In this document: positions 1 to 64,000 of the stretch, piece by piece
Layout of the letters: each line of letters opens with the position of its first letter
Numbering within the stretch: position 1 is the stretch's first letter
The notes under the pieces: generated by a model
The model's database searches: none
What the model was told of the DNA's origin: nothing
What the model saw: the letters and a program-made list of their open reading frames with translations, nothing else
Program-made: the position numbers and the translations under genes
Source of the DNA: a virus
Virus genome (UHGV): UHGV-0026213
DNA length: 64,000 bases
Direction: 5' to 3' (one strand)

Positions 1-33
1 TTTTTTTTTTCGCTTTGGTATGAACCCCTTGTA

Positions 34-900
34 TTGGAAAAGGCTATGATTGACATTTATACCGATTACGCCGCCGTTCTTACCGTCAATCGTGCGGAAG
101 AACGTGCTGCGCCTTTCCTGGACTTAGTAACGCTGTGCATGGATTACGGTTACGATGTTGCGCTAAGCGATGTGTATTGGCAACCGTCGTCTGATCCTGC
201 CGACGAAACCGTAAGACTGGAAGGGATTATTGTAAAATGTGCCGTGGCGTTAGGCAACCGTTTAGGCGTCGCTTTAAACCCACAAGAAGTTTTCCGTAAA
301 CCGAAAGAGACCGTGCGTATTCTGGATGGCATTACGTCTAAATTCGAAGAGTTCGAAGACACCGATACGCTATACGGTCTCGTGATGTCTGGAGAGACGC
401 CAGAGTTTATCCTGGAAAGTATCTGCCGTTACGTATACGGCGATGACAATATCCATTTTGAAGATTTGGTCATTCGTGTTTCACCCCGTGTAATGACAGT
501 GATGCGTAACTATCTCTCAGCTATGGTTGTGGATGAACAACTCGCAGTAGGTAACGATGCACGTCTGTCACGTATTGCAGAATACTTGCGCCTTTATCCG
601 CAAAACCCCTCTGCGTTCGTATTCCTAAACTTACCTGAAGATCCTGATTTGACGGTTGTCCAACAATCGTTAGTGTTTGATGTCGAAGATTACAGCGAAA
701 CAGAATTACTCGAGATGTATACGGTAGGACTTTCGATTATCGATAACGATGAATTCGATGACGCGTATGCCGATCTTTCGACGAACTTAGAGAAACTTAA
801 TAATGATGGGTTACAACCCATTACTGTTTTACAACCTGCATTAAAAAGCCTACGGCTGATTTATCAGGTTGAGGAGGCAGAGCACGATGACGAGGTTTGA
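34..900 (+). CDS. hypothetical protein (start ambiguous; frame is open to window edge, candidate ATG at 46)
   Basis: Long ORF in six-frame track; acidic C-terminus; 3' end overlaps RBS GAGGAGG and start of next gene. Confidence 0.5.
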   Translation: MEKAMIDIYTDYAAVLTVNRAEERAAPFLDLVTLCMDYGYDVALSDVYWQPSSDPADETVRLEGIIVKCAVALGNRLGVALNPQEVFRKPKETVRILDGITSKFEEFEDTDTLYGLVMSGETPEFILESICRYVYGDDNIHFEDLVIRVSPRVMTVMRNYLSAMVVDEQLAVGNDARLSRIAEYLRLYPQNPSAFVFLNLPEDPDLTVVQQSLVFDVEDYSETELLEMYTVGLSIIDNDEFDDAYADLSTNLEKLNNDGLQPITVLQPALKSLRLIYQVEEAEHDDEV

Positions 901-2188
901 GTTCTTAGTAGCGGCATGTAAAGCAGAAGCTTGGCGTCGATTGGTTTGGCGTATTGCTATTTTTAACATGTCGGTGTTTCCAACAGGGCGCGAAGAACCC
1001 GAAGTGTTTGATATAACGTATATCGATGGCTTACCGCATTATTACGCTGTAGAAGACGGTAAGGGCAGTTGGGAACCGATTACTGACGGTGTAAAGGACC
1101 AGGAGCTGTTTGTCCCTGAAGAACAGTTCGAGCTACGCCCTGACGATTATCCCGGTTTAGACGGTCCTATTCCCACGACAGTAGGACGATACGTTTTTAA
1201 CTGGATTGTTATCTGGTATGCATTTGGTACACGCTTACCCTATCTGGCGATTTCACAAAACCCGTTGGAATATCGCAAAGAGATGCATCGGCGTTGCTTA
1301 GACCATGAAACCGATGAGCCAGAAAATGAAGGTGCAATCCGACCGAGTATGATTGAGCGCTTTGTAAGCGGCTTACACGAACTCGCGCCACTTACGTCAG
1401 GTATTGCACCAACAGGTACGTTACGAAGCCTCACGGTGCATCCTGATGCGTATAAAATCCGCGATGCGTTACTGTTGAAGCACAAAGACGAGTTAGACGA
1501 TCCTGCCGTTATCGTTAAGATTGAAAAAGCGCTGGATGAGTTAGATAAAGAGTGGTTGTCGGGTGACCAATCTATTGAGTTTTATAACTCGCCGAAATCG
1601 CGGATGCGTCGACGTAAATTAATGCTGATGTACGGTATTGAATCGTCTTTTCAGGAAGGGGGTCATTATACGCTCATTCCGAACGCATTAGTTGAAGTTG
1701 ATAAGGCGGGGATGGAAAACCTGGTCGCGAAATTCAACTCTATTCGTGAAGGTTCGTTCTCTCGTGGTGCGGAAACAGCGAAAGGGGGTGAGCAGGTACG
1801 TATTATCCAGATGATTTTCCAGAACCACCGAATCGTCCCTGGTGACTGTGGAACGAAACTAACGTATCCGGTTGTGATTACCGATGATAACGTAAAACGT
1901 TACGTTGGGATGAATGCGATGGTTAATGGTAAACTGACACCACTGACTGAGGAATATTTAAAACAGCAGTTAGGTAAAGTGGTGCGGTTACGCCGACCCA
2001 TCTTATGTCAGTATGGCCACATCGACACCTGCACAGCGTGTTCGTCTGCGAATAAAGGGGAAGAACCTCGCGCAATCGCTGCGGATATATCCTCGGCGTT
2101 CTCTAACGTTATGTCCGTGGCAATGGCCGCGATGCACGGTAAAGAGACAGTGGTACACGAATTTAATCCATCGATCCACATTACGTAA
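887..2188 (+). CDS. hypothetical protein; weak resemblance to multisubunit RNA polymerase motifs (tentative)
   Basis: RBS GAGGAGG 9 nt upstream of ATG 887; motifs SQNPL..HRR..VHP and C-x8-C-x2-C near C-terminus; no canonical NADFDGD or PIETPEG motif. Confidence 0.5.
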   Translation: MTRFEFLVAACKAEAWRRLVWRIAIFNMSVFPTGREEPEVFDITYIDGLPHYYAVEDGKGSWEPITDGVKDQELFVPEEQFELRPDDYPGLDGPIPTTVGRYVFNWIVIWYAFGTRLPYLAISQNPLEYRKEMHRRCLDHETDEPENEGAIRPSMIERFVSGLHELAPLTSGIAPTGTLRSLTVHPDAYKIRDALLLKHKDELDDPAVIVKIEKALDELDKEWLSGDQSIEFYNSPKSRMRRRKLMLMYGIESSFQEGGHYTLIPNALVEVDKAGMENLVAKFNSIREGSFSRGAETAKGGEQVRIIQMIFQNHRIVPGDCGTKLTYPVVITDDNVKRYVGMNAMVNGKLTPLTEEYLKQQLGKVVRLRRPILCQYGHIDTCTACSSANKGEEPRAIAADISSAFSNVMSVAMAAMHGKETVVHEFNPSIHIT

Positions 2189-2201
2189 GGATTATTAGCC
2201 A

Positions 2202-2711
2202 ATGGCAACTAAAGATATTTCGACACAAGATGAACGCCCATCAGCGGTAAGACGCGCTGAGGAAAATGCGGTAACTTACAGTCAGGATGATGCGTACCAG
2301 GTGCGACTTATTGCTACTCAGCTCGATGAGGCTGGCGGGGCAATTAGCCAAAATAAACCGAAAGATACCCCAGAAGCTGACGACGCTTTCCGTAAGCTGC
2401 ATCAATCGTTCCGTACGTTATTTGAACTGCGCGGCCAAGCATTCATTGATGCGTTCAACGTGTTCGTTGAAGCTGCAATTAAACACAAACGTGGTATCTT
2501 CTACTATCCGAATGTGAACTACCATTTAGATTGGTTTTACGATTCCGCTGAACGTGAAACATACGTCGTGTTTATCAACATGTTAGTACGTTTCGCAAAT
2601 TCTCAGGATAAAGCAAACTTTGCTCAGCGTGACAACGTTGGACGTTTGGTACAACGTGTGACCGATCCAGAGCTGCAACACTTACTGGCTTACTGCTTCA
2701 ACGCGGCATAA
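2202..2711 (+). CDS. hypothetical protein
   Basis: 169-codon ORF followed by hairpin terminator at 2716. Confidence 0.55.
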   Translation: MATKDISTQDERPSAVRRAEENAVTYSQDDAYQVRLIATQLDEAGGAISQNKPKDTPEADDAFRKLHQSFRTLFELRGQAFIDAFNVFVEAAIKHKRGIFYYPNVNYHLDWFYDSAERETYVVFINMLVRFANSQDKANFAQRDNVGRLVQRVTDPELQHLLAYCFNAA

Positions 2712-2715
2712 AAGT

Positions 2716-2758
2716 ATTACCCTACTCCCGAAGGAGTAGGGTAACGTTTATTTTTTTT
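2716..2758. terminator. bidirectional intrinsic terminator between convergent genes
   Basis: Hairpin ATTACCCTACTCC-CGAA-GGAGTAGGGTAAC then T-run; A-run on other side. Confidence 0.7.
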
Positions 2759-4538
2759 ACTTTGCAGCTTTGATATATTCAAAAGGATCGGTAATTGTTT
2801 CTCCTTGTCTACGTAGAAAAGCTTCTAAGACGTCGTTTTTATCGGGCAACAGGAAGAAATCTGTCGCGATTTCCATTGCATTGACACGCCCCGCAGTAAG
2901 GTTAATACCGACACGACGCCGTACCTCTTCAGGAACACCGTGAATGCTCAGTAGCTCGATTAACGTTGTTTCACGAGACTGGTTCATCATGTTCGTTGCA
3001 GATGGGTATGCCTGGGTTAAGTCAGCATCCGCAGTTTGCCCACGGAAAGCCGTGTAGAAATCATCAACTTCCTTGATGATGTTTCGTAGCCCATTCTCTG
3101 CGTTCATACACGCAGTCAATGTAACAATCCAACCATCCGTCCCAATGACTTCATTGTCGAAATCGTTACGCATCGCGCTACCCACACAACCGATAACCAG
3201 ACCCTGTTCATAGAGGTAATACGTGTATGCAATACAGATTCGCTTCGGTAGAGAAGGGAAAATATCATACATCGAATAACCCGCCAAAACTGAAATAGCA
3301 GAAGACAGATCGTTCGTCTTTTTATCCAGCAGAACAATCATCAAGTTATCGAAGATGTTATAAACGCAGTATTCTAACGGGAAATCTTTCTGCGCCTTTA
3401 AGTGCCATTCCAACTTTTCCTCGTAGGGCAGTTCTGGTAAGTCCAACTTGTTTAAACCCAACTCGGTTTCCAGTATCGCGTTAAGTTTGTAAGAGGGGCG
3501 TTGTCCCTCGTGTACACGCAATGAACGGAATAGACACATCGCATCTACACAGTAGAATGACGCCGTACAATAAAGAATGTGCCACTGTTGCGAAGGCGCT
3601 TTTGTTAATGATTTTGATTCCGTTTTCTTCGATGCTTCGTCTTTCTTAAAGTAGACACGACGGTACTGTTTTGGCACGTCAGGATGACAGAAGACGTCTT
3701 CCGGTGGAATCCCCGCAGCTTCTAAAGCTTCCAACATACGTGAAATATCGAACTCGTGGTTCCATGCGACGAGTAAGTCAGGAAGCCGAGGATGGATTTC
3801 TTCAAACATCCGTTGAATACAACAACCAGAATTGAGGCATTCGTAAACGAAGATTTTGTAACCATCAATAACGTTTTTGTATTTAACGATGGGGTTGTCG
3901 TTCTCGTCTTTTCCACGAAAAGCGATTTTAGAAAGCAATTCCTGAGCACGTTTGACGAGTCGCGCTTCAAAGTTTTCACGCCCACAACGAGTGACGTAGT
4001 CTTTCGTAGCAAAGAAATGAATTTCGTCGTCTAAAACAAAACTCATAATCCAGGGGTCTCGAGATTTGTCTTCTTCTCGAGTTTCCACGTCGTATACACA
4101 GATGCGGTTAGGTGAAACAGCATTAGGCCATTTACGTATGTACTTTTCTTTAATCCAGCTAGTAATAGGCAAATCAGCCCAGTAAACATACGGTGAAGTA
4201 CAAACCTGACGGAGTGGTTTCTTTTTATCGGGAAAACGAATCCCCAGACCCATCTGTATGGTTGAGGACATCATTACATCCGTTGTTAAATATTCCTGGC
4301 ACTTACTACGTTCTTCGTATTCTTTCTTTTCCTTGTGGTTACGATGCTGTGGTAAAGTAATGTAGATGGGCCGTTTCAGATTTTCACGCATGACAATTCG
4401 TGGGATATATCTGCCATCTTTAGTATGGACGACCTCCTTTATGAGCACGAAGTCGTTTTCTTTCTGCTGATCGGTTGCGTAAGAAACAAACTTGCACTCC
4501 TTGGCAATAACGTCTTCCGGTGCGTAATAGTTATTCAT
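2757..4538 (-). CDS. DEDDy 3'-5' exonuclease domain protein with family-B DNA polymerase-like Exo I/II/III motifs (possible exonuclease part of a split DNA polymerase)
   Basis: Motifs YDVETRE (Exo I), WNHEFD (Exo II), YNIFD (Exo III) at polB-like spacing; no polymerase motifs A/C seen; start chosen at MNNYYAPE (4538) rather than upstream ATG at 4652. Confidence 0.55.
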   Translation of the reverse strand: MNNYYAPEDVIAKECKFVSYATDQQKENDFVLIKEVVHTKDGRYIPRIVMRENLKRPIYITLPQHRNHKEKKEYEERSKCQEYLTTDVMMSSTIQMGLGIRFPDKKKPLRQVCTSPYVYWADLPITSWIKEKYIRKWPNAVSPNRICVYDVETREEDKSRDPWIMSFVLDDEIHFFATKDYVTRCGRENFEARLVKRAQELLSKIAFRGKDENDNPIVKYKNVIDGYKIFVYECLNSGCCIQRMFEEIHPRLPDLLVAWNHEFDISRMLEALEAAGIPPEDVFCHPDVPKQYRRVYFKKDEASKKTESKSLTKAPSQQWHILYCTASFYCVDAMCLFRSLRVHEGQRPSYKLNAILETELGLNKLDLPELPYEEKLEWHLKAQKDFPLEYCVYNIFDNLMIVLLDKKTNDLSSAISVLAGYSMYDIFPSLPKRICIAYTYYLYEQGLVIGCVGSAMRNDFDNEVIGTDGWIVTLTACMNAENGLRNIIKEVDDFYTAFRGQTADADLTQAYPSATNMMNQSRETTLIELLSIHGVPEEVRRRVGINLTAGRVNAMEIATDFFLLPDKNDVLEAFLRRQGETITDPFEYIKAAK

Positions 4539-4609
4539 GATTTCACTCTCAAATCTAGCGGCTGCTATACTGATTTGTGGGTAATGTAATTTCTCAAAAG
4601 GAAACACAA

Positions 4610-5944
4610 ATGGGATATTGGCAAAATCACATTGCATCAGTTGCGGATGCAAAGGTTGTAGCCGCAGAATCGATTAAATTCCAAGACAAAAAGAAGCTGG
4701 CAGAATTGGCTGATGTTATTGCTAAGTTTCGTGGTGCAGGCGATTTCAGTCCTGCAGGCTACGAAAGTGCCGGGGTTTCGGATTGGGTATTTAAGAATAT
4801 CGGCATTACGATTCACTTTAAGAACGGTAGCGAATTGGGTCTTGTTGACGTTGCTTTTGCAGGCGTGGAACCACCGAAATTGGATGCAAACAGTCCAATC
4901 ATTGCATCGATGACTCGCGCACTGTACGCAGGTAACAAAGACCTGGATATGTACAGTAAGTTCATCAAAGAAAACGAACTGAACACATCAATCGATGACA
5001 GCAGTGCAAAAATCAGTGGCGATTTAAGCAAAGTGGGTTCTCCGCTTTATCTTACCCCGGTGCTGCTGGAAAAATTAAATCTGACCGATCTGGAAATCGC
5101 CTCGGTGATTCTTCATGAAGTCGGCCACATCTATTATTATTTCCGTACGCTAATGCGTACCGTGGTGACTGATTTGCTGACAGATGCTGCGGCTAACCGC
5201 ATCATGGAAACAGAAGACCAAACTGTCCGCTTGCGCATTGTTAAAGACGTAGAGAAGATGCTGAACACGAAAGTGAATCAGCCGGAAACGATTTGTACCG
5301 AGTACAAAAAAGAAAACGTCTACATGCACTTAGTCACGCAGTTGTTATTAGATCGCCCGTTCATTAGCGGTAGTCAAGGCTTTGCTAACAGAACGTGGGA
5401 ACGTGCTGCGGATGATTTTGCTTCCCGTTTCGGAGGCGCTCCTTATCTGGCTTCTGCACTGTATAAAATGGAAACCAGTTCGTTCTATTTGCTGCGGAAC
5501 TCAGCGTATATGAACATGGGTGTCCATTTGACGGTAGAACTTTTCCGCGTGACTGCGCTGATAGTCTCTTCTACGATTCCAATTATTCCAGTGATTTCCG
5601 TGACGTTCGGAATGATCTTAAATGACCCGGATAACACCATTTACGATCCGCCGCAGCAGCGTTTTGAGGCAATGCGACGTACACTCGTTGAAGAACTCAA
5701 TACGATTAAAGACAAAAATACGAAAGCGGCTAACGAGCAACGTAAACGTATTTTAGATGGTATTGCGGTTATCGACAAGTTATTAGAAACCGTAAAAGAT
5801 AAAGATAACTTGTACCAGTTTATCTGGAATACTTTAACGCCGAAGGGTCGTCGCTCACGTGCTGCTGTTGATTATCAGCGTGCGATTGGGAAGTATATGT
5901 CGAACGATCTTCGTATTGCTTCAGCCATGTTTAATGTCGAATAA
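4610..5944 (+). CDS. putative zinc metallopeptidase-like protein (HEVGH motif) with hydrophobic C-terminal segment
   Basis: HExxH motif ILHEVGHIYY; hydrophobic stretch VTALIVSSTIPIIPVISVTFGMIL; start at MGYWQ after RBS-like GGAAACA. Confidence 0.45.
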   Translation: MGYWQNHIASVADAKVVAAESIKFQDKKKLAELADVIAKFRGAGDFSPAGYESAGVSDWVFKNIGITIHFKNGSELGLVDVAFAGVEPPKLDANSPIIASMTRALYAGNKDLDMYSKFIKENELNTSIDDSSAKISGDLSKVGSPLYLTPVLLEKLNLTDLEIASVILHEVGHIYYYFRTLMRTVVTDLLTDAAANRIMETEDQTVRLRIVKDVEKMLNTKVNQPETICTEYKKENVYMHLVTQLLLDRPFISGSQGFANRTWERAADDFASRFGGAPYLASALYKMETSSFYLLRNSAYMNMGVHLTVELFRVTALIVSSTIPIIPVISVTFGMILNDPDNTIYDPPQQRFEAMRRTLVEELNTIKDKNTKAANEQRKRILDGIAVIDKLLETVKDKDNLYQFIWNTLTPKGRRSRAAVDYQRAIGKYMSNDLRIASAMFNVE

Positions 5945-5958
5945 GTAAAGGTAAAATC

Positions 5959-6402
5959 ATGACGCATAAAGTTTCTTTAAATTCCCTGGTTCTGGACTTT
6001 AAACGTACGAACGAGGGTAAAGGTGTACAGGCACAACGCGCACTGACTGGCCTGGTCGCATTCGCATTGGCTTATAATACCGATATGCCCGATAATGGCC
6101 CGTTTGGGTCGAATGAAGTGTCGCAGCTAAAACTCCGTCCACTGATGAAAAATGTTGTTTCGGACGTAAACGAGCTTTATTGTGTCGATCTGGGCAGTAT
6201 TGAAGATTTGACAGTGGCACTGTTTTGTAACCGCTACGATAGCGCTTGGGGCGGCCGTCGCGCTATTGAAAACTTCTCTGTCCGTGAGATTTTCAATGAA
6301 GCCTTGGGCGACGATGTATGGGATACCGTTAATCTGTGGCTGGAACGTTTCATGGAAACGGTGAAATTCTATATGGAAGAAACGCGAGGCGAGCTGGTAT
6401 GA
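5959..6402 (+). CDS. hypothetical protein
   Basis: 147-codon ORF; stop overlaps start of next gene (ATGA). Confidence 0.5.
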   Translation: MTHKVSLNSLVLDFKRTNEGKGVQAQRALTGLVAFALAYNTDMPDNGPFGSNEVSQLKLRPLMKNVVSDVNELYCVDLGSIEDLTVALFCNRYDSAWGGRRAIENFSVREIFNEALGDDVWDTVNLWLERFMETVKFYMEETRGELV

Positions 6403-8069
6403 GTATGGAGATGACAGCAAACATTGCGCAACCGCAGTGGAAACTCGATGAACTTCCTGCACTGTTAGAACAGCGCATGGAGGAACGCATCGATTCTGTT
6501 AGCCAACTCAATCTCTACATGCAACGTAATGAAGCAGACCTGATTTACGGTTCTCGCCTTATCGCGCAAATTGAAGCGATCTTACGGGAAATACGTAATG
6601 CAGGGCTGAACCGTGATGTTGCTGTAGCGACTGAATCGTTGCGTCCTGGCACAATCCCGAAGGCGGTACAAAGTGTCCTGACGTCGAATTATTCCAAAAC
6701 ACACCAGAAAGAAACGGTGGTGGCATTAGAGTCTTACGCTAATTTTGGTAAGATTAGCCTTATCGTGATGGTGATGATGGGGATAATGAAAATCCTCAGT
6801 TGGATTATCAGCAACGCCGTTCCTTTTGCGGGTGCTGCGAATATTGACGGGAACGACTATCGCGAGAAACTGGAAGAGAAGTTGGCCGATGTTCCTTTCA
6901 CAGAGCGCCTGAAAACAACCGTACTGAAAGAAGTTTATCTGGTACTGTCAAAAGGTTTGAAAGACAGCGAGTTAAGCAACCTGGAGTTATCTCTTTCGCT
7001 GGCTGACGACGTTTTCGTGAACATGGAAGCTGAAGAGTTTCTAAATAAACTCGCCGCTGCGTTAGGTAAATCACCGTTTATCGATACGTTTAAGAACCAT
7101 CTTAAACGTCGGCAGAATGAGTTGCAGGTTATTCAGGATCTGCTCGATACGCTGCTTCGGACGAATATCGGCTACGGTGTATTTGACTTCGGGGTTGCTG
7201 AGGAAGTCTATAACGGTTTGCCGCCTGATGTGAAACGTGCTGGAGTGAACATTCCGTCAGATATTCAGTTCAACTTAATGAGCACGCTTCTTGACAGTTT
7301 TGCCGGTGCGCTTCAGGACTTAGACCAGTCGCTGAAAGACATCAAAACGTATTACCTGTCGAATAATCCGAAGGTAGGCACATCGCAAGAGAACCAAGTC
7401 GCCGCTGTGCATCTGGTTCGTGCGTTAGGCGAGATCAATGGCCGAATTGAATATACTGCCACGGAATTTGGACGACAGAAAGGTAGTCCTGGTCCAATTT
7501 TGCGTGTAAAAGACAAGGTTGAGCTTCTCGGTTATACCACACGTGAATTAGACAACGGTTGGATGATTGCATCAATCGGTGCTAACTCTTTCTTTGGCTC
7601 CACAACAAACCTGGAGATGATGCGCCAGGAGTTGAGCTTAAGTAACGGGGATTACCGTGAGCTGTTGGCATGTCTGATTACACTGGCACGTAGTGGTATC
7701 TCGGATGGCGTAGCGAATACTGCGCTAGACAAGTATAAGGTGTTGGAGAAACGTGTCGATCAGGTTGTAAAAACCTTGAAAGAGATGGCACGCCAATCAC
7801 GTTCTGGCGTCGACAGTCAGAAATGGCAGGCGATGGAACAGGCGTTTAAAGACCAAGTGACGCGAGGGGAGAACTTTAACCTTCACGGTCGTGAACTGAC
7901 CACGATGATGGTGTTAAACCCTGACCGTAATGTCTGGGATTCTGTTGCGCACAGTGCAAACATGATTAACATGTGGTGCAAGGCCGCAGGGTCTATGGCA
8001 ACGGTGTTGAAGCGTGCCAAGTCCAACCCACTTGTGAAAGGTGGGAAGTTCAATAAATTGATTGATTAA
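6399..8069 (+). CDS. hypothetical membrane-associated protein
   Basis: ATGA-coupled start; predicted TM segment ISLIVMVMMGIMKILSWIISNAV; followed by hairpin terminator at 8075. Confidence 0.5.
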   Translation: MSMEMTANIAQPQWKLDELPALLEQRMEERIDSVSQLNLYMQRNEADLIYGSRLIAQIEAILREIRNAGLNRDVAVATESLRPGTIPKAVQSVLTSNYSKTHQKETVVALESYANFGKISLIVMVMMGIMKILSWIISNAVPFAGAANIDGNDYREKLEEKLADVPFTERLKTTVLKEVYLVLSKGLKDSELSNLELSLSLADDVFVNMEAEEFLNKLAAALGKSPFIDTFKNHLKRRQNELQVIQDLLDTLLRTNIGYGVFDFGVAEEVYNGLPPDVKRAGVNIPSDIQFNLMSTLLDSFAGALQDLDQSLKDIKTYYLSNNPKVGTSQENQVAAVHLVRALGEINGRIEYTATEFGRQKGSPGPILRVKDKVELLGYTTRELDNGWMIASIGANSFFGSTTNLEMMRQELSLSNGDYRELLACLITLARSGISDGVANTALDKYKVLEKRVDQVVKTLKEMARQSRSGVDSQKWQAMEQAFKDQVTRGENFNLHGRELTTMMVLNPDRNVWDSVAHSANMINMWCKAAGSMATVLKRAKSNPLVKGGKFNKLID

Positions 8070-8074
8070 AAAAG

Positions 8075-8120
8075 ATTACCCTACTCCCGAAGGAGTAGGG
8101 TAACTTTTATTATTTTTTTC
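8075..8120. terminator. bidirectional intrinsic terminator, same hairpin sequence as at 2716
   Basis: Identical 30-nt hairpin flanked by A-run and T-run between convergent genes. Confidence 0.7.
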
Positions 8121-11075
8121 TTAATCGGCGGTAGTATCGTGACGGTTATAGACAATAACGATATCGTCTTTAAGTCCGATGTCGCCGCTGGCCTCAATGT
8201 CCAGCTTTTTACCTATAGTTGCTCTTGATGCTTCCGAAACAACGGTAAAGAGACGCATGTCTTTATCTGGTCCCATAGCATCGAGTTCAACACCGATAAT
8301 AGACGCATCGAGGGTTTCACTCAACGCATTACCGATTTCTGTTGCAGAGATTGTTAGATGACTACCCAAGTAATCATTGATAACCTGAGACGTTTTCTTA
8401 CGAATCTGCGTTAAGAGCTCGGTGTTATTACGGTTAGCAGCTGTTAGGTAATAACGCACGGTGAACTGGTTTTCCGCAGGGACAGGTGTTACTACCCCGT
8501 CCTCGGTACGGGCGTCGATATACCCCATTGTTGTAATCGGCACAAAGTAACCTTCGGTACGTTCTAACAACATAGGTTTCAAAGTTGGAAGTATTACCGT
8601 AACGTAGTTAACGATGTTTTCGATAACCTCGTTCAGATACGATTTTGCAGAAGGCGTCGTCGCGAATTTATATCGCGCATCGAATACCGCCATCTCACTA
8701 CGGAATTTGATAGAACGCGATTTCGCAATTTTCGGATTGCCGAATTCGTCTTTAACTAAGTCTCCTTCACGATGTAGGACGATCTGTTGTCCAGCCTCGT
8801 CAAGTTTAGGATCACCTTTACGATGCTCGTACGTAATCTGAAGTGGTGGCGTGCGACCTGCGTCGTAGGTGTAGATTGGTACACCGTTCTCATCGCGTTT
8901 AACCACATCGATTTCCCACGTTGCCATCACGTCTTTTTCGTAATACTGGTAGTTAATGCTGTCAGTAACAGCACGCGCTTTACGCCAGTAGTACGTCATT
9001 GCTTTACCCAATTCGATTTTGAAAATCTCGTGAGTAATACCAATAGCATCGCGTGACGGGGCAGTGATTAACGCATCCATTTCCGCACGTTCGTAATTAC
9101 CAGGATAATAACCGGTGCAGCCGTAGAACAGGTTGAAGTCCGTCATCAGCGGTACAGGCGTTTCCGTGGGTGTGCTACTACTAATGCGTGTATTCGTTAG
9201 CATTAATTCGTCGTTACGGTCAACGTCTAGGTTGGTTTCCAGCAGGAATTCCCAAACGCGTTCGCTACCCTGTTTACCGACTAACGTACCGTTGATGTAC
9301 GCTAAAGTGTTGTCTGCGTTACGTGGACGGAACGATAGCTGTGCAAAAACTTGATCGTCGGTCAGTGCTTGATAAGGTGCCTCTGACTTCGTTACGGTAC
9401 GCAATACATAACCGGCTTCGGTCTTTTCGATAGTGTAGTCGGCTGTTACCACACTGAGTTCCGTGCTTACGTTGGTGGCAATAAAGCGTTTGGAGTTTAA
9501 CGTCGGTTTATCTAATTGATAAATACGAACGTCAATGGCTTTGTTGTTGATATCCACAACGTAATGGAATGGTGTAAAGAGATAACGATTAGCGTTGGCC
9601 GCATTAATCAAATCTTCTTTACGCATGGTTTTTGCTAAGACCGTCATTTCCGCATCAACCGTCAAGCTGGTGTCGGTGAACCGATAAAGTGTGTCAGGAA
9701 GAATCGTCAGGCGATTACCGTTAACCTTTACCGTCGGTAGATTAACCAATTCATTCCAGGAGAAATAGAACGGTGCTGTGATCGTCCCGATGGGAGAACT
9801 GACATTGGGAATTGTCGATTCGAGCATCGGTGCCGTTAAGAAGTATGTACGGCTAGTAACATAGTCGTTTGGTTTCGACAACGTTAGACCGTAGTCAGAA
9901 ACCGTTGCTTCTAATTGTTTCTCCGTTACAGGGAGTTTTCGTGCACCCACAGCGTTATTGACTACACGTGTACGCAAATCTTCGAACGTGAGCTGGCTAC
10001 GACCACCTGACAACATTTTACCTGCTTTTGCAGCCATCTGTTTGATGGAAAAACTCTTAATCGGGTTCACGTAGTTTTCGTCGTATTCACCGTTCAAATC
10101 ACGCAATGTAAACGTGTATTCGTCAGACGGATAAGCCGAGATATCGACACTTAAAGGCCCTAAGGTCGTGTAGATATCCATACGAATTTCGCCGCTGACC
10201 AAATTCTTCGCCATGTAGATCGAGGGGATAGTACACCGTATAACGCCGTCACCGACCTGGATTAACGCGGTTGGGGTGTTGGGGTCGTAAACGTCACGAC
10301 TGTGCGTATGCTGAATTTCAACCCACTTGTTATCGTTGGTTGATTTCATCCACACCCTTACGTAGAAAAATTTGTTAGTGTAATGGCGGGTCATGACAAA
10401 GGTATTTTTCCCCGCAACGGTATCACTTTCGTTCTTCACCGCATACTGCATAACTGGGATATGGATTGCCAGTAGTTGCGAGGCCGTGGTGTTAGACGAT
10501 GTCAATTCCCAATCCAGCGCATTCGTCGACACAGGAGAAATAGGTGACTGTGTTTCGGTAATCCAAAGAACCTGAAATGCCGGGTTTTCATTGGTGCCGT
10601 AAGGAAGTACCCTGATTTCAATCGGGTACTGGATGGCAAAGGTGTAACCTGACACCGTGAAAACTGTGTCTCGTGGGATAACAACTTTACGCACACCCGC
10701 AATCTGTAAAGGGTACGCCTTGGAGATTAAACTATCAACATCGATTAATAACAACAGCTCGGTGGTTGAAGGTTGGGCGAACACATCAACGTAGTCCACA
10801 TCGGACATATGTCGGAACAGGTCATCGTACGTTTGCGCCATCGATGGAAATGTCTTTGGCACTGATTCCTGCAACCCCATAAGCGTTGCATGGCCCAACA
10901 TTGTCCCCATTTCCGCCAAATAAACAACAGGGTCTGTTGGGTCACGTAGCACTATTTGGCCTTCGGCGTCTTCTACATCCAGAAGCTGATTCAAGAGCAG
11001 TGTTTGCATCGCTGCCGGATGGTGGGCAAACAACAATATGTTCTTTGCCAAAGTATCGTAAGTCGTAGAACTCAT
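8121..11075 (-). CDS. hypothetical large protein (984 aa), possibly virion structural
   Basis: Long minus-strand ORF; TGATG coupling with upstream minus-strand gene. Confidence 0.5.
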   Translation of the reverse strand: MSSTTYDTLAKNILLFAHHPAAMQTLLLNQLLDVEDAEGQIVLRDPTDPVVYLAEMGTMLGHATLMGLQESVPKTFPSMAQTYDDLFRHMSDVDYVDVFAQPSTTELLLLIDVDSLISKAYPLQIAGVRKVVIPRDTVFTVSGYTFAIQYPIEIRVLPYGTNENPAFQVLWITETQSPISPVSTNALDWELTSSNTTASQLLAIHIPVMQYAVKNESDTVAGKNTFVMTRHYTNKFFYVRVWMKSTNDNKWVEIQHTHSRDVYDPNTPTALIQVGDGVIRCTIPSIYMAKNLVSGEIRMDIYTTLGPLSVDISAYPSDEYTFTLRDLNGEYDENYVNPIKSFSIKQMAAKAGKMLSGGRSQLTFEDLRTRVVNNAVGARKLPVTEKQLEATVSDYGLTLSKPNDYVTSRTYFLTAPMLESTIPNVSSPIGTITAPFYFSWNELVNLPTVKVNGNRLTILPDTLYRFTDTSLTVDAEMTVLAKTMRKEDLINAANANRYLFTPFHYVVDINNKAIDVRIYQLDKPTLNSKRFIATNVSTELSVVTADYTIEKTEAGYVLRTVTKSEAPYQALTDDQVFAQLSFRPRNADNTLAYINGTLVGKQGSERVWEFLLETNLDVDRNDELMLTNTRISSSTPTETPVPLMTDFNLFYGCTGYYPGNYERAEMDALITAPSRDAIGITHEIFKIELGKAMTYYWRKARAVTDSINYQYYEKDVMATWEIDVVKRDENGVPIYTYDAGRTPPLQITYEHRKGDPKLDEAGQQIVLHREGDLVKDEFGNPKIAKSRSIKFRSEMAVFDARYKFATTPSAKSYLNEVIENIVNYVTVILPTLKPMLLERTEGYFVPITTMGYIDARTEDGVVTPVPAENQFTVRYYLTAANRNNTELLTQIRKKTSQVINDYLGSHLTISATEIGNALSETLDASIIGVELDAMGPDKDMRLFTVVSEASRATIGKKLDIEASGDIGLKDDIVIVYNRHDTTAD

Positions 11076-12373
11076 CAGTTATTACCTGTCGGTAGTGAAG
11101 CGGCATTAGCATTATCCAGTAATCCCGCTTTCTTGAGAATATGTTGGTAGTCTGCCTGGTAAACATACCAGGTAAGTTTGCGTCGTACGGAATCGATGTG
11201 CGGATAACCGTAATAGTTAAACAACGGCAGCAATTGTGGCGCGATGGGGACTAATTGATCACTAGCAATTGGGATGAAGTTGCCCGACTGGATAGAACCG
11301 GGTTGCGGTAACATATCTGGATTAAAAATGGAAACGGTGCGGTTAAACATTTCCATGTATAGCGGATCGTTAAACCGTGCTCCGATAGCTTGCCAGTTAA
11401 TAGTAATCGTAACGTCGTCGTTTAACTGCGGTTTGGAGTTATCAACGTTCGCCATTTGTCCTGCGTTATCGTTCATCGGCCAAGCGACACAAATCGTCCA
11501 GAAACGGGTGATGTTCCCTAAGGCATCGTAACGCATCCCGTAGATTCGCGATTGATAATCGATTCTGCGTTGAATGGAGTTACGCATTTTCGGACGGAAT
11601 TTACCCATCTTCACACCAGACATATACTCCAGCCACACACCCATCATTTTCATTAATGGGTCGCCATAGGGGTTGTTTAATGACATGCTGATGGAAAAGC
11701 TGTTGTTAACTTCGTGGGTAGAGTCAACCATCCCCCACTGTTCACGCATTAAACCTTCACTTGCCATCCAGTTATCAATAGATTGATCGGGTGCACCACT
11801 AAGGCTAATCAGTTGCGTACTGAGTATTGGTATGAACGCTTGTAGATTATCGAATTTTACTTGAGGCATAAACGGCGTACCTAAGCGATTCTTCCGTCTG
11901 CCGTTTTCCATAGGTGCGTCTGTAAACCCGAGTTCAAAATCGGGGTCAAGCGCAGCTAATATCGAATAATCTATGGAGTCCTTTGGCTGCATTGCCATGT
12001 TCGACATTTTACGAGACTTAGCAATGTTGTCGTAGCACAGGTTAAAATCGGGCCGGGTAATAAAAGTTAGTCCACCGTATTCTCGGTTGATTGGCGTGGG
12101 GTTAGACGCCATCATATGGTTGAACCCCATGTAGGGGTTGGTCAAACGCTGCGCAGCAAGACCCAAACCTACAGTAAGACGGATACGATCGTTCCATGCC
12201 GTAAGTTCAGTATTAGCGTCGTATGGCGTCGGGGGGTTAGCATTACTAATCCGTCCGTCGAAATACCCTGCGACCGAAGGCACTGCGTCCGCGTTATTCG
12301 GATTGTGGAGAGAATCGTCGTAATCAGTATTCGGGTCATACCCCGGATCGTTCTTATCTGTCTCGTCACTCAT
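11075..12373 (-). CDS. hypothetical protein (432 aa)
   Basis: Minus-strand ORF with RBS GGAG before ATG at 12373. Confidence 0.5.
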   Translation of the reverse strand: MSDETDKNDPGYDPNTDYDDSLHNPNNADAVPSVAGYFDGRISNANPPTPYDANTELTAWNDRIRLTVGLGLAAQRLTNPYMGFNHMMASNPTPINREYGGLTFITRPDFNLCYDNIAKSRKMSNMAMQPKDSIDYSILAALDPDFELGFTDAPMENGRRKNRLGTPFMPQVKFDNLQAFIPILSTQLISLSGAPDQSIDNWMASEGLMREQWGMVDSTHEVNNSFSISMSLNNPYGDPLMKMMGVWLEYMSGVKMGKFRPKMRNSIQRRIDYQSRIYGMRYDALGNITRFWTICVAWPMNDNAGQMANVDNSKPQLNDDVTITINWQAIGARFNDPLYMEMFNRTVSIFNPDMLPQPGSIQSGNFIPIASDQLVPIAPQLLPLFNYYGYPHIDSVRRKLTWYVYQADYQHILKKAGLLDNANAASLPTGNN

Positions 12374-12399
12374 CTTTAACTCCGGAGTTCATTAGGAAA

Positions 12400-13506
12400 A
12401 TGTTAGAAAAAACGTTTGAGACAAGCGTTGTCTCTTTCCTCTCCAGACTTCCCATGCTGTTTCGTTCACGTGCGGAGTCGATGGAGGAATTTAACTCAGT
12501 GCTCTATAACGAGCACATTACCTTAGTCGAACAAAGCCTGCTGGGTTTAGATTACCTTCCGGGAATTCTGGAGAAAATCCAAATTTTGCTGGCAGGAAAC
12601 CAATTAACGGCTATCTCTCTGTTAACCGGTGTACCGGATGTTGACATTATCGGCACATTGGATCAGGTCAGTACACGTCGTAGTGCACTTGATAACGCAG
12701 TCCGCAGCGGTTCCCGCTTAGCAGCGCTTGCAGTCGGCGAATCTGCCCGTTATGGTTTACCATCATACGATAAAATCGGCATTGCAGTCGGCGAATCTTC
12801 CCGACGGGTCGCCCAGGAATCAAAAGGTTCGGTCAGTGGCGGGAAAGGTGATCCGATTAAACAGCTTTTCGATCAAGAAGGGTTGTCCAACGGGAAAATG
12901 TTCTCAGTAACATTCGAACGTGACGGTAATAAAGTCGAACTCCCAATGCGTTTACGTTTGGATGTGAAATCCTTACCGACCGAACAAATTGAAACACTGA
13001 TTGCGTTCAGTGACCAGACGAAAACATTCTGGGAACGTTGGCTGCGTGCACGCGTTGGCGCGTTGAGTTACGTAAAAGACATTGCGTTCTGTAACGACCT
13101 GGTAGAAGAATATCGTAAGAACCGTTATCGCGATAAGTCCGGTTATTACCGTAAGATGATGGAGAAGAAGAACGGTAACTGGTTGTCTGGTCTGCTGTCT
13201 TTGGCACCGTCAATCAATAACGCTTCTTCCGTTATGGTGGTTTCTCAAGACACCATCGACGGTTTGACCGCACAGCTAGGTGGCGAATTTGACGATTTCA
13301 ATATCCGTCAGCGTGTGTTCAAAGACACCTTGACCGTCTACTACGTTGTTGTGGACACCACCTGGAATCGTGTCACTATTTATACCCGTGGTCAGAACGG
13401 CTCTCAGGAACTCGATAAATCTGACTTTAGTAAATCGAAGTCTGGTAGCGCCGATGTAAATAAAATCATCGAAGCGTATCGCTCTGGCGCTCAGCCAGTT
13501 CTTTAA
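12400..13506 (+). CDS. hypothetical protein with short internal duplication
   Basis: RBS AGGAAA; near-identical 20-nt repeat at 12731 and 12784 encoding AVGESARY/AVGESSRR. Confidence 0.5.
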   Translation: MLEKTFETSVVSFLSRLPMLFRSRAESMEEFNSVLYNEHITLVEQSLLGLDYLPGILEKIQILLAGNQLTAISLLTGVPDVDIIGTLDQVSTRRSALDNAVRSGSRLAALAVGESARYGLPSYDKIGIAVGESSRRVAQESKGSVSGGKGDPIKQLFDQEGLSNGKMFSVTFERDGNKVELPMRLRLDVKSLPTEQIETLIAFSDQTKTFWERWLRARVGALSYVKDIAFCNDLVEEYRKNRYRDKSGYYRKMMEKKNGNWLSGLLSLAPSINNASSVMVVSQDTIDGLTAQLGGEFDDFNIRQRVFKDTLTVYYVVVDTTWNRVTIYTRGQNGSQELDKSDFSKSKSGSADVNKIIEAYRSGAQPVL

Positions 13507-13516
13507 GGGGTAAGGC

Positions 13517-14452
13517 ATGGCAATCCCGAATATGCTCGCTATGTTGTTGCCGAGCTTTGAAGCAACAAACTTGAAAAACCAACTCTCATCAAACTGCGAT
13601 GCGATTGGTGAACAACTTTTACCGCGTTTCCAGTCTCTGCAAGAGCTGGTAGCGTCGAAAGAAGGCAAGCCGTTTAAATCGAAAACGGTGCAGGACATGT
13701 CGGATGATTTGGTTAAATACCTGCGGAATTCCGGTCTGGAAGCCAAAGGTCTCCGTAATCCTTCGATGCTGGAATACATCGTTGCCTCGATGGAAAACAC
13801 GCTACAATTGCGTTCTTTCTTAGACCAATGTATTACGCGTGACATTGGTAAAGCGTTAGTCACGTCTTCAATGACGTTTAATAAATTAACGGTGCTCAGA
13901 CTGCTTGACCTGATTGACTTCTTTACAGGTTACAGTGCCACCTTACTTAACTACGTAACCGCAGAAGAAATAGCCGCCGTAGAAGGCTCGAATATTGAAG
14001 TAAAAGGCGTCGGTCCGAATGACCTTCAATACCTCAATACTCGTTCTATTTCTTACTGCATTGCTGTCCGTGTGCTGGCAACGCCGCTGAATAAACTGAA
14101 AGCGGATTATGCGGAAATTCCTGAAGCGATCTTTAACGACGAAACTTACGGTGAGTTGGCGCAACAGTTCGGTTCGAGCTCCGTTGACCCACTGGGAATG
14201 AGCAGTGTACCGTTCCCAATCTCGCTGATATTGCGCGTACGTTTGAATATCGCTGAACGGCAGATGGATAAGTACGACGAGTGTGTAGAAGCGGCGAAAG
14301 CGGCGGAACTGCGTATCTTACTTTACAAAAAGCAAGTCGCAGAAGGTAAGGGTGATGCCCACATTGAGAAACTGATTGAAATCAGTGAAAAGCATCTGAT
14401 GGAACTCAAGCACAAGCGTGAGCGTCTTGAAAAGAAATACGGTTTAGCGTAA
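13517..14452 (+). CDS. hypothetical protein
   Basis: 311-codon ORF in same-strand cluster. Confidence 0.5.
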   Translation: MAIPNMLAMLLPSFEATNLKNQLSSNCDAIGEQLLPRFQSLQELVASKEGKPFKSKTVQDMSDDLVKYLRNSGLEAKGLRNPSMLEYIVASMENTLQLRSFLDQCITRDIGKALVTSSMTFNKLTVLRLLDLIDFFTGYSATLLNYVTAEEIAAVEGSNIEVKGVGPNDLQYLNTRSISYCIAVRVLATPLNKLKADYAEIPEAIFNDETYGELAQQFGSSSVDPLGMSSVPFPISLILRVRLNIAERQMDKYDECVEAAKAAELRILLYKKQVAEGKGDAHIEKLIEISEKHLMELKHKRERLEKKYGLA

Positions 14453-14469
14453 ACCGTTAGGAGAGGCGA

Positions 14470-15030
14470 ATGTTTGAGCACGATAGTCCTGAATTTAATG
14501 TTGCTGTAGAGCGCATTAAATCCTACATGTCGATTTTATCGAAAAACCCAATCGACACACACGATGACGAGGTTATTCACAAAACACTGGAAGCCGCCGC
14601 CGTTATTTTACCGTACTTTCGTCTGATGGCTGCTGATTCTTTGCAGCAAGTATTATATGACGAATATCCGCAGGTCGGATTTACCTTTAATACGTTTTAT
14701 AACGAAAGTGTAGATTTCTTGCTGGATGGTAAGCGACGTAATGTGACGTTAGGGCAGTGGTCGACTTTGCTGTCGTCGTATATGAACGATGTTCGTAACA
14801 CGAAGAATGTTGAACAGACGGGTGCATTAGGCTCGCGTCTATTAGCTGCTGCGTTTGGTCGCCGAGGTACTGTACGTAATATGGGCTCTGCTCACCAATC
14901 TGTTGAGTGTAGCAAACGTCTTTTATCTTATGCAGACCATGAACTGCTGGCACGCTGGATGACGCGCCCGAACGGGTTGTCCGACATGATCTCGTCGTTA
15001 GCAGTGTTTTTGAAAATCGCACGTCCCTAA
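14470..15030 (+). CDS. hypothetical protein
   Basis: 186-codon ORF with RBS GGAGAGG. Confidence 0.5.
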   Translation: MFEHDSPEFNVAVERIKSYMSILSKNPIDTHDDEVIHKTLEAAAVILPYFRLMAADSLQQVLYDEYPQVGFTFNTFYNESVDFLLDGKRRNVTLGQWSTLLSSYMNDVRNTKNVEQTGALGSRLLAAAFGRRGTVRNMGSAHQSVECSKRLLSYADHELLARWMTRPNGLSDMISSLAVFLKIARP

Positions 15031-15089
15031 GGGGGCCCCTCATTCTAGGGGCGTGTAATTGGGTTATATAACCAAAGGAAATAAACGAA

Positions 15090-16361
15090 ATGGCAAATTT
15101 CGCAAAAACTCGCGCCGCTCGTGAATCGATGGAAGCGGCCGATGAAGTAATCGACGGTATCAGCAACGTTGAACCGGCAGAAGAGAACCTGGACGTCCAA
15201 CTTGCGGACGTAGCATCTATCGACGGTCAGCTCGATCAGCTGGAAACCGATGGTGAAACCCTGGCTGCCGATACCGAGCGTACTGAAGACGCTATCGAAC
15301 AGGCGGAAGAAGCCGTTGCTAACGGTGAAGAAATGCCGGAAGAAGCGGTTGCCCTGCACGAAGTGGCACAGGAATCCATCGCACGTCGTTGGAACCTGGA
15401 GCGCACTAAACTGGCTCGCGAATCCTATCGCCGTGGTCGTGGCATGACTGCTGCTGCCCAGGAAGGTTGGAAAGAAACCCTGAAGGGTCTTTACGAGCGC
15501 TTCATTCAGTTCTGTAAAGAAGTGATCGCGAAGATCAAAGACCTGAAACTGAAATATTTCAACGTCGGTAAGACCGCGCAGAAACGTGCGAAGAAATATC
15601 AGGAAATGATCCGCAAGCTGGGCAAACAAGATAAAGACAACATTTCTGGTGGCTTTATCACCAAACTGTCCATCGAAGGTAAATTCGATGCTGCTGGCTC
15701 TATTGCCATCGCTAAAGAAGTGACCGCAGGTAAAGTGAAAGGTGCTATCGGTGCACTGGAAAAACAAGCTGGTGAAGCTGTGACCGCTGTTACCAAAGGT
15801 GACGATGACGCATTCAAAGCAATGCGTGGCGATCAGCCGGTAGAACTGTTTGGTAAAGCAGCGTCTAAACTGCATTCTCTGCCGAACTTTGAAAATGGTG
15901 ATGCGTCTAAACTGCTGGCACTGCCGGGCAACGCTTACGTTCAGGCCGGTACTAAAGAATTGGCTGGCGGCCACAAGTTCACCGCAATTGCTTTCATGAG
16001 CACCGGTGACGCTTCTGACGATAAAGAAGTGGCTACTCCGTCTGTTTCTGAAATGGCTGGCGCAGCATCTGCTCTGGAAGCAATCGGTAAAGGCTTCGAA
16101 GCCGTACTGAAAGATTTCCGTGCTTACGATTCTGAAATCGTGAAACTGCAACAGGCTGCTGAAAAAGCGTCCAACGCGCTGAACAACGAAAAAGACGAGA
16201 GTAAGTGGGAAGGACTGCGTAATGCACGTCAAGCTGCTGATCAGTCTGTGAAGAACTACCAGACCCTGAACCGTGCCGTTAGCTACGTAGCTAACACCGT
16301 CATTAGCGGTCTGAACGGTTACCTGGGTGCTGGTATCGGCGCGTACAAAAAGTCTAAATAA
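15090..16361 (+). CDS. abundant acidic-propeptide protein, paralogue 1 (putative internal head/ejection protein)
   Basis: Strong codon bias; acidic N-terminal ~90 aa ending in AQE at codons 93-95 (15366-15374); paralogous to next gene. Confidence 0.6.
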   Translation: MANFAKTRAARESMEAADEVIDGISNVEPAEENLDVQLADVASIDGQLDQLETDGETLAADTERTEDAIEQAEEAVANGEEMPEEAVALHEVAQESIARRWNLERTKLARESYRRGRGMTAAAQEGWKETLKGLYERFIQFCKEVIAKIKDLKLKYFNVGKTAQKRAKKYQEMIRKLGKQDKDNISGGFITKLSIEGKFDAAGSIAIAKEVTAGKVKGAIGALEKQAGEAVTAVTKGDDDAFKAMRGDQPVELFGKAASKLHSLPNFENGDASKLLALPGNAYVQAGTKELAGGHKFTAIAFMSTGDASDDKEVATPSVSEMAGAASALEAIGKGFEAVLKDFRAYDSEIVKLQQAAEKASNALNNEKDESKWEGLRNARQAADQSVKNYQTLNRAVSYVANTVISGLNGYLGAGIGAYKKSK

Positions 16362-16437
16362 TTAGACTTACGCTCGTACAGTTCTTGAAATAAATCAATA
16401 GGGGAACGACGTGTTCCCCTTAGAGGAAAAGCTTAAA

Positions 16438-17700
16438 ATGGCAAATTTCGCAAAAACTCGCGCCGCTCGTGAATCGATGGAAGCTACTGCCACTGTAGTT
16501 CCAGACGGCATCGAACTGCCAGCAGAATCTGTTGAAGGTACTCTGGCCGACATCGAGCATGATACCAAACCGATCGAAGCCCTGGACGCTGACGCTGAAC
16601 TGCTGGCAGAAGACGGTGACGAAACCGATGCTCAGCTGGAAGTTCTGGATGAAGCTCAGGCTGCTGCTGACGGTGAAGGTGCTGGCGAAGACGGTGAAGA
16701 ACCGATGGACGCCGAAGAAGATATGCCGGACGACGCTGCGACCGCGCTGGACGTTGCTCAGGAATCTATCCGTTCTCGTTGGAACTTCGAACACCGTTCT
16801 TCCGTTGCACACGAATCCTACGGTTCTCGTAACCGTCGTCAGGTTGCTCGTGAATCCCTGTGGGAAGACATTAAAGCCTTCCTGAAACGTATTTGGGAAT
16901 GGCTGAAAGAACAAGGCCGTAAGATCAAAGATCGTTGGCTGAAATTCTCCAACCAGGGTAAATCCATCCAGGCCCGTTCTAAGAAATACGACGAAGCTAT
17001 TCGTAAGCTGGGCAAACAGAAGAAAGATGAAATCTCTGGTGGCTTCATCAAGTCTCTGTCCGTCGACGGTAAATTCGTTGGTGACGATCTGGTGCGCCTG
17101 AAGAATATCCTGAACCACGTTTCCACCTACTACAGTGGTAACGTTCAGAGCTTCCTGAACAACGGTACGGATTTGGTTGGTAACGTTGTTAAAGGCGATG
17201 GCGCTAAAGTTGATAAACTGAAAGCAGACTTCGCTGCTCTGGCCAAAGAAGACGTTAACAAGTTCAAACTTGGTAACATGGCGCTGAAGATGGAATATGA
17301 CGAAGAAGGCGGCTTTAGCTCCAGCTACGTGGAAGCTGAAAACCGTGCTGAAACCAACGTTAAAACTCCGTCTGTTAGCGAACTGGCTAAGACCAATGCC
17401 TTCTTCAACGAAGTGGGTAAACAGATTGAGAAGAACGTTCTGGAATATCGTAAGACCGAACAGGCTCGCGAGAAATTCAGTCAGCAGATTGAGAAGCTGC
17501 TGAAAGAAATCGACAGCGTGAAGATCGACGAAAAACCGGAACTGACCGAATCTGTACGTACCGCACGTCGTTACATCAACAGCATTAACCAGGCAGTGTC
17601 TCTGGGCGAGAAAGTTATTGCCTCTACTCAGAAACATCTGGCTGGCGGTCTGAACGGCTATATCTCCGCAGGTATCGCTGCTTACGAAAAATCTAAATAA
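16438..17700 (+). CDS. abundant acidic-propeptide protein, paralogue 2 (putative internal head/ejection protein)
   Basis: Same N-terminus MANFAKTRAARESMEA; acidic region ending in AQE (16756-16764); RBS GAGGAAAAG. Confidence 0.6.
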   Translation: MANFAKTRAARESMEATATVVPDGIELPAESVEGTLADIEHDTKPIEALDADAELLAEDGDETDAQLEVLDEAQAAADGEGAGEDGEEPMDAEEDMPDDAATALDVAQESIRSRWNFEHRSSVAHESYGSRNRRQVARESLWEDIKAFLKRIWEWLKEQGRKIKDRWLKFSNQGKSIQARSKKYDEAIRKLGKQKKDEISGGFIKSLSVDGKFVGDDLVRLKNILNHVSTYYSGNVQSFLNNGTDLVGNVVKGDGAKVDKLKADFAALAKEDVNKFKLGNMALKMEYDEEGGFSSSYVEAENRAETNVKTPSVSELAKTNAFFNEVGKQIEKNVLEYRKTEQAREKFSQQIEKLLKEIDSVKIDEKPELTESVRTARRYINSINQAVSLGEKVIASTQKHLAGGLNGYISAGIAAYEKSK

Positions 17701-17718
17701 TCCCTGATTGTTTAGTAA

Positions 17719-17762
17719 GAGAACCACCCTGTAATGGGGTGGTTCTCCCCTTTCTTTTTTTT
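17719..17762 (+). terminator. intrinsic terminator
   Basis: GAGAACCACCC/GGGTGGTTCTC stem then T-run. Confidence 0.7.
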
Positions 17763-17780
17763 TCGCATTAAAAATAATCT

Positions 17781-17819
17781 CAGATAGATATTACCTTAGT
17801 GAGATTACAATGTAATCTT
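17781..17819 (+). promoter_or_regulatory. promoter-like motif CAGATAGATATTACCTTAGTGAGA plus downstream hairpin AGATTACA/TGTAATCT
   Basis: One of at least five copies of a conserved AT-rich TATTAC-containing motif between a terminator and an RBS. Confidence 0.5.
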
Positions 17820-17854
17820 TTAACGACCTGTTTATTACGTTTAGGAGAATTATC

Positions 17855-18496
17855 ATGACACGTTACAATTTAGCTGACTTCTGTGAATGTGCCTTTTCTG
17901 TTGAAGGCGACAAACTCGTAATGGCGGCACCAAACGCAAGAGTCTTATCGTTGTATCAAGCCGAAGTTATTGCAATTTCGATTTGGTTAGCAAGGGCTAT
18001 AGACGCTGGCTGTAAGGGTCTTGATGAAGAGGTGCTGAAGGTTGGTCGACGTGAATTTGTGTATAAAACAGAAATTCAGAGCCGTTTGCCACAGACCCTT
18101 TTAAACAGCTTGCTTAAAGATGTCAACACCCCGGTTGTTACCAGAACATTTGATGGTGTGAAATATTACTCTTTTGAAGATTCGCATGTTGCTATCTGTG
18201 AAGGCGAGAATAAGTTCCTTACGACCGTTATCTACTTTCGTATTGTTGAACCTACGAAAGAAGAGTTGGTTTGCAGTATTGCGAATGATGCGGCCGAGAT
18301 GCGTATGGATGATGTCACCAGTTCACTATCTGGATTAAATGACATACCGCGTATCGTGGAGCGCGTATTGGAAGTAGGTGATGGCTTTAAGCTGCTCCCG
18401 CTGGTAGCAAGCGAAGAAACAGAACAGGAAAGCACTTTCATTCAGATTAACCTTACCGCTGCGCAGGCGGTAGATCGTTTCTTCGAAGCTTTATAA
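17855..18496 (+). CDS. hypothetical protein (early-promoter-associated)
   Basis: RBS AGGAGA; promoter-like motif at 17781; terminator at 18504. Confidence 0.55.
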   Translation: MTRYNLADFCECAFSVEGDKLVMAAPNARVLSLYQAEVIAISIWLARAIDAGCKGLDEEVLKVGRREFVYKTEIQSRLPQTLLNSLLKDVNTPVVTRTFDGVKYYSFEDSHVAICEGENKFLTTVIYFRIVEPTKEELVCSIANDAAEMRMDDVTSSLSGLNDIPRIVERVLEVGDGFKLLPLVASEETEQESTFIQINLTAAQAVDRFFEAL

Positions 18497-27968: not shown

Positions 27969-28111
27969 GTTACTAACTAATAAAGGGGGTGTTGTCACCA
28001 CCCCCTACTTAGTTCAGTAGTTGTTTCCCGTTCATAATTAATAGCCTTCTGTTTTTTTTTGTTTTTCGAGACGCATAAGGGGTCATAAGGGGGAGCCGAA
28101 GCTCCCCAGAC

Positions 28112-29674
28112 TCAAAAGAGTTCGTCACCCATGCCGCCGGTAAATACGTTAATCGACGAGGCTGTTACAGTTTCTTCTTTATCACAATCCCACGGCAAAA
28201 TGCCAACATCACGGAAAGGTATTACAGTATAATGATAAGCTTCTTTGGTATCAATAATGGTACGGTGTTTACCGCGTTGTACTTCTAAATAGCTGTGTCC
28301 GCTGACGACACGTTTGTTAAAATACATCTCACCGTCAGCTTCGTTGTCTAAGCTAGAACAGTTGTCGTAAAGACCACGACCAGGTAAGCTCTTACAGAAA
28401 CTTGCTGGGTCGAGTGCTTTTAATTTTTTGCCTTCAGGTGAGATTTGGTGTGGTGCTAAGAGGAAACCACGATTACGTACCACTTGGATGTTTCGCGCGA
28501 TACGATAAATTTCTTTAATGTCACTACCCGCAATACCGTTACCGTGTCCTGCTTTGCTGATAGTACCGAAATAGTCTCCGCGTATTCCAGCTACATGATA
28601 ACCTCGACGTTTTAAATCTAAAATCAAATCATTCAAATAGTGAATTTTAAAATCGGAGTTTGTGTGTTTTTGGAAAATATACTCCCAACCGTTTGCCCGC
28701 ATTTTACTACAGAGGTAATCTGACATTTGTGCATTGTGTAGCGCTTTTTCTTCGTCAGTTGCCGTTTCAGGTGCAACCATTACCGGAGCTGTACCTTCAA
28801 AGTGTCCGTAAAGTGCTTGATACGCGTAAGCCAAGTTAACATCTAATTCGTTTTCTAAACTTAAATCCAGAATAACCGGCTGTAAGTCACCTTTAACATT
28901 TGCCATCACCTTTTCTGGGGTGTTGAATACAGGAATGCTAATAGAGAGCAATAAACTGAATAATGACTTACAGTTAAAAGGAAGAGCAGGCATCAGCCAG
29001 AGTTCTTCGGTGATCCCTTTGTTACAGCCAAGCATTTGGTTAATTGCTTTCCACCCCGTACGCAACCCGTTCCCTGCCGCTTTCTTACTGATAGAGTCGA
29101 ATACATGTACGAAGGGTGCTTTATTGTCAGTAATCAATTCCCCTACCAGAGAAGGAATCTTATTATGAGAGCGTTCACTGAACGTGGATAAGGTATCCTT
29201 AAGGTCGTTGAGCGCCGTTTGTAAATCAACACGCGTTTCAGTGCCGTTCAGTGCGCCTAACGTACGACCCAATTTTTGTTTCAGTTGTACGCCTTGAATA
29301 GCTTGACGTAACTGAAAGTAGTATTGTGCTACTTGGCGATTAAGATGCTCGATGCGTGCTTCTGGTTCTTCTGGAATATCATCTTCCAGGAATTTGGTAA
29401 TCGTATCGTATAGAGGACGTATTTGCGTAGTGGCCAGTTTCAAACGTTTCATGACGTTTGTGTGGTCGTAAGGCATACCGCCGTCTATGATGGATGTGAT
29501 GATATCCTTGATTTCGACGAGGGCGGCACGTTCGTCACCTTCTTCTGCGTAATCAGGAAGCTTAGCCTCTAACAGCACTTTTCTTATGATGTCGTGGTCC
29601 TTTTCAGGATCGGTCAGAAGACTTTCAGCGTATAATGTGGCTAAGGCGGTTATCAACATCATTTTGTTATTCAT
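28112..29674 (-). CDS. hypothetical protein (520 aa) with hydrophobic N-terminus
   Basis: Minus-strand ORF adjacent to capsid candidate; N-terminal MLITALATLYA may be a signal peptide. Confidence 0.5.
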   Translation of the reverse strand: MNNKMMLITALATLYAESLLTDPEKDHDIIRKVLLEAKLPDYAEEGDERAALVEIKDIITSIIDGGMPYDHTNVMKRLKLATTQIRPLYDTITKFLEDDIPEEPEARIEHLNRQVAQYYFQLRQAIQGVQLKQKLGRTLGALNGTETRVDLQTALNDLKDTLSTFSERSHNKIPSLVGELITDNKAPFVHVFDSISKKAAGNGLRTGWKAINQMLGCNKGITEELWLMPALPFNCKSLFSLLLSISIPVFNTPEKVMANVKGDLQPVILDLSLENELDVNLAYAYQALYGHFEGTAPVMVAPETATDEEKALHNAQMSDYLCSKMRANGWEYIFQKHTNSDFKIHYLNDLILDLKRRGYHVAGIRGDYFGTISKAGHGNGIAGSDIKEIYRIARNIQVVRNRGFLLAPHQISPEGKKLKALDPASFCKSLPGRGLYDNCSSLDNEADGEMYFNKRVVSGHSYLEVQRGKHRTIIDTKEAYHYTVIPFRDVGILPWDCDKEETVTASSINVFTGGMGDELF

Positions 29675-29687
29675 GGAGCATCCTTAA

Positions 29688-30212
29688 ATGCAAATTCGTT
29701 TTAGTCCACCGTGGGAAGTTCAACCTAACATAGATAAAGGCGCTGCCGTTAAAAGTATAGAATTGCTCCAGGCAGGGTTCTTTAACTGGTTATATGACTG
29801 TCCGAATGGTTTCAGTTCTATTATCTTACCTGAAGTAAGTCGTTCTGCTATTTATAAAGCGTTAATGGCTCCGCCTGTGCTTCCAGGTAAATATTATGAT
29901 CAGGTGTTACGTCTGGTCGAATCAGGCGAAAAGGTTTCCCTTGACGATTTATATGGGGAAACAATTCCTTGTCGCGTACGTTGGGTGTTTACTCAACGTG
30001 GTGATACGATTGTGGCGTCATTTGCAGAAGCGAAGTCCGGTTCGGGTTTTTCTTCGGGTGAAGACCACGCTGCGAAAAAGATGTTCTGCGCAGAACTTTT
30101 TAAATATATGCGTACCAAGACTCGCGTCGTGGATGACTGCTTCAGTACCTCAACGCAGTTTGCCGCTAACGAAGTGCTGACGCAATTATACGCATGTCAT
30201 TTATCTCATTAA
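29688..30212 (+). CDS. hypothetical protein
   Basis: 174-codon ORF immediately upstream of capsid candidate. Confidence 0.5.
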   Translation: MQIRFSPPWEVQPNIDKGAAVKSIELLQAGFFNWLYDCPNGFSSIILPEVSRSAIYKALMAPPVLPGKYYDQVLRLVESGEKVSLDDLYGETIPCRVRWVFTQRGDTIVASFAEAKSGSGFSSGEDHAAKKMFCAELFKYMRTKTRVVDDCFSTSTQFAANEVLTQLYACHLSH

Positions 30213-30224
30213 GGTATTAAACAA

Positions 30225-32519
30225 ATGAAAGATACCCGAATCTCTAATCTGGAGAAACTCGTACAAGCTGGTAACTCGCTGGTACAAAGCGTCATTAGTA
30301 ACAACAGTGCTGGCGAAATGTGGAACACCATCGTTGCCGGTGAATCTGTACGTAGCAACACGAAAGTTTTTGGTACCCTGCGTGACGATGCTGCACAGCA
30401 CTACGCAAACGCGTTTGCTGGCGGCAAGAAAATGTCCCACGCTGCGGAAGTTGCTTCTGCAATGATTCTGGGTGCTGCTGGTCACGGTATGGACCTGCAA
30501 GAAAAAGTAGCGCAAGAATACGCTAAACCAGAATTCCATAGCCGTTTTAACCTGGACGTTGCGATTCCTGGTTCCCAAGCTGGTAACGGCGACTGGGGCA
30601 AAGATCGTATGGTTGTTGCTCAGGAATACTACACCAACAAAGATTACGACAAAAACCTGGGTCTGACCTGGACGCTGAACGTACGTGCTCTGGAAACTCA
30701 GTCTCGTTTCGCTGAGACTCTGTTCCCGACCATCACCGTTGACACCAATGACGTTGGTATTACCGTACGTACCAAAGTGACCACCGTTTCTCGTGGTGTC
30801 ATGCACGCGTTACTGACCAAAGACGTTGTTGAAGATCATCGTCGTAACCTGCACGAAGCGCTGACTGACCACACCGTTCTTCAGGACGAAGCGATCAACA
30901 TCGTTCCTTATGTAATGGAAACCGGTGAAAACGCTGAATACTTCGTAAGCGAAGATCTGGTACCGAACGAATCTGTTCGCCTGGGTCGTGTACCTCCGTA
31001 CCCGACTAACTACCTGAGCTTTGCTAAAGACACTCTGAACCTGTTCCAGCTGTCTGCGCATCCGGGTATCGTTCAGGAAGGTTACGACGAAACTGATGAA
31101 ATCGCACCGGGTTGTGCTCTGGGCAGCCTGCTGATTTCCGTACGTAAACCGACCGAAGAAGCGAAAGCAGGTAAATTCATTAAACTGCACGTTCGTGACA
31201 TGCAGTTCGCAACCTTCCAGCGTCCCGCTGAAGGTGACGGCCGTGAGCTGGTTCTGCAATTCCGTCGTACTGCGTTCTCTCTGAATGCGAAAACTACCGA
31301 CTGGACTGGTGCGGCTATTCCGGCACTGCAAGCGCTGGGTCAGAACTCCTACACCCTGCGTTATGTGATCACCATCAACATGTCTCTGTTCACTACCGGT
31401 CAGTTCGGTGGTAAAGTTGACATCGCTGGTCACAAACTGGAAATCGAAGGTCTGTACGATGCTACCGGTAACAAAGTTGATACCAAATCTGGTACCGGCA
31501 AAGTTATCCTGGACGGTCTGAAACTTGAACTGATGGGCTGGCGCTTCGATGGTACTCGTACCAACGAAAACCGTCGTACCCAGGGTCTGCTGCTTGACCC
31601 AATCTGGGAACAAGAAAACTACAAACTGCAATACGGTTCTCCGATCCTGACCAAGTCTCCGGTTGGCGTTGAATACGACGATACCGAACGTCTGGACGAC
31701 CTGATTTCCGCAGTTAACATCCGTAACGAACAGCTGGCTATCACTCAGACGCTGTCTTACACCGAAGCGGTACGTAACGCTGCTGCAAGCATGATCACTC
31801 CGTGGGACAAACCGGCCATTCGTGGTCTGGGCCGTCACTGGGTTGCTCCGTGGTTCAAAGAGTCTGACTACAACGTTGATGAAGTTGTACAGTCCCTGGA
31901 TACCAAAGATGCACTGATCAACGCTCGTCAGGGCCTGGTACAGCGTATCGGTAATCAGGTAACTCAGGCTATCCAGGAATCTCGCTTCATTCCTGCGCTG
32001 CGTCTGTACACTGCCGATCCGGACATTCTGCCGAAAGTTGTTATTGCAACTGACGAACCGACTGCATCTATGCTGCTGCTGGTACAGGGCGACCAACGTC
32101 TGCTGGGCGATCGCTACGAATACGAAGTGATCACCACCAACGATGACCGCTGGCGTATCTACAACGCAGCTGACGGTTCCTGGACTCGTCGTCTGCAATG
32201 GTTCCTGAAAGTTCCGACTGCGGACGATGGTTCCTACAACGTGCTGAACTGGGGTAACCACTTCTGGTCTCCGATCATGGTTACCAACATCAACATTCAG
32301 CGTAACGGTTCTACCTCTAAAGAGCTGGCCGTACAGCCGCGTAACGCGCACATCTGCCACTGCCCGATCACTGGTCTGATCTGGGTTAAAGGTATCACCA
32401 AACTGGTTGAAGAAAAACTGGCTTACAATGTTTCTGTTGAACAGAACGGTCAGAAACAAACCGAAGGTGGTGTAGCAGGTAACGTTGCTGGCGAAGGCAA
32501 AGCTGCTGCTGGTAAGTAA
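30225..32519 (+). CDS. putative major capsid protein (764 aa)
   Basis: Very strong codon bias; size typical of phiKZ-like capsid proteins; N-terminal region has several A-x-E motifs (AQE twice); strong terminator at 32535. Confidence 0.55.
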   Translation: MKDTRISNLEKLVQAGNSLVQSVISNNSAGEMWNTIVAGESVRSNTKVFGTLRDDAAQHYANAFAGGKKMSHAAEVASAMILGAAGHGMDLQEKVAQEYAKPEFHSRFNLDVAIPGSQAGNGDWGKDRMVVAQEYYTNKDYDKNLGLTWTLNVRALETQSRFAETLFPTITVDTNDVGITVRTKVTTVSRGVMHALLTKDVVEDHRRNLHEALTDHTVLQDEAINIVPYVMETGENAEYFVSEDLVPNESVRLGRVPPYPTNYLSFAKDTLNLFQLSAHPGIVQEGYDETDEIAPGCALGSLLISVRKPTEEAKAGKFIKLHVRDMQFATFQRPAEGDGRELVLQFRRTAFSLNAKTTDWTGAAIPALQALGQNSYTLRYVITINMSLFTTGQFGGKVDIAGHKLEIEGLYDATGNKVDTKSGTGKVILDGLKLELMGWRFDGTRTNENRRTQGLLLDPIWEQENYKLQYGSPILTKSPVGVEYDDTERLDDLISAVNIRNEQLAITQTLSYTEAVRNAAASMITPWDKPAIRGLGRHWVAPWFKESDYNVDEVVQSLDTKDALINARQGLVQRIGNQVTQAIQESRFIPALRLYTADPDILPKVVIATDEPTASMLLLVQGDQRLLGDRYEYEVITTNDDRWRIYNAADGSWTRRLQWFLKVPTADDGSYNVLNWGNHFWSPIMVTNINIQRNGSTSKELAVQPRNAHICHCPITGLIWVKGITKLVEEKLAYNVSVEQNGQKQTEGGVAGNVAGEGKAAAGK

Positions 32520-32534
32520 TCTTGCTTAAAAAGA

Positions 32535-32577
32535 GTCTAAGCCCTTCGGGGCTTAGACCTTTTATTTTTTTTTCTTT
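32535..32577 (+). terminator. strong intrinsic terminator after capsid candidate (UUCG loop)
   Basis: GTCTAAGCCC-TTCG-GGGCTTAGAC then 17-nt T-rich run. Confidence 0.75.
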
Positions 32578-32591
32578 CTATTATTTTTTGG

Positions 32592-32614
32592 ATAGATATT
32601 ATTAATGGGAGACG
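32592..32614 (+). promoter_or_regulatory. degenerate copy of promoter-like motif GGATAGATATTATTAATGGGAGA
   Basis: Partial match to the family consensus, follows terminator. Confidence 0.3.
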
Positions 32615-32641
32615 GCCAGTTGGTTTTAAAGGAGTATGTAT

Positions 32642-32692
32642 GGAAAAAATACAGTTTAAACTAAAGATATGTGTCATCATTAAAATTTAGCT
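32642..32692 (+). CDS. possible 16-codon leader ORF
   Basis: Strong RBS AAGGAG 5 nt upstream; ends 9 nt before ATG of 32702 gene, which lacks its own SD. Confidence 0.25.
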
Positions 32693-32701
32693 TGGGTTCC
32701 C

Positions 32702-33712
32702 ATGAAACGTCTTGATATTGATGTGGTGCCCAGTATCTCTGAACGCTCGTTATGTCAAACGTCTGGATTGAGGAAACTTGTTACGTTTGAAAATAACACT
32801 GGCGTGCCTATCCACGTCACTGAAACCAGTGGCGGTAGCTTTATTTTAAATGCTTCGAAAAACCCCGCTGATGAGCATGGGGTTATCGTTTACGTGACGT
32901 ATCAATCATACGGAAGATGCGCGAATCTCAATGGGTTTGCTGAACTGATGCCGGGAAAACAGTTTTCTCGCTTTTGCGACCAATTGAAAGAAAAAGGGGA
33001 GGTAACGTTAGAGTATGCAGTAAACGACGTTGGTGCGTTGCTGCGAGGAGATTTGGTTGTACTAAAGCAGTTAGGCTTTGCTTTCTCAACAACACCGATA
33101 CGCTTAGATAGTAAACCCCCAACTATGCGCCCTGGAGGTGAGCGCACTGAATTTACATTGGGTGTTGTTGTTGTGCAACGCTACGACGAGCCTGACAATT
33201 ATCGGTGGCTACGTTTCTACGGTACGAAAATGAAAATCGAACCAATAACGTCACGCTATTATGAACCGGGTGTTTACATGATAATAGGAGGTGGAACGAG
33301 GGTGGAAGGGAGTCGTATGATTCATTTTGAATTTGACGACATTACTTCACCGTTTAGATTATTTAAGGATGAGGCAGCGGCTGACGCGTTTCGATGGCAA
33401 GAAGCGGTTCCCGGTCTCTTTGAGATTAAGCAGCGTTTAGAGGAGCAGTACAAAGAAAAATTAGAAAGCTTGGATTCGGCAAAAGACAAGCTAGAATTGG
33501 AACACAAGAAACAACTACAGAGCATGGCTTTAGAAAAGGAGCGATTGACTTTAGCATTCAAGCAACAGGAATTGGAAGCGAAGTCACGGGCTGAGGCGCG
33601 TAAAGAATTCTACGAGACGCGTTCTTACATTCGTAAGGACGGCTCAGACCTATTTAAATCTGTCCCTGCGTATTTGGCGGCGGGTGTCGCATTTATAGGG
33701 ATGCTAACGTAA
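32702..33712 (+). CDS. hypothetical coiled-coil protein with C-terminal hydrophobic anchor
   Basis: C-terminal half rich in heptad-like E/K/L repeats; final segment VPAYLAAGVAFIGMLT hydrophobic. Confidence 0.5.
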   Translation: MKRLDIDVVPSISERSLCQTSGLRKLVTFENNTGVPIHVTETSGGSFILNASKNPADEHGVIVYVTYQSYGRCANLNGFAELMPGKQFSRFCDQLKEKGEVTLEYAVNDVGALLRGDLVVLKQLGFAFSTTPIRLDSKPPTMRPGGERTEFTLGVVVVQRYDEPDNYRWLRFYGTKMKIEPITSRYYEPGVYMIIGGGTRVEGSRMIHFEFDDITSPFRLFKDEAAADAFRWQEAVPGLFEIKQRLEEQYKEKLESLDSAKDKLELEHKKQLQSMALEKERLTLAFKQQELEAKSRAEARKEFYETRSYIRKDGSDLFKSVPAYLAAGVAFIGMLT

Positions 33713-33722
33713 GGAGCATGGC

Positions 33723-35498
33723 GTGTTTAAAGATGCAATCAAAAAGCTTAAAGAGAGTGGTAAAATAGTACCCTTTAACCGTGCGATTGCGGAAGGAGTC
33801 GGTTATACACAAGCCAAAGATGGTATTCACGATCGTGTACATCGTATCTTGAAACGTGAGCTAGATTACCATCCTGTAGAGAACCCTCGTGTTCCTGAAG
33901 GCTTGGCCGTGTTGGGTGTTCGTTTAATGTCGCCGTTCGAAACTTTTATCTATAAGCTGTCTCGTTCAGAGAGCAGCAGGATGGATAAGCGTCGTGGTGT
34001 GATGTCTATCGCGAATACCGATGCGTATATGGTCATGTCGTCGTTCCGTATTCCTGGAGACTCAAGACCAATCTCAAGACCGATTAACTTGCCTTTCATT
34101 CGTCGTGGTGGGTTGATGAACTATTACGGAACAACGTATCATGTTGCACCTGTTATTCATCAGCCGGGTATCTGTCGTGAGCACGGTGGGGTGTTTGTTA
34201 ATTTTGACTTTAAACGTAAAGCGTCATTAAAATTCTGTAAGCATCCGGTACGGATTTTAGTGAACGGGAAGAAAGAAGAATTGTTCTTGCCCGGAACAAA
34301 CAATTTGTTTAAAGCCAAAAACGCCACACATCCTGACACGGACGAAAAGCCGTTAATGTACTGGCTATTCGGACGTTATGGATTTAAGGAAGCCATCAAA
34401 CGTTATACTGGCGTGGATGTGGAGATATATCCTGCATTCAAAGTACCTGAAATCGATCTCGATAAAAAAGTAGTAATCAGTTCAGGTGAGCCTAAACATA
34501 ATCGGTCGATTATGTACGTAGTGACGGTTCCTGCAGAGGCTTTACCAAATCTCGATAAAGCGGGATGGGATCAAAACGAGCACTTATTACTCGTGGCGAT
34601 TTCTGCATTCTTTAAAGCAGCGCACTATTATTGCGGAAAGCAAGCGATTAAAAACGGCAACGTTGTTCCTTTACCGCCGTTGTTTACCGCGATTAACGAA
34701 CTTGCAATGGAGGACGATGTTGTAAACCTGAATTCCTCCGCAATTTGGCGGGAGATTTTGGGGAGAAGTATTGTTGGACTTAAACCGTCCGATATTGAAC
34801 TGGCACACAGCATGACGAAACACTATACGGAGTGTGAACGCTACGTTAACTCAACATTCCGTGGTGAGTTAATGATGTCAGATCCCGATATCCCGGACGA
34901 TATGGATATGTTTGATTTCTTCTGGTACGCGACGAAGTTGATGGTGAGAACACGCCTTACGAAACAAGGTGATATTCCGTCAATGTATGGAAAACGTCTG
35001 ACCGTAACAGATTACCTGTTATTGGGTGAGCGTGGCTTTACGCCTACCATCGCTGCGATTCGTTTCCACTTGGGACAAACGGAAAATCGAACACCGGAGT
35101 CTTGTGCGAACATGATACGCAGTGCGTTGAATAAAGACATTGTAACCAGCCTGGTATTACGCAACATTACCGGTAATGGTGGTGTAAGTTATTTCAACGC
35201 TTCTACCGAGTCTATGGTACTGGGGGTTTCAACCCATGCTATCAGCCAGACAGAAACAGAATCAAAACGTAACAGCAAAGGCGGTAAGACGGTTAACCTT
35301 AATGACCGGACAAAACATGCCTCTGCATCTCATCTGGAATGTGGTAACGTGTATTACATTCCGAAATCATCACCGTTCAAATCGGGTATTCTCAATCCGT
35401 ATATGAAGACGAACACCCAACTGGTGATGGTACGTAATCCAAAACTCAACGAGTTGATCCAAGCAACCGAAGAAGACATTGCGAAGATTGGCCGTTAA
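33723..35498 (+). CDS. hypothetical protein (591 aa)
   Basis: GTG start 6 nt after RBS AAGGAG. Confidence 0.5.
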   Translation: MFKDAIKKLKESGKIVPFNRAIAEGVGYTQAKDGIHDRVHRILKRELDYHPVENPRVPEGLAVLGVRLMSPFETFIYKLSRSESSRMDKRRGVMSIANTDAYMVMSSFRIPGDSRPISRPINLPFIRRGGLMNYYGTTYHVAPVIHQPGICREHGGVFVNFDFKRKASLKFCKHPVRILVNGKKEELFLPGTNNLFKAKNATHPDTDEKPLMYWLFGRYGFKEAIKRYTGVDVEIYPAFKVPEIDLDKKVVISSGEPKHNRSIMYVVTVPAEALPNLDKAGWDQNEHLLLVAISAFFKAAHYYCGKQAIKNGNVVPLPPLFTAINELAMEDDVVNLNSSAIWREILGRSIVGLKPSDIELAHSMTKHYTECERYVNSTFRGELMMSDPDIPDDMDMFDFFWYATKLMVRTRLTKQGDIPSMYGKRLTVTDYLLLGERGFTPTIAAIRFHLGQTENRTPESCANMIRSALNKDIVTSLVLRNITGNGGVSYFNASTESMVLGVSTHAISQTETESKRNSKGGKTVNLNDRTKHASASHLECGNVYYIPKSSPFKSGILNPYMKTNTQLVMVRNPKLNELIQATEEDIAKIGR

Positions 35499-35537
35499 CG
35501 AATTAAATTATAGAAAAGACGTAACAGGAGTATAATA

Positions 35538-37178
35538 ATGGCAACTGTCAATAAAGACGTAATTCGTAACCACATCTATAGCACGATCTCCAGTGGTCGT
35601 GATGAACTTTTATCGTATCTTTGTAATCAAGCACGTGCTGCTGGATTGAATGACGACAAATACATGGATAATGCCGTTACCGTCGCCACGTGGTTTGTAT
35701 ACAACCGTCGTCCAGATAACGAAACTGCATCGGCGATTCTGGCAACTTTTAAATCGACGCTGTATAGTGACTTACTGGGGCGTGGTATGCAGCCACTGGA
35801 CCCGCGTATTCACAGCCAGCTGGAACAGGAATTCCGTACGGCAAATCAGTATGCGGTACAAGCTAAACAGCTTATGGCGCAATCGAGCACTTTTGGTGGC
35901 CCAGCAATGGGTGGGTCTCCGAGCTTAGCGATGCCAGCGTCTGGCTTCCCAGGCAGCGGCTATGGTAGTCCACAACCAGCACCAGCGGTACAAGGGGGTT
36001 CTATCCCAATGTCAACTTACGATCCGCGCACAGCGGCACAGAAACAATCACCGCAACCGCAAGGTAACTTCGGCCAGCCTGCACAGCAACCCGTGCAACA
36101 GGCACAGCCTAAACCGACTGTTTCGCAGTCTATGGTGGAAGCTAACAAGCCGCGTGAGCTCGACGAGAAAACTATCGAAGAACTTGTCGAACGTTACAAT
36201 AAACCTATCATCGATCATTTCCGGGTGGAAATTGTGGAAGACTATTTAGATCACGAACTTAGAGAACAGATTAAGAAAAATATTCTTACGCCGAAAGAAC
36301 TCAATGAACGCATCAAGAATTCACCGTATTCTAGCCATCACAATTGGTCAGAAAAGGTTGACGAAATCATCGATAATGAAGACGTCGATTATTGCGTTTA
36401 TGATGAAGCGGATGTGATGGTGAAAACCGAAAGCGAGTATAAATTGTTCCCGATGGTGAGTACGGATTCGAGCAAAACTTACCTTCAAGAATTTTATACT
36501 GCCACCCGCCAGGCAATCGATGGTATCGAAGATATTCGCGATATTGACGATCCGGAAGAAATGCTGAAGCGTACGATCGATGAGGTGTTCCGCATCCGTA
36601 AAATGTCTGAGCGCCTACTGCAATATTTCAATACTCAGGCAGAGGAGCCGGATACACTGAAACAAAGCTGTGTGGAGTTTTGTCAGCAGTTTAACGCAAC
36701 ACTCACTGTTTTGGTTCATAACGCGATTTCTGTTGCGACAAACTACGGTAAAGGAATTCCAGGTACGAAATTTGTACAATTCGATTGTAACTTAAGCGAT
36801 CTCGAATACTTCCGCGACACGCTGTTCCCGCGCACTATCGGTGAAAATGGCGTAACCACGGCTGCGGATTTCTTCCGCGAACTGTGCTTGCTGGTTGCAC
36901 GTTCTGTTCGTAAGCTGCACTTCCGTCTGAAATCTAACGATCGTGCTATTGAAATTTGCCGCGTAACTTACACTATTCAACTGCCTGCGGATTACCCGTC
37001 TGCAAAAGGTCGCAATATCGTAGAGATTTCCTCCTTCGGTAATGCGTTTGAACCTATTGTCGGTATCTATGAAGCAATTAACCAACGCGCACCTGAAGCT
37101 ATTGTGAAGCTGGCTACCCCGTCGGTATCCTATACACTGCTTAGCAATGGTGAAATTACCGCACCGGTGCGTTACTAA
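35538..37178 (+). CDS. hypothetical protein with Q/P/G-rich low-complexity linker
   Basis: RBS AGGAG; region GGPAMGGSPSLAMPASGFPGSGYGSPQPAP...QPAQQPVQQAQPKP. Confidence 0.5.
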   Translation: MATVNKDVIRNHIYSTISSGRDELLSYLCNQARAAGLNDDKYMDNAVTVATWFVYNRRPDNETASAILATFKSTLYSDLLGRGMQPLDPRIHSQLEQEFRTANQYAVQAKQLMAQSSTFGGPAMGGSPSLAMPASGFPGSGYGSPQPAPAVQGGSIPMSTYDPRTAAQKQSPQPQGNFGQPAQQPVQQAQPKPTVSQSMVEANKPRELDEKTIEELVERYNKPIIDHFRVEIVEDYLDHELREQIKKNILTPKELNERIKNSPYSSHHNWSEKVDEIIDNEDVDYCVYDEADVMVKTESEYKLFPMVSTDSSKTYLQEFYTATRQAIDGIEDIRDIDDPEEMLKRTIDEVFRIRKMSERLLQYFNTQAEEPDTLKQSCVEFCQQFNATLTVLVHNAISVATNYGKGIPGTKFVQFDCNLSDLEYFRDTLFPRTIGENGVTTAADFFRELCLLVARSVRKLHFRLKSNDRAIEICRVTYTIQLPADYPSAKGRNIVEISSFGNAFEPIVGIYEAINQRAPEAIVKLATPSVSYTLLSNGEITAPVRY

Positions 37179-37222
37179 GGGGCTTCGTGCCCCCTAATCT
37201 ATAGACACCACAGGACAGTATC

Positions 37223-37471
37223 ATGGCAGCCTATGTTGATTACAGTAATACAAAAATTGAGTTAAAGGAGATTGATACCGCCGCTCGTTTAAAGCAACAG
37301 CTTAATCTGGAGTTATACCAACTCCAAGTTCGGATGCACGAACGCGAACAGTTCATTGAAAAACGCCCAATTTTCATTGACGATCGCCAAGTGAAACTGA
37401 TCACTGCGGAACTGGAGGTAATGGCCGCAGAGAAGTTGTTGTTAGAAGAACGTATTGCCGCTATTGTCTAA
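37223..37471 (+). CDS. hypothetical small coiled-coil protein
   Basis: 82-codon ORF between two hairpins. Confidence 0.45.
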   Translation: MAAYVDYSNTKIELKEIDTAARLKQQLNLELYQLQVRMHEREQFIEKRPIFIDDRQVKLITAELEVMAAEKLLLEERIAAIV

Positions 37472-37480
37472 TCGCCCCAC

Positions 37481-37514
37481 AGGAGAGCTTCGGCTCTCCT
37501 CCTTTATTTTTATT
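37481..37514 (+). terminator. intrinsic terminator (UUCG loop)
   Basis: AGGAGAGC-TTCG-GCTCTCCT then T-run. Confidence 0.65.
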
Positions 37515-37520
37515 CCCCAA

Positions 37521-37553
37521 TTTATTATAGCCGCCCACTATAGTGAGGGAATG
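37521..37553 (+). promoter_or_regulatory. variant promoter-like element TTATTATAGCCGCCCACTATAGTGAGGGA
   Basis: Shares TAGTGAG core with family; follows terminator, precedes RBS of 37559 gene. Confidence 0.3.
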
Positions 37554-37558
37554 AGGAA

Positions 37559-37858
37559 ATGATTAAATATGTCGTTATTAATGTAGACTACGAACGTAGC
37601 CCACGTTTTCGTTTTGAGTTACCTGAAACCAAAGCAACCATGGAGTTTAATCGCTACTTATTAGAGCATTCAAACACCAAAATCAATCACGGTAGATACT
37701 GGCTTATCTACTATAATGCCCGTAATGAGCTACTGAAAGCCGTCAAGAAATCAGGTCAGTCGGAACTGTTAGCGAAACTGACGGCGTACGATAACGATCC
37801 CTTAGCAATAGGAGTGATGCTAGACCTTGCTATTAAGAAAGACGAGATAGCGTGGTGA
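37559..37858 (+). CDS. hypothetical protein
   Basis: RBS GAGG; promoter-like variant upstream; bidirectional terminator downstream. Confidence 0.5.
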   Translation: MIKYVVINVDYERSPRFRFELPETKATMEFNRYLLEHSNTKINHGRYWLIYYNARNELLKAVKKSGQSELLAKLTAYDNDPLAIGVMLDLAIKKDEIAW

Positions 37859-37872
37859 AAAAAAAGAAAAGC

Positions 37873-37920
37873 CACTCCGACCCCAGAAGGGTCGGAGTAA
37901 GCTCGAATTATTTTTTTTTT
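37873..37920. terminator. bidirectional intrinsic terminator between convergent genes
   Basis: ACTCCGACCC/GGGTCGGAGT stem; A-run upstream, 12-nt T-run downstream. Confidence 0.7.
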
Positions 37921-37925
37921 GCTAT

Positions 37926-40643
37926 TTAGAGAGTTTCGTCGGCGTTGTCGTCTGTACCGGTATCCGTCTCGTCTGTGTCTTCAGCAGAAACGTCTTCTTC
38001 CGTTGTCGTATCGGTTTCCGTCGTTTCATCATCAGACATGTCCAAGTCTTCATCACCGCCCATATCGTCACCACCTAAGTCCTCATCGCCCCCTAAGCCA
38101 CCGTCGTCTTCAGAGCCGCCACCGAAGTCGTTACCCCCGACAAAGTTATTGGCGTCCTCAGGATTCAAATCAGCCGCTTTTGCTAAGGTTTCAACTTTAC
38201 CTGTTGTGCGTTTAGCTAACTGAATCAGCGTCTTCGATGCTGCTGCGATTTCATCAGAAATCATCTTGACGTTTTCACCACGTTTATCTTCGTCGTAGAT
38301 CAAATCAAACAGATCGGTTTCGATGCCTTGATTACGCAGCCAGTTACGCGTATAGAACGATTTAATCATCGTCTTGAGATCATCAGGCTGCATTTCGATA
38401 CCTTCATTCTGAAGCATATTCGAAATGTCGTCGGTAACAACCAGATCCGCCAGTTTCTCAATGAACTCATAGCGTTTATCAAACAGATCCGCTTGTGAAG
38501 AAGAAGCTGATGTGTCTGGTGGTGGTAAGGTGACTTTCATGCCATTGATGAACTTCGCCAGATACTCTGACGTCTGTTTGGTCAAGTCTTCACCTGTTAC
38601 ATTAGGATTCTGATTGCGAATATATTCAACGATAACACGAATCAGTTCTGCTTGTAACTTAGGAGAGGCTTGCAAACTGTTTGTCACGTAGCGTGTTAAC
38701 GGCGTAGATAGGATTTCTTGTTTTTTCACGATTTGCTGAGTCACCAGCAGTGACTTGGAATAAATCTGTGAAGCAAATTCCAGGTTTTCCGGCGTCAAAA
38801 CAAGATCCGGGTCTACACACGCGATGTGACAAGTACGACGGAGTAAGTTTTCATCGATTTGTTGATCGGGCACTTTATACTCAGGCGTTGTGTCCGAAAC
38901 CGACACTTTATGACTGGCGTAGTATTCATTACCCGTCACGTTAAATGCAATCCCGGCATTAGCCCCCATTGACCAAGCGTCATTGATATCACCCCACATC
39001 GGTAAACGACGGTTATAGGAGTTGAGAATATCTGATTTAACTTGGTCAACCGTTTTCTGACCGTTCATATCGTCTGGCGATAACTCAATGTCGTATTGCA
39101 TGTGACGTGCTGAGTTCAACACTGAGGAGTTCATCGTTGCGAACAACAGTGCCATCCTGACCGTAGAGATGATAAAGGAACGTTCGGTGATAGACACCCC
39201 AATACCATCTTCGTTAAAGTCCGTTGCAAAGTAGCACAAGTTATTAGCCGGGATATAGACAACCTGTGTGTGACGTTTTGCGAGGTGACGTGCCAGCAGA
39301 ATACGACCGAAAGTTTCGGTAATTTTCATGCTGATTTCAGCTCCACCCAATGCCTGGCTTAACGCACGGGTAAATTCGTTCTCAGCAATCTCGCTACAAC
39401 GGGCACTTAAACGGTTGGCGATCTCTGGCGTTATACGAGAGGTATTACCCAAACCTAAATTAGAGCGGTTGATAATACTGTCCGTCATGCCGTCGTTATT
39501 AAGGTAGTTCATAAAGTTCGCGTCCCCGTAAAGTGAAGAACGTGAGTTGATGAAGTTACCCATATCGTCAATAATGGTCAGAAACCCAATAGGGTTACGA
39601 ACGTCGTCGCCGATAACCAACGGTGCGGTAGACTCAGCAGGCAATAGACATTCGAAATATTCGATTTGGTTGTTTTCATTCATCGAAATAATCGGAATAT
39701 CGCCATAAGTCTGAGTTTTTGGTGTACCTTTGTACGCTTCGTTCAGATCGCCTAAGTTAATGAAGCCTTTTTCAGCCGCATCACGCTGACGATCGTTAAA
39801 CTGTTGATTAACTTCGTACGGCGTAGCACCTGTCGGTGTGGCAGGCTTTTCATATGCGGCTTGCTCTAATTGGCCGTAGAGACCAGTACGTGCGTTCTCA
39901 TGCGCGATTCGACGATAAGCATGGGGTAGTAACGTGATACGTGGGTTGTCGGTGATCGAGATGTCCATTTCGAACTTATCTGAGAACATCTTATCGTGGT
40001 TACTGAAATTGATTTTCAGCGACTGTGGTCCTTTAACAGGGCCACGAACACGACTCAGTATAGATTCCACACCTACGCGTTGCCCGTCTTCTTGCTCGTT
40101 GATTGGACCGAGAATACCGAGCTGGTCTTCGAAATAGGCAGCTTGAGAACGACGTACGGATTCGGTAGCGACTTTGGCGTCTAAACCGAACAACTGGTCA
40201 AATCCGTTGTCCGAGATTATCATCACTGGACTTGCGCCTTTTGTTTTTAACGCGTCGTAAATCCACTGATATAATTTCTTAGGTAATTGACGTACGTTAT
40301 CATGATAATCACGCGTTGGTGTCAGTAGGTCATTACGTAAGTCAATTGGAATGTCTGCGATGTTGTCGTAAATCAACGTGGTGTTGATTAAGTCTTTTGT
40401 CGACAGCAAGCTCGAAGTTGCAATGGTAACAATCGTTTCGAGTTCAGGTAACGCATCAAAGATACGTTCCGCATTTTTGATAGTACGAATACGCGAACTT
40501 ACAATTCCTGCAAGTTCCTGACGTGTTGGCGTAGAACCACCCTCGCTACGCGTACCGCGTTGTTGCTGGGGTGCTGGGCCCGTAGTTTTACGAAGAATTG
40601 CAGCTACGGCGGGGTCGCCCGTTAATTTACTAATATCGTCCAT
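37926..40643 (-). CDS. large virion protein candidate (905 aa), possibly portal; poly-acidic Gly-rich C-terminal tail
   Basis: Long minus-strand ORF a few genes from capsid candidate; C-terminus GGDEDLGGDDMGGDEDL...; portal assignment is inference from size and position only. Confidence 0.4.
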   Translation of the reverse strand: MDDISKLTGDPAVAAILRKTTGPAPQQQRGTRSEGGSTPTRQELAGIVSSRIRTIKNAERIFDALPELETIVTIATSSLLSTKDLINTTLIYDNIADIPIDLRNDLLTPTRDYHDNVRQLPKKLYQWIYDALKTKGASPVMIISDNGFDQLFGLDAKVATESVRRSQAAYFEDQLGILGPINEQEDGQRVGVESILSRVRGPVKGPQSLKINFSNHDKMFSDKFEMDISITDNPRITLLPHAYRRIAHENARTGLYGQLEQAAYEKPATPTGATPYEVNQQFNDRQRDAAEKGFINLGDLNEAYKGTPKTQTYGDIPIISMNENNQIEYFECLLPAESTAPLVIGDDVRNPIGFLTIIDDMGNFINSRSSLYGDANFMNYLNNDGMTDSIINRSNLGLGNTSRITPEIANRLSARCSEIAENEFTRALSQALGGAEISMKITETFGRILLARHLAKRHTQVVYIPANNLCYFATDFNEDGIGVSITERSFIISTVRMALLFATMNSSVLNSARHMQYDIELSPDDMNGQKTVDQVKSDILNSYNRRLPMWGDINDAWSMGANAGIAFNVTGNEYYASHKVSVSDTTPEYKVPDQQIDENLLRRTCHIACVDPDLVLTPENLEFASQIYSKSLLVTQQIVKKQEILSTPLTRYVTNSLQASPKLQAELIRVIVEYIRNQNPNVTGEDLTKQTSEYLAKFINGMKVTLPPPDTSASSSQADLFDKRYEFIEKLADLVVTDDISNMLQNEGIEMQPDDLKTMIKSFYTRNWLRNQGIETDLFDLIYDEDKRGENVKMISDEIAAASKTLIQLAKRTTGKVETLAKAADLNPEDANNFVGGNDFGGGSEDDGGLGGDEDLGGDDMGGDEDLDMSDDETTETDTTTEEDVSAEDTDETDTGTDDNADETL

Positions 40644-40654
40644 TGGGGTCTCCG

Positions 40655-42838
40655 ATGCAGAGATTTAACATATTTCGTGATCAGAACATCGCGTTGGCGA
40701 AATCGCTGATTATTAAATCAGAATCAATCGCACAACAGATGAATCTGGCAATAACCGAGAACGGCGGTTTCGTTTCCGATAACCGTAGTACGTGGCGATA
40801 CTACCTGCATTTAGCAGGACAACGTCACGAAATGGATAAACCCATTTACATCACGTCGCTCGACACGCAAGAGCAGATAGAATTAACGACAGCCAACCTG
40901 TCCCGTCATAAAAAGACCTCTAACGTTTTTCGTTCGAATGTCGAGTATATCGTGGCGTTGATCGCAACTTATCCCGAATACGCGGTTTATATTCGCGGCG
41001 TCTTTACGCCAATCGATTTAAATTACGCGTTACGTGTAGACGATTGTTCTATTTTGTACTACGACAGTTCGTTAGTAGAATCACAAGAGACATCATTGAT
41101 TAGCCGACTGGAAGCGAGAATTCGTGCAGCCCACGTCCGGTACATGGCTGAGGGTTGGAAGGTCCACAACGATGCGTTTGTGTTAGCTTTCTACTGCATG
41201 TTGTTTCCGCAGCTACCGGGCATAATTGGTTATATTCGTTCTTCTTTACAGCATACGACAGAAACACACTCTTTCTTCGTTACCGAATTTTTAGCTTCGC
41301 ACCAGGAACTGCATGAGTTTATGCCGTACCTGACTCAGAAACAAAAATTCATTCTTTATCGAAATATTCGATACTGGGAACGCAATTCAGGGAAAGAGGA
41401 GATCTTCGATTGGCAAATCGATGCGCTACTGACAGGCTGGGGAATGCCTGCGGTTGGGTATAATGTTGCGCAGCAGATTCACGAACCGAAAGATGATGAC
41501 GATTCAACCTTAACACCGTTGCCTATCGGTTATCAGCAATCTTTAAACTACACAGAGAAAGACTCTGGACGCGATTTGGATATTGTTACCACTACGGACA
41601 TAATCCAAAAAGAGGTGGGGTTAGCGTATAACAACCCGGCGTACGAACCAGAGTACCAAGAAGACTTAGACACGCGACTGAGTCTGACACAATATCCTAA
41701 CTTAACGACGAAGCTCGTAGAAGTAACCGCCGTTGACCCAGAAGCTATTGAGCGTTTTGAATACACACATAACCTCTTTAATGAATGGGTACATTTGGTA
41801 GCGAAGGGAAAATACAACATCTACCACGAGATTCTTAACCCAACGAACGGCGATGCATTAAAGTTAAGTTCGAAAGAACTGTTGGCACTGTTTTTGTACG
41901 CGGCGTATAAAGGTTACTCCGATGTTGCCCTTGAAGAAATCCCCGTATTTAACGTTTTTGATGTGTTGATTAAACGTTGGGTGCCCTTCGATGAAATGGA
42001 ACAACATCTTATCCCGAGTTGGGAACACCGTTTCGATGCGCTGATTAACTACTACACCGACACCCACACCGAGGTAGTCGGGACCATTCTCAGTGCCGAC
42101 GAACTTTACGATACGATTAATGAAATTATCTTACAGAAGCGACGCCGTTGGCGTTACAGCCAAAACCGCCGTAAGATTCCCGATCGTGCTGCGGGCTTAA
42201 TGTTGTTCGATTACCATTATCGTGATTATCGCTGTGATTTAAAGTTAAAGTATCGTAACTATGACGAGTTCTTTAAGACCTTTGGGTTAGACTATACGTT
42301 GGTCTCTGCAGAGACGTGGCAAGATATTGCAGTCGATGCATTGAACACCGCAACAAACCTTGAAACGCGTGCAACCATTTCGCAATCTGAAATACAGCGC
42401 GCGATGGTTCGATTAATGACCACGCTTTCGTCGTATACCGTACATTTTGCTGCACGGATGGGGTCAGATTCTTACGACGTTATGGACCCGCTTTGTCCAA
42501 TCTTAGGGGATATCCCTATGAGTGGGGAGGGTACAGTTACCATCATTGAACCTCTCTTAGGCGTACAGTCAGTTACGCGACACCAATACATGACGACGGA
42601 CAAAGTGCTTCCCGCAGCGCCGGTGATTAAAGAGCTGTCCATGCCGCAACACATCAAACTACGGATGAACATTTACATGGGTATCCGTGTGAGAGTGAAT
42701 CAGCAAGTCGTGGTGGATATTAATGAACCGACCACCGGGGTTGTTAAGGTCAAGTCTTCACTTGACGACTGGGCGTTAAACGAACAGGTGAAAATTAACG
42801 ATCTCGAAGGGTTTACGTTAGACCAGCTACCTAAGTGA
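40655..42838 (+). CDS. hypothetical protein (about 727 aa)
   Basis: Divergent from minus-strand gene; start uncertain (TTG 40643 or ATG 40655). Confidence 0.5.
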   Translation: MQRFNIFRDQNIALAKSLIIKSESIAQQMNLAITENGGFVSDNRSTWRYYLHLAGQRHEMDKPIYITSLDTQEQIELTTANLSRHKKTSNVFRSNVEYIVALIATYPEYAVYIRGVFTPIDLNYALRVDDCSILYYDSSLVESQETSLISRLEARIRAAHVRYMAEGWKVHNDAFVLAFYCMLFPQLPGIIGYIRSSLQHTTETHSFFVTEFLASHQELHEFMPYLTQKQKFILYRNIRYWERNSGKEEIFDWQIDALLTGWGMPAVGYNVAQQIHEPKDDDDSTLTPLPIGYQQSLNYTEKDSGRDLDIVTTTDIIQKEVGLAYNNPAYEPEYQEDLDTRLSLTQYPNLTTKLVEVTAVDPEAIERFEYTHNLFNEWVHLVAKGKYNIYHEILNPTNGDALKLSSKELLALFLYAAYKGYSDVALEEIPVFNVFDVLIKRWVPFDEMEQHLIPSWEHRFDALINYYTDTHTEVVGTILSADELYDTINEIILQKRRRWRYSQNRRKIPDRAAGLMLFDYHYRDYRCDLKLKYRNYDEFFKTFGLDYTLVSAETWQDIAVDALNTATNLETRATISQSEIQRAMVRLMTTLSSYTVHFAARMGSDSYDVMDPLCPILGDIPMSGEGTVTIIEPLLGVQSVTRHQYMTTDKVLPAAPVIKELSMPQHIKLRMNIYMGIRVRVNQQVVVDINEPTTGVVKVKSSLDDWALNEQVKINDLEGFTLDQLPK

Positions 42839-42845
42839 GAGAATC

Positions 42846-43373
42846 ATGGCATATCGTGTCGATTTAACGAAAGCACCTAAACAAATTTTAGTAGACCGGA
42901 TTAACTACGTATTTAGTCTATCCTATACTGCTGATAACATCGAGTTTAACGCAAACGGCGTTCAACCACTAACTTTAGCAGAACGTCAACGTTACGGACT
43001 AGAATCAAAGGTTGCTGCCGTCTTCCGTAACGGCGTTGTCGGTAACCAGGAATTCATTTTAACTCGCGTTGATTTGGCAACGTTCCTGGCCGATGAACCG
43101 GTGAGTGTACCGAAAGGCGCAGTAACGTCCAGCGAGGAGTTGGCTGATTATATCGTTGCGCAAACAGGGATTGACCTGCGTGCCGACGACATTATGATTG
43201 AGCCGATTTCAGAGGAGCTGGATTCTTATGATGTTCGTCTCGTCCCGAATCATTTGTCTTTTAAAGGAACGATTCCGGTCGTATTTACTGATTCCACCCC
43301 ACGCAAATTGGCGTCTCTTGTGACGAAATTAGCGTTGGATGGGTTCCGCCCAGGAGAATTAATCAATGTCTAA
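42846..43373 (+). CDS. hypothetical protein
   Basis: 175-codon ORF; overlaps next gene start. Confidence 0.5.
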   Translation: MAYRVDLTKAPKQILVDRINYVFSLSYTADNIEFNANGVQPLTLAERQRYGLESKVAAVFRNGVVGNQEFILTRVDLATFLADEPVSVPKGAVTSSEELADYIVAQTGIDLRADDIMIEPISEELDSYDVRLVPNHLSFKGTIPVVFTDSTPRKLASLVTKLALDGFRPGELINV

Positions 43374-44253
43374 TGTCAAAGTTTACGACGGTAAACTCTC
43401 GACGGTAACGCTTAATGCGATGCGTTTGGCTACCGCATTAATTACCGGTGCTGACGTGCAATACCCGCAAAAATCCACACTGAATGAGTTCTATAAACTC
43501 ATGCAAACACCAGTGCCGGACGGTAAAGCGCGTCCTCATTTGCAGTACATGGCAATTGGCAACCGTGGCCATATGGTCGACACCTCTGATGTGGTGGCTG
43601 ACGTTGTGCCTGTAGGTAAAGAACCTATTGCTTCCGGGATGTTTTCCCGCGTTCCGTTTGTCCTGCGTACAAAAGACAATGATCTGTCTGACGAACAACG
43701 TAAGAACTACGCTTTTCGTACTTTGGAAACGTTTAACAAACGCGAATACTGGGCGTATTATTTAAAACGCATCGACATGCGCGCTGTAAAAACCACCGAT
43801 TACGATATCAGGCGTGAGAACGGTGTTGAGACCGTCGAAGACTTTGTGTACACAGACACGGAATTAAACCCCGTACCGAAAGTATTGCCGGACTACGATT
43901 ACGACGACGATGGCACCGTTGCAATCCCAGATGGCCGTTATGTGGAGTCAGGTGCTGACCTGGTTATTCCGTGGACAGACTTTGATGTTCAGGAATATAT
44001 GAACGTAACGAGCATTATGCGTGGTAGCCCGCGTAGTTCAATTATCTCTGAACTGGCACTCTGCTCAGGGTTAGACCAGGTCGCGTCCGGGGATTCTGCA
44101 ACTGGGTCTAAATTCAGCTATAACGAGGCGATCGGTGTTCAGGCGTTGTACTATATTTCGATGTTTACCAACCTGGCACAGACGAATGACAAATTGTCTT
44201 TGACCATTCGTATCGGACAGCCTGCACCGTTCTTCCTGGGGACAGCTAACTGA
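43366..44253 (+). CDS. hypothetical protein
   Basis: 295-codon ORF; coupled to downstream gene. Confidence 0.5.
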   Translation: MSNVKVYDGKLSTVTLNAMRLATALITGADVQYPQKSTLNEFYKLMQTPVPDGKARPHLQYMAIGNRGHMVDTSDVVADVVPVGKEPIASGMFSRVPFVLRTKDNDLSDEQRKNYAFRTLETFNKREYWAYYLKRIDMRAVKTTDYDIRRENGVETVEDFVYTDTELNPVPKVLPDYDYDDDGTVAIPDGRYVESGADLVIPWTDFDVQEYMNVTSIMRGSPRSSIISELALCSGLDQVASGDSATGSKFSYNEAIGVQALYYISMFTNLAQTNDKLSLTIRIGQPAPFFLGTAN

Positions 44254-44897
44254 TGTTGATACCCGAGCCGAGACTTCCAGATAAGATGGTAAGAATCGCG
44301 GCAATAGACCCCGGTACGAGCCATCTTGGTATGGCAGTATTGGATTGGGAATACGGCAGCGATCAAGCCGAAGTGGTTTGGGCTGATACCATGCATGTAT
44401 TAGACCCAACGCATCCAAATGCGTTTGCAGAGTGTGTCGGTAAACGTGACGATCGTTTAGTTAAGCTCGAAGCTTGTTACCGTGAATTTCTTCGGATTGC
44501 CTGCCCAACTTTCGTTGCAACAGAGACACCGTTTATGCGGAGAGCAAAACTCTCCGCTTATGAATCTGGTGTCGAACTACAATTAATGTTGCGACGTACT
44601 TTGTGGGACGTTTACCCGGAGAAAATTTTACACGGCTTCAATCCTATCATTGTAAAATCATTCGTTGGGTTGGAAGCGAAGGGGACGGATAAAACCGATA
44701 TGTTTCGGGCCGTGACCAAGCTCTATCGCGAACATGCTTTGTTTGATATTACAACGTTAGATGAGCACAGTATTGATGCTGTGGCGGTGGGAAATATTTT
44801 CGTCAGGGTAAATCTGTTAAACTTAAACAGCCTGCTACCGCCTAAACAAAAGTCGACTAAGACCTCCAGGCGGAGAAGGCGTCGGAGAAAACGATAA
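44253..44897 (+). CDS. RuvC-like Holliday junction resolvase (RNase H fold) with poly-arginine C-terminal tail
   Basis: IAAIDPGTSHLGMAV, ATETPF and DAVAVG match RuvC catalytic motifs at RuvC-like spacing; C-terminus SRRRRRRRKR; alternative start at 44286. Confidence 0.65.
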   Translation: MLIPEPRLPDKMVRIAAIDPGTSHLGMAVLDWEYGSDQAEVVWADTMHVLDPTHPNAFAECVGKRDDRLVKLEACYREFLRIACPTFVATETPFMRRAKLSAYESGVELQLMLRRTLWDVYPEKILHGFNPIIVKSFVGLEAKGTDKTDMFRAVTKLYREHALFDITTLDEHSIDAVAVGNIFVRVNLLNLNSLLPPKQKSTKTSRRRRRRRKR

Positions 44898-45475
44898 TGG
44901 AACCGAGCACACAAGCACTACCCACTGAAATACTTGACTTATTGATCCAAGCTGGAAACAGAAAGTTAAGTAAAGAACAGTCTGAACAGTTAACGAAACT
45001 CTTGAAAGCGGCGTATGGGGATGACGTCGACGTTGACGTTACCCGTTCGGGAACAAAGATTCTTTCCGACCTACGCCCGACGCTAATCGATAACTTAGGC
45101 AAAATATCAGAACAATTCCATCAGCAGGCAACTGACGCTGTGGAATCTCTAGGGGATGAGATTAGCAAAGAAACCATGCTAACCTTATGGCCGAAATTAT
45201 CCGCTCCCCAGAAGTTCATTATTGCCCTCCTGACGTTAGCGACGGTTGTTGTAACCGGTTTCCTGGGTTATGACACGCATCAACATTTTCCAGAAGACAG
45301 TTTAGATGTTCTGATTGTGACGTTGGTACCGTTCTTTGCGTTGGTTGTTTTTGCGACTTGGCCGATTAAAACGTTGGCTTATAAGTCTCTTGAGATAGCC
45401 ACAAAAGTTGTTGAGAAGAAGCTTGAGAAATCAGGCCAGCTTAAGTCGAAGACAGAAAGCCCAACAACGAAATAA
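44897..45475 (+). CDS. hypothetical membrane protein (two predicted TM helices)
   Basis: Hydrophobic segments FIIALLTLATVVVTGFLGY and VLIVTLVPFFALVVFATWPI. Confidence 0.5.
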   Translation: MEPSTQALPTEILDLLIQAGNRKLSKEQSEQLTKLLKAAYGDDVDVDVTRSGTKILSDLRPTLIDNLGKISEQFHQQATDAVESLGDEISKETMLTLWPKLSAPQKFIIALLTLATVVVTGFLGYDTHQHFPEDSLDVLIVTLVPFFALVVFATWPIKTLAYKSLEIATKVVEKKLEKSGQLKSKTESPTTK

Positions 45476-45480
45476 TCCTA

Positions 45481-45518
45481 ACCTCTACCTTCGGGTAGAG
45501 GTTACTTCTTTTTATTTT
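45481..45518 (+). terminator. intrinsic terminator (UUCG loop)
   Basis: ACCTCTACC-TTCG-GGTAGAGGT then T-run. Confidence 0.7.
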
Positions 45519-45564
45519 TACAATTTTTAAACATACTGTGAGACTTAAAAGAAGGAGTGCTATT

Positions 45565-46218
45565 GTGGAACCATTACGCTTAATGACCAGAACGTTACTG
45601 ATACCTATTCAGGACCTGAAGGTTGGACCGTTGGTCACCTCTAATGGGGAAATTGTTGATTTCGTTAAAGAGGAAAAAATTCTTACGGCGGCTTTTCAAG
45701 AGACGCTTCATCGCTATTATCGCGCAGTACCTTTATCCGGCAGTTTAGATTGTCCGGGTGTGGAGGGGAGTACGTCTGCGTTAATAGCGGAGCATTTAGA
45801 AAAGAAAGGGTTTGGGGTCGGGAAAGGACAGGTTTTTGTAGACACTGCCACACTGAACAAATACCAAAACGACCTAATGTTACAGATAAGGAGATTGCTT
45901 GCCCGTTATGGTCTTTTCTCGATTAATTGTAAGTTTGACGACGTTCGGATGTTAGACCACGGTTTTACTACCACCCTTAAAATCTGTCGTGGTAAAAGAT
46001 TCATACAGTTTACCTGGTGGGTGCCGTCCCTACGTGGTGAGAGAAAAACGGTGGAAGGGTTGTATGGTTGGGCTTTATGGAGCGAAGTTCCAGTAACGAA
46101 GCTCGATGCGATTATTCCACAGCATCGAAACGTTCCACTTAGCAGTTTATTTACTTCTGGTGGGAACACCACGTGGGATGAATTTGTTAAAAACGTTTTA
46201 TCGATAGGGGAACAATAA
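45565..46218 (+). CDS. hypothetical protein
   Basis: Probable GTG start after RBS AAGGAG. Confidence 0.45.
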   Translation: MEPLRLMTRTLLIPIQDLKVGPLVTSNGEIVDFVKEEKILTAAFQETLHRYYRAVPLSGSLDCPGVEGSTSALIAEHLEKKGFGVGKGQVFVDTATLNKYQNDLMLQIRRLLARYGLFSINCKFDDVRMLDHGFTTTLKICRGKRFIQFTWWVPSLRGERKTVEGLYGWALWSEVPVTKLDAIIPQHRNVPLSSLFTSGGNTTWDEFVKNVLSIGEQ

Positions 46219-46694
46219 TGCAGCAGTTAGATATTACCGAAGACAAAATTTCCGCTAAATTTCCTGAATTACGTGAATACGTCAAAGACTTAAATTCGAT
46301 TCGAGAAACGCCAGTCAGAATCACGTTGGCTGTTGAAGACGATATTACACATGGGGTTGCAATCTGGGAGCCGGGGAATCTTATCTATCTGGTAGTGGCC
46401 GAAGGTTCTCGTCGTAGCGGTGTAGGTTCCTTTTTACTGAAATACGTTCAACTTAATTCAGATCGTCAAATGGTGATGTGTCGTGTCCATCCCTCAAACA
46501 TAGACGGGCTGTGTTTCTTTTCCAAAAAAGGCTTCCAAATAGACCGATGGTTTATTGCCAGTGACTCCCGTCGGTATTTTCGTATGACGAACAGTAACGT
46601 TGATTCGTCATACGCCCCGCCGGAAGAAGGATATTTGGTGGATTTTATTGAAAACACCCCCATCTTTCTCTCTGTTGCGGATAAGATTTATTAG
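46218..46694 (+). CDS. GNAT-like acetyltransferase domain protein (tentative)
   Basis: Motif VAEGSRRSGVGSFLL resembles GNAT motif A. Confidence 0.4.
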   Translation: MQQLDITEDKISAKFPELREYVKDLNSIRETPVRITLAVEDDITHGVAIWEPGNLIYLVVAEGSRRSGVGSFLLKYVQLNSDRQMVMCRVHPSNIDGLCFFSKKGFQIDRWFIASDSRRYFRMTNSNVDSSYAPPEEGYLVDFIENTPIFLSVADKIY

Positions 46695-46713
46695 AAACAG
46701 TTGAGAGCCCAAA

Positions 46714-47190
46714 ATGATTCGTGTCGAATATGAGACGCGGTGCTTGGAAGGCAATAAAGCAAAAGTGTTACGTTGCGTTGAAGTTATCCCCGCACACGAG
46801 GTTGATTTACGTACAGGCCGTGTTCGGGGAGTTCCTGTAACGATACTACAACATAATCCTTGTTCGCAATTTAAAGAGAAGGCAACTCCAGCAGTACGTT
46901 CTCGTCGTCGAGAGGACTTTTCTGATCTCCGCAAATCTTTTACACGGCACTACCGACGCAGTAAATGGAAAGTGTTGGTATTAATTTTAGTGGATGATTT
47001 TATTAAAGACTTGGTTTGGGAGGAGGTGCTAAAAGAGCGCGGTTTTACACCCAAACCTTTCTCGTATCACTGGGAACGTTTCAAAAAGAAATATCGTGAA
47101 GCGCTATGGTTTTCGCCGAACACACGGAATATGATTCCGCGCTTAGAGTCGATGCCATGGCTACGCGATCATCTTGATGAGGTAGACTGA
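46714..47190 (+). CDS. hypothetical basic protein
   Basis: 158-codon ORF; stop overlaps next start. Confidence 0.5.
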   Translation: MIRVEYETRCLEGNKAKVLRCVEVIPAHEVDLRTGRVRGVPVTILQHNPCSQFKEKATPAVRSRRREDFSDLRKSFTRHYRRSKWKVLVLILVDDFIKDLVWEEVLKERGFTPKPFSYHWERFKKKYREALWFSPNTRNMIPRLESMPWLRDHLDEVD

Positions 47191-47582
47191 TGAAACGAAC
47201 TGTCATTACCCTATTTCTAACGCTACTTTCATTTTCCGCGTTCGCGGAATTTAAACCGCACGATATTAGTCGTTTTGAACCTACAGTGCCGGGCGATAAA
47301 CCCGTCGTTTTTAAATCTACCGACCAGCCAGTTGTTGCAGTTCAAAACGATGAGTTCGCCACGGTAAATTACGGTAAAACCGAATTGTGCCCGGCAGGCG
47401 GCTACTATTTGGTAAACATCAAACGGCGTACATATCAGTTTGTTGATCCGGGTAGTTGTTCTGCCAGTGTAAAGGTAACGTTAGAAACTGTACCCTACGC
47501 AAATAAAAGTATTAATGTTCAACGTTTAACTTTCTATGTTGGTGATGAGATCACCGCACGGTACCCATTATACGGGTATTAG
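47190..47582 (+). CDS. secreted/periplasmic protein with signal peptide
   Basis: N-terminus MKRTVITLFLTLLSFSAFA-EF: basic n-region, hydrophobic core, AxA cleavage site. Confidence 0.55.
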   Translation: MKRTVITLFLTLLSFSAFAEFKPHDISRFEPTVPGDKPVVFKSTDQPVVAVQNDEFATVNYGKTELCPAGGYYLVNIKRRTYQFVDPGSCSASVKVTLETVPYANKSINVQRLTFYVGDEITARYPLYGY

Positions 47583-47605
47583 TGATTAACCCCCGCGGAG
47601 TTTGT

Positions 47606-48244
47606 ATGTCTTTTGTAATTGATTTTGAAGTTGGTCATAGACAGAACTTACTCAACCTCGTTAGTTACTGTAATAGCGGCAGTGTACGTAAAAAGCTTTC
47701 GGCTGAGAAAGTGGATGTTTCTTTAATAGGCGCACCCACACCGGAAGGTCGGTATCGAGTAAAGTTAACTAACCGCAATGATATTAACGACGCGGTGATG
47801 ATATCTTACACGAAACTTCAATTGAATGACTTTCTTGATATTCCCGGTAAGTATCTGGATTGGTTCGATTTCGAAAACGGCCAACCTAAAAATTACGATA
47901 AATGGGCAGAGTCCGCGAAAGTGTCGGTGGAGAAGATGTGTCAAGACCGTGGTATGGTTTTGTCGCGTGCATGGGACACGGGCTCGCAGTGTCACGTTGA
48001 GTATGATGAGGATCTCGAGCGCTATGTGGTAATTTACGAATGTGATTCGTTTATTTATAGCGCACGAAATCGATTTATTCTACCGCTTCATATTGGGCAA
48101 ATTATTACGAATAAAACCCTTGACGGACTTAATTACAACAACGAACTGAATAAACGTCCTTTAGGGGGCTTAGATGGTGAGTTGGACGTCTGGATGGGCA
48201 AAGCGTTACTCGAGACTGTCGTTTTAAGTGGTTTAGAAGCGTGA
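47606..48244 (+). CDS. hypothetical protein
   Basis: ATG after RBS-like CGGAG; terminator at 48258. Confidence 0.45.
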   Translation: MSFVIDFEVGHRQNLLNLVSYCNSGSVRKKLSAEKVDVSLIGAPTPEGRYRVKLTNRNDINDAVMISYTKLQLNDFLDIPGKYLDWFDFENGQPKNYDKWAESAKVSVEKMCQDRGMVLSRAWDTGSQCHVEYDEDLERYVVIYECDSFIYSARNRFILPLHIGQIITNKTLDGLNYNNELNKRPLGGLDGELDVWMGKALLETVVLSGLEA

Positions 48245-48257
48245 TAACATCACCGAT

Positions 48258-48301
48258 AGGAGAGAACCCTGAAAAGGTTCTCTCCTGCTTTCTTTTTTTT
48301 C
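48258..48301 (+). terminator. intrinsic terminator
   Basis: AGGAGAGAACC/GGTTCTCTCCT stem then T-run. Confidence 0.7.
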
Positions 48302-48330
48302 ACTTCACAACTTCAGTATGGAGGTGACAA

Positions 48331-48879
48331 ATGTATAAAATTGCTATTATTGGTTCTCGAGAAACGCCCGAAGACACGATGCAAGAAATGTTGGATGTGT
48401 TGCAACGTGGGTTCAAAATTCTTCGTAATAAACAGCACAGTATCGAAACGCGGTCAGGCGGTTGTTACAAAGGACCAGACCAATTACAGTTTATGTTAGC
48501 ACGTACTGAACCAGGACCACATATTTGTTATTTGCCTGACGAACGTAAGTTGTGGTTACGTAAGTTACATCCGAATGTGGATTTTCGCGTTATTCCACAA
48601 GACGTCCGTTATCGTGGGATTGTGGCATCGCTTCACCCTAATCCTGATAAGCTATCGGAAATAGCTTGGGTGTTGCATGGACGAAACTTAAATATTGTAT
48701 CAGGTGATTCTTTGGACGATCATGTAGACGCCGTCTATTATTACGCTGAGCATGATAAAAAGGGAAATCCAAAAGGGGGTACGGCGATGGGTGTCCGCTA
48801 CGCACAGTCACTGAACATCCCTTGTTATTATCATGTTACGGATGCATCTAAGTGGTTAGAAGACCTACGCTTATTATGA
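48331..48879 (+). CDS. DprA/SLOG-like Rossmann-fold protein (tentative)
   Basis: N-terminal IAIIGSRE and downstream SGG..G.D resemble DprA/Smf-type nucleotide-binding fold. Confidence 0.35.
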   Translation: MYKIAIIGSRETPEDTMQEMLDVLQRGFKILRNKQHSIETRSGGCYKGPDQLQFMLARTEPGPHICYLPDERKLWLRKLHPNVDFRVIPQDVRYRGIVASLHPNPDKLSEIAWVLHGRNLNIVSGDSLDDHVDAVYYYAEHDKKGNPKGGTAMGVRYAQSLNIPCYYHVTDASKWLEDLRLL

Positions 48880-48929
48880 AGTTAGTCAGGGCGGGCTTCT
48901 CCCCGCTTTAGCTTAAAATGGGGTAAAGG

Positions 48930-50063
48930 ATGTCAACATTAGATTCCGATTTAGAAGTCCTTTGCGATGACTACGATCGTTTGGTCGCGTTAGAATCGCT
49001 TAATGTTAAAGACAATTATCCGGCGGTTGTCGCTATCCGAAAACGGTGGGCTTTAGATGATGTCCACGTTGCGTTGGAGTCTGCAGCGATGATGGAACGC
49101 GCGCAATTTGTTGCGGACACCGAGCCTTACGCAGGGGTAGGTAAAGCGGTCGCACGCGCGACCGGCAGAGCGGTTAAGGGAGTTGGACGCGTTGCTGGAA
49201 AAGCAGCAGTGGCAGGAGCCAAAGCGTCTGGAAAATTCGCAGGTAAACATTCTAAGCAATTGGCCTTACGTTTTATCGACTTCGCGGAAGCCGCCGGTAA
49301 AGAAGTTATTAATGAACTGAAAGAAGCGACGTCCAAAGCATCGTCGTTAGAACGCAAGCTACAGAAGTTAGAAGCACGTTTAAGTTTACTTGGTATCAAG
49401 GACACCTTAAAACCGGTTGACTGTGACACAGGAAGTTGGACAACAAAAGTTTGTTTAGAAGACAAGCCTAACGTAAAAGCATGTATTGAGTTCAGTAAGA
49501 ACCTGAGCGCAATGGATGCGATGGTCAACGAGTATACTGTTAAAACACGTACGTTAATCGGTAAGAGCAAGAAAGTTACCGAGAGCGGTTTGGAGAAAGT
49601 GGGCCGGTCAACGAACTGGGCGATTAAACGAAGCGCAGGACTGTTCGGTATTATCGATCCGTTTAAAACGGTGAAAGCATATCCGTGGCCAGGTAACGTG
49701 GTGGTCGTTGAACACAACAACGGTAAGATTGAGTGGGCGATTGCTCGCGACGGTGATTTTGGCCACACAATCAAATCTCTGAACTTGCACGAAATCGGTT
49801 CAGCACTCGACGCCGTTAGAAACATTATCCGAGCGTTACGTCAGCGTGGTGCGAAACGACGTAGTGTAGGGTATACAGGAATTTATGACGAAATTCAGCG
49901 TATGCGTAAGGAACTTAAGTCGCTTGAAGGGCGGGAGTTACGCGACGCTACCGTACGTTATAAAAACGCACTGCGTTTAGAAGATGCGTTTACTACCTCG
50001 TTAGTGCGCGTTGCGGAAGGGTTACTGGAGTGGTGCAGGTTGTCACTGATTGAGGTTAAATAA
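48930..50063 (+). CDS. hypothetical protein (377 aa)
   Basis: RBS AAAGGA; Ala/Gly/Lys-rich N-terminal region. Confidence 0.5.
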   Translation: MSTLDSDLEVLCDDYDRLVALESLNVKDNYPAVVAIRKRWALDDVHVALESAAMMERAQFVADTEPYAGVGKAVARATGRAVKGVGRVAGKAAVAGAKASGKFAGKHSKQLALRFIDFAEAAGKEVINELKEATSKASSLERKLQKLEARLSLLGIKDTLKPVDCDTGSWTTKVCLEDKPNVKACIEFSKNLSAMDAMVNEYTVKTRTLIGKSKKVTESGLEKVGRSTNWAIKRSAGLFGIIDPFKTVKAYPWPGNVVVVEHNNGKIEWAIARDGDFGHTIKSLNLHEIGSALDAVRNIIRALRQRGAKRRSVGYTGIYDEIQRMRKELKSLEGRELRDATVRYKNALRLEDAFTTSLVRVAEGLLEWCRLSLIEVK

Positions 50064-50530
50064 TGCGTATCACTATTATTCTCAAACCCGACAGTAAATA
50101 CGGAAAGTTATACGGCGACCAGGTACTCAAACTGCACAACATGTTGTTCGCAGAAGAGAAAGTGCGTATTAGTCAGTTAACCGGACGCGACACGTTCAAC
50201 CCCATCGAACACTTAGAAGAGATCTGGCCTCAAGATTATCTCTGTGCGTGTGCGGTGGATGATAACGAACAACTTTTGGGATTTATGACCTTTTCAATAG
50301 GTTCTTGCCAGAAGGACACGTTTGTTTATATTGGGAACTACTATGTGATTCCTGAAGCACGTTCTCAAGGGGTAGGCCGTGCGCTTATGGACAAAGTTCG
50401 TGAATACGGAAAGTCCAAAGGTTGTGGTTGGATGAGTTTGGATGTGCTGGACAACAACGTTAAAGCTATCTCCTTGTATGAGAAAATGGGATTCCGTACC
50501 GAATGCAGGGAAATGATAAAGGAAATCTAA
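50063..50530 (+). CDS. GNAT family N-acetyltransferase
   Basis: Motif A VIPEARSQGVGRALM and downstream AISLYEKMGF. Confidence 0.55.
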   Translation: MRITIILKPDSKYGKLYGDQVLKLHNMLFAEEKVRISQLTGRDTFNPIEHLEEIWPQDYLCACAVDDNEQLLGFMTFSIGSCQKDTFVYIGNYYVIPEARSQGVGRALMDKVREYGKSKGCGWMSLDVLDNNVKAISLYEKMGFRTECREMIKEI

Positions 50531-50531
50531 A

Positions 50532-51164
50532 ATGGCTGCAAGATTAGTACCGTTTCACGACGGGTCTAGATATACTTTTGGTGTAGAGCGTTACGCTGTG
50601 GGTTTTCGTCCTGGTTGGAGAGTGGTACGAATCGATAAGGCGTGTTGGTATTTGCCGACGGGCATTTTTGATTACTTTACACCTGAAGCTTTAACGCGGT
50701 TTGTTTCTCTGGGTTCTCCCACGCAACGTGCTGCGTGGGAAAAGAATATCCGTTGTCGATATTTAGGCAAAACAAGAAACGCCACAGTACGGGCAGTTTA
50801 TCATGTTGGGAGTCGTTGGTTACACGTCGAACCAACACGTCCACGATGTGCAGTGACGCCCTTTAATGGGGAGTACAAAGGTCAGGTATACACAGGGTTG
50901 CATTTTGCTTTTCCAGACAACCCCGATCTTAATTACTTCTTAGCCACCCCGAAAAACGTTACGTTAGCTACGTTCTATAAATACCTTTTGTTCTATCCTG
51001 CGTATGTCGTTGCAGAATTTGAACACAAAGCATTTCCTCTGCCATACGGTAGAGATAGGAGATTAGCAGGATGTTCTATCGAGAACTTCAGCAATACACC
51101 GACGCTCTCCGAAAAGCGACCATCGATGCGGACAACAACCTCAGAGATGTCGTTAGCACTATAG
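50532..51164 (+). CDS. hypothetical protein (3' end overlaps next ORF)
   Basis: 210-codon ORF; 94-nt overlap with downstream ORF suggests the true 3' end or frame may differ. Confidence 0.4.
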   Translation: MAARLVPFHDGSRYTFGVERYAVGFRPGWRVVRIDKACWYLPTGIFDYFTPEALTRFVSLGSPTQRAAWEKNIRCRYLGKTRNATVRAVYHVGSRWLHVEPTRPRCAVTPFNGEYKGQVYTGLHFAFPDNPDLNYFLATPKNVTLATFYKYLLFYPAYVVAEFEHKAFPLPYGRDRRLAGCSIENFSNTPTLSEKRPSMRTTTSEMSLAL

Positions 51165-51442
51165 AACAGTGTTCGGATGTATTGTATGCGGAAACGATTG
51201 AATCACCAACTCACGACGGTGTGAAATCGCTCCAGCTACACGTTTGTAGTAAACACGGTAGTCTGTCGTTAAACTTCCGTGTAGGTTTAGATTATTACAT
51301 GGTTCGTAAGAGCTATTTAAGTTGCGACGGCGACCTCTATCCGGTTGTCTGGAACAACGACTATTCTAAGTTTGTTTATCCGCTTGAAGAACACCGACGC
51401 ACGGTTTATGAATTTGTGAAAGCTGTTCTTGAGGGGTTCTAA
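51071..51442 (+). CDS. hypothetical protein
   Basis: RBS AGGAGA before ATG. Confidence 0.45.
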   Translation: MFYRELQQYTDALRKATIDADNNLRDVVSTIEQCSDVLYAETIESPTHDGVKSLQLHVCSKHGSLSLNFRVGLDYYMVRKSYLSCDGDLYPVVWNNDYSKFVYPLEEHRRTVYEFVKAVLEGF

Positions 51443-51456
51443 GAGAGGGCCTTGTA

Positions 51457-52062
51457 ATGTCAGAGATGATTCTCGATTCATTACTATTGATTACAGTATC
51501 GTATATCAACAAAACAGGCAAGTTGCCTAAGCGTGGCGTTACTATCGAACGTGACGGGTTTAAACACCGCTATCCCTTAACGAAAATTTTGGATTTAGCT
51601 GCACGTTTAGCCAAGATGCGTCGTCCGAATAGCGAAGCGGCACCGAAATACGTTTTACTGGTTTTACAACGCGCGATTTCTGAGGTGCGTCGTAAACGCC
51701 GCCGTGCCGCGTTTCGATTTTATCCCAATTCGACGCAACAAGTGGTGGGGGAATACAACGATATGGTTGTCGATCTTCGTGCAGGCCGGAGTAATGTAAC
51801 TGGGTTGGCGTATAACCGCCTTAAACGCATTCTGGACGACAGTGATGCCTTAACCACACCACAAGAGGGTCAAGCAGCTTTAACGCTTCTACGAGGCGCT
51901 GAGCTCGTTATTGTGGACACCGCTGTGCAAGCAGCAAGAATGCAACACTATCTTGCTAAACAAGGGTTAGTCTTGCTGTGCGTAACGTCTGCACAGGCTG
52001 CTAACCTCACCGCACCACAAACGTCAGAAGTGTGGAGTGATCCGATTGTTGATCACCAATAA
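51457..52062 (+). CDS. hypothetical protein
   Basis: 201-codon ORF; terminator at 52070. Confidence 0.5.
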   Translation: MSEMILDSLLLITVSYINKTGKLPKRGVTIERDGFKHRYPLTKILDLAARLAKMRRPNSEAAPKYVLLVLQRAISEVRRKRRRAAFRFYPNSTQQVVGEYNDMVVDLRAGRSNVTGLAYNRLKRILDDSDALTTPQEGQAALTLLRGAELVIVDTAVQAARMQHYLAKQGLVLLCVTSAQAANLTAPQTSEVWSDPIVDHQ

Positions 52063-52069
52063 AACCTTA

Positions 52070-52106
52070 CCCCTACTTAACGGTAGGGGCGGGTTTCTTT
52101 TTTTAT
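52070..52106 (+). terminator. intrinsic terminator
   Basis: CCCCTAC/GTAGGGG stem then T-run. Confidence 0.6.
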
Positions 52107-52177
52107 TGTAAATTATTACAACTGTTACTCTCATTGTGAGAGGTTTCACTTAACGTGCGTAAAAAGGTAAAACAATA

Positions 52178-52801
52178 ATGCTTAAGACAGTGTCTATTGA
52201 TGGTCCTGATTTTTCTGGGAAATCAACGTTGTGTAAAATGGTAAAAGCGATGTTGGAGTCCGCAGGATTAAAAGTGTGTATTCGGAACCATCCGACGTCT
52301 GAGACCGAGGCGGGCATTCGTGCACGTAGCTTGGTTGTACAGTCTGCTTCGAAAACAAAAATTGCTGAAGCAATGTGTGATGACTTCCTTCACACGTTAG
52401 ACCATGTTGTTGACGAGTACGATGTCGTCATTTTCGATCGTTTTTGCCCTTCAACGATTGTTTATCAGGGGACAGATGGCAAGGACGTAGTTTTCCAACG
52501 TAAGCTAACTCGTCATTTCCACGCACCCGACCTTTATGTTTGGACTGATGTTGATTACCCAACAGCGTTAGCGCGATTTAAGAAACGTGTAGAAGAACAA
52601 GGTAAGAATTGGGACGATGAGGTACTTACGGTTAAGTATCTAATGGACAATCATTGTTGGGATGGCCTACGCGACCATTATCGTTTCGCGCATCATATCT
52701 TAACAGAAGGCGGTTGCCTTCACGTTCTATTACCGGTAACGCAGAATGACGATTACCGTTTGAAAGCCGCAGAGATTGTTACGCACATTTTAGCAAACTA
52801 A
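52178..52801 (+). CDS. tmk: thymidylate kinase-like nucleoside monophosphate kinase
   Basis: P-loop IDGPDFSGKSTL and DRFCPSTIVYQG match TMK P-loop and DRY..S..YQG motifs. Confidence 0.65.
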   Translation: MLKTVSIDGPDFSGKSTLCKMVKAMLESAGLKVCIRNHPTSETEAGIRARSLVVQSASKTKIAEAMCDDFLHTLDHVVDEYDVVIFDRFCPSTIVYQGTDGKDVVFQRKLTRHFHAPDLYVWTDVDYPTALARFKKRVEEQGKNWDDEVLTVKYLMDNHCWDGLRDHYRFAHHILTEGGCLHVLLPVTQNDDYRLKAAEIVTHILAN

Positions 52802-52808
52802 CCGCTTA

Positions 52809-52848
52809 GGTACCACCGTTGGGTGGTACCTATATTTTATTTTTTCTC
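52809..52848 (+). terminator. intrinsic terminator
   Basis: GGTACCACC/GGTGGTACC stem then T-run; promoter motif immediately follows. Confidence 0.65.
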
Positions 52849-52885
52849 AGATATATTTTACTTAGGTGAGAGTTACAACTAACTC
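52848..52885 (+). promoter_or_regulatory. promoter-like motif CAGATATATTTTACTTAGGTGAGAG plus hairpin AGAGTT/AACTCT
   Basis: Conserved motif upstream of HTH gene. Confidence 0.5.
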
Positions 52886-52921
52886 TTTACACCGACTTGT
52901 TAACCTAAAGGAGTATTTACA

Positions 52922-53281
52922 ATGGCTTACAATCACAATTCCATCGTTCTGGCAAAACGTAAATTCGGTCTTCACTTGTCTTACGTAATTCGTCACTTGA
53001 CCACAAAAGACATTACCCAGCGTGAACTTGCCCAGCTTGCGAAAGTTTCACAACCTGTTATCTCGTCTATTAAGAACGATCACTCAGAACGTTTAAGCTT
53101 GCCGATTATGATGAAAGTTGCTGATGCGATTCGTCTGAAATACCAGATTAGTTTTAATTCCGTTAAGGGTCGTTGCTCAGTAACCGTTCACGTAGAGTCC
53201 GCGTTGGACTACGTTGCAAACACGTCCATTAAACGCACCACGAAGAATGTGCGTTTTATCACTAACACCGCAACGCACTAA
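52922..53281 (+). CDS. XRE-type helix-turn-helix DNA-binding protein
   Basis: ITQRELAQLAKVSQPVISSIKN fits HTH_XRE pattern; promoter motif upstream at 52848. Confidence 0.5.
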   Translation: MAYNHNSIVLAKRKFGLHLSYVIRHLTTKDITQRELAQLAKVSQPVISSIKNDHSERLSLPIMMKVADAIRLKYQISFNSVKGRCSVTVHVESALDYVANTSIKRTTKNVRFITNTATH

Positions 53282-53302
53282 TCAACCTGAAGGAGTATTA
53301 TC

Positions 53303-53974
53303 ATGCCACCGAAAATTGGTAAAACTGTAATTGAAGAAACTGTAAAGAACGAGACTAAAGTTAACGAAGCACAACCGCCTGTGAAAGTTGAGCTTTTACC
53401 CTGCGTTAATGAAATACTCGGGGTGAAATTCTTAACTTTTAGCCCGTATACTGACCTGGTTTTCGAACTTTATCAAGACCAGCCTTTCAACTTATTCACA
53501 CTTGTCTGCACTTATAATGGTGATGTTTTGGCGGTTGCACCTGGTCTCAATAGAGACAAATTACTTACAGGCACGGTTATTACTGAAATTCTTCTTCGGT
53601 TAATGCATAAGTTTGAAGGGCCTGAACTTGACAAAATCGCTGTTAAGTTAGCTGACTTACTAATCACTGCCGCCACCTGGTTGTGTTTTAACCCTTCTAT
53701 CTATTTCCATTTCAGTACAAATATTCTTCACGCCGTAACAGACGACGGTAAAAAGTATCGCATCTTAATTAAGGGTGGGGTGCAACAACCTTTGTTCTCT
53801 AGACAAAACTGCCATATTAAGTTTTCGCCTGACTTGGTAGAAGTTTACGGTCAGCGAGTAGCGGCTGGCCACTACGACGCCCATCTCAGATTTTTCAATT
53901 ACCTGTATGAAAAATTAGGGAAAGCTGGCTTGACACCCAATCTTGCTTTTACAAACTCTGCCCCTTCTGCATGA
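53303..53974 (+). CDS. hypothetical protein
   Basis: RBS AAGGAG; terminator at 53987. Confidence 0.5.
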   Translation: MPPKIGKTVIEETVKNETKVNEAQPPVKVELLPCVNEILGVKFLTFSPYTDLVFELYQDQPFNLFTLVCTYNGDVLAVAPGLNRDKLLTGTVITEILLRLMHKFEGPELDKIAVKLADLLITAATWLCFNPSIYFHFSTNILHAVTDDGKKYRILIKGGVQQPLFSRQNCHIKFSPDLVEVYGQRVAAGHYDAHLRFFNYLYEKLGKAGLTPNLAFTNSAPSA

Positions 53975-53986
53975 TGTTTAATAATT

Positions 53987-54020
53987 GGGGAACTTCGGTT
54001 CCCCTTTCTTTTTTTGTTTT
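53987..54020 (+). terminator. intrinsic terminator (UUCG loop)
   Basis: GGGGAAC-TTCG-GTTCCCC then T-run. Confidence 0.7.
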
Positions 54021-54069
54021 TACAGCTTTAGCGTATTGTTTTGAGACGACCTTTTAAGGAGTAATTAAC

Positions 54070-55068
54070 ATGGCTTTTAGGAAGACTATAGAACGTACCG
54101 CCACGGATTTAACAGTAGGTCGGTTAGCACGTAGAGATATTCGCAACCCTCAACTTCAGGCTTGTTTATCGGGTCCTAACGGTGCTGTGATTCGTGAGGC
54201 GTTGTGCAATAGCGAGCTGAATACGTTCTCTTTACAAAAAGGAAAAACGATCCAAGGGTTTATCATCACAAAACACATTTACGGCGACCCAACGTTACAC
54301 TGCTTGTATATGCATGAAATTGTACCGGGCTGTTTGAACAAACTGAACCTACTACTGGTACTCGACTATACCGGCTTTACGTATCTTAATCGAATCGCCA
54401 GTGGCGTAGAAGAGATCGCTGAGCTTAATGACTTAGGATTTAGACACACCCACACTACGTATCGTTTAGGTACACGCTCGTTATTGGATATCGCTCTACC
54501 AACAAACGTGAAGAACATTTCCGGCGATTTTTATAAAGAGCTAACCACTGCACAACGTGAACAGCTTATGTTGCTTTTGGGTACGAGTGTCGTTGAAAAC
54601 ATCAACGCTGACCCTGTGAGTCGCTCACGTCAAATCATGCCACAAGTCGAAACGTTGGTGGAGTTAGTACGTCATGTCAACCACCACACCTACGTTTGGA
54701 TGGACGGCAACGATGTTGTGGGCGCGGTGCAAGTTAAATTGCGTAATCTTAACGAATGTGAATTAAAAGCCATTGCGGTAAGTGAGACACATCGGGGTCG
54801 TGGTATCGGACGGACTTTATTGTATCGTGCTCTACAAATTGCATCGACAACAGCGGCACCATTAGAGATAGGGTGTTTCAATAACAACCCTGCATTCAGG
54901 CACCTGGCCGTCGAATTATTTAAATTTCGCCCCTACGAATACGAATTTGTTTTAGTGCGTGACGAAAACGTCGTCAGTTGGGAGCGTCAGAAAAATCATG
55001 TCAAATTGGTGTTAGTCGACGAAGTGTCATCGTTACAAGGCGGATATAATGCGGAAACCGATAATTAA
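54070..55068 (+). CDS. protein with C-terminal GNAT acetyltransferase domain
   Basis: Motif VSETHRGRGIGRTLLY in C-terminal third; overlaps Dam gene by 20 nt. Confidence 0.5.
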   Translation: MAFRKTIERTATDLTVGRLARRDIRNPQLQACLSGPNGAVIREALCNSELNTFSLQKGKTIQGFIITKHIYGDPTLHCLYMHEIVPGCLNKLNLLLVLDYTGFTYLNRIASGVEEIAELNDLGFRHTHTTYRLGTRSLLDIALPTNVKNISGDFYKELTTAQREQLMLLLGTSVVENINADPVSRSRQIMPQVETLVELVRHVNHHTYVWMDGNDVVGAVQVKLRNLNECELKAIAVSETHRGRGIGRTLLYRALQIASTTAAPLEIGCFNNNPAFRHLAVELFKFRPYEYEFVLVRDENVVSWERQKNHVKLVLVDEVSSLQGGYNAETDN

Positions 55069-55864
55069 ATGGATGGGTGGGAAAACGCGCGTTTTGGGTG
55101 AATTACAAAAGGTCTTACCTAAACGTACAACCTTTGTAGAACCGTTTGTGGGCGCAGGGTCTGTTTTCCTAAATACGAATTACAGCCGGTATATTCTATC
55201 GGATTCTAACCCCGATTTGATACGCTTACTTTGTGTTGCGCGTGAACAGCCTGAAGAACTGATCGCTGCATCGCAACCGTTGTTCTTAGACGGCAATACC
55301 ACTGTAAAGTATATGGAACGTCGTGAACTGTTTAATAGCGGTAAAACGATGACCGAAGTTGAACGTGCTGCAATGTTTTTATACTTAATGCGTCACGGTT
55401 ATAACGGGATGTGTCGTTATAACAGTAGTGGTGGGTTCAATGTTCCGTTTGGACGTTACCCGAACGGCGTTTATTATCCATTAGAAGAAATTCGGGATTG
55501 GGCTAAACGTTGCGCAGAAGTTGAGTATCTGGAAATTGTTTGTGAGGACTTTCGTTCTGTATTAGCACGGACACCTGAAGATGCCGTGATTTATGCTGAT
55601 CCTCCTTATATTCCGTTATCGGATACCGCGAAACACGCGCAATATCACCGTAAAGAATTCTCACAAACGGACCATCGCGAATTAGCCAAGTTACTACAGC
55701 AGCAGGTGGAACGTGGCAACAGTGTCGTGCTGTCAAATGCGGACACCCTACTCACCCGCGAAATTTATTACGGTTTTGAGTGGCGTAGTATTGAGGTCGG
55801 TCGCTATATGGGTGCGTCTGGTGCCGCTCGGAAAACGGTGACTGAATTACTGGGAGTGCTCTAA
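55049..55864 (+). CDS. dam: Dam-type DNA N6-adenine methyltransferase
   Basis: KWMGGK, EPFVGAGSVFLN, YNGMCRYN, DPPY motifs closely parallel E. coli Dam. Confidence 0.85.
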   Translation: MRKPIIKWMGGKTRVLGELQKVLPKRTTFVEPFVGAGSVFLNTNYSRYILSDSNPDLIRLLCVAREQPEELIAASQPLFLDGNTTVKYMERRELFNSGKTMTEVERAAMFLYLMRHGYNGMCRYNSSGGFNVPFGRYPNGVYYPLEEIRDWAKRCAEVEYLEIVCEDFRSVLARTPEDAVIYADPPYIPLSDTAKHAQYHRKEFSQTDHRELAKLLQQQVERGNSVVLSNADTLLTREIYYGFEWRSIEVGRYMGASGAARKTVTELLGVL

Positions 55865-56637
55865 TGCGCATAGTGGATATCCACGATTATCGTAATGACC
55901 ATTTAGCAATTGGTGTGGACGGGAAAATGGTTTCACTAACCCGTGTACGGAAAGGGTTACTGGAAAAGGACGTCATTCGCGAATCTGAAGATCCGACCTT
56001 TATCATTCTTTCGAACACGAATCAGCTGCAAGGAATCTTCTCCGGCCGCACTGACGGTAAGATTTTCTACATGTCAGCAATCGTTGTGTTTGCGAAGAAG
56101 AACATCAATTTCGCACAACTCAAACGGTTGTTAAATGTGGAGGTGTTTGATATCACCTACCCTGCCAACGACCTAAAACGTCGCGATCAGTTAATGGCGT
56201 TCTTGAGTATGCAACCGACGTCTATCGACTATGAGCTAACGTTTACTGAAAAACCTGAAGTTCGTACCGATTTACCTGATGTAGATGATATTGAATCTCT
56301 AACGTTAGAAGAAACGTTTACGATCCCTAAGGTGGCTAATGTCAGTTTGGATACGTACTGCCTGGGTTTGTTAGCGATTGGGGCTGCCGAAGGGCTGTGC
56401 TGTCGTAAAGACGGTAAAGTTGAAGGTATCTTAGTCTATTCGAAAATCAACGAAAAGACGTTTGCCACCGAAGGTTTCTTCTATAACGACTGTACTTACG
56501 GGAATGCACTCTTAACCACATACTACCGTATTGCGTATTTAAAGGGTGCAACCGTGCGTCTTACTTTTCCATACTCAGCACCTCCAGCAATGTCTGGTGT
56601 TGAAGTAGAAGCATTAACTGGCCATTTTATCTTTTAA
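55864..56637 (+). CDS. hypothetical protein
   Basis: 257-codon ORF coupled to Dam stop. Confidence 0.5.
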   Translation: MRIVDIHDYRNDHLAIGVDGKMVSLTRVRKGLLEKDVIRESEDPTFIILSNTNQLQGIFSGRTDGKIFYMSAIVVFAKKNINFAQLKRLLNVEVFDITYPANDLKRRDQLMAFLSMQPTSIDYELTFTEKPEVRTDLPDVDDIESLTLEETFTIPKVANVSLDTYCLGLLAIGAAEGLCCRKDGKVEGILVYSKINEKTFATEGFFYNDCTYGNALLTTYYRIAYLKGATVRLTFPYSAPPAMSGVEVEALTGHFIF

Positions 56638-56646
56638 GGACATTGA

Positions 56647-56874
56647 ATGGAAATCAAACGTATTGTAACCAAAGACAAAAAGATTACTTACGTCGCAGGT
56701 GATAACGAATTCTCGGCGGTTATTAATACTGAGAACGTGCTGATTATCGGTTATCCAGGTAAAGTCATTACTCGTAGCCATCAGCGCGTGATTGACAAAC
56801 TCATCGCCAAAGCGAAAGCACGTGACGGTGTTGGGTCAGTAGAAACCCATACCGGGTTAACGTTGGCACTCTAA
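56647..56874 (+). CDS. hypothetical small protein
   Basis: 75-codon ORF. Confidence 0.4.
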   Translation: MEIKRIVTKDKKITYVAGDNEFSAVINTENVLIIGYPGKVITRSHQRVIDKLIAKAKARDGVGSVETHTGLTLAL

Positions 56875-56912
56875 CCAGCAGGTAATATGACCTCTTAACT
56901 GGAGACTTAGAG

Positions 56913-57419
56913 ATGAAAGAGACTCTGGATTTTAATCAGCTTGAGCAGCACGATTTTGATCTCGGTGTTCGCGACTTAGAAGCTGACTATGAAACGCGTT
57001 GTAAAGAATTCTTTAATCGCTACGGGCAATTGATTACCGGGGCATCTGAAGACACCGAATTCTCGTTAGACGATTTCGAAAAGATTCTATCTTGCTTTAT
57101 CACCGACAGCTTAGCGAAACAGGCGTTGTTGGTAGAACAGAACCTGCAAATGGTGGAGCCTACGGATGCTCACGCCGTGCTAAAAGAATCCATTATTCCG
57201 AACGACGAGATTATGGATGCGGTAGCAGGTATTCGCGGTACGTTCGACACAGCTGTGGAAGACTATACCGAACAACTTCGTGAGTCTGGACTAACGTTGT
57301 GTGCACCTGCGGGCGAACAGTTACCTTCTGAAGAAGAAACGGAAGAAGCACGTAGTCGCTTAGCGCGCTATGTGATTACTTCTGTTTTAGTAGACGATCG
57401 CGAAGAAAACGTACTGTAA
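56913..57419 (+). CDS. hypothetical acidic protein
   Basis: RBS GGAGA; terminator at 57425. Confidence 0.5.
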   Translation: MKETLDFNQLEQHDFDLGVRDLEADYETRCKEFFNRYGQLITGASEDTEFSLDDFEKILSCFITDSLAKQALLVEQNLQMVEPTDAHAVLKESIIPNDEIMDAVAGIRGTFDTAVEDYTEQLRESGLTLCAPAGEQLPSEEETEEARSRLARYVITSVLVDDREENVL

Positions 57420-57424
57420 ACTTT

Positions 57425-57461
57425 CCCTCTCTCCGTTTGGAGAGAGGGAGTATTTATTTTT
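57425..57461 (+). terminator. intrinsic terminator
   Basis: CCCTCTCTCC-GTTT-GGAGAGAGGG then T-run. Confidence 0.7.
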
Positions 57462-57517
57462 ACGCTTTCGTGTCTAATTATGCACACGTAAACAAAATTA
57501 ATTGAGGAACAGCTTAA

Positions 57518-57853
57518 ATGTGGTTAAGTGCGATTCACCGTGATTTACCAAAACAAGAAATGGTATTTACTGTTGGCGAGCCAGCAACTGTAGTGGGTGT
57601 TGCTAAGTTCGAAAGGGTAGAAGAAGGTCAATTCGTCGTAGTGGACGACAACGAAAACGAATTCATGTTGTTCCACCCTGAGGTCGATACCTCTGAAATT
57701 TGTGAGGGTTCTCTTTTGTTGTCCTGGCAAGATCCTGAAACCGGCGCATGGAAGTGGCGTGTCGCTAAACCGACGCTTGAAACAGAATCTGCATACGTGA
57801 TTGAACACGTATACGTGTTTGGGGAAACTTATGTCGAACCAAAACCACACTAA
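57518..57853 (+). CDS. hypothetical protein
   Basis: RBS GAGGAA. Confidence 0.5.
   Translation: MWLSAIHRDLPKQEMVFTVGEPATVVGVAKFERVEEGQFVVVDDNENEFMLFHPEVDTSEICEGSLLLSWQDPETGAWKWRVAKPTLETESAYVIEHVYVFGETYVEPKPH

Positions 57854-64000: not shown

What the first reader, a model, noticed from the sequence alone, without database searches (positions are those of the whole stretch)
2757..4538. PolB-type DEDDy exonuclease without polymerase motifs, possibly half of a split DNA polymerase
Exo I (YDVETRE), Exo II (WNHEFD) and Exo III (YNIFD) motifs occur at family-B spacing, but the remaining ~200 C-terminal residues show no motif A (DxxSLYPS) or motif C (YGDTDS). Either the replicative polymerase is split with the palm domain encoded elsewhere, or this is a stand-alone proofreading or processing exonuclease.
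Basis: partly seen in the sequence, partly recalled or inferred. Interest (0 to 1): 0.5.

Follow-up and report, generated by a model that had tools for sequence, protein, structure and literature searches.

The report
N-terminal half of split phage DNA polymerase
This gene encodes the already-described N-terminal subunit (proofreading exonuclease plus the first catalytic polymerase motif) of the two-piece family-B DNA polymerase that all nucleus-forming "phiKZ-like" jumbo phages use, so it is a real but ordinary, known feature.

Summary
The ORF is real: window 2757..4538, minus strand, 593 aa. The claim of "no polymerase motifs" is wrong. Motif A is present as DLTQAYPS (aa 506-513, window 3023..3000), matches RB69 gp43 D411-LTSLYPS, and lies in the best-conserved part of the protein. 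Motifs B and C are absent.

The window comes from an SPN3US/Erwinia-phage-like chimallivirus (phiKZ-like jumbo phage). The protein matches PHROG 3011 "DNA polymerase" end to end (E 1.8e-250). Profile comparison (hhalign 96.9%, E 1.8e-10) and predicted fold (Foldseek E 4e-13) both point to RB69 gp43, residues about 106-431.

The partner (fingers, motif B, motif C SDTDS, thumb; Pfam PF20286 "divDNApol") lies about 27 kb away in the SPN3US and Asesino genomes. That places it outside this window. It co-occurs with the N half in about 300 phage genomes.

A split-subunit polymerase in phiKZ-like phages has been recognised since 2012. A 2026 preprint reports a cryo-EM structure of the phiKZ DNAP-N:DNAP-C 1:1 complex.

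Verdict: already known, low interest. The "stand-alone exonuclease" option and "palm encoded elsewhere" are not.

The parts
2757..4538 (-). Complete gene for the N-terminal subunit (DNAP-N) of the split family-B DNA polymerase. 593 aa, ATG at 4538, stop codon at 2757-2759.
   Evidence: ORF list. PHROG 3011 'DNA polymerase', E 1.8e-250, covering 573 of 576 profile positions. 75% aa identity to the SPN3US gene annotated 'DNA polymerase' at 41224..43008. Homolog lengths support the ATG at 4538.
4116..4538 (-). N-terminal domain, aa 1-141 (boundary approximate).
   Evidence: AF2 model has pLDDT above 88 throughout. It lies upstream of the first residue aligned to the RB69 exonuclease domain, query 142 = RB69 106. 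The whole model matches RB69 gp43 over about 470 columns.
3309..4115 (-). 3'-5' DEDDy proofreading exonuclease domain, aa ~142-410. Exo I is at 4094..4074, Exo II at 3764..3747, Exo III at 3362..3348.
   Evidence: hhalign against RB69 gp43 residues 106-~340. hmmsearch against PDB chains. D150, E152, Y393 and D397 are invariant and N260 and D264 nearly invariant.
3180..3308 (-). Return segment of the N-terminal domain, aa ~411-453, equivalent to RB69 ~340-382.
   Evidence: hhalign columns. pLDDT is 83-91. The RB69 domain limits come from established knowledge of the RB69 structure, not from a tool result.
2961..3179 (-). First part of the polymerase palm, aa ~454-526. It contains motif A, DADLTQAYPS...NQSRETT (motif A core at 3023..3000).
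   Evidence: Aligned to RB69 ~383-431 including D411/Y416/P417. D504, D506, Y511 and P512 are invariant and this is the best-conserved region of the protein. pLDDT is below 50 when folded alone.
2760..2960 (-). Lineage-specific helical C-terminal tail, aa 527-593. Inferred to be the docking element for the C-terminal subunit.
   Evidence: It has no counterpart in the RB69 alignment, which ends at query 526. It is a conserved segment (RRRxGINLTxGRVNAxEIA; N553 invariant). The docking role is inference only.
2716..2745 (.). GC-rich 13-bp-stem hairpin with T runs on both sides, lying between the convergent stop codons at 2711 (+) and 2757 (-). Probably a bidirectional intrinsic terminator that ends the DNAP-N transcript.
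   Evidence: Terminator scan found it on both strands. Sequence read directly. This is a consensus match only and function is not shown.

Best explanation
The gene encodes DNAP-N, the N-terminal subunit of the two-subunit family-B replicative DNA polymerase of chimalliviruses (nucleus-forming, phiKZ-like jumbo phages).

DNAP-N supplies four things:
- the N-terminal domain;
- a complete, probably active, DEDDy 3'-5' proofreading exonuclease;
- the first strand-helix of the palm, with motif A (catalytic Asp D506, steric-gate Tyr Y511);
- a lineage-specific helical tail.

The partner DNAP-C supplies the fingers (motif B), a large helical insert, the motif C Asp pair (SDTDS), the KxY motif and the thumb. 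In SPN3US and Asesino, DNAP-C is encoded about 27 kb away on the other strand, which places it outside this window.

The polymerase active site is therefore composite. It exists only when the two proteins associate non-covalently.

Shown here: homology, motif content, conservation, genomic separation and co-occurrence.
Taken from the literature: stable 1:1 complex formation and polymerase activity, for the phiKZ orthologs.
Inferred: that the tail of DNAP-N and the head of DNAP-C form the clasp, and that the exonuclease is active.
For: - PHROG 3011 'DNA polymerase' matches end to end, E 1.8e-250.
- The window is collinear with SPN3US, whose ortholog RefSeq annotates as DNA polymerase.
- The family profile matches RB69 gp43 in three colinear segments that include Exo I-III and motif A. 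hhalign gives probability 96.9%, E 1.8e-10, query 142-526 = RB69 106-431.
- The AF2 model (pLDDT 80.5) has RB69 gp43 as best PDB match (Foldseek E 4e-13, ~470 columns), followed by Pol epsilon.
- All exonuclease and motif A catalytic residues are invariant or nearly so in homologs down to 29% identity.
- The SPN3US C half matches Pfam PF20286 'Divergent Family B DNA polymerase' at E 4.6e-284. Its weak PF00136 match starts only at profile position 98 of 453.
- The C half has motif C SDTDS, fingers/motif B aligned to Pol zeta, and RB69 gp43 as best fold match.
- The N half occurs in 300 phage records and the C half in 302, with identical genus counts for the main genera.
- In Asesino both halves are present, 27.7 kb apart on opposite strands.
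- No fused version of 1300 aa or more was seen among the listed hits (63 N-half, 120 C-half).
- In relatives where a group I intron interrupts the gene, the downstream exon still encodes motif A in frame after splicing.
- Literature: 'split subunit DNA polymerase' identified about ten years after phiKZ was sequenced (PMC5105663, citing Cornelissen 2012). The phiKZ DNAP-N:DNAP-C stable 1:1 complex has a 2.1 A cryo-EM structure homologous to B-family polymerases and shows primer extension activity (PMC13648687, abstract).
Against: - The C-terminal subunit of this particular phage was not seen. It lies outside the window, and I could not fetch the relevant stretch of the matching ~224 kb metagenome contigs.
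- Pfam and NCBIfam have no model that hits DNAP-N.
- Sequence-only links of the C half to RB69 are weak (hhalign probability 3.6-13%).
- Iyer et al. 2021 (PMC7824862) described the exonuclease protein as a possible stand-alone associate of a polymerase that lacks a fused exonuclease, not as a carrier of motif A.
- Only the abstract of the cryo-EM preprint was available, so I could not confirm from the structure which subunit contributes the motif A strand.
Confidence: 0.93

Rival explanations
1. It is a stand-alone proofreading or processing 3'-5' exonuclease. It may associate loosely with a self-sufficient polymerase encoded elsewhere, as DnaQ/epsilon does, but contributes nothing to the polymerase active site.
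For: - The exonuclease and N-terminal domains fold confidently on their own (pLDDT above 90 for aa 1-450).
- Iyer et al. 2021 phrase it roughly this way.
- No Pfam DNA_pol_B hit in this ORF.
Against: - Motif A (D504xD506...Y511P512) is invariant in all 37 homologs and lies in the most conserved part of the protein. It aligns to RB69 D411-Y416-P417.
- The partner's weak PF00136 match starts only at profile position 98 of 453, and no DxxSLYPS-like motif was found in the partner.
- The palm fragment is not confidently folded alone.
- The phiKZ orthologs form a stable 1:1 core complex (PMC13648687).
Confidence: 0.04
2. The two halves are joined covalently after translation by a split intein, as in the Nanoarchaeum equitans PolB, so the mature enzyme is a single chain.
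For: - Split-intein PolB genes exist in archaea (recalled from knowledge, not tested here). An intein-associated split PolB was reported in jumbo phage MIJ3 (PMC6892783).
- Mobile elements do target this gene: there is a group I intron in relatives.
Against: - No Hint/intein Pfam domain hits in either half.
- After motif A, the DNAP-N tail has no Cys or Ser in an intein N-terminal context and is conserved as helices.
- The only HN dipeptide in the head of DNAP-C is followed by Val (sequence), not by the Cys, Ser or Thr that protein splicing needs.
- The preprint describes two subunits in a 1:1 complex (PMC13648687).
Confidence: 0.01
3. It is a decayed pseudogene fragment of an ancestral full-length polymerase, with no function.
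For: It lacks motifs B and C, and Pfam and NCBIfam do not recognise it.
Against: - It is a full-length intact ORF, conserved from 95% down to 29% identity at constant length in hundreds of phages, with every catalytic residue retained.
- The exact protein sequence recurs in 104 blocks of public assemblies.
- DNA polymerases are listed among the chimallivirus core genes (PMC10299810).
Confidence: 0.01

Closest known systems
PhiKZ DNAP-N (N-terminal subunit of the chimallivirus split B-family DNA polymerase; Basu et al. 2026 preprint, PMC13648687) and its SPN3US ortholog (gene at 41224..43008, YP_009153338.1)
   Same: Same protein family. tblastn gives 34% identity over 98% of the length to phiKZ-species phages and 75% to SPN3US. 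Same PHROG (3011). The flanking genes are syntenic with SPN3US. The partner family is the same, PF20286.
   Different: Only sequence divergence. The phiKZ-species protein is longer (638 aa, with an insertion). This phage is a new, uncultivated relative of Seoulvirus/Erskinevirus-type phages, at no more than 80% aa identity to any phage in the phage collection. Identical or 95%-identical copies are common in metagenome and enterobacterial isolate assemblies.
RB69 / T4 gp43 (single-chain family-B replicative polymerase)
   Same: The order is the same: N-terminal domain, Exo I, Exo II, Exo III, motif A. The catalytic residues align (D150/E152/D264/Y393/D397 with RB69 D114/E116/D222/Y323/D327, and D506/Y511 with D411/Y416). 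It is the best structural match for both halves.
   Different: gp43 is one 903-aa chain. Here the chain ends about 80 residues after motif A, at a point that corresponds to the palm segment just before the fingers (RB69 ~432-455). Both new ends carry lineage-specific extensions, and the C half has a ~200-aa helical insert. Identity to gp43 is only about 15%.
Split archaeal PolB (Methanothermobacter thermautotrophicus two-gene PolB; Nanoarchaeum equitans split-intein PolB). Recalled from knowledge, not tested here.
   Same: A family-B polymerase whose catalytic core is divided between two separately encoded polypeptides.
   Different: These are unrelated lineages and independent splits. The N. 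equitans halves are ligated by a split intein, and there is no intein here. I did not verify the exact archaeal split positions.
DnaQ / epsilon-type stand-alone DEDD proofreading exonucleases
   Same: The DEDDy exonuclease chemistry sits in a polypeptide separate from most of the polymerase.
   Different: This protein has the PolB N-terminal domain and palm motif A, and belongs to the PolB exonuclease lineage by profile and by fold. It is not a DnaQ-like single-domain protein.

Membership tests
Family-B DNA polymerase, exonuclease module (DEDDy) | Exo I DxE, Exo II Nx2-3(F/Y)D and Exo III Yx3D, in this order, with conserved acidic residues and Tyr | tested here: met
   D150-V-E152, N260-HEF-D264 and Y393-NIF-D397. 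They align to the RB69 motifs and are invariant or at least 90% conserved in 37 homologs.
Family-B DNA polymerase, exonuclease module (DEDDy) | PolB N-terminal plus exonuclease fold | tested here: met
   The AF2 model has pLDDT above 90 over aa 1-450. The top Foldseek PDB hits are all RB69 gp43 (E 4e-13, probability 1.00, ~470 columns), followed by Pol epsilon.
Family-B DNA polymerase, polymerase module | Motif A (DxxSLYPS) with the catalytic Asp and steric-gate Tyr | tested here: met
   D506-LTQAYPS-513 is aligned to RB69 D411-LTSLYPS. D506, Y511 and P512 are invariant.
Family-B DNA polymerase, polymerase module | Motif B (KxxxNSxYG) and motif C (DTDS) in the same polypeptide | tested here: not met
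   Both are absent from this ORF and from the window. They are in the separate C-half protein of related phages (K157..N160 N161..G165, and S-D-T-D-S at 418-422 in SPN3US or 422-426 in P0191). This ORF alone is therefore not a complete PolB.
Chimallivirus split DNA polymerase, N-terminal subunit (DNAP-N; PHROG 3011) | Full-length match to the family profile | tested here: met
   PHROG 3011, E 1.8e-250, protein residues 41-621 of the 631-aa extended ORF against profile positions 2-573 of 576.
Chimallivirus split DNA polymerase, N-terminal subunit (DNAP-N; PHROG 3011) | Genome is a chimallivirus/phiKZ-like jumbo phage (split multisubunit RNAPs, phiKZ-type capsid protein, divergent DnaB) | tested here: met
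   The window holds a vRNAP subunit gene (869..2188, PHROG 2962), an nvRNAP subunit (33723..35498), a major head protein (PHROG 3231) and a DnaB-like helicase (PHROG 3213). Gene order is syntenic with SPN3US. Chimallin itself was not looked for.
Chimallivirus split DNA polymerase, N-terminal subunit (DNAP-N; PHROG 3011) | A separately encoded DNAP-C partner (Pfam PF20286) in the same genome | not testable with these tools
   The partner is outside the 64-kb window. It is present in the closest complete genomes: SPN3US at 11544..13823 and Asesino gp35. It is present in 302 phage records, against 300 with the N half. The relevant part of this phage's own contigs could not be fetched.
Chimallivirus split DNA polymerase, N-terminal subunit (DNAP-N; PHROG 3011) | Forms a stable 1:1 complex with DNAP-C and polymerises DNA | not testable with these tools
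   Reported for the phiKZ orthologs only (PMC13648687, abstract). The low pLDDT of the palm fragment when folded alone is consistent with this but is not proof.
Split-intein polymerase | Hint/intein domain halves at the new C- and N-termini | tested here: not met
   No intein domains in the Pfam scans of either half. The termini lack intein junction residues (sequences).

The most novel reading that the evidence does not exclude
The break in the polymerase may have been created, or may be kept in place, by mobile-element traffic at the motif A coding region. In relatives, a group I intron sits about 25-30 codons upstream of motif A in this gene. The DNAP-N tail (aa 527-593) and the DNAP-C head (aa 1-~95) would then be a dedicated clasp that evolved to hold a composite active site together. 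The placement of the two genes might also allow polymerase assembly to be regulated. They lie 27 kb apart on opposite strands, and the N half sits among virion genes with its own terminator. None of this is excluded by my data, and none of it is shown.
Probability: 0.1. Interest if true: 0.4.

Novelty: already known. Interest (0 to 1): 0.12.

Why it matters
For annotation, the gene should be labelled "DNA polymerase, N-terminal subunit (exonuclease + motif A)" rather than "exonuclease" or "hypothetical protein".

Two practical points follow for genome scans:
- Pfam and NCBIfam have no model for this half, so profile pipelines will keep missing it.
- In related phages a group I intron makes gene callers truncate it at about 480 aa.

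Biologically, the split places one catalytic Asp (motif A) and the other two (motif C) on different polypeptides. That makes the enzyme an obligate heterodimer. This is already the subject of a 2026 structural study of phiKZ, so the present locus adds only another member of the family.

Tried and rejected
- Pfam and NCBIfam scans of the ORF gave nothing usable. Pfam returned only a spurious Integrin_A_Ig_3 match at E 0.19.
- phmmer of the single sequence against PDB sequences gave no hits. The phiKZ complex chains therefore appear not to be in that PDB copy.
- I looked for the partner inside the window in two ways. A six-frame regex search for motifs B, C and KKRY found only chance DTD[SGA]/KK[RK]Y strings outside plausible genes. 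tblastn with the SPN3US C half gave nothing better than E 0.6.
- The PHROG label 'polymerase' on window 33723..35498 looked like a candidate partner. It is a non-virion RNA polymerase subunit, so I rejected it.
- I looked for the RNase H-clamp subunit (Rhc) in the window. Pfam found no RNase H in those ORFs. This remains unresolved, because most window ORFs were not scanned.
- I tried to show the C half on the same contig as the exact window protein. Cluster representatives and members of the C half map to other samples or contigs. The ±10 kb limit does not bridge the ~27 kb gap, so I gave up on this.
- hhalign of C-half alignments against single-sequence RB69 was weak (probability 3.6% and 13%). 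I relied on Pfam PF20286/PF00136, the Pol zeta profile hit and the fold search instead.
- The Cornelissen 2012 paper could not be read because it is not held.
- Visual comparison of the regions upstream of the minus-strand genes showed no shared promoter motif.
- The sigma-70 promoter scan was not above the shuffled expectation: 3 found against 5.6 expected.
Full report
**The locus**

The mechanical ORF list shows one long minus-strand frame, 2757..4652 (TTG start, 631 aa). The closest homolog, P0001, is 95% identical, 593 aa long and covers 100% of the protein read from the ATG at 4538. The other close homologs are 585-600 aa.

The gene lies on the opposite strand to its neighbours. It converges on a 169-aa gene (2202..2711). 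It diverges from a virion-protein gene whose PHROG match begins at residue 12 of the mechanical ORF, which puts that gene's ATG at 4610.

A 13-bp GC-rich hairpin with T runs on both sides lies at 2716-2745, between the two converging stop codons. It was picked up on both strands by the terminator scan.

**The observation**

YDVETRE is at aa 149-155 (window 4094..4074), WNHEFD at aa 259-264 (3764..3747) and YNIFD at aa 393-397 (3362..3348).
- They are not chance strings. An alignment of 37 homologs ranging from 95% down to 29% identity (A1) has D150, E152, Y393 and D397 invariant. N260 and D264 are at least 90% conserved.
- A profile of that alignment hits RB69 gp43 chains in the PDB (E 5e-5). 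The match falls in three colinear segments covering Exo I/II, Exo III and motif A.
- hhalign against RB69 gp43 gives probability 96.9% and E 1.8e-10, aligning query 142-526 with RB69 106-431.
DLTQAYPS at aa 506-513 (window 3023..3000) is an almost literal DxxSLYPS.
  - It is the only match to that pattern in all six frames of the 64-kb window.
  - It aligns to RB69 D411-LTSLYPS, and the following NQSRETT aligns to RB69 NISPETI.
  - D504, D506, Y511 and P512 are invariant in all 37 homologs. The motif A block is the best-conserved stretch of the protein: mean top-residue frequency is 0.67, against 0.50-0.58 for the N-terminal domain, exonuclease domain and tail.
- Motifs B and C are indeed absent.

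**What the window is**

Megablast and tblastn place the window among SPN3US-like and Erwinia jumbo phages, with phiKZ-like phages as more distant relatives. The best phage-collection match to this protein is Erwinia phage Asesino (79.6% aa), and SPN3US is at 75%. PhiKZ-species phages are at 34% over 98% of the length.

The window is collinear with SPN3US from about 38.5 kb onward. It carries the following hallmarks of Iyer et al.'s "group 1" jumbo phages (PMC7824862), now called chimalliviruses:

- a vRNAP subunit gene next door (869..2188, PHROG 2962);
- a DnaB-like replicative helicase (28112..29674, minus strand, PHROG 3213);
- a phiKZ-type major head protein (30225..32519);
- a non-virion RNAP subunit (33723..35498).

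The exact protein sequence is present in 104 blocks of public assemblies, including contigs of about 224 kb.

**Family assignment and fold**

- Pfam and NCBIfam have no model that recognises the protein.
- PHROG 3011, "DNA polymerase", matches end to end (E 1.8e-250).
- RefSeq annotates the SPN3US, phiEaH2, Machina and CR5 orthologs as DNA polymerase.
- An AlphaFold2 model built on A1 has mean pLDDT 80.5 and is sharply divided. Residues 1-450 are mostly above 90, while 454-563 are below 50.
- Foldseek against the PDB returns RB69 gp43 in all top positions (E 4e-13, probability 1.00, ~470 aligned columns), followed by Pol epsilon.
- Using the RB69 domain limits from established knowledge of that structure, the hhalign columns give these approximate boundaries:

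| Residues | Domain |
|---|---|
| 1-141 | N-terminal domain |
| ~142-410 | Exonuclease |
| ~411-453 | Return segment of the N-terminal domain |
| ~454-526 | First palm segment, with motif A |
| 527-593 | Helical tail with no RB69 counterpart |

- The confidence drop falls exactly at the start of the palm fragment. That is what one expects of a piece of β-sheet that needs strands from another chain. This is consistent with an obligate partner but does not prove one.

**The partner**

- SPN3US has a second gene annotated DNA polymerase at 11544..13823 (759 aa).
- It carries VVSDTDS, which is motif C.
- It matches Pfam PF20286 "Divergent Family B DNA polymerase" (E 4.6e-284). Its weak PF00136 match starts only at position 98 of the 453-position profile.
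- A profile of C halves aligns the fingers/motif B region (KNEQNxxKxLNNxxSG) to DNA polymerase zeta. It also aligns the KHYF...EVKGV block to RB69 KKRY...KIMG (weak).
- An AF2 model of a close C half (P0191, pLDDT 85) again finds RB69 gp43 as its best PDB match (E 2.8e-5).
- tblastn of this protein against the window finds nothing. The partner therefore lies outside the window, as synteny predicts. In SPN3US it is 27.4 kb upstream of the N half. In Asesino the two genes are gp35 (12216..14501, +) and gp61 (42176..43966, -), 27.7 kb apart.
- In the phage collection the N half is found in 300 records and the C half in 302. The genus counts are identical for the main genera: Pseudomonas 81, Erwinia 62, Vibrio 23, Serratia 21, Aeromonas 20, Klebsiella 16, Ralstonia 13.
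- None of the listed N-half or C-half hits in the large protein collection is a fused protein of ~1300 aa.

**Mechanism**

The division of labour is as follows. DNAP-N carries the N-terminal domain, a complete DEDDy proofreading site, and the motif A strand-helix with the first catalytic Asp and the steric-gate Tyr. DNAP-C carries the fingers (motif B), a long helical insert, the DTD hairpin (motif C), the KxY motif and the thumb.

The break falls in the short palm segment between the motif A helix and the hairpin that precedes the fingers, roughly RB69 432-455. Both new ends carry lineage-specific extensions: 67 aa on DNAP-N and about 95 aa on DNAP-C. I infer, but have not shown, that these extensions form the interface.

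There is no sign of a split intein. Neither half has a Hint domain, and the termini lack intein junction residues. Association must therefore be non-covalent.

This agrees with the only direct data. The abstract of Basu et al. 2026 (PMC13648687) reports that phiKZ DNAP-N and DNAP-C form a stable 1:1 core complex. Its 2.1 Å cryo-EM structure resembles other B-family polymerases. It is stimulated by a third protein, Rhc, which combines an RNase H domain with a clamp-like domain.

**Comparison with the literature**

- Thomas et al. 2016 (PMC5105663) state that the phiKZ "split subunit DNA polymerase" was identified about ten years after the genome was sequenced. They cite Cornelissen et al. 2012, which I could not read.
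- Iyer et al. 2021 described the C half as a divergent PolB without a fused exonuclease. [quoted passage not shown]
- My analysis adds that the exonuclease protein also carries the invariant motif A, so the palm itself is split. The 2026 structure almost certainly shows this already. The feature is therefore known, and this locus is one more member of the family.

**Seen in related loci**

Six "short" homologs (473-492 aa: P0029, P0041-44, P0060) end at query residue ~472-485. I examined two of their contigs, L027 and L029. In both, the rest of the gene, including motif A (DITQAYPT or DLTQAYPN), resumes about 480 bp downstream in another frame. Rfam identifies the gap as a group I intron (RF00028: 73.3 bits in L029 and 51.4 bits in L027, against a gathering score of 50). 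The window gene has no intron. These short proteins are gene-calling artefacts, not a different architecture. The phiKZ-species gene is a single 638-aa ORF.

**Verdict**

The exonuclease motifs are real and motif C is absent, but motif A is present. The "split polymerase" interpretation is correct. The "stand-alone exonuclease" and "palm encoded elsewhere" readings are not. The feature is already known, so interest is low.

Noticed in passing
L027 6443-6864 and L029 6466-6876 (related metagenome contigs); equivalent site in the window is about 3084-3125: In some relatives a group I intron (Rfam RF00028; 51.4 and 73.3 bits, gathering score 50) interrupts the DNAP-N gene about 25-30 codons upstream of motif A. 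Gene callers therefore report truncated 473-492 aa proteins (P0029, P0041-44, P0060) plus a 105-aa 'orphan' that is really exon 2. The window gene has no intron.
   Followed up: yes
window 2716-2745: A perfect 13-bp GC-rich hairpin (TTCG/CGAA loop) flanked by T runs on both strands. It sits between the converging stops of the 2202..2711 (+) gene and the DNAP-N (-) gene and looks like a bidirectional intrinsic terminator.
   Followed up: partly
window 28112-29674 (-): A DnaB-like replicative helicase (PHROG 3213, E 9e-199). Like DNAP-N, it is a minus-strand replication gene embedded among plus-strand virion and RNAP genes, just upstream of the major head protein gene (30225..32519).
   Followed up: partly
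window 33723-35498 (+): PHROG 2943 is labelled only 'polymerase' and several RefSeq records copy that label. Homologs are annotated as a non-virion RNA polymerase subunit (KTN4, Asesino). The label could mislead a search for the missing DNA polymerase half.
   Followed up: yes
window 869-2188 (+): A virion RNA polymerase subunit fragment (PHROG 2962, 'RNA polymerase beta subunit', E 6e-169) lies about 570 bp from the 3' end of the DNAP-N gene, with one small gene (2202..2711) in between. It is another split-enzyme gene of this phage group.
   Followed up: partly
window 54070-55864 (+): A GNAT acetyltransferase-domain protein (54070..55068) overlaps the start of a D12-class N6-adenine DNA methyltransferase (55049..55864; Pfam PF02086, E 3e-57).
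   Followed up: no
protein clusters P0001 and P0069: Near-identical copies of both polymerase halves are deposited under Escherichia coli, Salmonella enterica and Shigella flexneri isolate assemblies, on contigs of 199-226 kb. Whole jumbo-phage genomes are therefore present in bacterial isolate assemblies, through a carrier state or contamination. The window's exact protein occurs in 104 blocks of public assemblies.
   Followed up: no
L014 2487-2900, L016 2609-3004, L017-L021 (loci around the C half): A small SH3-fold protein gene (Pfam PF20287 SH3DP) sits immediately upstream of every DNAP-C gene examined, as Iyer et al. 2021 noted. Its role in the polymerase is unknown.
   Followed up: no
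window 4632-4652 (-) and 4539-4609: The TTG at 4652 that extends the mechanical ORF lies in a 7-bp hairpin inside the start of the divergent neighbour gene. The true divergent intergenic region is only 71 bp (4539-4609). No sigma-70-like or shared upstream motif stood out.
   Followed up: partly
Salmonella phage SPFM records (P0051-54, P0058, P0061; P0155, P0182): Several SPFM phage GenBank records carry versions of both polymerase halves that align to the query over only 3-23% of its length despite high HMM scores. This suggests frameshift-type sequence errors in those records.
   Followed up: no

Follow-up and report, generated by a model that had tools for sequence, protein, structure and literature searches.

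Positions 4610-8069 of the window, a 64,000-nucleotide stretch of the virus genome UHGV-0026213, encode head proteins in a late operon of a SPN3US-like chimallivirus, one of the nucleus-forming jumbo phages of the phiKZ type. The operon comprises three genes (ORF1, ORF2, and ORF3) in one orientation, as a first-pass annotation made from the sequence had described, and the locus is laid out as follows:

4539..4609, no strand: divergent intergenic region between a DNA polymerase fragment gene (minus strand) and ORF1, holding AAGGAAA
4610..5944, plus strand: ORF1, 444 aa, ortholog of SPN3US gp45, phiKZ gp84, and Goslar gp67; predicted head-packaged, divergent M48-like zinc metalloprotease
5959..6402, plus strand: ORF2, 147 aa, ortholog of the SPN3US head protein gp46; putative member of the Goslar gp66/phiKZ gp85-like family
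6399..8069, plus strand: ORF3, 556 aa, ortholog of SPN3US gp47, an essential processed head protein; at the position of phiKZ gp86 and Goslar gp65
8076..8103, no strand: bidirectional intrinsic-terminator hairpin with a 12-13-bp stem, a 4-nt loop, and T-runs on both strands, flanked by convergent genes
8121-11075, minus strand: tail/baseplate gene convergent to ORF3, ortholog of SPN3US gp48 (assigned to the tail) and phiKZ gp87

The polymerase fragment gene probably begins at an ATG at position 4538, which is M39 of the listed ORF; the start was placed there because the SPN3US ortholog, gp44, is 594 aa long. The promoter or promoters of ORF1 presumably lie in the intergenic region, where a sigma-70-like match at 4542-4571 did not rise above chance expectation, and AAGGAAA provides a ribosome-binding site upstream of the ORF1 ATG. 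Both downstream genes had been described as ATGA-coupled, which holds for ORF2 and ORF3 (overlap at 6399-6402) but not for ORF1 and ORF2, where a 14-nt spacer separates the ORF1 stop codon (TAA, 5942-5944) from the ORF2 ATG at 5959. The bidirectional terminator proposed for the end of the unit was confirmed as a perfect hairpin. Gene order was kept in all 88 of the 88 loci examined, running from DNA polymerase (minus strand) through the M48-like gene, a gene of ~150 aa, and a variable gene (all plus strand) to a gp87-like gene (minus strand). For the window, the outcome is mainly one of annotation: this is a conserved, ordinary head-protein operon.

ORF1 adds a member to a known virion-protein family

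ORF1 shares 70.6% identity with SPN3US gp45 over 99% of its length (tblastn), matches PHROG 2767 at an E value of 3.5e-150, and retrieves phiKZ gp84 (3e-73) and Goslar gp67 (2e-113) in a jackhmmer search; 1953 cluster representatives match at E ≤ 1e-3. The family is Chimalliviridae core gene cg22 (table in PMC10299810), and ORF1 is a new member of this already known, conserved family of virion proteins. It resembles its three named orthologs in length, genomic position, an A-x-E site at residue 20, catalytic motifs, and a hydrophobic hairpin, and differs from them in nothing substantive. The published work searched on gp45, gp84, and gp67 labels them only as "virion structural" or "head" and makes no mention of protease activity. 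Some GenBank records already label relatives of ORF1 as M48; the annotation of the relative in Moabite cites an HHpred match of 98% to the HtpX entry 3CQB. In phiKZ, orf84 carries no disruptive transposon insertions across its 1242 bp, and the downstream orf85-86 can be deleted.

A predicted M48-type active site

Four features of ORF1 bear on its function:

4610..4669, plus strand: predicted 20-residue N-terminal propeptide ending at AAE-20, the A-x-E motif of the prohead protease
5114..5128, plus strand: HEVGH, residues 169-173, two predicted zinc-ligand histidines and a predicted catalytic glutamate on a long modeled active-site helix (residues 160-199)
5387..5416, plus strand: NRTWERAADD, an M48-type E-x-x-A-D motif whose E264, 91 residues after H173, is the predicted third zinc ligand
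5516..5620, plus strand: hydrophobic hairpin, residues 303-337, with model helices at 303-320 and 326-337; conserved in hydropathy, not in sequence

The HEVGH signature noted in the first-pass annotation stands. It does not vary among 126-138 relatives, and its aligned counterparts are HELGH in ZMPSTE24 and HEISH in Escherichia coli HtpX (hhalign probability, 83.5%). In M48 proteases, the third ligand is the glutamate of E-x-x-A-D about 60-90 residues downstream, and E264 takes this place in ORF1: profile alignment sets "RswEqlADqFA" opposite "RRFEFQADAFA" of ZMPSTE24, pairing E264 with E415. The pattern E..[AS]D occurs at M48-like spacing in 144 of 148 relatives, most often at 91 residues. 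The predicted catalytic set is complete: H169, H173, and, as third ligand, E264 would bind zinc, and E170 would act as the general base. When conservation was scored on 126-138 divergent relatives sharing just 20-30% identity, the invariant residues were E20, G137, H169, E170, G172, H173, E264, D268, and R351. Invariance is limited to the glutamate of the cleavage site, the catalytic and zinc-binding residues, and a few neighbors, which indicates selection on catalysis.

Pfam M48 (PF01435) scores ORF1 at 17.6 bits, below the cutoff of 20.3; the model matches four of eight diverse family members (best E value, 5e-4), and the best-scoring relatives, at 18.5-19.1 bits, also lie below that cutoff. 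The NCBIfam HtpX model gives 12.9 bits against a cutoff of 422. The first-pass annotation had offered an M48-like peptidase as one option and had named as grounds for dropping a peptidase reading the lack of both a peptidase profile match and a third zinc ligand; a sub-threshold Pfam M48 match and E264 at M48-like spacing were both found, and the M48-like option is upheld.

The AlphaFold model of ORF1 (pLDDT, 90.6) has M48 proteases as its top structural neighbors and shows a β-sheet followed by a predicted active-site helix, an arrangement that may correspond to the M48 fold. ORF1 shares HExxH and the downstream glutamate in E-x-x-A-D with M48 members (Ste24/ZMPSTE24, HtpX, Oma1, and BepA/LoiP/YcaL), and in HtpX, Ste24, and Oma1, as in ORF1, hydrophobic segments of membrane type lie close to the catalytic core. 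In contrast, identity to M48 is about 16-19% over just 128-172 aligned residues, with a score below the Pfam gathering threshold; the H173-E264 spacer is longer, at 91 residues; and ORF1 has additional helical domains at both its N and C termini and lacks a multipass membrane chamber. Its capsid-type propeptide and the virion packaging of its orthologs also set it apart from cellular M48 proteases, none of which is known to carry such a propeptide or to be packaged in a virion.

A C-terminal hydrophobic segment had been noted in ORF1. The stretch is real (residues 303-337) but not C-terminal: the protein runs from the M48-type core through the hairpin into a helical C-terminal domain, with ~105 helical residues after the hairpin. 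The maximum 19-residue Kyte-Doolittle mean in ORF1 is 1.96, family means across residues 303-342 range from 1.2 to 2.1, and a hydropathy of at least 1.6 is reached in 82 of 88 family members. Because the hairpin in ORF1 consists of two short helices, of 18 and 12 residues, with H, E, and R in the first, it may be a buried element and not a membrane anchor.

Propeptide cleavage and packaging in the head

E20 is invariant or 99% conserved across alignments of the ORF1 family, and the ORF1 model has a low-confidence linker at residues 14-17. In SPN3US, gp45 is cut at ASE-20 by the serine prohead protease gp245 (PMC5694885, Table 1), is incorporated into the prohead before DNA entry, and was assigned to the head using tailless particles; its spectral counts per mass (2.99) exceed those of the portal (1.29). 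Goslar gp067 was found in purified virions at an estimated ~48 copies (range, 32-76) with no modeled substructure, and the record of phiKZ gp84 carries the note "structural head protein." Judged from these orthologs, the ORF1 family is present at about 30-50 copies per virion. It is absent from the modeled capsid proteins of phiKZ and Goslar and lies outside the ordered capsid shell.

The propeptide of gp45 is the only one in SPN3US as short as the T4 capsid-targeting sequence (PMC5694885). The authors of that work drew the analogy to the T4 internal proteins IPI-III and Alt, which, like gp45, have a short N-terminal propeptide cut by the prohead protease and are packaged in the head; the T4 proteins have no sequence or fold kinship to gp45 and lack protease activity, and for gp45 ejection is a predicted trait. 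A virion-associated zinc metalloprotease beside a separate main maturation protease is known from vaccinia virus (G1). Unlike ORF1, G1 belongs to family M44, has an inverted HxxEH motif and no membrane hairpin, and comes from a eukaryotic virus; the two are not homologous.

ORF2 and ORF3 as predicted gp85-like and gp86-like partners

Two features of ORF3 are relevant here:

6399..6731, plus strand: predicted propeptide, residues 1-111, with conserved cleavage motifs at residues 79 (ATE) and 111 (ALE); ORF3 is best conserved here
6750..6821, plus strand: hydrophobic helix GKISLIVMVMMGIMKILSWIISNA at the start of mature ORF3, ~residues 118-141, Kyte-Doolittle mean of 2.31

The two downstream genes had been left as unknown, a label that no longer applies: they are orthologous to gp46 and gp47, both head proteins in SPN3US, and are linked by profiles to the structurally characterized vertex-binding proteins of Goslar and phiKZ. 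ORF2 matches PHROG 8529 (E value, 1e-77), and a jackhmmer search from it collected 65 positional equivalents, including Goslar gp66 (9e-22), from which a reciprocal search regained ORF2 at 7e-35. PhiKZ gp85 was reached from the ORF2 profile at an E value of just 0.005 in a small database, and Xoo-sp14_3, a member of the ORF2 family, matches PF25615 at 0.013. Pfam gave no match to ORF2 or ORF3, the PhiKZ_gp85 (PF25615) and PhiKZ_gp86 (PF25617) models included, and ORF2 shows no pairwise similarity to phiKZ gp85 or Goslar gp66. SPN3US gp46 has been assigned to the head.

ORF3 shares 41% identity with SPN3US gp47, matches PHROG 8131 at 2e-144, and has a start that agrees with the gp47 start verified by mass spectrometry (PMC5694885). 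It shows no pairwise similarity to phiKZ gp86 or Goslar gp65. A profile seeded with Goslar gp65 gathers ORF3 (6.5e-10), SPN3US gp47 (4e-13), and phiKZ gp86 (4e-8); the aligned region spans ~140-200 residues around the cleavage site, in a module that also partly resembles phiKZ internal head proteins. A member of the family at the ORF3 position is present in 81 of 88 loci, and E79, L110, E111, and S112 are invariant in the family alignment. In SPN3US gp47, cleavage takes place at AVE-79, and ALE-111 is the expected maturation site (PMC5694885).

ORF3 had also been called a membrane protein with a transmembrane helix. The helix is indeed strongly hydrophobic, and its hydropathy is of transmembrane grade in 71 of 86 family members; that ORF3 is a membrane protein is doubtful, as the helix aligns with the first postcleavage helix of Goslar gp65 and phiKZ gp86, proteins that sit on the inner capsid surface by cryo-electron microscopy (cryo-EM) (PMC11297242; 10.64898/2026.04.21.720040). 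The authors of the Goslar cryo-EM study equated Goslar gp66/gp65 with phiKZ gp85/gp86 as a vertex-binding complex under the capsid vertices, of which the gp85/gp66-like protein is the dimeric core (PMC11297242; 10.64898/2026.04.21.720040). By profile search and synteny, ORF2 and ORF3 are the predicted gp85-like and gp86-like partners. Positions are the same and sizes similar across the three phages, and ORF3 shares with phiKZ gp86 and Goslar gp65 a long propeptide, a cleavage site, and a helix after it. The ORF3 helix is much more hydrophobic than its counterpart in phiKZ gp86, which is amphipathic, and SPN3US gp47 is essential and has been credited with a role in ejection; phiKZ orf85-86, by contrast, is deletable.

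Proposed role of ORF1 in early infection

As a whole, the locus is best explained as a head operon with a packaged M48-type protease that is injected and acts at a membrane in early infection, a reading to which we assign a probability of roughly 0.6. Injection of numerous head proteins into a membrane vesicle is a feature of chimalliviruses, and it was counted toward the membrane and ejection parts of the reading together with the conserved hydropathy of the hairpin and the short propeptide of gp45; an injected protease acting at a membrane is the mechanism that we infer and prefer. The protease would sit inactive inside the capsid, probably beside or together with the gp86-like protein, until it is expelled alongside the DNA at infection. 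Its hairpin would then insert either into the inner membrane or into the early-infection (EPI) vesicle that derives from it, and host or co-injected phage proteins could be cleaved there. The ORF1 family is linked to the gp86-like protein by natural fusions of a gp86-like region to the M48-like domain (P0078, P0152, P0081, and P0123) and by adjacent upstream paralogs (L025 and L027). Synteny and fusions with vertex-binding proteins are equally compatible with a role inside the capsid. We speculate further that the vertex-stored protease and the gp86-like protein, with its hydrophobic helix, are both released and insert in the host inner membrane, where the protease might cleave host envelope or co-injected phage proteins and serve as a determinant of EPI vesicle formation, stability, or later opening, or of evasion of injected-protein sensors such as JukA; in this extended form, the proposal is unlikely.

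A tenable minority explanation is that ORF1 never acts in the host and instead works inside the prohead, where it would either take part in maturation as a second protease or clear away fragments of propeptides. Its hairpin and the hydrophobic helix in the gp86-like partner would dock it at the vertex-binding complex. Nearly every locus encodes gp85-like and gp86-like proteins alongside the M48-like one, and the fusions and paralogs would fit such docking, as would the comparable abundances of the proteins in SPN3US (gp45, 2.99; gp47, 2.17) and Goslar (gp067, ~48; gp065, ~76), the unassigned density adjoining gp65 in the Goslar map, and the presence of the protein in the prohead ahead of DNA. 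Yet all 14 of the 14 mapped cleavage sites in SPN3US heads obey the A-x-E rule of gp245, and therefore no footprint of a second protease is seen; the protein is resolved in neither icosahedral reconstruction, and a hairpin that keeps its hydropathy but not its sequence suits lipid contact better than a specific interface with a protein. Hydrophobic segments are conserved in both ORF1 and ORF3, and proheads of chimalliviruses and T4 assemble at the inner membrane, so that the segments might anchor the nascent prohead there, with the protease releasing or remodeling the contact. That arrangement is improbable: since the cleavage sites lie N-terminal to them, both segments stay in the mature virion proteins.

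Also to be weighed against the injected protease is a noncatalytic, structural head protein that keeps only a zincin-like fold. Published work describes gp45 and gp84 as no more than structural components of the head, and the Pfam M48 score is sub-threshold, both in line with such a protein; invariance of the catalytic and zinc-binding residues across at least 126 sequences at 20-30% identity makes loss of catalysis decidedly improbable. The other option in the first-pass annotation, an ImmA/IrrE-like (M78) regulatory or antidefense protease cutting a repressor or immune protein in the cytoplasm, draws on the HExxH motif only and was rejected, with next to no chance of being correct. Pfam, NCBIfam, and PHROGs yielded no M78/ImmA match, the motif context and probably the fold are M48-like, no helix-turn-helix partner or repressor is adjacent, the neighboring genes encode virion proteins, and the orthologs are packaged in the head.

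Implications for chimallivirus infection

Published work names two matters as still open in chimalliviruses: how the genome-receiving membrane vesicle is made and which of the injected proteins are active in it (PMC13282480; 10.64898/2026.04.21.720040). The ORF1 family is a concrete candidate, being a core gene product with tens of copies per virion, an invariant predicted metalloprotease site, and a hydrophobic hairpin, and the intolerance of phiKZ orf84 to disruptive transposon insertion adds to this candidacy. Were the role purely within the capsid, the family would represent a second proteolytic activity in the maturation of giant-phage heads.

Organization and relatives of the head-protein operon

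The three genes form a late head-protein operon, in a local gene order that matches that of SPN3US:

2757-4652 (as listed), minus strand: DNA polymerase fragment, counterpart of SPN3US gp44
4610-5944, plus strand: ORF1, 444 aa, counterpart of SPN3US gp45; ATG start at 4610 with an AAGGAAA ribosome-binding site ahead of it
5959-6402, plus strand: ORF2, 147 aa, counterpart of SPN3US gp46
6399-8069, plus strand: ORF3, 556 aa, counterpart of SPN3US gp47
8076-8103: bidirectional terminator, formed by a hairpin of 12-13 bp with a T-run on each strand, between ORF3 and the convergent gene
8121-11075, minus strand: convergent gene, 984 aa, orthologue of SPN3US gp48 and phiKZ gp87

The first-pass annotation placed the unit accurately and was right to end it at a bidirectional terminator. 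The ATGA coupling that it described throughout holds for the overlapping ORF2 and ORF3, but ORF1 and ORF2 are separated by a 14-nt gap. As listed, the polymerase-fragment ORF has a TTG start and would overlap ORF1; comparison with SPN3US gp44 (594 aa) puts its true start at the ATG at 4538, which leaves a divergent intergenic region of 71 nt. Sigma-70 promoter matches in the region were at chance level and are uninformative, because phages of this kind use their own RNA polymerases. SPN3US proteomics assigned gp48 to the tail (PMC10052503 supplement), and the gp48/gp87 homologue of Moabite is annotated as a baseplate wedge protein resembling T4 gp7. The terminator thus marks the boundary between head and tail operons.

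The same gene order occurs in phiKZ (gp83 to gp87), Goslar (gp68 to gp63), Moabite, RAY, BONAISHI and Xoo-sp14, as well as in 80 IMG/VR loci retrieved with the ORF1 family. Nucleotide similarity to GenBank phages was limited to one stretch of 50 nt (92% identity) in Cronobacter phage CR5, at 4414-4463 of the window. It falls in the 5' part of the polymerase-fragment gene, and no CR5 feature is annotated beneath it. At the protein level, ORF1 matched 221 phage records, and all among the matches listed were jumbo phages of ~197-307 kb, the best being SPN3US-like Salmonella and Erwinia phages (70-73% identity). Near-identical copies of ORF1 (98%) are found in IMG/VR contigs of ~225 kb and among assemblies of Salmonella isolates. 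Two clusters with hundreds of members (P0001 and P0181; loci L008 and L009) contain proteins that share 91-97% identity with ORF1 and ORF3; some members are labelled as coming from assemblies of Salmonella enterica isolates, on contigs of up to ~225 kb. A carrier state or contamination may explain why a lytic-type jumbo phage appears in sequenced Salmonella cultures.

ORF1 carries an M48-type active site

The HEVGH motif reported for ORF1 lies at residues 169-173 (nt 5114-5128). Pfam Peptidase_M48 aligned with residues 143-287, spanning both motif regions, at 17.6 bits (below the cut-off of 20.3), and a similar sub-threshold match was found in four of eight very diverse ORF1 homologues. The family is large, with 1953 cluster representatives at E<=1e-3, and among 126-138 full-length members with 20-30% identity to ORF1, residues E20, G137, H169, E170, G172, H173, E264, D268 and R351 are invariant. 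An E..[AS]D motif follows HExxH at M48-like spacing in 144 of 148 relatives, most often at 91 residues. When a profile built from eight diverse family members was compared with human ZMPSTE24, 'ltpaEaaaiiLHEvGH' aligned with 'CKNEEVLAVLGHELGHW' and 'RswEqlADqFAsRlG' with 'RRFEFQADAFAKKLG', the glutamate paired in the second block being E415, the enzyme's third zinc ligand. In addition, hhalign of a 126-sequence ORF1 profile against E. coli HtpX gave 83.5% probability across the active-site helix. Database annotation runs parallel: the GenBank note for the protein of Serratia phage Moabite reads 'M48 family... HHPred match to 3CQB_A protease htpX... 98 probability; BLAST hit e-16 to phiKZ084', and some homologues are automatically annotated as 'beta-barrel assembly-enhancing protease'.

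An AlphaFold model of ORF1 from a deep alignment (126 sequences; pLDDT 90.6, pTM 0.91) comprises a small β-sheet, a long helix bearing HEVGH and a separate helix bearing E264, then a hydrophobic hairpin of two helices (residues 303-320 and 326-337), with a helical domain at the C-terminus. The hydrophobic segment of the first-pass annotation is thus present at residues 303-337, but it is not C-terminal, as some 105 residues follow it. Foldseek placed Ste24p and ZMPSTE24 at the top, weakly (E 0.3). This model replaced a first run from 18 close homologues (pLDDT 63.6), whose Foldseek matches (MukF, 14-3-3) were meaningless.

From profile, motif and model evidence we conclude that the predicted catalytic core is M48-like and probably under strong selection for catalysis; the suggested ImmA/IrrE-like affinity found no support. 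As a whole, ORF1 belongs to a distinct subfamily with extra N-terminal and C-terminal domains that falls below the curated Pfam threshold. A purely structural role is unlikely, since the identity of the invariant residues speaks against it.

ORF1 orthologues are packaged in the head

In tailless SPN3US particles, gp45, gp46 and gp47 were all assigned to the head (PMC10052503 supplement). The spectral count per mass of gp45 was 2.99, above those of the 12-copy portal (1.29) and of gp47 (2.17), and its propeptide was described as the only one in SPN3US as short as a T4 capsid-targeting sequence (PMC5694885). Where the prohead protease cleaves gp45 at ASE-20, ORF1 carries AAE-20, with E20 invariant across the family. 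Purified Goslar virions contained gp067, with a copy number put at 48 (range 32-76) and without an assigned substructure, on a scale that gives ~76 for the 55-copy vertex protein gp065 and ~16 for the portal (10.64898/2026.04.21.720040, Table S4). No counterpart of ORF1 is modelled in the capsid reconstructions of phiKZ and Goslar. ORF1 itself is probably an enzyme that is packaged and processed, and its M48-type active site is complete.

The family corresponds to core gene cg22, one of 72 conserved Chimalliviridae genes (PMC10299810 supplement). In phiKZ, orf84 received no disruptive transposon insertions in 1242 bp, compared to one per 42 bp genome-wide; orf85-86 likewise lacked insertions, which the authors put down to polar effects, yet could be deleted (10.1101/2025.11.23.690004). 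Because orf85-86 are deletable, polarity on them poorly explains an insertion-free orf84. Downstream of orf85-86, nothing essential lies in the same orientation, at odds with the polar-effect account.

ORF2 and ORF3 are probable vertex-type head proteins

Pairwise comparison by BLASTP revealed no match between ORF3 and phiKZ gp86, Goslar gp65 or the positionally equivalent BONAISHI ORF98, nor between ORF2 and phiKZ gp85; the SPN3US authors likewise reported no such similarity for gp47. Neither ORF matched PDB sequences in phmmer. Iterative profile searches, in contrast, covering all 3129 ORFs of 88 loci around ORF1 relatives (a small database, to which the E-values relate), recruited 65 proteins with ORF2 and 87 with ORF3, nearly all directly downstream of the M48-like gene and in the expected order. 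Goslar gp66 (9e-22) was in the ORF2 set and gp65 (4e-9) in the ORF3 set. Reciprocally, gp66 recovered the identical 65-member set, with ORF2 at 7e-35, and gp65 recovered ORF3 (6.5e-10), SPN3US gp47 (4e-13) and phiKZ gp86 (4e-8). Starting jackhmmer from phiKZ gp85 or gp86 brought in no protein of the 88 loci, so the link to phiKZ stands on the Goslar-seeded profile and published structural equivalence. Positional consistency is a stronger argument here than the E-values. ORF2 and ORF3 are gp85-like and gp86-like head proteins, putative counterparts of the vertex-binding complex that sits under the capsid vertices of phiKZ and Goslar, five per non-portal vertex (PMC11297242; 10.64898/2026.04.21.720040).

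What ORF3, gp65 and gp86 have in common is a region running from the final part of the propeptide through the cleavage site and ~140 residues beyond it, and the ATE-79 and ALE-111 cleavage motifs are kept in the SPN3US-like clade. The best-conserved part of ORF3 is the propeptide to be removed (residues 1-111), while the mature protein evolves fast. Identity to SPN3US is only 41% for ORF3 (gp47), compared to 70% for the adjoining ORF1 (gp45). The transmembrane helix attributed to ORF3 corresponds to the first helix of the mature protein, which spans approximately residues 118-141 and is strongly hydrophobic, but the label of membrane protein is uncertain: the helix is of transmembrane grade in 71 of 86 family members and amphipathic in phiKZ gp86 and Moabite. 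It may lie hidden within the capsid complex, it may enter a membrane once released, or it may do both. A module of propeptide and first helix may be common to vertex-binding and inner-body protein families. SPN3US 47(am1) virions look normal and are non-infectious (PMC5694885), from which the SPN3US authors inferred ejection of gp47. Weak matches to PF12699 (phiKZ internal head proteins) were seen in the N-terminal part of phiKZ gp86 (L002 7677-8942) and in Moabite gp106 (L004 8765-9979).

Possible function of the packaged protease

Several metagenomic proteins are natural fusions, in which an N-terminal part that fits the ORF3 profile precedes a complete M48-like domain:

P0078: 1206 aa; ORF3-profile iE 6e-16 at residues 376-517; M48-like domain at 783-1194
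P0152: ORF3-profile iE 1.9e-13
P0081: ORF3-profile iE 3e-7
P0123: ORF3-profile iE 9e-5

P0078 was confirmed on its contig (L089 2846-6466), where gp85-like and gp86-like genes come next. In two IMG/VR loci (L025 5661-6968; L027 5727-6992), a gp86-like paralogue lies directly upstream of the protease gene, in the usual place of the DNA polymerase fragment. An apparent 941-aa fusion in locus L042 was rejected, being an antisense frame of the polymerase gene that lacks stops. Together, fusions, synteny and similar copy numbers suggest that the protease acts, or is stored, together with the gp86-like protein.

We speculate that the protease leaves the capsid along with the DNA and would act, via its hairpin, at the inner membrane or at the EPI vesicle (the early-infection vesicle derived from the inner membrane), a proposal to which we assign a probability of roughly 35 to 40%. 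It is put forward because the hairpin is conserved in hydropathy only, the ORF1 propeptide is short and of the targeting type, the family is absent from ordered capsid density, and chimalliviruses inject head proteins en masse into a membrane vesicle. The main alternative is that ORF1 acts inside the capsid, beside the vertex complex. The fusions, synteny and copy numbers that link it to the gp86-like protein would fit such a role, but every cleavage site mapped in SPN3US heads obeys the A-x-E rule of the serine protease, and we regard action within the capsid as rather improbable.

Searches of the literature for functional studies of gp84/PHIKZ084, for M48/HtpX proteases in jumbo phages and for the JukA target returned no functional work on an ORF1-type protein; a protease function for it is discussed nowhere in the searchable literature, and the supplement of an antisense-oligomer screen holds only RNA-seq counts for PHIKZ084. 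The gene in the window adds one more member to a head-protein family that is known and conserved, and whose M48 likeness database annotators had already spotted. Three features appear to be unaddressed in the searchable literature: a catalytic set that is strictly invariant, conservation of the hairpin, and the link to vertex-binding proteins through fusion and synteny. For the window alone, the finding is an ordinary one; for the early-infection biology of nucleus-forming phages, it is a moderately interesting lead that is directly testable.

Follow-up and report, generated by a model that had tools for sequence, protein, structure and literature searches.

Conserved AVGE/S motifs in the predicted propeptide of a giant-phage head protein: a putative pair of secondary prohead-protease sites

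We analysed a 64,000-nucleotide stretch of viral DNA (UHGV-0026213; hereafter "the window") and suggest that a short in-frame repeat within a head protein gene (12400-13506, + strand, 368 aa) is most likely a conserved pair of putative secondary protease-site motifs, ordinary for this phage group. The two motifs, both reading AVGE/S, lie in the predicted N-terminal propeptide of the encoded protein, upstream of its predicted maturation cut. We put the probability that they act as secondary, non-canonical prohead-protease sites dismantling the end of the propeptide at roughly 0.6, and cutting at AVGE/S itself is what we infer from the comparisons below. The main rival assigns the same conserved elements to binding or docking without cleavage.

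A repeat search across the window returned a 22-nt direct repeat whose copies agree at 21 of 22 positions, with 17 nt exact, at an offset of 54 nt (18 codons). Copy 1 (TTGCAGTCGGCGAATCTGCCCG; 12728-12749, + strand) holds the AVGES codons for residues 111-115 (12730-12744), with a putative cut after E114, and copy 2 (TTGCAGTCGGCGAATCTTCCCG; 12782-12803, + strand) holds those for residues 129-133 (12784-12798), with a putative cut after E132. The two copies, in frame with ORF 12400-13506, translate to L-A-V-G-E-S-A-R (residues 110-117) and I-A-V-G-E-S-S-R (residues 128-135), respectively. A previous sequence-only reading had described the pair as AVGESARY (residues 111-118) and AVGESSRR (residues 129-136) about 18 codons apart. 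These translations are as it gave them, and so is position 12784 for the second copy; position 12731 for the first is off by one, as GCAGTC starts at 12730.

How far such a repeat might arise by chance depends on the level considered. With up to three mismatches allowed, a pattern search of the 64-kb window found these two copies and no others, and two matches did not arise in any of 100 window shuffles. The exact 17-nt repeat appeared in none of 1000 codon shuffles and in one of 2000 protein-preserving synonymous-codon shuffles. Within the single protein, an exact 5-mer peptide repeat is not rare, being found in 12 of 300 composition shuffles, and a match at six of eight residues was found in 28 of 300; for this sequence alone, the chance test at the protein level is thus weak evidence for a repeat. 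That the similarity is a meaningless coincidence in DNA and protein alike is nonetheless hardly credible. The peptide repeat is real because it is conserved in homologues: both motifs are fixed in position in 72 homologues, with an invariant Glu at P1. Besides, across the 65 called ORFs of the window the pattern x[VIM]GE[SA] has just three occurrences, two of them in gene 12400-13506. Chance is refuted for the peptide motifs and stays a likely explanation only for the extra nucleotide identity, to which we return below.

The gene is an orthologue of SPN3US gp50, phiKZ gp89, 201phi2-1 gp151 and EL gp58 (PHROG 3239). Its product matches the PHROG 3239 profile over the full length (E=2.5e-142; residues 3-368 versus profile positions 7-372). 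A Pfam scan of the 368-aa protein returned no family and a PDB chain sequence search gave only a chance-level match (E=0.71); no solved structure exists for the PHROG 3239 head-protein family. By tblastn, the gene was found in 218 phage records, phiKZ-like phages included, with 81.8% full-length identity to SPN3US_0050 ("putative virion structural protein 4") and 64-71% identity to Erwinia and Cronobacter giant phages. Identity to phiKZ-type genes is about 21-27% (24-27% by tblastn; 21-26% for phiKZ gp89, 201phi2-1 gp151 and PhiPA3 gp092), and GenBank notes in the 201phi2-1 and PhiPA3 records describe gp151 as similar to phiKZ gp89 and EL gp58. SPN3US gp47, our first guess at the orthologue, was rejected in favour of gp50, since gp47 turned out to be another gene.

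The genomic neighbourhood tells the same family story. On the opposite strand beside gene 12400-13506 lie a PF23971-type gene of 432 aa and a gene of 984 aa, and downstream follow a PHROG 3187 gene, a PhiKZ_gp91-like gene and a gene for a phiKZ_IP internal head protein. The gene is thus divergent from a gp49/gp88-like gene and is followed by gp51/gp90-like, gp52/gp91-like and internal head protein genes, an order shared with SPN3US gp48-gp53, with phiKZ gp87-gp93 and with the annotated 201phi2-1 region. Because orthology and gene order match, the window is, judged by its sequence, part of an SPN3US-like giant phage of the phiKZ-like group, roughly 224 kb in size. The identical protein is encoded on at least 50 assembled contigs, and on one metagenome contig of 224,967 bp the gene is 100% identical in DNA. 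As to the role of the family, phiKZ gp89 is one of six abundant "inner body" head proteins, present in 100-200 copies (PMC13282480), and, according to a preprint, is retained in the head upon injection (bioRxiv 10.1101/2024.03.24.586471).

The maturation of SPN3US gp50 offers a direct template for the window protein. In SPN3US, gp50 is trimmed from 41.5 kDa to a mature form of 25.6 kDa by the prohead protease gp245, with the cut given as "ATE-127" (PMC10052503 Table 2; PMC5694885 Table 1), and the mature 25.6-kDa form was detected in tailless heads (PMC10052503 Tables S2 and S3). Presence in the head and loss of the propeptide have also been reported for phiKZ gp89. A 2017 paper predicted a mass of 39.4 kDa for gp50, and "ATE-127" follows the numbering from Met19, the 39.4-kDa start; it equals ATE-145 when counted from M1 in the 372-aa GenBank protein. 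In the latter, KVATE145/SS is the sole fitting site, and 145 residues match a propeptide of 15.8 kDa. The window protein holds one canonical site in the relevant region, RVAQE140/S, which aligns with the mapped VATE145/S of SPN3US. From this alignment, we predict a maturation cut after E140 within VAQE/S (residues 137-141; 12808-12822, + strand), which would divide the protein into an N-terminal propeptide, removed by the prohead protease (residues 1-140; 12400-12819, + strand), and a mature head protein (residues 141-368; 12820-13503, + strand) that is conserved across the phiKZ-like phages compared. E114 and E132 lie 26 and 8 residues upstream of E140, i.e. inside the predicted propeptide.

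SPN3US resembles the window closely in this region, carrying xGE/S motifs at the same residues (AIGE114/S and AVGE132/S), again followed by a V-A-x-E/S site. Motif 2 and the maturation site are separated by different linkers, RR-VAQE in the window being five residues shorter than RRQKSDNK-VATE in SPN3US; hence E140 in the one and E145 in the other.

The protease is known to cut after A-X-E, with Val preferred at P4 (Ala less often) and Ser at P1' (PMC10052503 section 3.3). Of 14 mapped SPN3US sites, 13 could be located in SPN3US proteins; all 13 read [V/A/L]-A-x-E, and 10 have Ser at P1'. Among the called ORFs of the window, the pattern [VAL]-A-x-E-[SGYN] has nearly all its matches in homologues of known or suspected gp245 substrates, namely those of gp45, gp47, gp50, gp53, the major capsid protein, the portal and gp94, the sole match elsewhere being in the gp51 homologue. 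Since the canonical pattern is nearly limited to substrate homologues, the SPN3US protease logic evidently applies to the window phage. The AVGES type does not share this distribution: when sought in the propeptides of the other head proteins of the window, it was absent apart from one VVGE (ORF 25064-25870), so that the phage does not use it as a general motif.

What characterises the two motifs is their conservation. Both xGE-S motifs are kept at fixed positions in most homologues, down to about 45% identity, with a spacing of mostly 17-22 residues among the 72 homologues compared. At motif 1, P1 is Glu in all 72, P1' is Ser in 67 and P2 is Gly in 58, while P3 varies (Gly in 24, Ala in 20, Ile in 14, Val in 6 and Met in 6), P4 is Ala, Val, Ile or Leu, and P3' is mostly Arg. 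At motif 2, the corresponding counts are 72 for Glu, 64 for Ser and 63 for Gly, with Val (42), Ala (21) or Ile (7) at P3, mostly Ala or Val at P4, and again mostly Arg at P3'. In the alignment of the maturation-site region, one homologue (P0037) has a motif 2 without Glu, which counts against a cleavage site. As P3 and P4 alternate between AV, VA and AA, many homologues read VAGE/S or AAGE/S and hence conform to the canonical A-X-E; IAGE/S is also found, and in the CR5 type, where the motif is PAVE/S, the Gly is lost and A-x-E restored. An alignment of 30 sequences, reaching down to 48% identity, likewise conserves both motifs, with L120, P121, Y123 and E132 invariant. When 12 sequences including phiKZ, 201phi2-1, PhiPA3 and a Vibrio phage are aligned, L120 is still invariant and GLPS recognisable in most.

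These data bear on what the sequence-only reading expected of homologues. It named a lack of repeat structure among them as grounds for refutation, and the opposite was found, as they keep both motifs. Variation in repeat number, which it proposed to look for, was not seen: the two positions are fixed, and the homologues, 368-470 aa long, differ in length mostly by an unrelated Asn-rich insertion of about 0-100 residues directly after motif 2. A third AVGES does exist in two homologues (P0026 and P0032), yet as a substitution at the maturation site and not as an extra unit.

The column of the maturation cut reads VAQES, VATES, VARES, VAAES, VGRES or PGRES in homologues, and in P0026 and P0032 it is occupied by AVGES, the same pentapeptide as in the repeats. 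Many homologues (P0004-6, P0011, P0014-17, P0039/40 and P0069/70) contain no A/S/G-x-E from residue 85 to the conserved C-terminal domain. If these proteins are matured at all, no conserved Glu-Ser, site-like candidates other than the two A[VIM]GE motifs are left to them, although some 14 residues ahead of that domain there is also a conserved [LM]xE-QE motif.

We therefore favour a scheme in which the two motifs would be cut in the course of head maturation. The protein would be a precursor of the internal head protein of the SPN3US gp50/phiKZ gp89 type, whose propeptide would be removed by a prohead serine protease of the SPN3US gp245/phiKZ gp175 family, related to T4 gp21, which cuts after Glu. 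Besides the predicted maturation cut at VAQE140/S, the same protease would also cut after E114 and E132. Three successive cuts at E114, E132 and E140 would yield pieces of about 114 residues, of 18 residues (SARYGLPSYDKIGIAVGE, with GLPSYD) and of 8 residues (SSRRVAQE). The small pieces could exit the capsid, and repeated sites would give redundancy.

Several features of the motifs agree with this scheme. Both have Glu at P1, Ala at P4 and Ser at P1', and both are located upstream of the maturation cut; the positions that are invariant among homologues are those which this family of glutamyl proteases is known to read. Cutting at several sites has precedents, as the long propeptides of SPN3US, phiKZ and T4 are cleaved at multiple positions and their fragments clear the capsid (PMC10052503 section 3.3; PMC5694885; PMC9026906). 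More generally, prohead proteases of the T4 gp21 type (MEROPS S80, to which phiKZ gp175 belongs) cut after Glu in a short motif, at several sites per propeptide (PMC5694885, PMC10052503, PMC9026906). An AlphaFold2 model built with 30 homologues is poor overall (mean pLDDT 50) and has residues 112-151 as coil with pLDDT below 50, which would fit an exposed linker but is weak evidence.

The feature that departs from known sites is P3. Both window motifs have Val there, whereas this position is Ala in SPN3US, Ser, Ala or Gly in the phiKZ type, and may be Ile or Leu in T4, whose gp21 tolerates these residues (ITE-6, LTE-619; PMC5694885). Neither Val or Ile at P3 nor Gly at P2 occurs in any of the 13 located SPN3US sites, and the SPN3US authors suggest that gp245 is more stringent than the phiKZ protease (PMC10052503 discussion). 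Of the 72 homologues, on the other hand, 44 have Ala or Gly at P3 of motif 1 and 21 have Ala at P3 of motif 2. No cut after E114 or E132 is on record for SPN3US itself; the supplementary data of PMC10052503 are counts per protein, with no peptide-level data for the gp50 propeptide. The lack of reported cuts weighs little because fragments of the propeptide are lost from the head and the tryptic products on the C-terminal side of such cuts would be two to three residues long (SSR, SRR).

The absence of P3 Val and P2 Gly from the 13 located SPN3US sites also speaks for a different interpretation, namely that the [A/V][V/A/I]GE-S-x-R pair together with the invariant GLPSYD serves the propeptide in binding or assembly, stays uncut and only resembles cleavage sites. 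Such an element might serve in capsid targeting, in contacting the scaffold, or as an exosite or pseudo-substrate at which the protease docks and is positioned for the canonical cut. GLPSYD (residues 119-124; 12754-12771, + strand) is the most conserved stretch between the two AVGES motifs, and within residues 100-170 no part is more conserved than the inter-motif segment, although a disposable spacer would have no need of such conservation. A motif that binds without being cut could produce the same pattern of conservation, and there are parallels: the N-terminal fragments of phiKZ gp93 and gp162 stay on the inner capsid surface (PMC11297242), and T4 propeptides are capsid-targeting sequences (PMC5694885). 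What pulls in the other direction is the kind of position conserved. P1 Glu and P1' Ser are the invariant ones, whereas the residues at P3 and P4 make a canonical combination in some homologues and a non-canonical one in others; AVGES fills the mapped cleavage column in two homologues; many homologues lack any other conserved Glu-Ser site-like candidate before the mature domain; and the region is modelled, with low confidence, as unstructured. On balance, an uncut element appears possible but rather unlikely, and it has to be regarded as a serious rival to the cleavage-site reading.

A further variant retains the cuts and gives the product a purpose. Here, the two motifs would release a conserved peptide of about 18 residues (pattern S-x-R-x-G-L-P-S-Y-D-x-x-x-x-A-V-G-E) with its own role in the head, much like the small internal peptides that T4 derives from core proteins; alternatively, the peptide could act as a protease-docking element that orders the cuts. 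We consider this proposal doubtful; if true, a peptide or docking role would account for the fact that, in a region otherwise discarded, conservation is highest at GLPSYD. GLPSYD, which is invariant and flanked by the two motifs, is a candidate for a functional part of the propeptide.

The more distant phiKZ type keeps some parts of this arrangement. phiKZ gp89, 201phi2-1 gp151 and PhiPA3 gp092 share with the window protein the conserved C-terminal domain, GLPS[YL][DE] and the same gene order. Site-like x-x-E motifs are found on either side of GLPSLE in phiKZ-type homologues, while the AVGES pentapeptide is absent. In the alignment, phiKZ gp89 has FSAE/E at motif 1 and IVAE/H in the maturation column, with no clear equivalent of motif 2. 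Around GLPS[YL][DE], site-like motifs are FSAE/E, IVAE/H and ASME/A in phiKZ gp89 and VGTE/S, IAAE/C and YALE/A in the Vibrio phage, which speaks for the cleavage-site reading.

If the secondary-site reading is correct, a gp245-type protease would accept Val, Ile or Met at P3 together with Gly at P2, and its known specificity would be wider. The A[V/I/A]GE/S pair next to the mapped gp50 cut thus provides a handle on whether the SPN3US-type protease is truly restricted to A-X-E, and it also bears on how long propeptides are dismantled. Outside giant-phage head assembly, the feature is of little importance. The "repeat-containing structural motif" proposed from the sequence seems unlikely, considering that the motifs fall in a part which is discarded in SPN3US gp50 (PMC10052503 Table 2), have the anatomy of glutamyl-protease sites and are modelled at low confidence as unstructured. 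For genome scanning, the lesson is that a short in-frame repeat in the gene of a phage head protein may reflect a protease site present twice instead of a duplication.

Duplication had indeed been the first description of the repeat, and the nucleotide data deserve consideration in this respect. A recent in-frame tandem duplication, or an intragenic short-patch gene conversion from copy 1 to copy 2, would mark a structural repeat of variable copy number. The 17-nt exact match (21/22 overall), with its single occurrence in 2000 synonymous-codon shuffles, speaks in favour of such an origin. All five AVGES codons are identical between the copies (P about 0.0035 from the codon usage of the window). 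Besides, the nearest distinct relative (L011; 97% amino acid and 87.9% nucleotide identity) has four synonymous differences in copy 2, and each time the base in the window is that of copy 1. The similarity, however, does not extend beyond the core. Of the 32 bases in each 54-nt unit that lie beyond the 22-nt core, only 8 agree, a chance-level match; the residues that follow the core are unrelated (YGLPSYDKIG after copy 1 versus RVAQESKGSV after copy 2), so that only an 8-residue core is similar; and Tandem Repeats Finder, at a minimum score of 30, reported no tandem repeat. The tandem duplication claimed by the sequence-only reading is thus not confirmed, and it is refuted by the unit comparison and the Tandem Repeats Finder result together with the conservation data, as both motifs are ancient and fixed in position and no homologue gains or loses an 18-residue unit. 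We accordingly judge this whole group of explanations very unlikely.

Relatives of the window phage encode the two motifs with differing codons. Over the 27-nt motif regions, copy-copy identity is 22 in the window, 20 in Wellington, 18 in L011, 17 in CR5, 15 in both pEa29 and phiEaH2, 14 in SPN3US and in Huxley, and 11 in Caitlin, i.e. the two copies differ in their codons in all homologues listed (11-20 of 27 nt identical). We saw no evidence for a DNA-level function of the nucleotide identity. Among strains that encode the identical protein, two have GCG at Ala111 in copy 1 and two have GCG at both Ala codons plus GGT at Gly131 in copy 2, giving 20/22 versions of the repeat in either case. 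The second pair differs from the window at 12786, 12792, 12810, 12816, 12831 and 12840, a patch (12786-12840) that extends well past the repeat and points to drift or inter-strain recombination rather than conversion. With stepwise synonymous variants in sister strains and a patch reaching beyond the repeat, intragenic gene conversion was largely rejected. Since strains with the same protein vary in this manner, the near-perfect nucleotide match is best seen as one strain haplotype, reached through a few synonymous steps or through inter-strain exchange.

Among homologues of the focal protein, the orthologue of the SPN3US head protein gp50 encoded at 12400-13506, length varied from 368 to 470 aa. 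Immediately 3' of the second AVGE|S repeat lies a hypervariable, low-complexity insertion rich in Asn, Gly and Arg, which spans from roughly 0 to 100 residues and enters, by homologue comparison, after window residue 135 (12804). The window and its nearest relatives carry the shortest form of this region, and in the long-form homologues no canonical A-x-E site was found downstream of the insertion.

Divergence along the same gene was uneven. Compared with the nearest distinct relatives (L011 and L012, which stem from a Salmonella Chester assembly and an SRA run), the window showed 2 differences within the first 183 nt (12400-12582), as opposed to 132 in the remaining 924 nt (12583-13506). So sharp a change in nucleotide divergence suggests a recombination boundary between these two parts of the gene. 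Besides, six homologue records (P0075-P0080, from Salmonella phages SPFM1/6/9/10/12/14; e.g. LR535901, LR535905) hold gp50 in blocks of ∼20 residues (60 nt) whose order is reversed, as in ...VATESS|ASFAIGESSRHTLPSYDKIG|DQVSTRRNALD..., and this accounts for the odd 5-6% megablast matches. Such a pattern has the look of an artefact of the database or the assembly, in which lines of sequence stand in reversed order, and not of biology.

Canonical sites of the prohead protease were also present in other genes of the window. The major capsid protein homologue (30225-32519, plus strand) has three (VAGE40|S, VAQE98|Y and VAQE134|Y), and VAQE134|Y is the counterpart of the mapped SPN3US cut ATE-130. 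Four were found in the gp53 homologue (15090-16361, plus strand), namely AARE12|S, VAQE95|S, LARE111|S and AAQE125|G; mapped cuts of SPN3US gp53 correspond to three of them. Going by its place in the ORF list, the plus-strand ORF at 48930-50063 apparently corresponds to SPN3US gp94 as its homologue; gp94 is a suspected yet unconfirmed additional substrate of the protease (PMC10052503). Two canonical sites, LVALE22|S and HVALE50|S, lie close to the N-terminus of the protein encoded by this ORF, in agreement with that suspicion.

Two annotations in the vicinity of the focal gene call for comment. The 432-aa protein encoded at 11075-12373 (minus strand) has a Pfam match at E=4e-176 to PF23971, a family named 'putative phage tail tube protein'. 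Together with its neighbour at 8121-11075 (minus strand), it is orthologous to SPN3US gp49 and gp48, respectively, which mass spectrometry classes only as 'Tail', while the SPN3US tail tube and sheath have been assigned to gp255 and gp256 (PMC5694885 Table 1). The Pfam name may be misleading for this protein family. Further downstream, simple ORF calling placed a minus-strand ORF at 16420-17727, which is probably spurious; related contigs have here a second paralogue of the phiKZ_IP family of internal head proteins (gp54-like, 420 aa), which is encoded on the plus strand and starts shortly past 16361.

Follow-up and report, generated by a model that had tools for sequence, protein, structure and literature searches.

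Two genes lie side by side at positions 15090–17700 of the virus genome UHGV-0026213 (numbered within the 64,000-nt stretch of DNA analysed here, the window), and the question was what their products do in the phage particle and how they mature. Gene A (15090–16361, + strand) was taken from the ORF listing and encodes a protein of 423 aa and 45.5 kDa. The mechanical listing placed gene B at 16411–17700. The GTG at 16411 was ruled out as its start, being inside a hairpin and not conserved, and we assigned the start to the ATG at 16438, which is preceded by an AGAGGA ribosome-binding site and opens the MANF/MNF sequence found as the equivalent start in every relative. Thus revised, gene B spans 16438–17700 (+) and encodes 420 aa (46.6 kDa). 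An earlier note had described the pair as tandem paralogues with a common N-terminus and an acidic propeptide ending in an AQE motif, and its description of the sequence was accurate. The two genes are adjacent on the same strand, their products align with an E value of 2e-54 and share their first 16 residues, MANFAKTRAARESMEA. The AQE codons lie at 15366–15374 (A residues 93–95) and 16756–16764 (B residues 107–109), with serine next in both. The N-terminal regions up to these points are rich in D/E (28 D/E vs 4 K/R in A 1–95; 35 vs 4 in B 1–109), both with a pI of 4.05, and the next 30 residues are basic (pI 11.6 in A and B).

Profile searches assigned both proteins to a known family. They matched PF12699 (phiKZ_IP, phiKZ-like internal head protein) with 247.7 bits for A and 200.2 bits for B, against a cut-off of 27, and each covered model positions 2–387 of 387. 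Both also matched PHROG 2497, "internal head protein" (E = 8e-146 and 6e-119). The AlphaFold2 model (pLDDT 82.8) consisted of long helical bundles and a small beta-sheet; among its fold matches in BFVD were over 100 internal head or virion proteins from jumbo phages. Salmonella phage SPN3US carries a tandem pair in the same genomic position, gp53 and gp54. A is 69.3% identical to gp53 and B 62.5% identical to gp54, whereas A and B are only 35% identical to each other. Gene order follows that of SPN3US gp45–gp81 and of Asesino gp67–gp75, with homologues of gp50, gp51 and gp52 upstream of the pair and DHFR downstream, as in SPN3US. Two matching places were found in 62 of 64 matching phage records, which is consistent with a conserved pair, and both genes stood in tandem at all 11 loci inspected. 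Orthologue identity exceeding paralogue identity at a conserved position identifies A and B as the gp53 and gp54 orthologues ("paralog family A", PF12699). The closest relatives from isolated phages are gp70/gp71 of the Erwinia phage Asesino and gp237/gp238 of phiEaH2 (Erskinevirus), annotated "internal head protein" and known by that annotation. They show 73–74% amino-acid identity to A (74% for Asesino gp70), ~77% nucleotide identity and the same gene order, but within these pairs the two N-terminal peptides no longer match.

Orthology with gp53 and gp54 connects A and B to a well-studied system. In SPN3US, these are ejection proteins and the two most abundant proteins inside the head, with >600 copies each (PMC5694885), together >1,200. 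Both are known to be processed by gp245, a prohead protease of the phiKZ type whose cuts fall behind A-x-E (PMC10052503). Imaging evidence for ejection concerns only the phiKZ family members gp93 and gp95; gp53 and gp54 are known to be internal. The layout of an acidic segment, a basic linker and a helical body is the same in both pairs. Family membership and syntenic orthology thus bear out the proposal that A and B are abundant internal head or ejection proteins; the gene pair is already known in kind, and that reading is correct but ordinary.

A possibility was that A and B act mainly as scaffold or core proteins for the T=27 shell, and that they remain in the virion only incidentally, without a function after injection. 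As a matter of fact, protease-deficient capsids contain an inner T=1 shell made of gp53 and gp54 (PMC7552025), the production profile of these two proteins follows that of the capsid protein, and heads lacking both proteins, as made by a gp243 mutant, are unstable. Yet the mature fragments stay at >600 copies each in DNA-filled heads, unlike classical scaffolds, and the phiKZ paralogues are injected and stay with the DNA. We consider a mainly scaffolding role unlikely, although one role does not preclude the other.

The codon usage of A and B agreed with a role as abundant internal head proteins. Effective codon numbers (Nc) were 34.2 for A, 33.1 for B and 32.3 for the major capsid gene, as compared with at least 45.8 for all 53 other ORFs of ≥150 aa, so the strong bias that had been noticed in the pair is, with that of the capsid gene, the strongest in the window. 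A bias equal to that of the capsid gene serves as a proxy for high copy number. It fits proteins that rank next to the capsid protein in head abundance and agrees with SPN3US, in which gp75, gp53 and gp54 are the top three head proteins (PMC7552025, PMC5694885).

The same bias accounts for two long ORFs on the opposite strand, of 395 aa over A (15045–16232, −) and 435 aa over B (16420–17727, −). Such lengths are unusual for random sequence and might point to real overlapping genes. However, the antisense frames are exactly in codon register with A and B and stay open because neither gene contains a TTA, CTA or TCA codon, where 20.1 and 20.0 were expected, respectively. Moreover, among 214–240 changed codons, only 14–16 (~6%) were synonymous in the antisense frame, as against 102–114 (~35–50%) in the sense frame, relatives carry 0–2 stops in the antisense frame, and the same artefact recurs over the capsid gene (30810–32459). 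Hence we give virtually no credence to overlapping genes, and the earlier suspicion that these ORFs are by-products of codon usage was well founded.

We then considered where the precursors would be cut. The mature N-termini in SPN3US follow AQE-125 in gp53 (GWKETLKDLFER) and ARE-137 in gp54 (SLWDDIK) (PMC10052503). Recombinant gp245 cleaves gp53 in vitro, whereas in protease mutants the gp53 propeptide is left uncut (PMC7411985). The cut positions given here for A and B were transferred by homology from SPN3US. In A, the predicted N-terminal-proximal cut, ARE-12|S (15117–15125, +), aligns with gp53 ARE-12, verified by mass spectrometry (MS; PMC10052503 Table 2), and A-R-E is kept at residue 12 in 12/12 phages. 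A predicted cut within the propeptide, AQE-95|S (15366–15374, +), stands at the end of the acidic segment and aligns with gp53 AQE-95, also MS-verified (PMC10052503 Table 2); relatives have VAQE|SIR in 10 of 12 phages and VAGE|SIR in the other 2. ARE-111|S (15414–15422, +) is a candidate cut in the basic linker, put forward on conservation and lying outside the MS-verified SPN3US sites. ARE|S at this place is conserved in 12/12 phages, with L or V at P4 and Y or F after the serine; S at P1' fits the preference in PMC10052503, and P4 is L here vs V/A reported there. The predicted maturation cut, AQE-125|G (15456–15464, +), aligns with gp53 AQE-125, and GWKETLKGLYER in A corresponds to the mature gp53 peptide. 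Mature A would comprise residues 126–423 (15465–16358; 31.9 kDa, pI 9.3) and start GWKETLK.

In B, the N-terminal-proximal cut is predicted at ARE-12|S (16465–16473, +), in the same peptide as in A and conserved in 12/12 phages; cleavage at the equivalent of ARE-12 had been deduced for both gp53 and gp54 (PMC5694885). AQE-109|S (16756–16764, +) is a candidate cut within the propeptide, with VAQE|SIR in 12/12 phages. Its counterpart, gp54 AQE-107, fits the motif and is absent from the MS-detected gp54 sites. AHE-126|S (16807–16815, +), also predicted within the propeptide, aligns with the MS-verified gp54 AQE-124. P2 varies between Q, R and H across phages at this site, and H at P2 occurs also at the portal site in the window. 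The predicted maturation cut, ARE-139|S (16846–16854, +), aligns with gp54 ARE-137, and SLWEDIK in B corresponds to the SLWDDIK of gp54. Mature B would comprise residues 140–420 (16855–17697; 31.6 kDa, pI 9.4). Besides H instead of Q at site 126, B differs from gp54 by a propeptide that is 2 residues longer.

A-x-E by itself is a weak signal in proteins so rich in A and E (13 observed vs 6.6 expected in A, 9 vs 5.1 in B), so the weight of the predicted sites rests on conservation and on homology to MS-verified ones. All five MS-verified gp53/gp54 sites keep A-x-E and their flanks in A and B, and are conserved across the 12 phages. A-x-E thus stands at the positions cut in characterised orthologues; proteases of this S80 type favour V or A at P4 and S at P1'. 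The seven verified N-terminal sites in the window's homologues of gp45, gp47, gp50, capsid and portal were A-x-E as well, which argues for the same protease specificity; the SPN3US gp50 and gp47 sites were located by motif, since RefSeq numbering differs from that of the paper (other start codons). The proposal that AQE fits a phiKZ-type prohead protease is supported by published gp245 substrates (PMC10052503). In the 64-kb window, neither a homologue of gp245 (tblastn best E = 4.9) nor one of gp243, which SPN3US needs for incorporation of gp53 and gp54, was found. The SPN3US protease gene lies ~167 kb from gp53, and we assume from the relatives that the present phage encodes both homologues outside the window.

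By homology, then, the propeptides of A and B would be cut several times. The notion of an acidic propeptide ending at AQE-S held in part: AQE-95 does align with a verified gp53 cut, but the propeptide ends 30 residues later. The basic 30-residue stretch after AQE-S belongs to the propeptide too, because the mature proteins start, by homology, after AQE-125 and ARE-139. The simpler scheme, a single maturation cut after AQE-95 in A and AQE-109 in B giving mature proteins that start SIARRW and SIRSRW, draws on the fact that VAQE|SIR is the best-conserved motif common to both paralogues and fits the V-A-x-E|S logo, AQE-95 being moreover a verified cut in gp53. Yet G126 (57 peptide-spectrum matches) and S138 are the first residues of the abundant mature forms in SPN3US, and A and B keep both of those downstream sites together with their flanks. 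The SPN3US masses on SDS-PAGE, 31.5 and 30.3 kDa, also agree with cleavage at the downstream positions; those predicted for mature A and B are 31.9 and 31.6 kDa. We regard the single cut as very improbable and retain the scheme of several cuts.

The N-terminal ends of the two genes showed a second feature. The 47 nt at 15090–15136 (+), which encode MANFAKTRAARESMEA, a putative prohead-targeting signal, recur exactly at 16438–16484 (+) in B. This is the longest exact block common to A and B; the second longest is 14 nt. The first 48 nt of the two genes are identical at 47 positions here vs 30–43 in 11 relatives. SPN3US also has N-terminal peptides that are identical within the pair, but its peptide is MANFVKSKLARESVE and the underlying DNA matches at 40/48. 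Among 12 genomes, the N-terminal peptides of A and B co-vary by phage (0.83 within the same phage vs 0.66 between different phages; permutation p ~5e-5). The 47-nt block suggests gene conversion between A and B, and the common 16-residue peptide is probably a targeting or assembly signal for the prohead. A comparison with T4-type capsid targeting gave circumstantial agreement: A and B have the same 16 residues, which co-vary within phages and include the ARE-12 site.

The propeptide might be more than waste. After cuts at ARE-12 and AQE-95/109, the acidic fragment might be retained on the inner capsid as a cementing minor capsid protein, like residues 14–84 of phiKZ gp93, each precursor then yielding two products. 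In the cryo-EM structure of the phiKZ capsid, these gp93 residues bridge hexamers on the inner surface (PMC11297242). Using hhalign, A residues 8–186 aligned on gp93 9–218 with a probability of 91.8%, and ARE-12 fell on SLE-13. Ordered helices were predicted by AlphaFold2 at 34–77 and 84–100, and SPN3US heads keep unusually many gp53 propeptide peptides. On the other hand, a PDB sequence search with A gave no match at E up to 1, and the authors of the SPN3US work read the propeptide peptides as incomplete clearance. In addition, >600 copies are more than would fit the phiKZ arrangement, in which a capsid has 180 gp93 sites (3 in each asymmetric unit), and the segment is far more acidic than a typical beta-strand-forming arm. 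Retention of the acidic fragment is for us a tentative idea, more doubtful than probable. The broader proposal, in which the first 16 codons are homogenised by gene conversion and the acidic fragment is kept as a capsid lining, we hold with equally low confidence. Removal of the whole propeptide remains our preferred reading.

Parts of the noncoding sequence around the pair were also conserved. The leader 5' of A (15031–15089, +) runs from GGGGGCCCC through AGGGGCGTGTAATT and the palindrome GGTTATATAACC to an AAGGAA ribosome-binding site, with 31 invariant columns across 12 phages. Considered as a repeated promoter, AGGGGCGTGTAATT occurred only once within the window, and a scan found no sigma-70-like promoter. 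A stem-loop between the genes (16400–16420, +; AGGGGAAC-GACGT-GTTCCCCT), directly 5' of the B ribosome-binding site, was present in 12/12 phages with differing sequences and showed compensatory changes in 3 of 6 consensus pairs. Incidentally, the terminator scan detected it on the opposite strand too. The same scan placed a terminator-like hairpin with a 13-bp stem and a T-rich tail 3' of gene B (17719–17757, +).

Two better-known systems help to place the pair. The phiKZ proteins gp93, gp95, gp97 and gp162, with gp92, gp94 and gp163 (inner body, PF12699), belong to the same Pfam family, have a helix-rich fold and are encoded downstream of gp89-gp90-gp91 homologues, as A and B are. The S80 prohead protease cuts them first at residue 12 or 13 (gp93 sites as given in PMC5694885 and PMC11297242), in line with the predicted ARE-12. 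They are packaged with the DNA, and for gp93 and gp95 injection together with it has been described (bioRxiv 10.1101/2024.03.24.586471). In contrast to SPN3US, similarity to A and B is detectable by profile methods only (hhalign E = 7e-7), there are seven phiKZ paralogues instead of two, the phiKZ protease recognises S/A/G-x-E and not A-x-E alone, and phiKZ has a cylindrical inner body, unseen in SPN3US, with lower copy numbers. The T4 internal proteins (IPI-III, Alt) work alike, an analogy drawn in PMC5694885: several packaged proteins have in common a short, conserved N-terminal capsid-targeting sequence, which the prohead protease gp21 removes by cutting after glutamate, and in mature, basic form they enter the host along with the DNA. 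This parallel is functional only, as the T4 proteins have no sequence or fold relationship to A and B, differ in copy number and size, and carry targeting peptides of ~10 residues without a long acidic propeptide.

Collectively, we are strongly inclined to see A and B as gp53/gp54-type precursors that are trimmed by the prohead protease, packaged and injected. Both would be expressed late, at the level of the capsid protein, as their codon bias suggests. The 45–47 kDa precursors would be built into the prohead, probably targeted or assembled through their common 16-residue peptide, and by analogy with SPN3US may line the capsid from within as an inner shell. The gp245 orthologue (MEROPS S80, presumed outside the window) would then cut after A-x-E, in A at ARE-12, AQE-95, probably ARE-111 and last AQE-125, and in B at ARE-12, probably AQE-109, AHE-126 and last ARE-139, so that each precursor would lose its acidic part (pI 4) together with the basic linker of 30 residues. 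As in SPN3US and phiKZ, the ~32 kDa basic, mostly helical mature proteins (A 126–423, B 140–420) would stay with the packaged DNA. They would finally be ejected into the host with it; in phiKZ, members of the family accompany the injected DNA in the early infection vesicle.

In many assemblies from Salmonella, Shigella and E. coli, both genes are still labelled "hypothetical protein"; they can be named as gp53/gp54-type internal head/ejection proteins with predicted mature N-termini at G126 and S140. The importance of this is small outside annotation. For the family, the SPN3US A-x-E rule transfers intact to a diverged relative, at 12/12 verified N-terminal sites in 7 substrates. Upkeep of identical N-termini within each phage by gene conversion, if true, would fit one common, co-evolving prohead docking partner for A and B. 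A retained acidic fragment, if true, would mean that one precursor gives two products, one stabilising the shell and the other injected in association with the DNA.

The tandem paralogues A (15090-16361, + strand; 423 aa in the ORF listing) and B (16438-17700, + strand; 420 aa from ATG 16438) share an N-terminus, MANFAKTRAARESMEA, and are 35% identical overall (E = 2e-54). The ATG of B is preceded by an AGAGGA ribosome-binding site and is equivalent to the MANF/MNF start in every relative. We ruled out GTG 16411, the start in a mechanical ORF listing (16411-17700), since it lies inside a hairpin and is not conserved; the real start is ATG 16438. In both proteins, an AQE followed by Ser (codons 15366-15374, residues 93-95 in A; codons 16756-16764, residues 107-109 in B) closes a strongly acidic region. 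Residues 1-95 of A contain 28 D/E vs 4 K/R and residues 1-109 of B contain 35 vs 4, both with a pI of 4.05, and the 30 residues that follow AQE have a pI of 11.6 in A and B. The ORF listing, the 35% identity and the Nc values given below confirmed the observation in an earlier note of two tandem codon-biased paralogues with acidic N-termini and AQE-S.

The same note had proposed that these were internal head or ejection proteins, and profile searches supported this view. Both proteins matched the Pfam family PF12699, "phiKZ-like phage internal head proteins" (247.7 bits for A and 200.2 bits for B, with a cut-off of 27 bits), and PHROG 2497, "internal head protein" (E = 8e-146 and 6e-119). Orthology pointed the same way, as A was 69.3% identical to gp53 and B 62.5% identical to gp54 of Salmonella phage SPN3US. 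At the DNA level, the A-B region was ~77% identical to gp70/gp71 of Erwinia phage Asesino, and its first 750 bases, that is, the end of the upstream gene, the leader and the 5' half of A, were ~79% identical to the SPN3US counterpart. The gene order of the window mirrors SPN3US gp45-gp81 and beyond and, further out, phiKZ gp89-gp93. The gene directly upstream of A (14470-15030) is homologous to SPN3US gp52 and phiKZ gp91 (PF25618, weak; PHROG 8199), so the order gp89, gp90, gp91 and then internal head protein is kept from phiKZ to the present phage. By tblastn, 64 phage records were matched, 62 of them at two places, which is consistent with a conserved pair, and the two genes were adjacent in all 11 loci inspected. 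Identical copies of A, B and the capsid protein are found on ~222-227-kb contigs, both in ENA metagenomes and in many isolate assemblies that bear the names Salmonella, Shigella, E. coli or Enterobacter and annotate them as "hypothetical protein"; no isolate phage comes closer than ~74-77% identity. This pattern agrees with the description of "Seoul-like persistent jumbo phages" in bioRxiv 10.1101/2024.12.31.630880. Incidentally, ~400-aa "proteins" of Salmonella phages SPFM20 and SPFM12 consist of ~10-30-residue gp53 segments in reversed order, C-terminal pieces first, apparently an artefact of annotation or of the records.

In SPN3US, gp53 and gp54 form "paralog family A", with >600 copies each per capsid (PMC5694885). 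Among head proteins, only the capsid protein is more abundant; both are located internally, alongside the DNA, and count as ejection proteins (PMC5694885, PMC7552025). In capsids that are protease-deficient, the two assemble into an inner T=1 shell (PMC7552025). Cleavage by gp245, the prohead protease, follows A-x-E, and the enzyme favours V or A at P4 and S at P1' (PMC10052503). In vitro, gp53 was cleaved by recombinant gp245, and propeptides stay intact in protease mutants (PMC7411985). The cuts listed in Table 2 of PMC10052503 are ARE-12, AQE-95 and AQE-125 for gp53, the last yielding the mature N-terminus GWKETLKDLFER, and, for gp54, AQE-124 and ARE-137, the second of which leaves SLWDDIK at the mature N-terminus. 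All five were kept with their flanks, as AARE-12|S, VAQE-95|SIARRW and AAQE-125|GWKETLKGLYER in A, and as VAHE-126|SYG and VARE-139|SLWEDIKA in B. Site positions were conserved in an alignment of 12 phages (the present phage and 11 relatives), with minor substitutions at some sites in CR5 and Phobos. The motif recurred at two more places in this alignment: A has LARE-111|SY, and B has VAQE-109|SIR, the equivalent of gp54 AQE-107.

The earlier note had proposed that AQE is cut by a phiKZ-type protease and that the acidic propeptide is removed at maturation. Judging from the conserved sites and flanks and from the motif matches, AQE-S is probably a genuine protease site, and the gp53 site orthologous to AQE-95 of A was verified by mass spectrometry. 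It is predicted, however, to be an internal cut, the maturation boundary lying 30 residues further on, at AQE-125 in A and ARE-139 in B. The predicted propeptides, A 1-125 (13.7 kDa) and B 1-139 (15.0 kDa), would each comprise the acidic segment plus a 30-residue basic linker. Mature A (126-423; 31.9 kDa, pI 9.3) and mature B (140-420; 31.6 kDa, pI 9.4) are predicted, as compared with 31.5 and 30.3 kDa for mature gp53 and gp54. Independent support for the same protease specificity in the present phage came from five other substrates, in which all seven verified N-terminal sites were also A-x-E. These were the gp45-like (4577-5944, +), gp47-like (6336-8069, +) and gp50-like (12400-13506, +) proteins, the major capsid protein (gp75; 30225-32519, +) and the portal (gp81; 37926-40643, -), with P2 changes from ATE to AQE in the gp50-like and capsid proteins and from AQE to AHE in the portal. 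Neither the protease gene nor a gp243 homologue was found in the 64-kb window; in SPN3US, the protease gene is ~167 kb from gp53.

The codon bias of A and B is real and extreme. Wright's Nc was 34.2 for A, 33.1 for B and 32.3, the lowest of the window, for the major capsid gene, whose product is 78% identical to SPN3US gp75; only this gene was comparable, the remaining 53 ORFs of at least 150 aa having Nc values of at least 45.8. Long antisense ORFs lie opposite all three genes (30810-32459, - strand, 549 aa for the capsid gene) in exact codon register, so that stops in the antisense register can come only from sense TTA, CTA or TCA codons. There are none of these in A or B vs ~20 expected in each, and one in the capsid gene vs 36 expected. 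Among codons changed relative to four relatives, ~35-50% were synonymous in the sense frame and only ~6% in the antisense frame, in which the relatives carry 0-2 stops. On these grounds, we rejected the antisense ORFs as genes; they are by-products of codon bias, as the earlier note had suspected.

A and B also share an identical 47-nt block (15090-15136 and 16438-16484, +), the next-longest being 14 nt. Within it, 13 of 14 same-residue codons are identical vs 59% elsewhere (P ~0.007). Among the 12 phages, N-terminal peptide likeness between A and B was 0.83 within a phage vs 0.66 between phages (permutation p ~5e-5, phylogeny not corrected for), the co-varying part being the N-terminal 14-16 residues. 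The 47-nt identity and this covariation suggest that a common signal peptide has undergone gene conversion or concerted evolution, and extend an earlier remark on SPN3US (PMC5694885). Around the genes, the A leader (15031-15089, +) contains GGGGGCCCC, AGGGGCGTGTAATT and the palindrome GGTTATATAACC, with 31 columns invariant in the 12 phages; its motif occurs once in the window and is thus gene-specific, not a repeated promoter. Between A and B, directly 5' of the B ribosome-binding site, the stem-loop AGGGGAAC-GACGT-GTTCCCCT (16400-16420, +), which contains GTG 16411, is kept with compensatory changes in 12 of 12 phages and may serve in processing, stabilisation or attenuation. Directly after B, a 13-bp GC-rich stem followed by CCCTTTCTTT (17719-17757, +) is likely the terminator of the A-B transcript.

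An AlphaFold2 model (38-sequence alignment; mean pLDDT 82.8, pTM 0.81) showed long helices at 34-77, 84-100, 119-175, 201-236, 319-364 and 370-417, a small beta-sheet at 272-304 and a low-confidence linker at ~101-118, where the predicted cuts cluster. In phiKZ, gp93 residues 14-84, starting directly after the first protease cut, stay attached to the inner capsid surface as a cementing fibre (PMC11297242). By hhalign, A 8-186 aligned with gp93 9-218 (probability 91.8%), ARE-12 standing opposite SLE-13, and notable amounts of gp53 propeptide peptides are kept in SPN3US heads (PMC10052503). Given these observations, a reading limited to removal of the acidic propeptide is perhaps incomplete; that a fragment is retained as in gp93, removal being only part of the story, is a possibility we regard as rather unlikely.

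Collectively, the sequence comparisons support the interpretation of the earlier note, with the predicted maturation boundary shifted by 30 residues. The interest is low, since SPN3US and phiKZ already offer known cases of the phenomenon. Both gp93 and gp95 of phiKZ enter the cell by injection, and within the early infection vesicle gp93 remains associated with the DNA. By analogy, the role of mature A and B would remain that of the literature: DNA-associated internal proteins that take part in prohead assembly and are delivered to the cell.

What the first reader, a model, noticed from the sequence alone, without database searches (positions are those of the whole stretch)
44253..48879. Putative recombination/DNA-processing module: RuvC-like resolvase with poly-Arg tail, GNAT-like protein, secreted protein and DprA/SLOG-like protein in one coupled operon
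The RuvC-like protein has the catalytic motif set (IDPGT, ATE, DAVAVG) and an unusual C-terminal SRRRRRRRKR tail that may add nucleic-acid binding. In the same overlapping-gene operon lie a two-TM membrane protein, a GNAT-like protein, a signal-peptide protein and a protein with a DprA-like IAIIGSR Rossmann signature. A resolvase alongside a DprA-like mediator suggests a phage recombination or genome-processing unit.
Basis: partly seen in the sequence, partly recalled or inferred. Interest (0 to 1): 0.5.

Follow-up and report, generated by a model that had tools for sequence, protein, structure and literature searches.

The report
Known jumbo-phage genes, not one module
The interval holds eight conserved genes of a Salmonella-type giant phage, including a real RuvC-type DNA junction-cutting enzyme and a small DprA-like protein, but they lie in separate transcription units, are already annotated in close relatives, and do not form a dedicated recombination operon.

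Summary
The sequence observations hold. 44253-44897 encodes a RuvC-fold nuclease with an intact D19/E91/H172/D175 catalytic set and an Arg/Lys tail. 48331-48879 encodes a single-domain SLOG protein closest to DprA. Between them lie a two-TM protein, a GNAT, a signal-peptide protein and three unmentioned ORFs.

The window is an SPN3US/Asesino-like nucleus-forming jumbo phage, and the block is the syntenic counterpart of SPN3US gp85-gp92. Relatives already carry the RuvC-like, DprA-like and acetyltransferase labels, and the GNAT orthologue has a crystal structure (7DQG).

The "one coupled recombination operon" reading is not supported:
- Two strong hairpin/T-run terminators (45479-45504, 48257-48287), conserved in position in SPN3US and Asesino, split the block into at least three units.
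- The RuvC gene is translationally coupled to the upstream virion gene (gp84-like). That pairing, not RuvC+SLOG, is what persists in distant chimalliviruses.
- In Eowyn and PS119XW no SLOG gene was found within 20 kb of RuvC.
- The genes between RuvC and SLOG turn over in deeper relatives.

The basic tail is a lineage-wide trait, not peculiar to this phage. Most likely the RuvC-like enzyme debranches replicated DNA before packaging, and the SLOG protein acts independently. Interest is low.

The parts
43366..44253 (+). gp84-like virion structural protein (DUF7208; per the Moabite record's note on its homologue, related to phiKZ gp139). Its stop codon overlaps the RuvC-like start (ATGA).
   Evidence: Pfam DUF7208 on the identical gene of a near-identical contig. 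Homologues sit next to the RuvC-like gene in PS119XW, Moabite and FishSpeaker.
44253..44897 (+). RuvC-family Holliday-junction-resolvase-like nuclease (SPN3US gp85 orthologue), 214 aa. Catalytic candidates are D19 (44307-44309), E91 (44523-44525), H172 (44766-44768) and D175 (44775-44777).
   Evidence: PHROG159 E 3.9e-36. Invariant columns. Profile vs PDB RuvC E 9.4e-5 with catalytic positions aligned. AF2 pLDDT 88.9. Foldseek top 12 are bacterial RuvC, E 1e-9 to 6e-8.
44829..44894 (+). Disordered Arg/Lys-rich C-terminal tail of the RuvC-like protein (SLLPPKQKSTKTSRRRRRRRKR). Its last codons also contain the GGAG ribosome-binding site of the next gene.
   Evidence: 11-15 K/R in the last 22 residues of all 31 homologues, at most 2 acidic. 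pLDDT 51-57. Absent from PS119XW, Moabite and FishSpeaker RuvC-likes.
44897..45475 (+). 192-aa protein (SPN3US gp86 orthologue) with a soluble N-terminal domain, two C-terminal transmembrane helices and a charged C-terminus. Function unknown.
   Evidence: Hydropathy. PHROG8722 E 5e-69. Found only in 62 SPN3US-like phages, directly after the RuvC-like gene wherever both positions were listed.
45479..45504 (+). Intrinsic-terminator-like hairpin (11-bp stem, tetraloop) followed by a T-run. Ends the unit that contains the RuvC-like gene.
   Evidence: dG -17.6 kcal/mol, z -5.8, 0 of 200 shuffles fold as well. Counterparts at the same position but with different sequence in SPN3US and Asesino.
45565..46218 (+). 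gp87-like protein of unknown function. The likely start is GTG 45565 with an AAGGAG ribosome-binding site; the ORF tool gave 45538.
   Evidence: PHROG8034 E 5e-12. No Pfam, PDB or PADLOC match.
46218..46694 (+). GNAT-fold acetyltransferase-like protein (SPN3US gp88 orthologue). The acetyl-CoA motif is RRSGVG.
   Evidence: Pfam Acetyltransf_7 E 1.1e-4, 22.9 bits, below the cut-off of 27. PHROG7861 E 1.7e-70. The SPN3US orthologue is PDB 7DQG 'putative acetyltransferase'.
46714..47190 (+). gp89-like basic protein (pI 9.8). Function unknown.
   Evidence: PHROG9187 E 2e-64.
47190..47582 (+). 130-aa protein with an N-terminal Sec-type signal peptide (SPN3US gp90 orthologue). No lipobox. Function unknown.
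   Evidence: Sequence and hydropathy. PHROG5248 E 6e-38.
47606..48244 (+). gp91-like acidic protein of unknown function. The likely start is ATG 47606. It lies shortly upstream of the SLOG gene in deeper relatives too.
   Evidence: The PHROG10571 alignment starts at residue 9. Gene call on the near-identical contig. Found with the SLOG gene in L012-L014.
48257..48287 (+). Intrinsic-terminator-like hairpin (12-bp stem) followed by a T-run. Separates the middle genes from the SLOG gene.
   Evidence: dG -19.3 kcal/mol, z -4.2, 0 of 200 shuffles fold as well. Positional counterparts in SPN3US and Asesino.
48331..48879 (+). Single-domain SLOG-fold protein of the DprA clade (SPN3US gp92 orthologue), 182 aa. 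Motifs are GSR (8-10), SGGC-KGPDQ (42-51), HGRN (116-119) and GGT (149-151).
48888..48909 (+). Weak hairpin in the 50-nt gap after the SLOG gene. Not significant on its own.
   Evidence: dG -11.7 kcal/mol, z -1.9, 9 of 200 shuffles fold as well. Sequence.

Best explanation
The interval is an ordinary, conserved stretch of an SPN3US/Asesino-like nucleus-forming jumbo phage (Chimalliviridae). Its eight co-directional genes fall into at least three transcription units and are not a dedicated recombination operon.

Unit 1 continues the portal-adjacent virion gene block (gp82-, gp83-, gp84-like) and ends with the RuvC-like gene and a two-TM protein gene.

Shown: the RuvC-like protein has the bacterial RuvC fold and a complete D-E-H-D metal-binding set.

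Inferred: it acts as a dimeric structure-specific endonuclease that cuts Holliday junctions and other branches in replicated concatemeric phage DNA, so that headful packaging can proceed. This is the role endonuclease VII plays in T4. It would be made together with late virion proteins. Its lineage-specific disordered Arg/Lys tail most likely adds non-specific electrostatic DNA affinity.

Unit 2 holds a GNAT acetyltransferase, a secreted protein and three proteins of unknown function.

Unit 3 is the SLOG gene on its own.

Shown: it is a minimal DprA-clade Rossmann/SLOG domain that keeps the GSR / SGG-x-G-x-D / RN / GGT pocket.

Inferred: it binds single-stranded DNA, or a phosphate-bearing nucleotide ligand, through that pocket. 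It may assist the phage recombinase, which is encoded elsewhere, and it acts independently of the RuvC-like enzyme.
For: Identity and synteny:
- Gene order is fully syntenic with SPN3US gp82-gp95 and Asesino gp98-gp111.
- SPN3US gp81 is the portal (PMC5694885).

RuvC-like protein:
- PHROG159 E 4e-36.
- D19, E91, H172 and D175 are invariant in 31 homologues.
- Profile vs PDB RuvC E 9.4e-5, with all four positions aligned to T. thermophilus and D. radiodurans RuvC.
- AF2 pLDDT 88.9; Foldseek top 12 are bacterial RuvC with target TM 0.73-0.79.

Transcription units:
- Hairpin/T-run terminators at 45479-45504 and 48257-48287 fold at -17.6 and -19.3 kcal/mol, and 0 of 200 shuffles fold as well.
- Hairpins with different sequences occupy the same gaps in SPN3US and Asesino.

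Linkage:
- The RuvC start overlaps the gp84-like stop.
- gp84-like homologues flank RuvC-like in PS119XW, Moabite, FishSpeaker and Eowyn, and no other block gene is present there.
- No SLOG-profile hit lies within 20 kb of RuvC in Eowyn or PS119XW, although each phage has a structural relative in BFVD.
- The genes between RuvC and SLOG are replaced in metagenomic relatives L012 and L013.

Literature: Iyer et al. [quoted passage not shown]
Against: - Throughout the tail-bearing RuvC lineage (RuvC-like 40-99% identical), wherever the contig reaches far enough, a SLOG gene stays 3.4-6.3 kb downstream of RuvC. Some selective linkage therefore cannot be excluded.
- Terminator function with the phage's own RNA polymerases is inferred, not shown, and read-through could still co-express the units.
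- No biochemical data exist for either protein.
- Neither protein reaches the curated Pfam or NCBIfam thresholds for RuvC or DprA by itself.
- Late timing of unit 1 is inferred from its neighbours only.
Confidence: 0.72

Rival explanations
1. One reading: the RuvC-like resolvase, the DprA-like mediator and the genes between them form one functional recombination or genome-processing module that is co-expressed and works together.
For: - Both end genes belong to DNA-recombination-related families.
- They stay within 3.4-6.3 kb of each other in SPN3US-like phages and in three deeper metagenomic relatives.
- Several junctions are 1-nt overlaps.
Against: - Two strong, positionally conserved terminators lie between them.
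- The intervening genes (membrane protein, GNAT, secreted protein) have no recombination signature, and most of them are not detectable in L012 and L013.
- RuvC is linked to virion genes across the family.
- No SLOG gene lies within 20 kb of RuvC in Eowyn or PS119XW.
- There is no recombinase in the window.
- In the matching SPN3US region, DNA-metabolism genes (DNA polymerase, DnaB-like helicase, thymidylate kinase, DNA methyltransferase) are scattered among structural genes. Two such genes about 4 kb apart is therefore not surprising.
Confidence: 0.12
2. The SLOG protein is not a DprA-type ssDNA-binding mediator. It would instead be a nucleotide- or ADP-ribose-centred factor, for example one that binds or processes NAD-derived signals or ADP-ribosylated DNA, acting in counter-defence or DNA-damage reversal.
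For: - The family (2,268 representatives at E<=1e-3) also occurs as a domain in proteins of 1,000-4,400 aa.
- It is fused to NADAR (2 of 17 multidomain relatives scanned), a 2OG-Fe(II) oxygenase, DUF4326 and an SF1 helicase.
- Some relatives hit LDcluster4 or YAcAr rather than DprA.
- Iyer et al. 2021 predict NAD/ADP-ribose roles for phage SLOG, DUF4326 and NADAR combinations.
Against: - The best structural and profile matches are consistently DprA.
- The fusion partners (helicase, AlkB-like oxygenase, NADAR) fit a DNA-bound context just as well.
- There is no PADLOC or anti-defence match.
- The protein is standalone here, so the fusion evidence is indirect.
Confidence: 0.22
3. The Arg/Lys tail of the RuvC-like protein is a by-product of nucleotide-level selection for a purine-rich ribosome-binding region for the overlapping downstream gene, not a functional part of the protein.
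For: The last tail codons (CGG AGA AAA CGA TAA TG) contain the GGAG ribosome-binding site and abut the start of the two-TM gene. Both the tail and the two-TM gene were found in the SPN3US-like clade.
Against: - The tail is kept in homologues whose downstream gene is different (L011, L012) or starts 169 nt away (L013).
- It spans about 20 residues, far more than a ribosome-binding site needs.
- Its composition is conserved while its sequence varies.
Confidence: 0.07

Closest known systems
SPN3US gp85-gp92 and Asesino gp101-gp108 (Seoulvirus / Erskinevirus jumbo phages)
   Same: Same genes in the same order, including the terminator-like hairpins in the same gaps. The RuvC-like protein is about 80% identical and the SLOG protein about 58-62%. 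Relatives already carry the labels RuvC-like Holliday junction resolvase, DprA-like DNA recombination-mediator protein and acetyltransferase.
   Different: No nucleotide-level (megablast) match, so this is a distinct phage. The window lacks the small SPN3US gp93 gene between the SLOG gene and the internal head protein gene.
Bacterial RuvC (E. coli 1HJR, T. thermophilus 4LD0/6S16, D. radiodurans 7W8D)
   Same: RNase-H-like fold, with a D/E/H/D catalytic set at aligned positions.
   Different: About 20% identity. It carries a roughly 45-residue extension that includes a basic disordered tail. No RuvA or RuvB was seen among its neighbours. It falls below the Pfam and NCBIfam RuvC thresholds.
Viral RuvC-type resolvases (Lactococcus phage bIL67 RuvC 4KTW; fowlpox/canarypox resolvase 6P7B/5E6F)
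   Same: Stand-alone viral RuvC-fold resolvases working without RuvAB. They match structurally at E 3e-5 to 2e-4.
   Different: They are structurally more distant from this protein than bacterial RuvC is.
T4 gp49 endonuclease VII (functional analogue, from general knowledge)
   Same: The proposed role is the same: removing branches from replicated concatemers so that headful packaging can finish.
   Different: Unrelated fold. Iyer et al. note a nearly complementary distribution of endo VII and RuvC in jumbo phages.
DprA/Smf (H. pylori 4LJK, S. pneumoniae 3UQZ, R. palustris 3MAJ)
   Same: The SLOG/Rossmann core is the best structural match. The GSR and SGxxxGxD motifs align, and further family-invariant RN and GGT motifs resemble DprA's from general knowledge.
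   Different: Only the core domain is present: 182 aa, with no SAM or C-terminal winged-helix domain. There is no direct Pfam PF02481 hit. It is a phage protein with no competence context.
Other SLOG proteins: ShosA (8ZVA), YpsA (2NX2), LOG enzymes, YAcAr/DUF2493, RAY gp153
   Different: Lower scores than DprA. RAY gp153 is a 293-aa protein, only remotely related (hhalign probability 69%), and lies near UvsX rather than RuvC.
PDB 7DQG, 'putative acetyltransferase'
   Same: Its sequence is the SPN3US orthologue of the 46218-46694 protein (profile E 1.5e-89; the SPN3US orthologue is 59% identical to the window protein).
   Different: The substrate is unknown. No paper on it was found in the held library.

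Membership tests
RuvC Holliday junction resolvase | RNase-H-like fold with RuvC topology | tested here: met
   AF2 model pLDDT 88.9, pTM 0.85. Foldseek top 12 hits are all bacterial RuvC, E 1.3e-9 to 5.9e-8, target TM 0.73-0.79.
RuvC Holliday junction resolvase | Four metal-binding catalytic residues (D, E, D/H, D) at the canonical positions | tested here: met
   D19, E91, H172 and D175 are invariant in 31 homologues. They align with the IDPG Asp, the AVEE/AIED Glu and the H..D of T. thermophilus and D. radiodurans RuvC.
RuvC Holliday junction resolvase | Passes the curated family model (Pfam PF02075 or NCBIfam RuvC) | tested here: not met
   No PF02075 hit at E<=1. NCBIfam NF000711 scores 13.6 bits against a cut-off of 163. 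Only profile-level (E 9.4e-5) and PHROG159 support.
RuvC Holliday junction resolvase | Homodimer that makes symmetric cuts in four-way junctions | not testable with these tools
   Needs biochemistry or a multimer model.
DprA/Smf recombination mediator | SLOG/Rossmann core with DprA as nearest structure | tested here: met
DprA/Smf recombination mediator | Conserved motif set GSR / SGxxxGxD / RN / (S,G)G(S,T) | tested here: met
   G8, R10, G43, G48, D50, R118, N119, G149, G150 and T151 are invariant in a 40-member family alignment. The first two motifs align to H. pylori DprA. Equating the RN and GGT motifs with DprA's rests on general knowledge of DprA, not on an alignment made here.
DprA/Smf recombination mediator | Passes Pfam PF02481 (DNA_processg_A) | tested here: not met
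   No hit for this protein or its 21 close homologues. Reached only through relatives: 23 of 40 more distant family members hit PF02481, best E 3.3e-8.
DprA/Smf recombination mediator | Accessory SAM (N-terminal) and/or winged-helix DML1 (C-terminal) domains | tested here: not met
   The 182 aa are fully taken up by the SLOG domain. These domains are variable even among true DprA proteins (general knowledge).
DprA/Smf recombination mediator | ssDNA binding and loading of a RecA-family recombinase; association with a recombinase gene | tested here: inconclusive
   Biochemistry is not testable here. No UvsX/RecA homologue is in the 64-kb window; the rest of the genome was not seen.
GNAT acetyltransferase | GNAT fold with the acetyl-CoA motif A (R/Q-x-x-G-x-G/A) | tested here: met
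   RRSGVG at residues 65-70, with R65, R66, G68 and V69 invariant. The SPN3US orthologue is crystal structure 7DQG. Other GNAT structures hit at E 2e-4 to 0.1. hhalign to the neighbouring true GNAT gives probability 83%.
GNAT acetyltransferase | Passes the curated Pfam GNAT model | tested here: not met
   Acetyltransf_7 scores 22.9 bits against a cut-off of 27 for this sequence. Orthologues carry precomputed PF13508/PF00583 hits.
Single co-transcribed, functionally coherent operon | No internal terminators; genes transcribed as one unit | tested here: not met
   Strong hairpin/T-run sites at 45479-45504 and 48257-48287, conserved in position in SPN3US and Asesino. Their function is inferred, not measured.
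Single co-transcribed, functionally coherent operon | Gene content and linkage conserved across relatives beyond general synteny | tested here: not met
   Most of the intervening genes are not detectable in L012 and L013. No SLOG gene lies within 20 kb of RuvC in Eowyn or PS119XW. The partner of RuvC conserved across the family is the gp84-like virion gene.

The most novel reading that the evidence does not exclude
The single-domain DprA-clade SLOG protein belongs to a large family that is not covered directly by a Pfam model and was never tested. It has over 2,000 representatives, both standalone in many phages and as a domain in giant multidomain proteins and in NADAR, DUF4326, AlkB-like and helicase fusions. 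Its real job could be to recognise ADP-ribosylated or otherwise damaged ssDNA, or NAD-derived nucleotides, as a counter-defence or repair factor rather than to load a recombinase. Separately, the lineage-specific poly-basic tail of the RuvC-like enzyme could act as a targeting or retention signal for the phage nucleus.
Probability: 0.18. Interest if true: 0.5.

Novelty: already known. Interest (0 to 1): 0.14.

Why it matters
It matters little beyond annotation. The work places this window in the SPN3US/Asesino group of nucleus-forming jumbo phages. It confirms that the RuvC-like and DprA-like labels used in relatives rest on fold and active-site evidence. It also shows that proximity and overlapping stop/start codons were over-read as an operon.

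Two small points may be useful to specialists:
- Across Chimalliviridae the RuvC-like resolvase gene travels with a portal-side virion gene, which fits a role in packaging.
- In one lineage the enzyme carries a conserved disordered Arg/Lys tail whose function nobody has tested.

The mini-DprA SLOG family is widespread in phages and uncharacterised, so it is a reasonable target for biochemistry. That was already implied by published comparative genomics.

Tried and rejected
- Megablast of the whole interval against phage records: no match.
- Single-sequence Pfam, NCBIfam and PDB searches gave no significant RuvC or DprA hit, so profiles and structure prediction were needed.
- The close-homologue SLOG profile found nothing significant in the PDB or in Pfam DprA. 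A broader alignment was required.
- PADLOC gave no defence-system match for any of the eight proteins.
- The five remaining ORFs, concatenated, had no PDB match.
- Sigma-70-type promoter matches were at chance level: 20 found against 18.3 expected.
- The TATGGAGG motif upstream of the SLOG start is conserved in window and Asesino, with a one-base variant (TATAGGAGG) in SPN3US. It is not enriched in the window: 2 matches against 0.96 expected. No promoter claim is made.
- The two-TM protein was compared with the architecturally similar protein downstream of FishSpeaker's RuvC-like gene: no sequence similarity.
- RAY gp153, the nucleus-localised 'DprA', is only remotely related (hhalign probability 69%) and has no tblastn hit in the window. 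Its localisation data cannot simply be transferred.
- Literature searches for SPN3US gp85, gp88 or gp92 and for 7DQG found no specific study.
- The afdb50 fold library was not available.
- The idea that the basic tail is only a by-product of the downstream ribosome-binding site was rejected, because the tail persists where the downstream gene differs or is 169 nt away.

Full report
What is there.
The interval 44253-48879 carries a run of + strand ORFs. All of them have orthologues, in the same order, in Salmonella phage SPN3US (gp85-gp92 in the original numbering) and Erwinia phage Asesino (gp101-gp108). No phage record matches at nucleotide level. At protein level the RuvC-like protein is about 80% identical to SPN3US-group proteins and the SLOG protein about 58-62%. 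The window is therefore a new relative of the Seoulvirus/Erskinevirus jumbo phages, which belong to the nucleus-forming Chimalliviridae. A near-identical 191-kb contig exists in a public run (Logan SRR29133897).

- IDPGT, ATE, DAVAVG and the ...SRRRRRRRKR end in the 214-aa protein
- two hydrophobic helices in the next protein
- a Sec-type signal peptide at 47190
- IAIIGSR at 48331

The interval holds eight genes, not five. Two ORF starts given by the mechanical ORF list are probably wrong; the likely starts are 45565 and 47606.

RuvC-like protein.
Single-sequence searches gave only weak RuvC hits. The following evidence settles the family:
- PHROG159 'RuvC-like Holliday junction resolvase' matches at E 3.9e-36.
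- A profile of 31 homologues hits only RuvC chains in the PDB at E<=1e-3, best E 9.4e-5.
- The AlphaFold model (pLDDT 88.9) has bacterial RuvC as its 12 best Foldseek matches, at E 1e-9 to 6e-8 and target TM 0.73-0.79. Poxvirus, phage bIL67, mitochondrial and RuvX resolvases follow at E 1e-5 to 1e-4.
- D19, E91, H172 and D175 are invariant in the family and align with the catalytic Asp, Glu, His and Asp of T. thermophilus and D. radiodurans RuvC.

The basic tail.
- It is present in all 31 homologues down to about 40% identity, with 11-15 Lys/Arg in the last 22 residues and at most 2 acidic residues.
- It is predicted disordered (pLDDT 51-57).
- It is encoded by mixed codons.
- It is absent from the RuvC-like proteins of PS119XW, Moabite and FishSpeaker.

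So it is a lineage trait, not a peculiarity of this phage. It persists where the downstream gene differs or lies 169 nt away, which argues against it being a mere by-product of the overlapping ribosome-binding site.

SLOG / DprA-like protein.
- PHROG768 'DprA-like DNA recombination-mediator protein' matches at E 4.5e-43.
- Neither the protein nor its close homologues hit Pfam DprA. A few touch YAcAr weakly.
- A search of 1.84 billion representatives found 2,268 relatives at E<=1e-3.
- Of 40 standalone relatives, 23 hit Pfam DprA (best E 3.3e-8), 9 hit LDcluster4 and 4 hit YAcAr.
- Their profile hits only DprA at E<=0.01 in the PDB: H. pylori 7e-5, S. pneumoniae 6e-4, R. palustris 1.6e-3.
- Family invariants are GSR, SGG-x-G-x-D, RN and GGT.

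It is therefore a minimal, single-domain member of the DprA clade of the SLOG superfamily, lacking the accessory domains. Relatives also occur inside proteins of 1,000-4,400 aa and fused to NADAR, a 2OG-Fe(II) oxygenase, DUF4326 and an SF1 helicase. This keeps open a nucleotide/ADP-ribose-centred role of the kind Iyer et al. discuss. RAY gp153, shown by Prichard et al. to enter the phage nucleus, is only a remote relative.

The other genes.
- The 46218-46694 protein is a GNAT. It has motif RRSGVG and sub-threshold Pfam hits, and its SPN3US orthologue is PDB entry 7DQG.
- The two-TM protein occurs only in the 62 SPN3US-like phages, directly after the RuvC-like gene wherever both positions were listed.
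- The remaining proteins match only PHROGs of unknown function. They have no Pfam, PDB or PADLOC match.

Is it one operon or module?
Four junctions are 1-nt ATGA overlaps. So is the junction between the upstream virion gene (gp84-like, 43366-44253) and the RuvC-like gene.

Two strong hairpins followed by T-runs sit in the only sizeable gaps, at 45479-45504 and 48257-48287. They fold at -17.6 and -19.3 kcal/mol, with z -5.8 and -4.2, and no shuffle of 200 folds as well. SPN3US and Asesino have hairpins of different sequence at the same places, plus one more after gp90. The block is therefore best read as at least three units:
- virion genes + RuvC-like + two-TM gene
- the five middle genes
- the SLOG gene alone

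Linkage tests.
- The gp84-like virion gene is next to, or one gene away from, the RuvC-like gene in PS119XW, Moabite, FishSpeaker and Eowyn. None of the other block genes is found there.
- The viral structure library holds structural relatives of the SLOG protein from Eowyn, PS119XW and 2050HW. Yet no SLOG-profile hit or matching annotation lies within 20 kb of RuvC-like in Eowyn or PS119XW.
- Within the tail-bearing lineage (RuvC-like 40-99% identical) the anchor order is kept: portal, gp82, gp84, RuvC, then 3.4-6.3 kb, then gp91-like, SLOG and the internal head protein. The genes between RuvC and SLOG are largely replaced in L012 and L013.
- No UvsX/RecA homologue is in the window.
- In the matching SPN3US region, replication and nucleotide-metabolism genes are scattered among structural genes. 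Two DNA-related genes 4 kb apart is not remarkable.

This is lineage-wide synteny of a larger block, not a conserved eight-gene module.

Most likely mechanism.
Shown: fold, catalytic set, family placement, synteny and hairpins.
Inferred:
- The RuvC-like enzyme is made with late virion proteins and resolves junctions and branches in replicated DNA so that headful packaging can proceed. This is the role endonuclease VII has in T4 (general knowledge).
- The basic tail adds non-specific DNA affinity.
- The SLOG protein binds ssDNA or a nucleotide ligand through its conserved pocket and acts independently, possibly with a recombinase encoded elsewhere.

Novelty.
The RuvC-like resolvase of group 1 jumbo phages and the DprA/Smf SLOG protein were described by Iyer et al. 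2021. Records of relatives already carry these names. The GNAT orthologue has a crystal structure. The finding is an essentially correct annotation combined with an over-reading of gene proximity, and its interest is low. Two things remain untested and mildly interesting: the function of the lineage-specific basic tail, and the true ligand of the mini-DprA SLOG family.

Noticed in passing
window 48879-48930: The window lacks a counterpart of the small SPN3US gp93 / Asesino gp109 gene (about 90 aa) between the SLOG gene and the internal head protein gene. Only a 50-nt gap with a weak hairpin remains.
   Followed up: partly
window 45538 and 47582: The first-possible-start ORF calls are probably too long. 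A GTG at 45565 preceded by AAGGAG, and an ATG at 47606, agree with the PHROG alignment and with gene calls on a near-identical contig. The apparent 1-nt overlap at 47582 is therefore not real.
   Followed up: yes
window 46218-46694; PDB 7DQG: The SPN3US orthologue of this GNAT-like protein has a deposited crystal structure ('putative acetyltransferase'). No associated paper was found in the held library, and the substrate is unknown.
   Followed up: partly
window 50063-50530, and SPN3US 95846-96844: A second, clear-cut GNAT (Pfam Acetyltransf_1 E 1e-19) follows the phiKZ-type internal head protein gene (48930-50063). SPN3US annotates a third GNAT a few kb further on. These phages carry several GNAT genes near head-protein genes.
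   Followed up: no
proteins P0127, P0128, P0140, P0152, P0161, P0210 (relatives of window 48331-48879): The SLOG family also occurs as a domain inside proteins of 1,000-4,400 aa. It is fused to NADAR, a 2OG-Fe(II) oxygenase, DUF4326, and DUF7831 plus an SF1 helicase. No Pfam model covers the SLOG part itself.
   Followed up: partly
L006 6569-7039 (FishSpeaker) and L004 6559-7053 (PS119XW): The gene after the RuvC-like gene is also a membrane protein in distant chimalliviruses. FishSpeaker has an acidic N-domain plus two C-terminal TM helices, the same layout as window 44897-45475 but with no sequence similarity. PS119XW has an annotated Rz-like spanin. A link between the RuvC neighbourhood and lysis or membrane genes is unexplained.
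   Followed up: partly
L012 6620-7168: In one metagenomic relative, the ORF directly after the SLOG gene gives a second, weak hit to the SLOG profile (E 1.6e-4). It may be a diverged paralogue.
   Followed up: no
L012, L013, L014 (relatives), and window 42846-43373: gp83-like proteins (Pfam DUF7941) are repeated two to three times along this block in relatives, including just upstream of the SLOG gene. This suggests a paralogous family of small virion-associated proteins.
   Followed up: no
whole window; proteins P0001, P0002, P0060: Proteins 94-99% identical occur in public sequencing runs and in Salmonella enterica assemblies (for example serovar Agona). The annotated phage collection holds nothing similar at nucleotide level. 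This is probably an undescribed Salmonella-infecting relative of SPN3US.
   Followed up: partly
window 45479-45504: The hairpin after the two-TM gene is also called as a terminator-like site on the - strand, with a weaker T-rich tail. All neighbouring genes are on the + strand.
   Followed up: no
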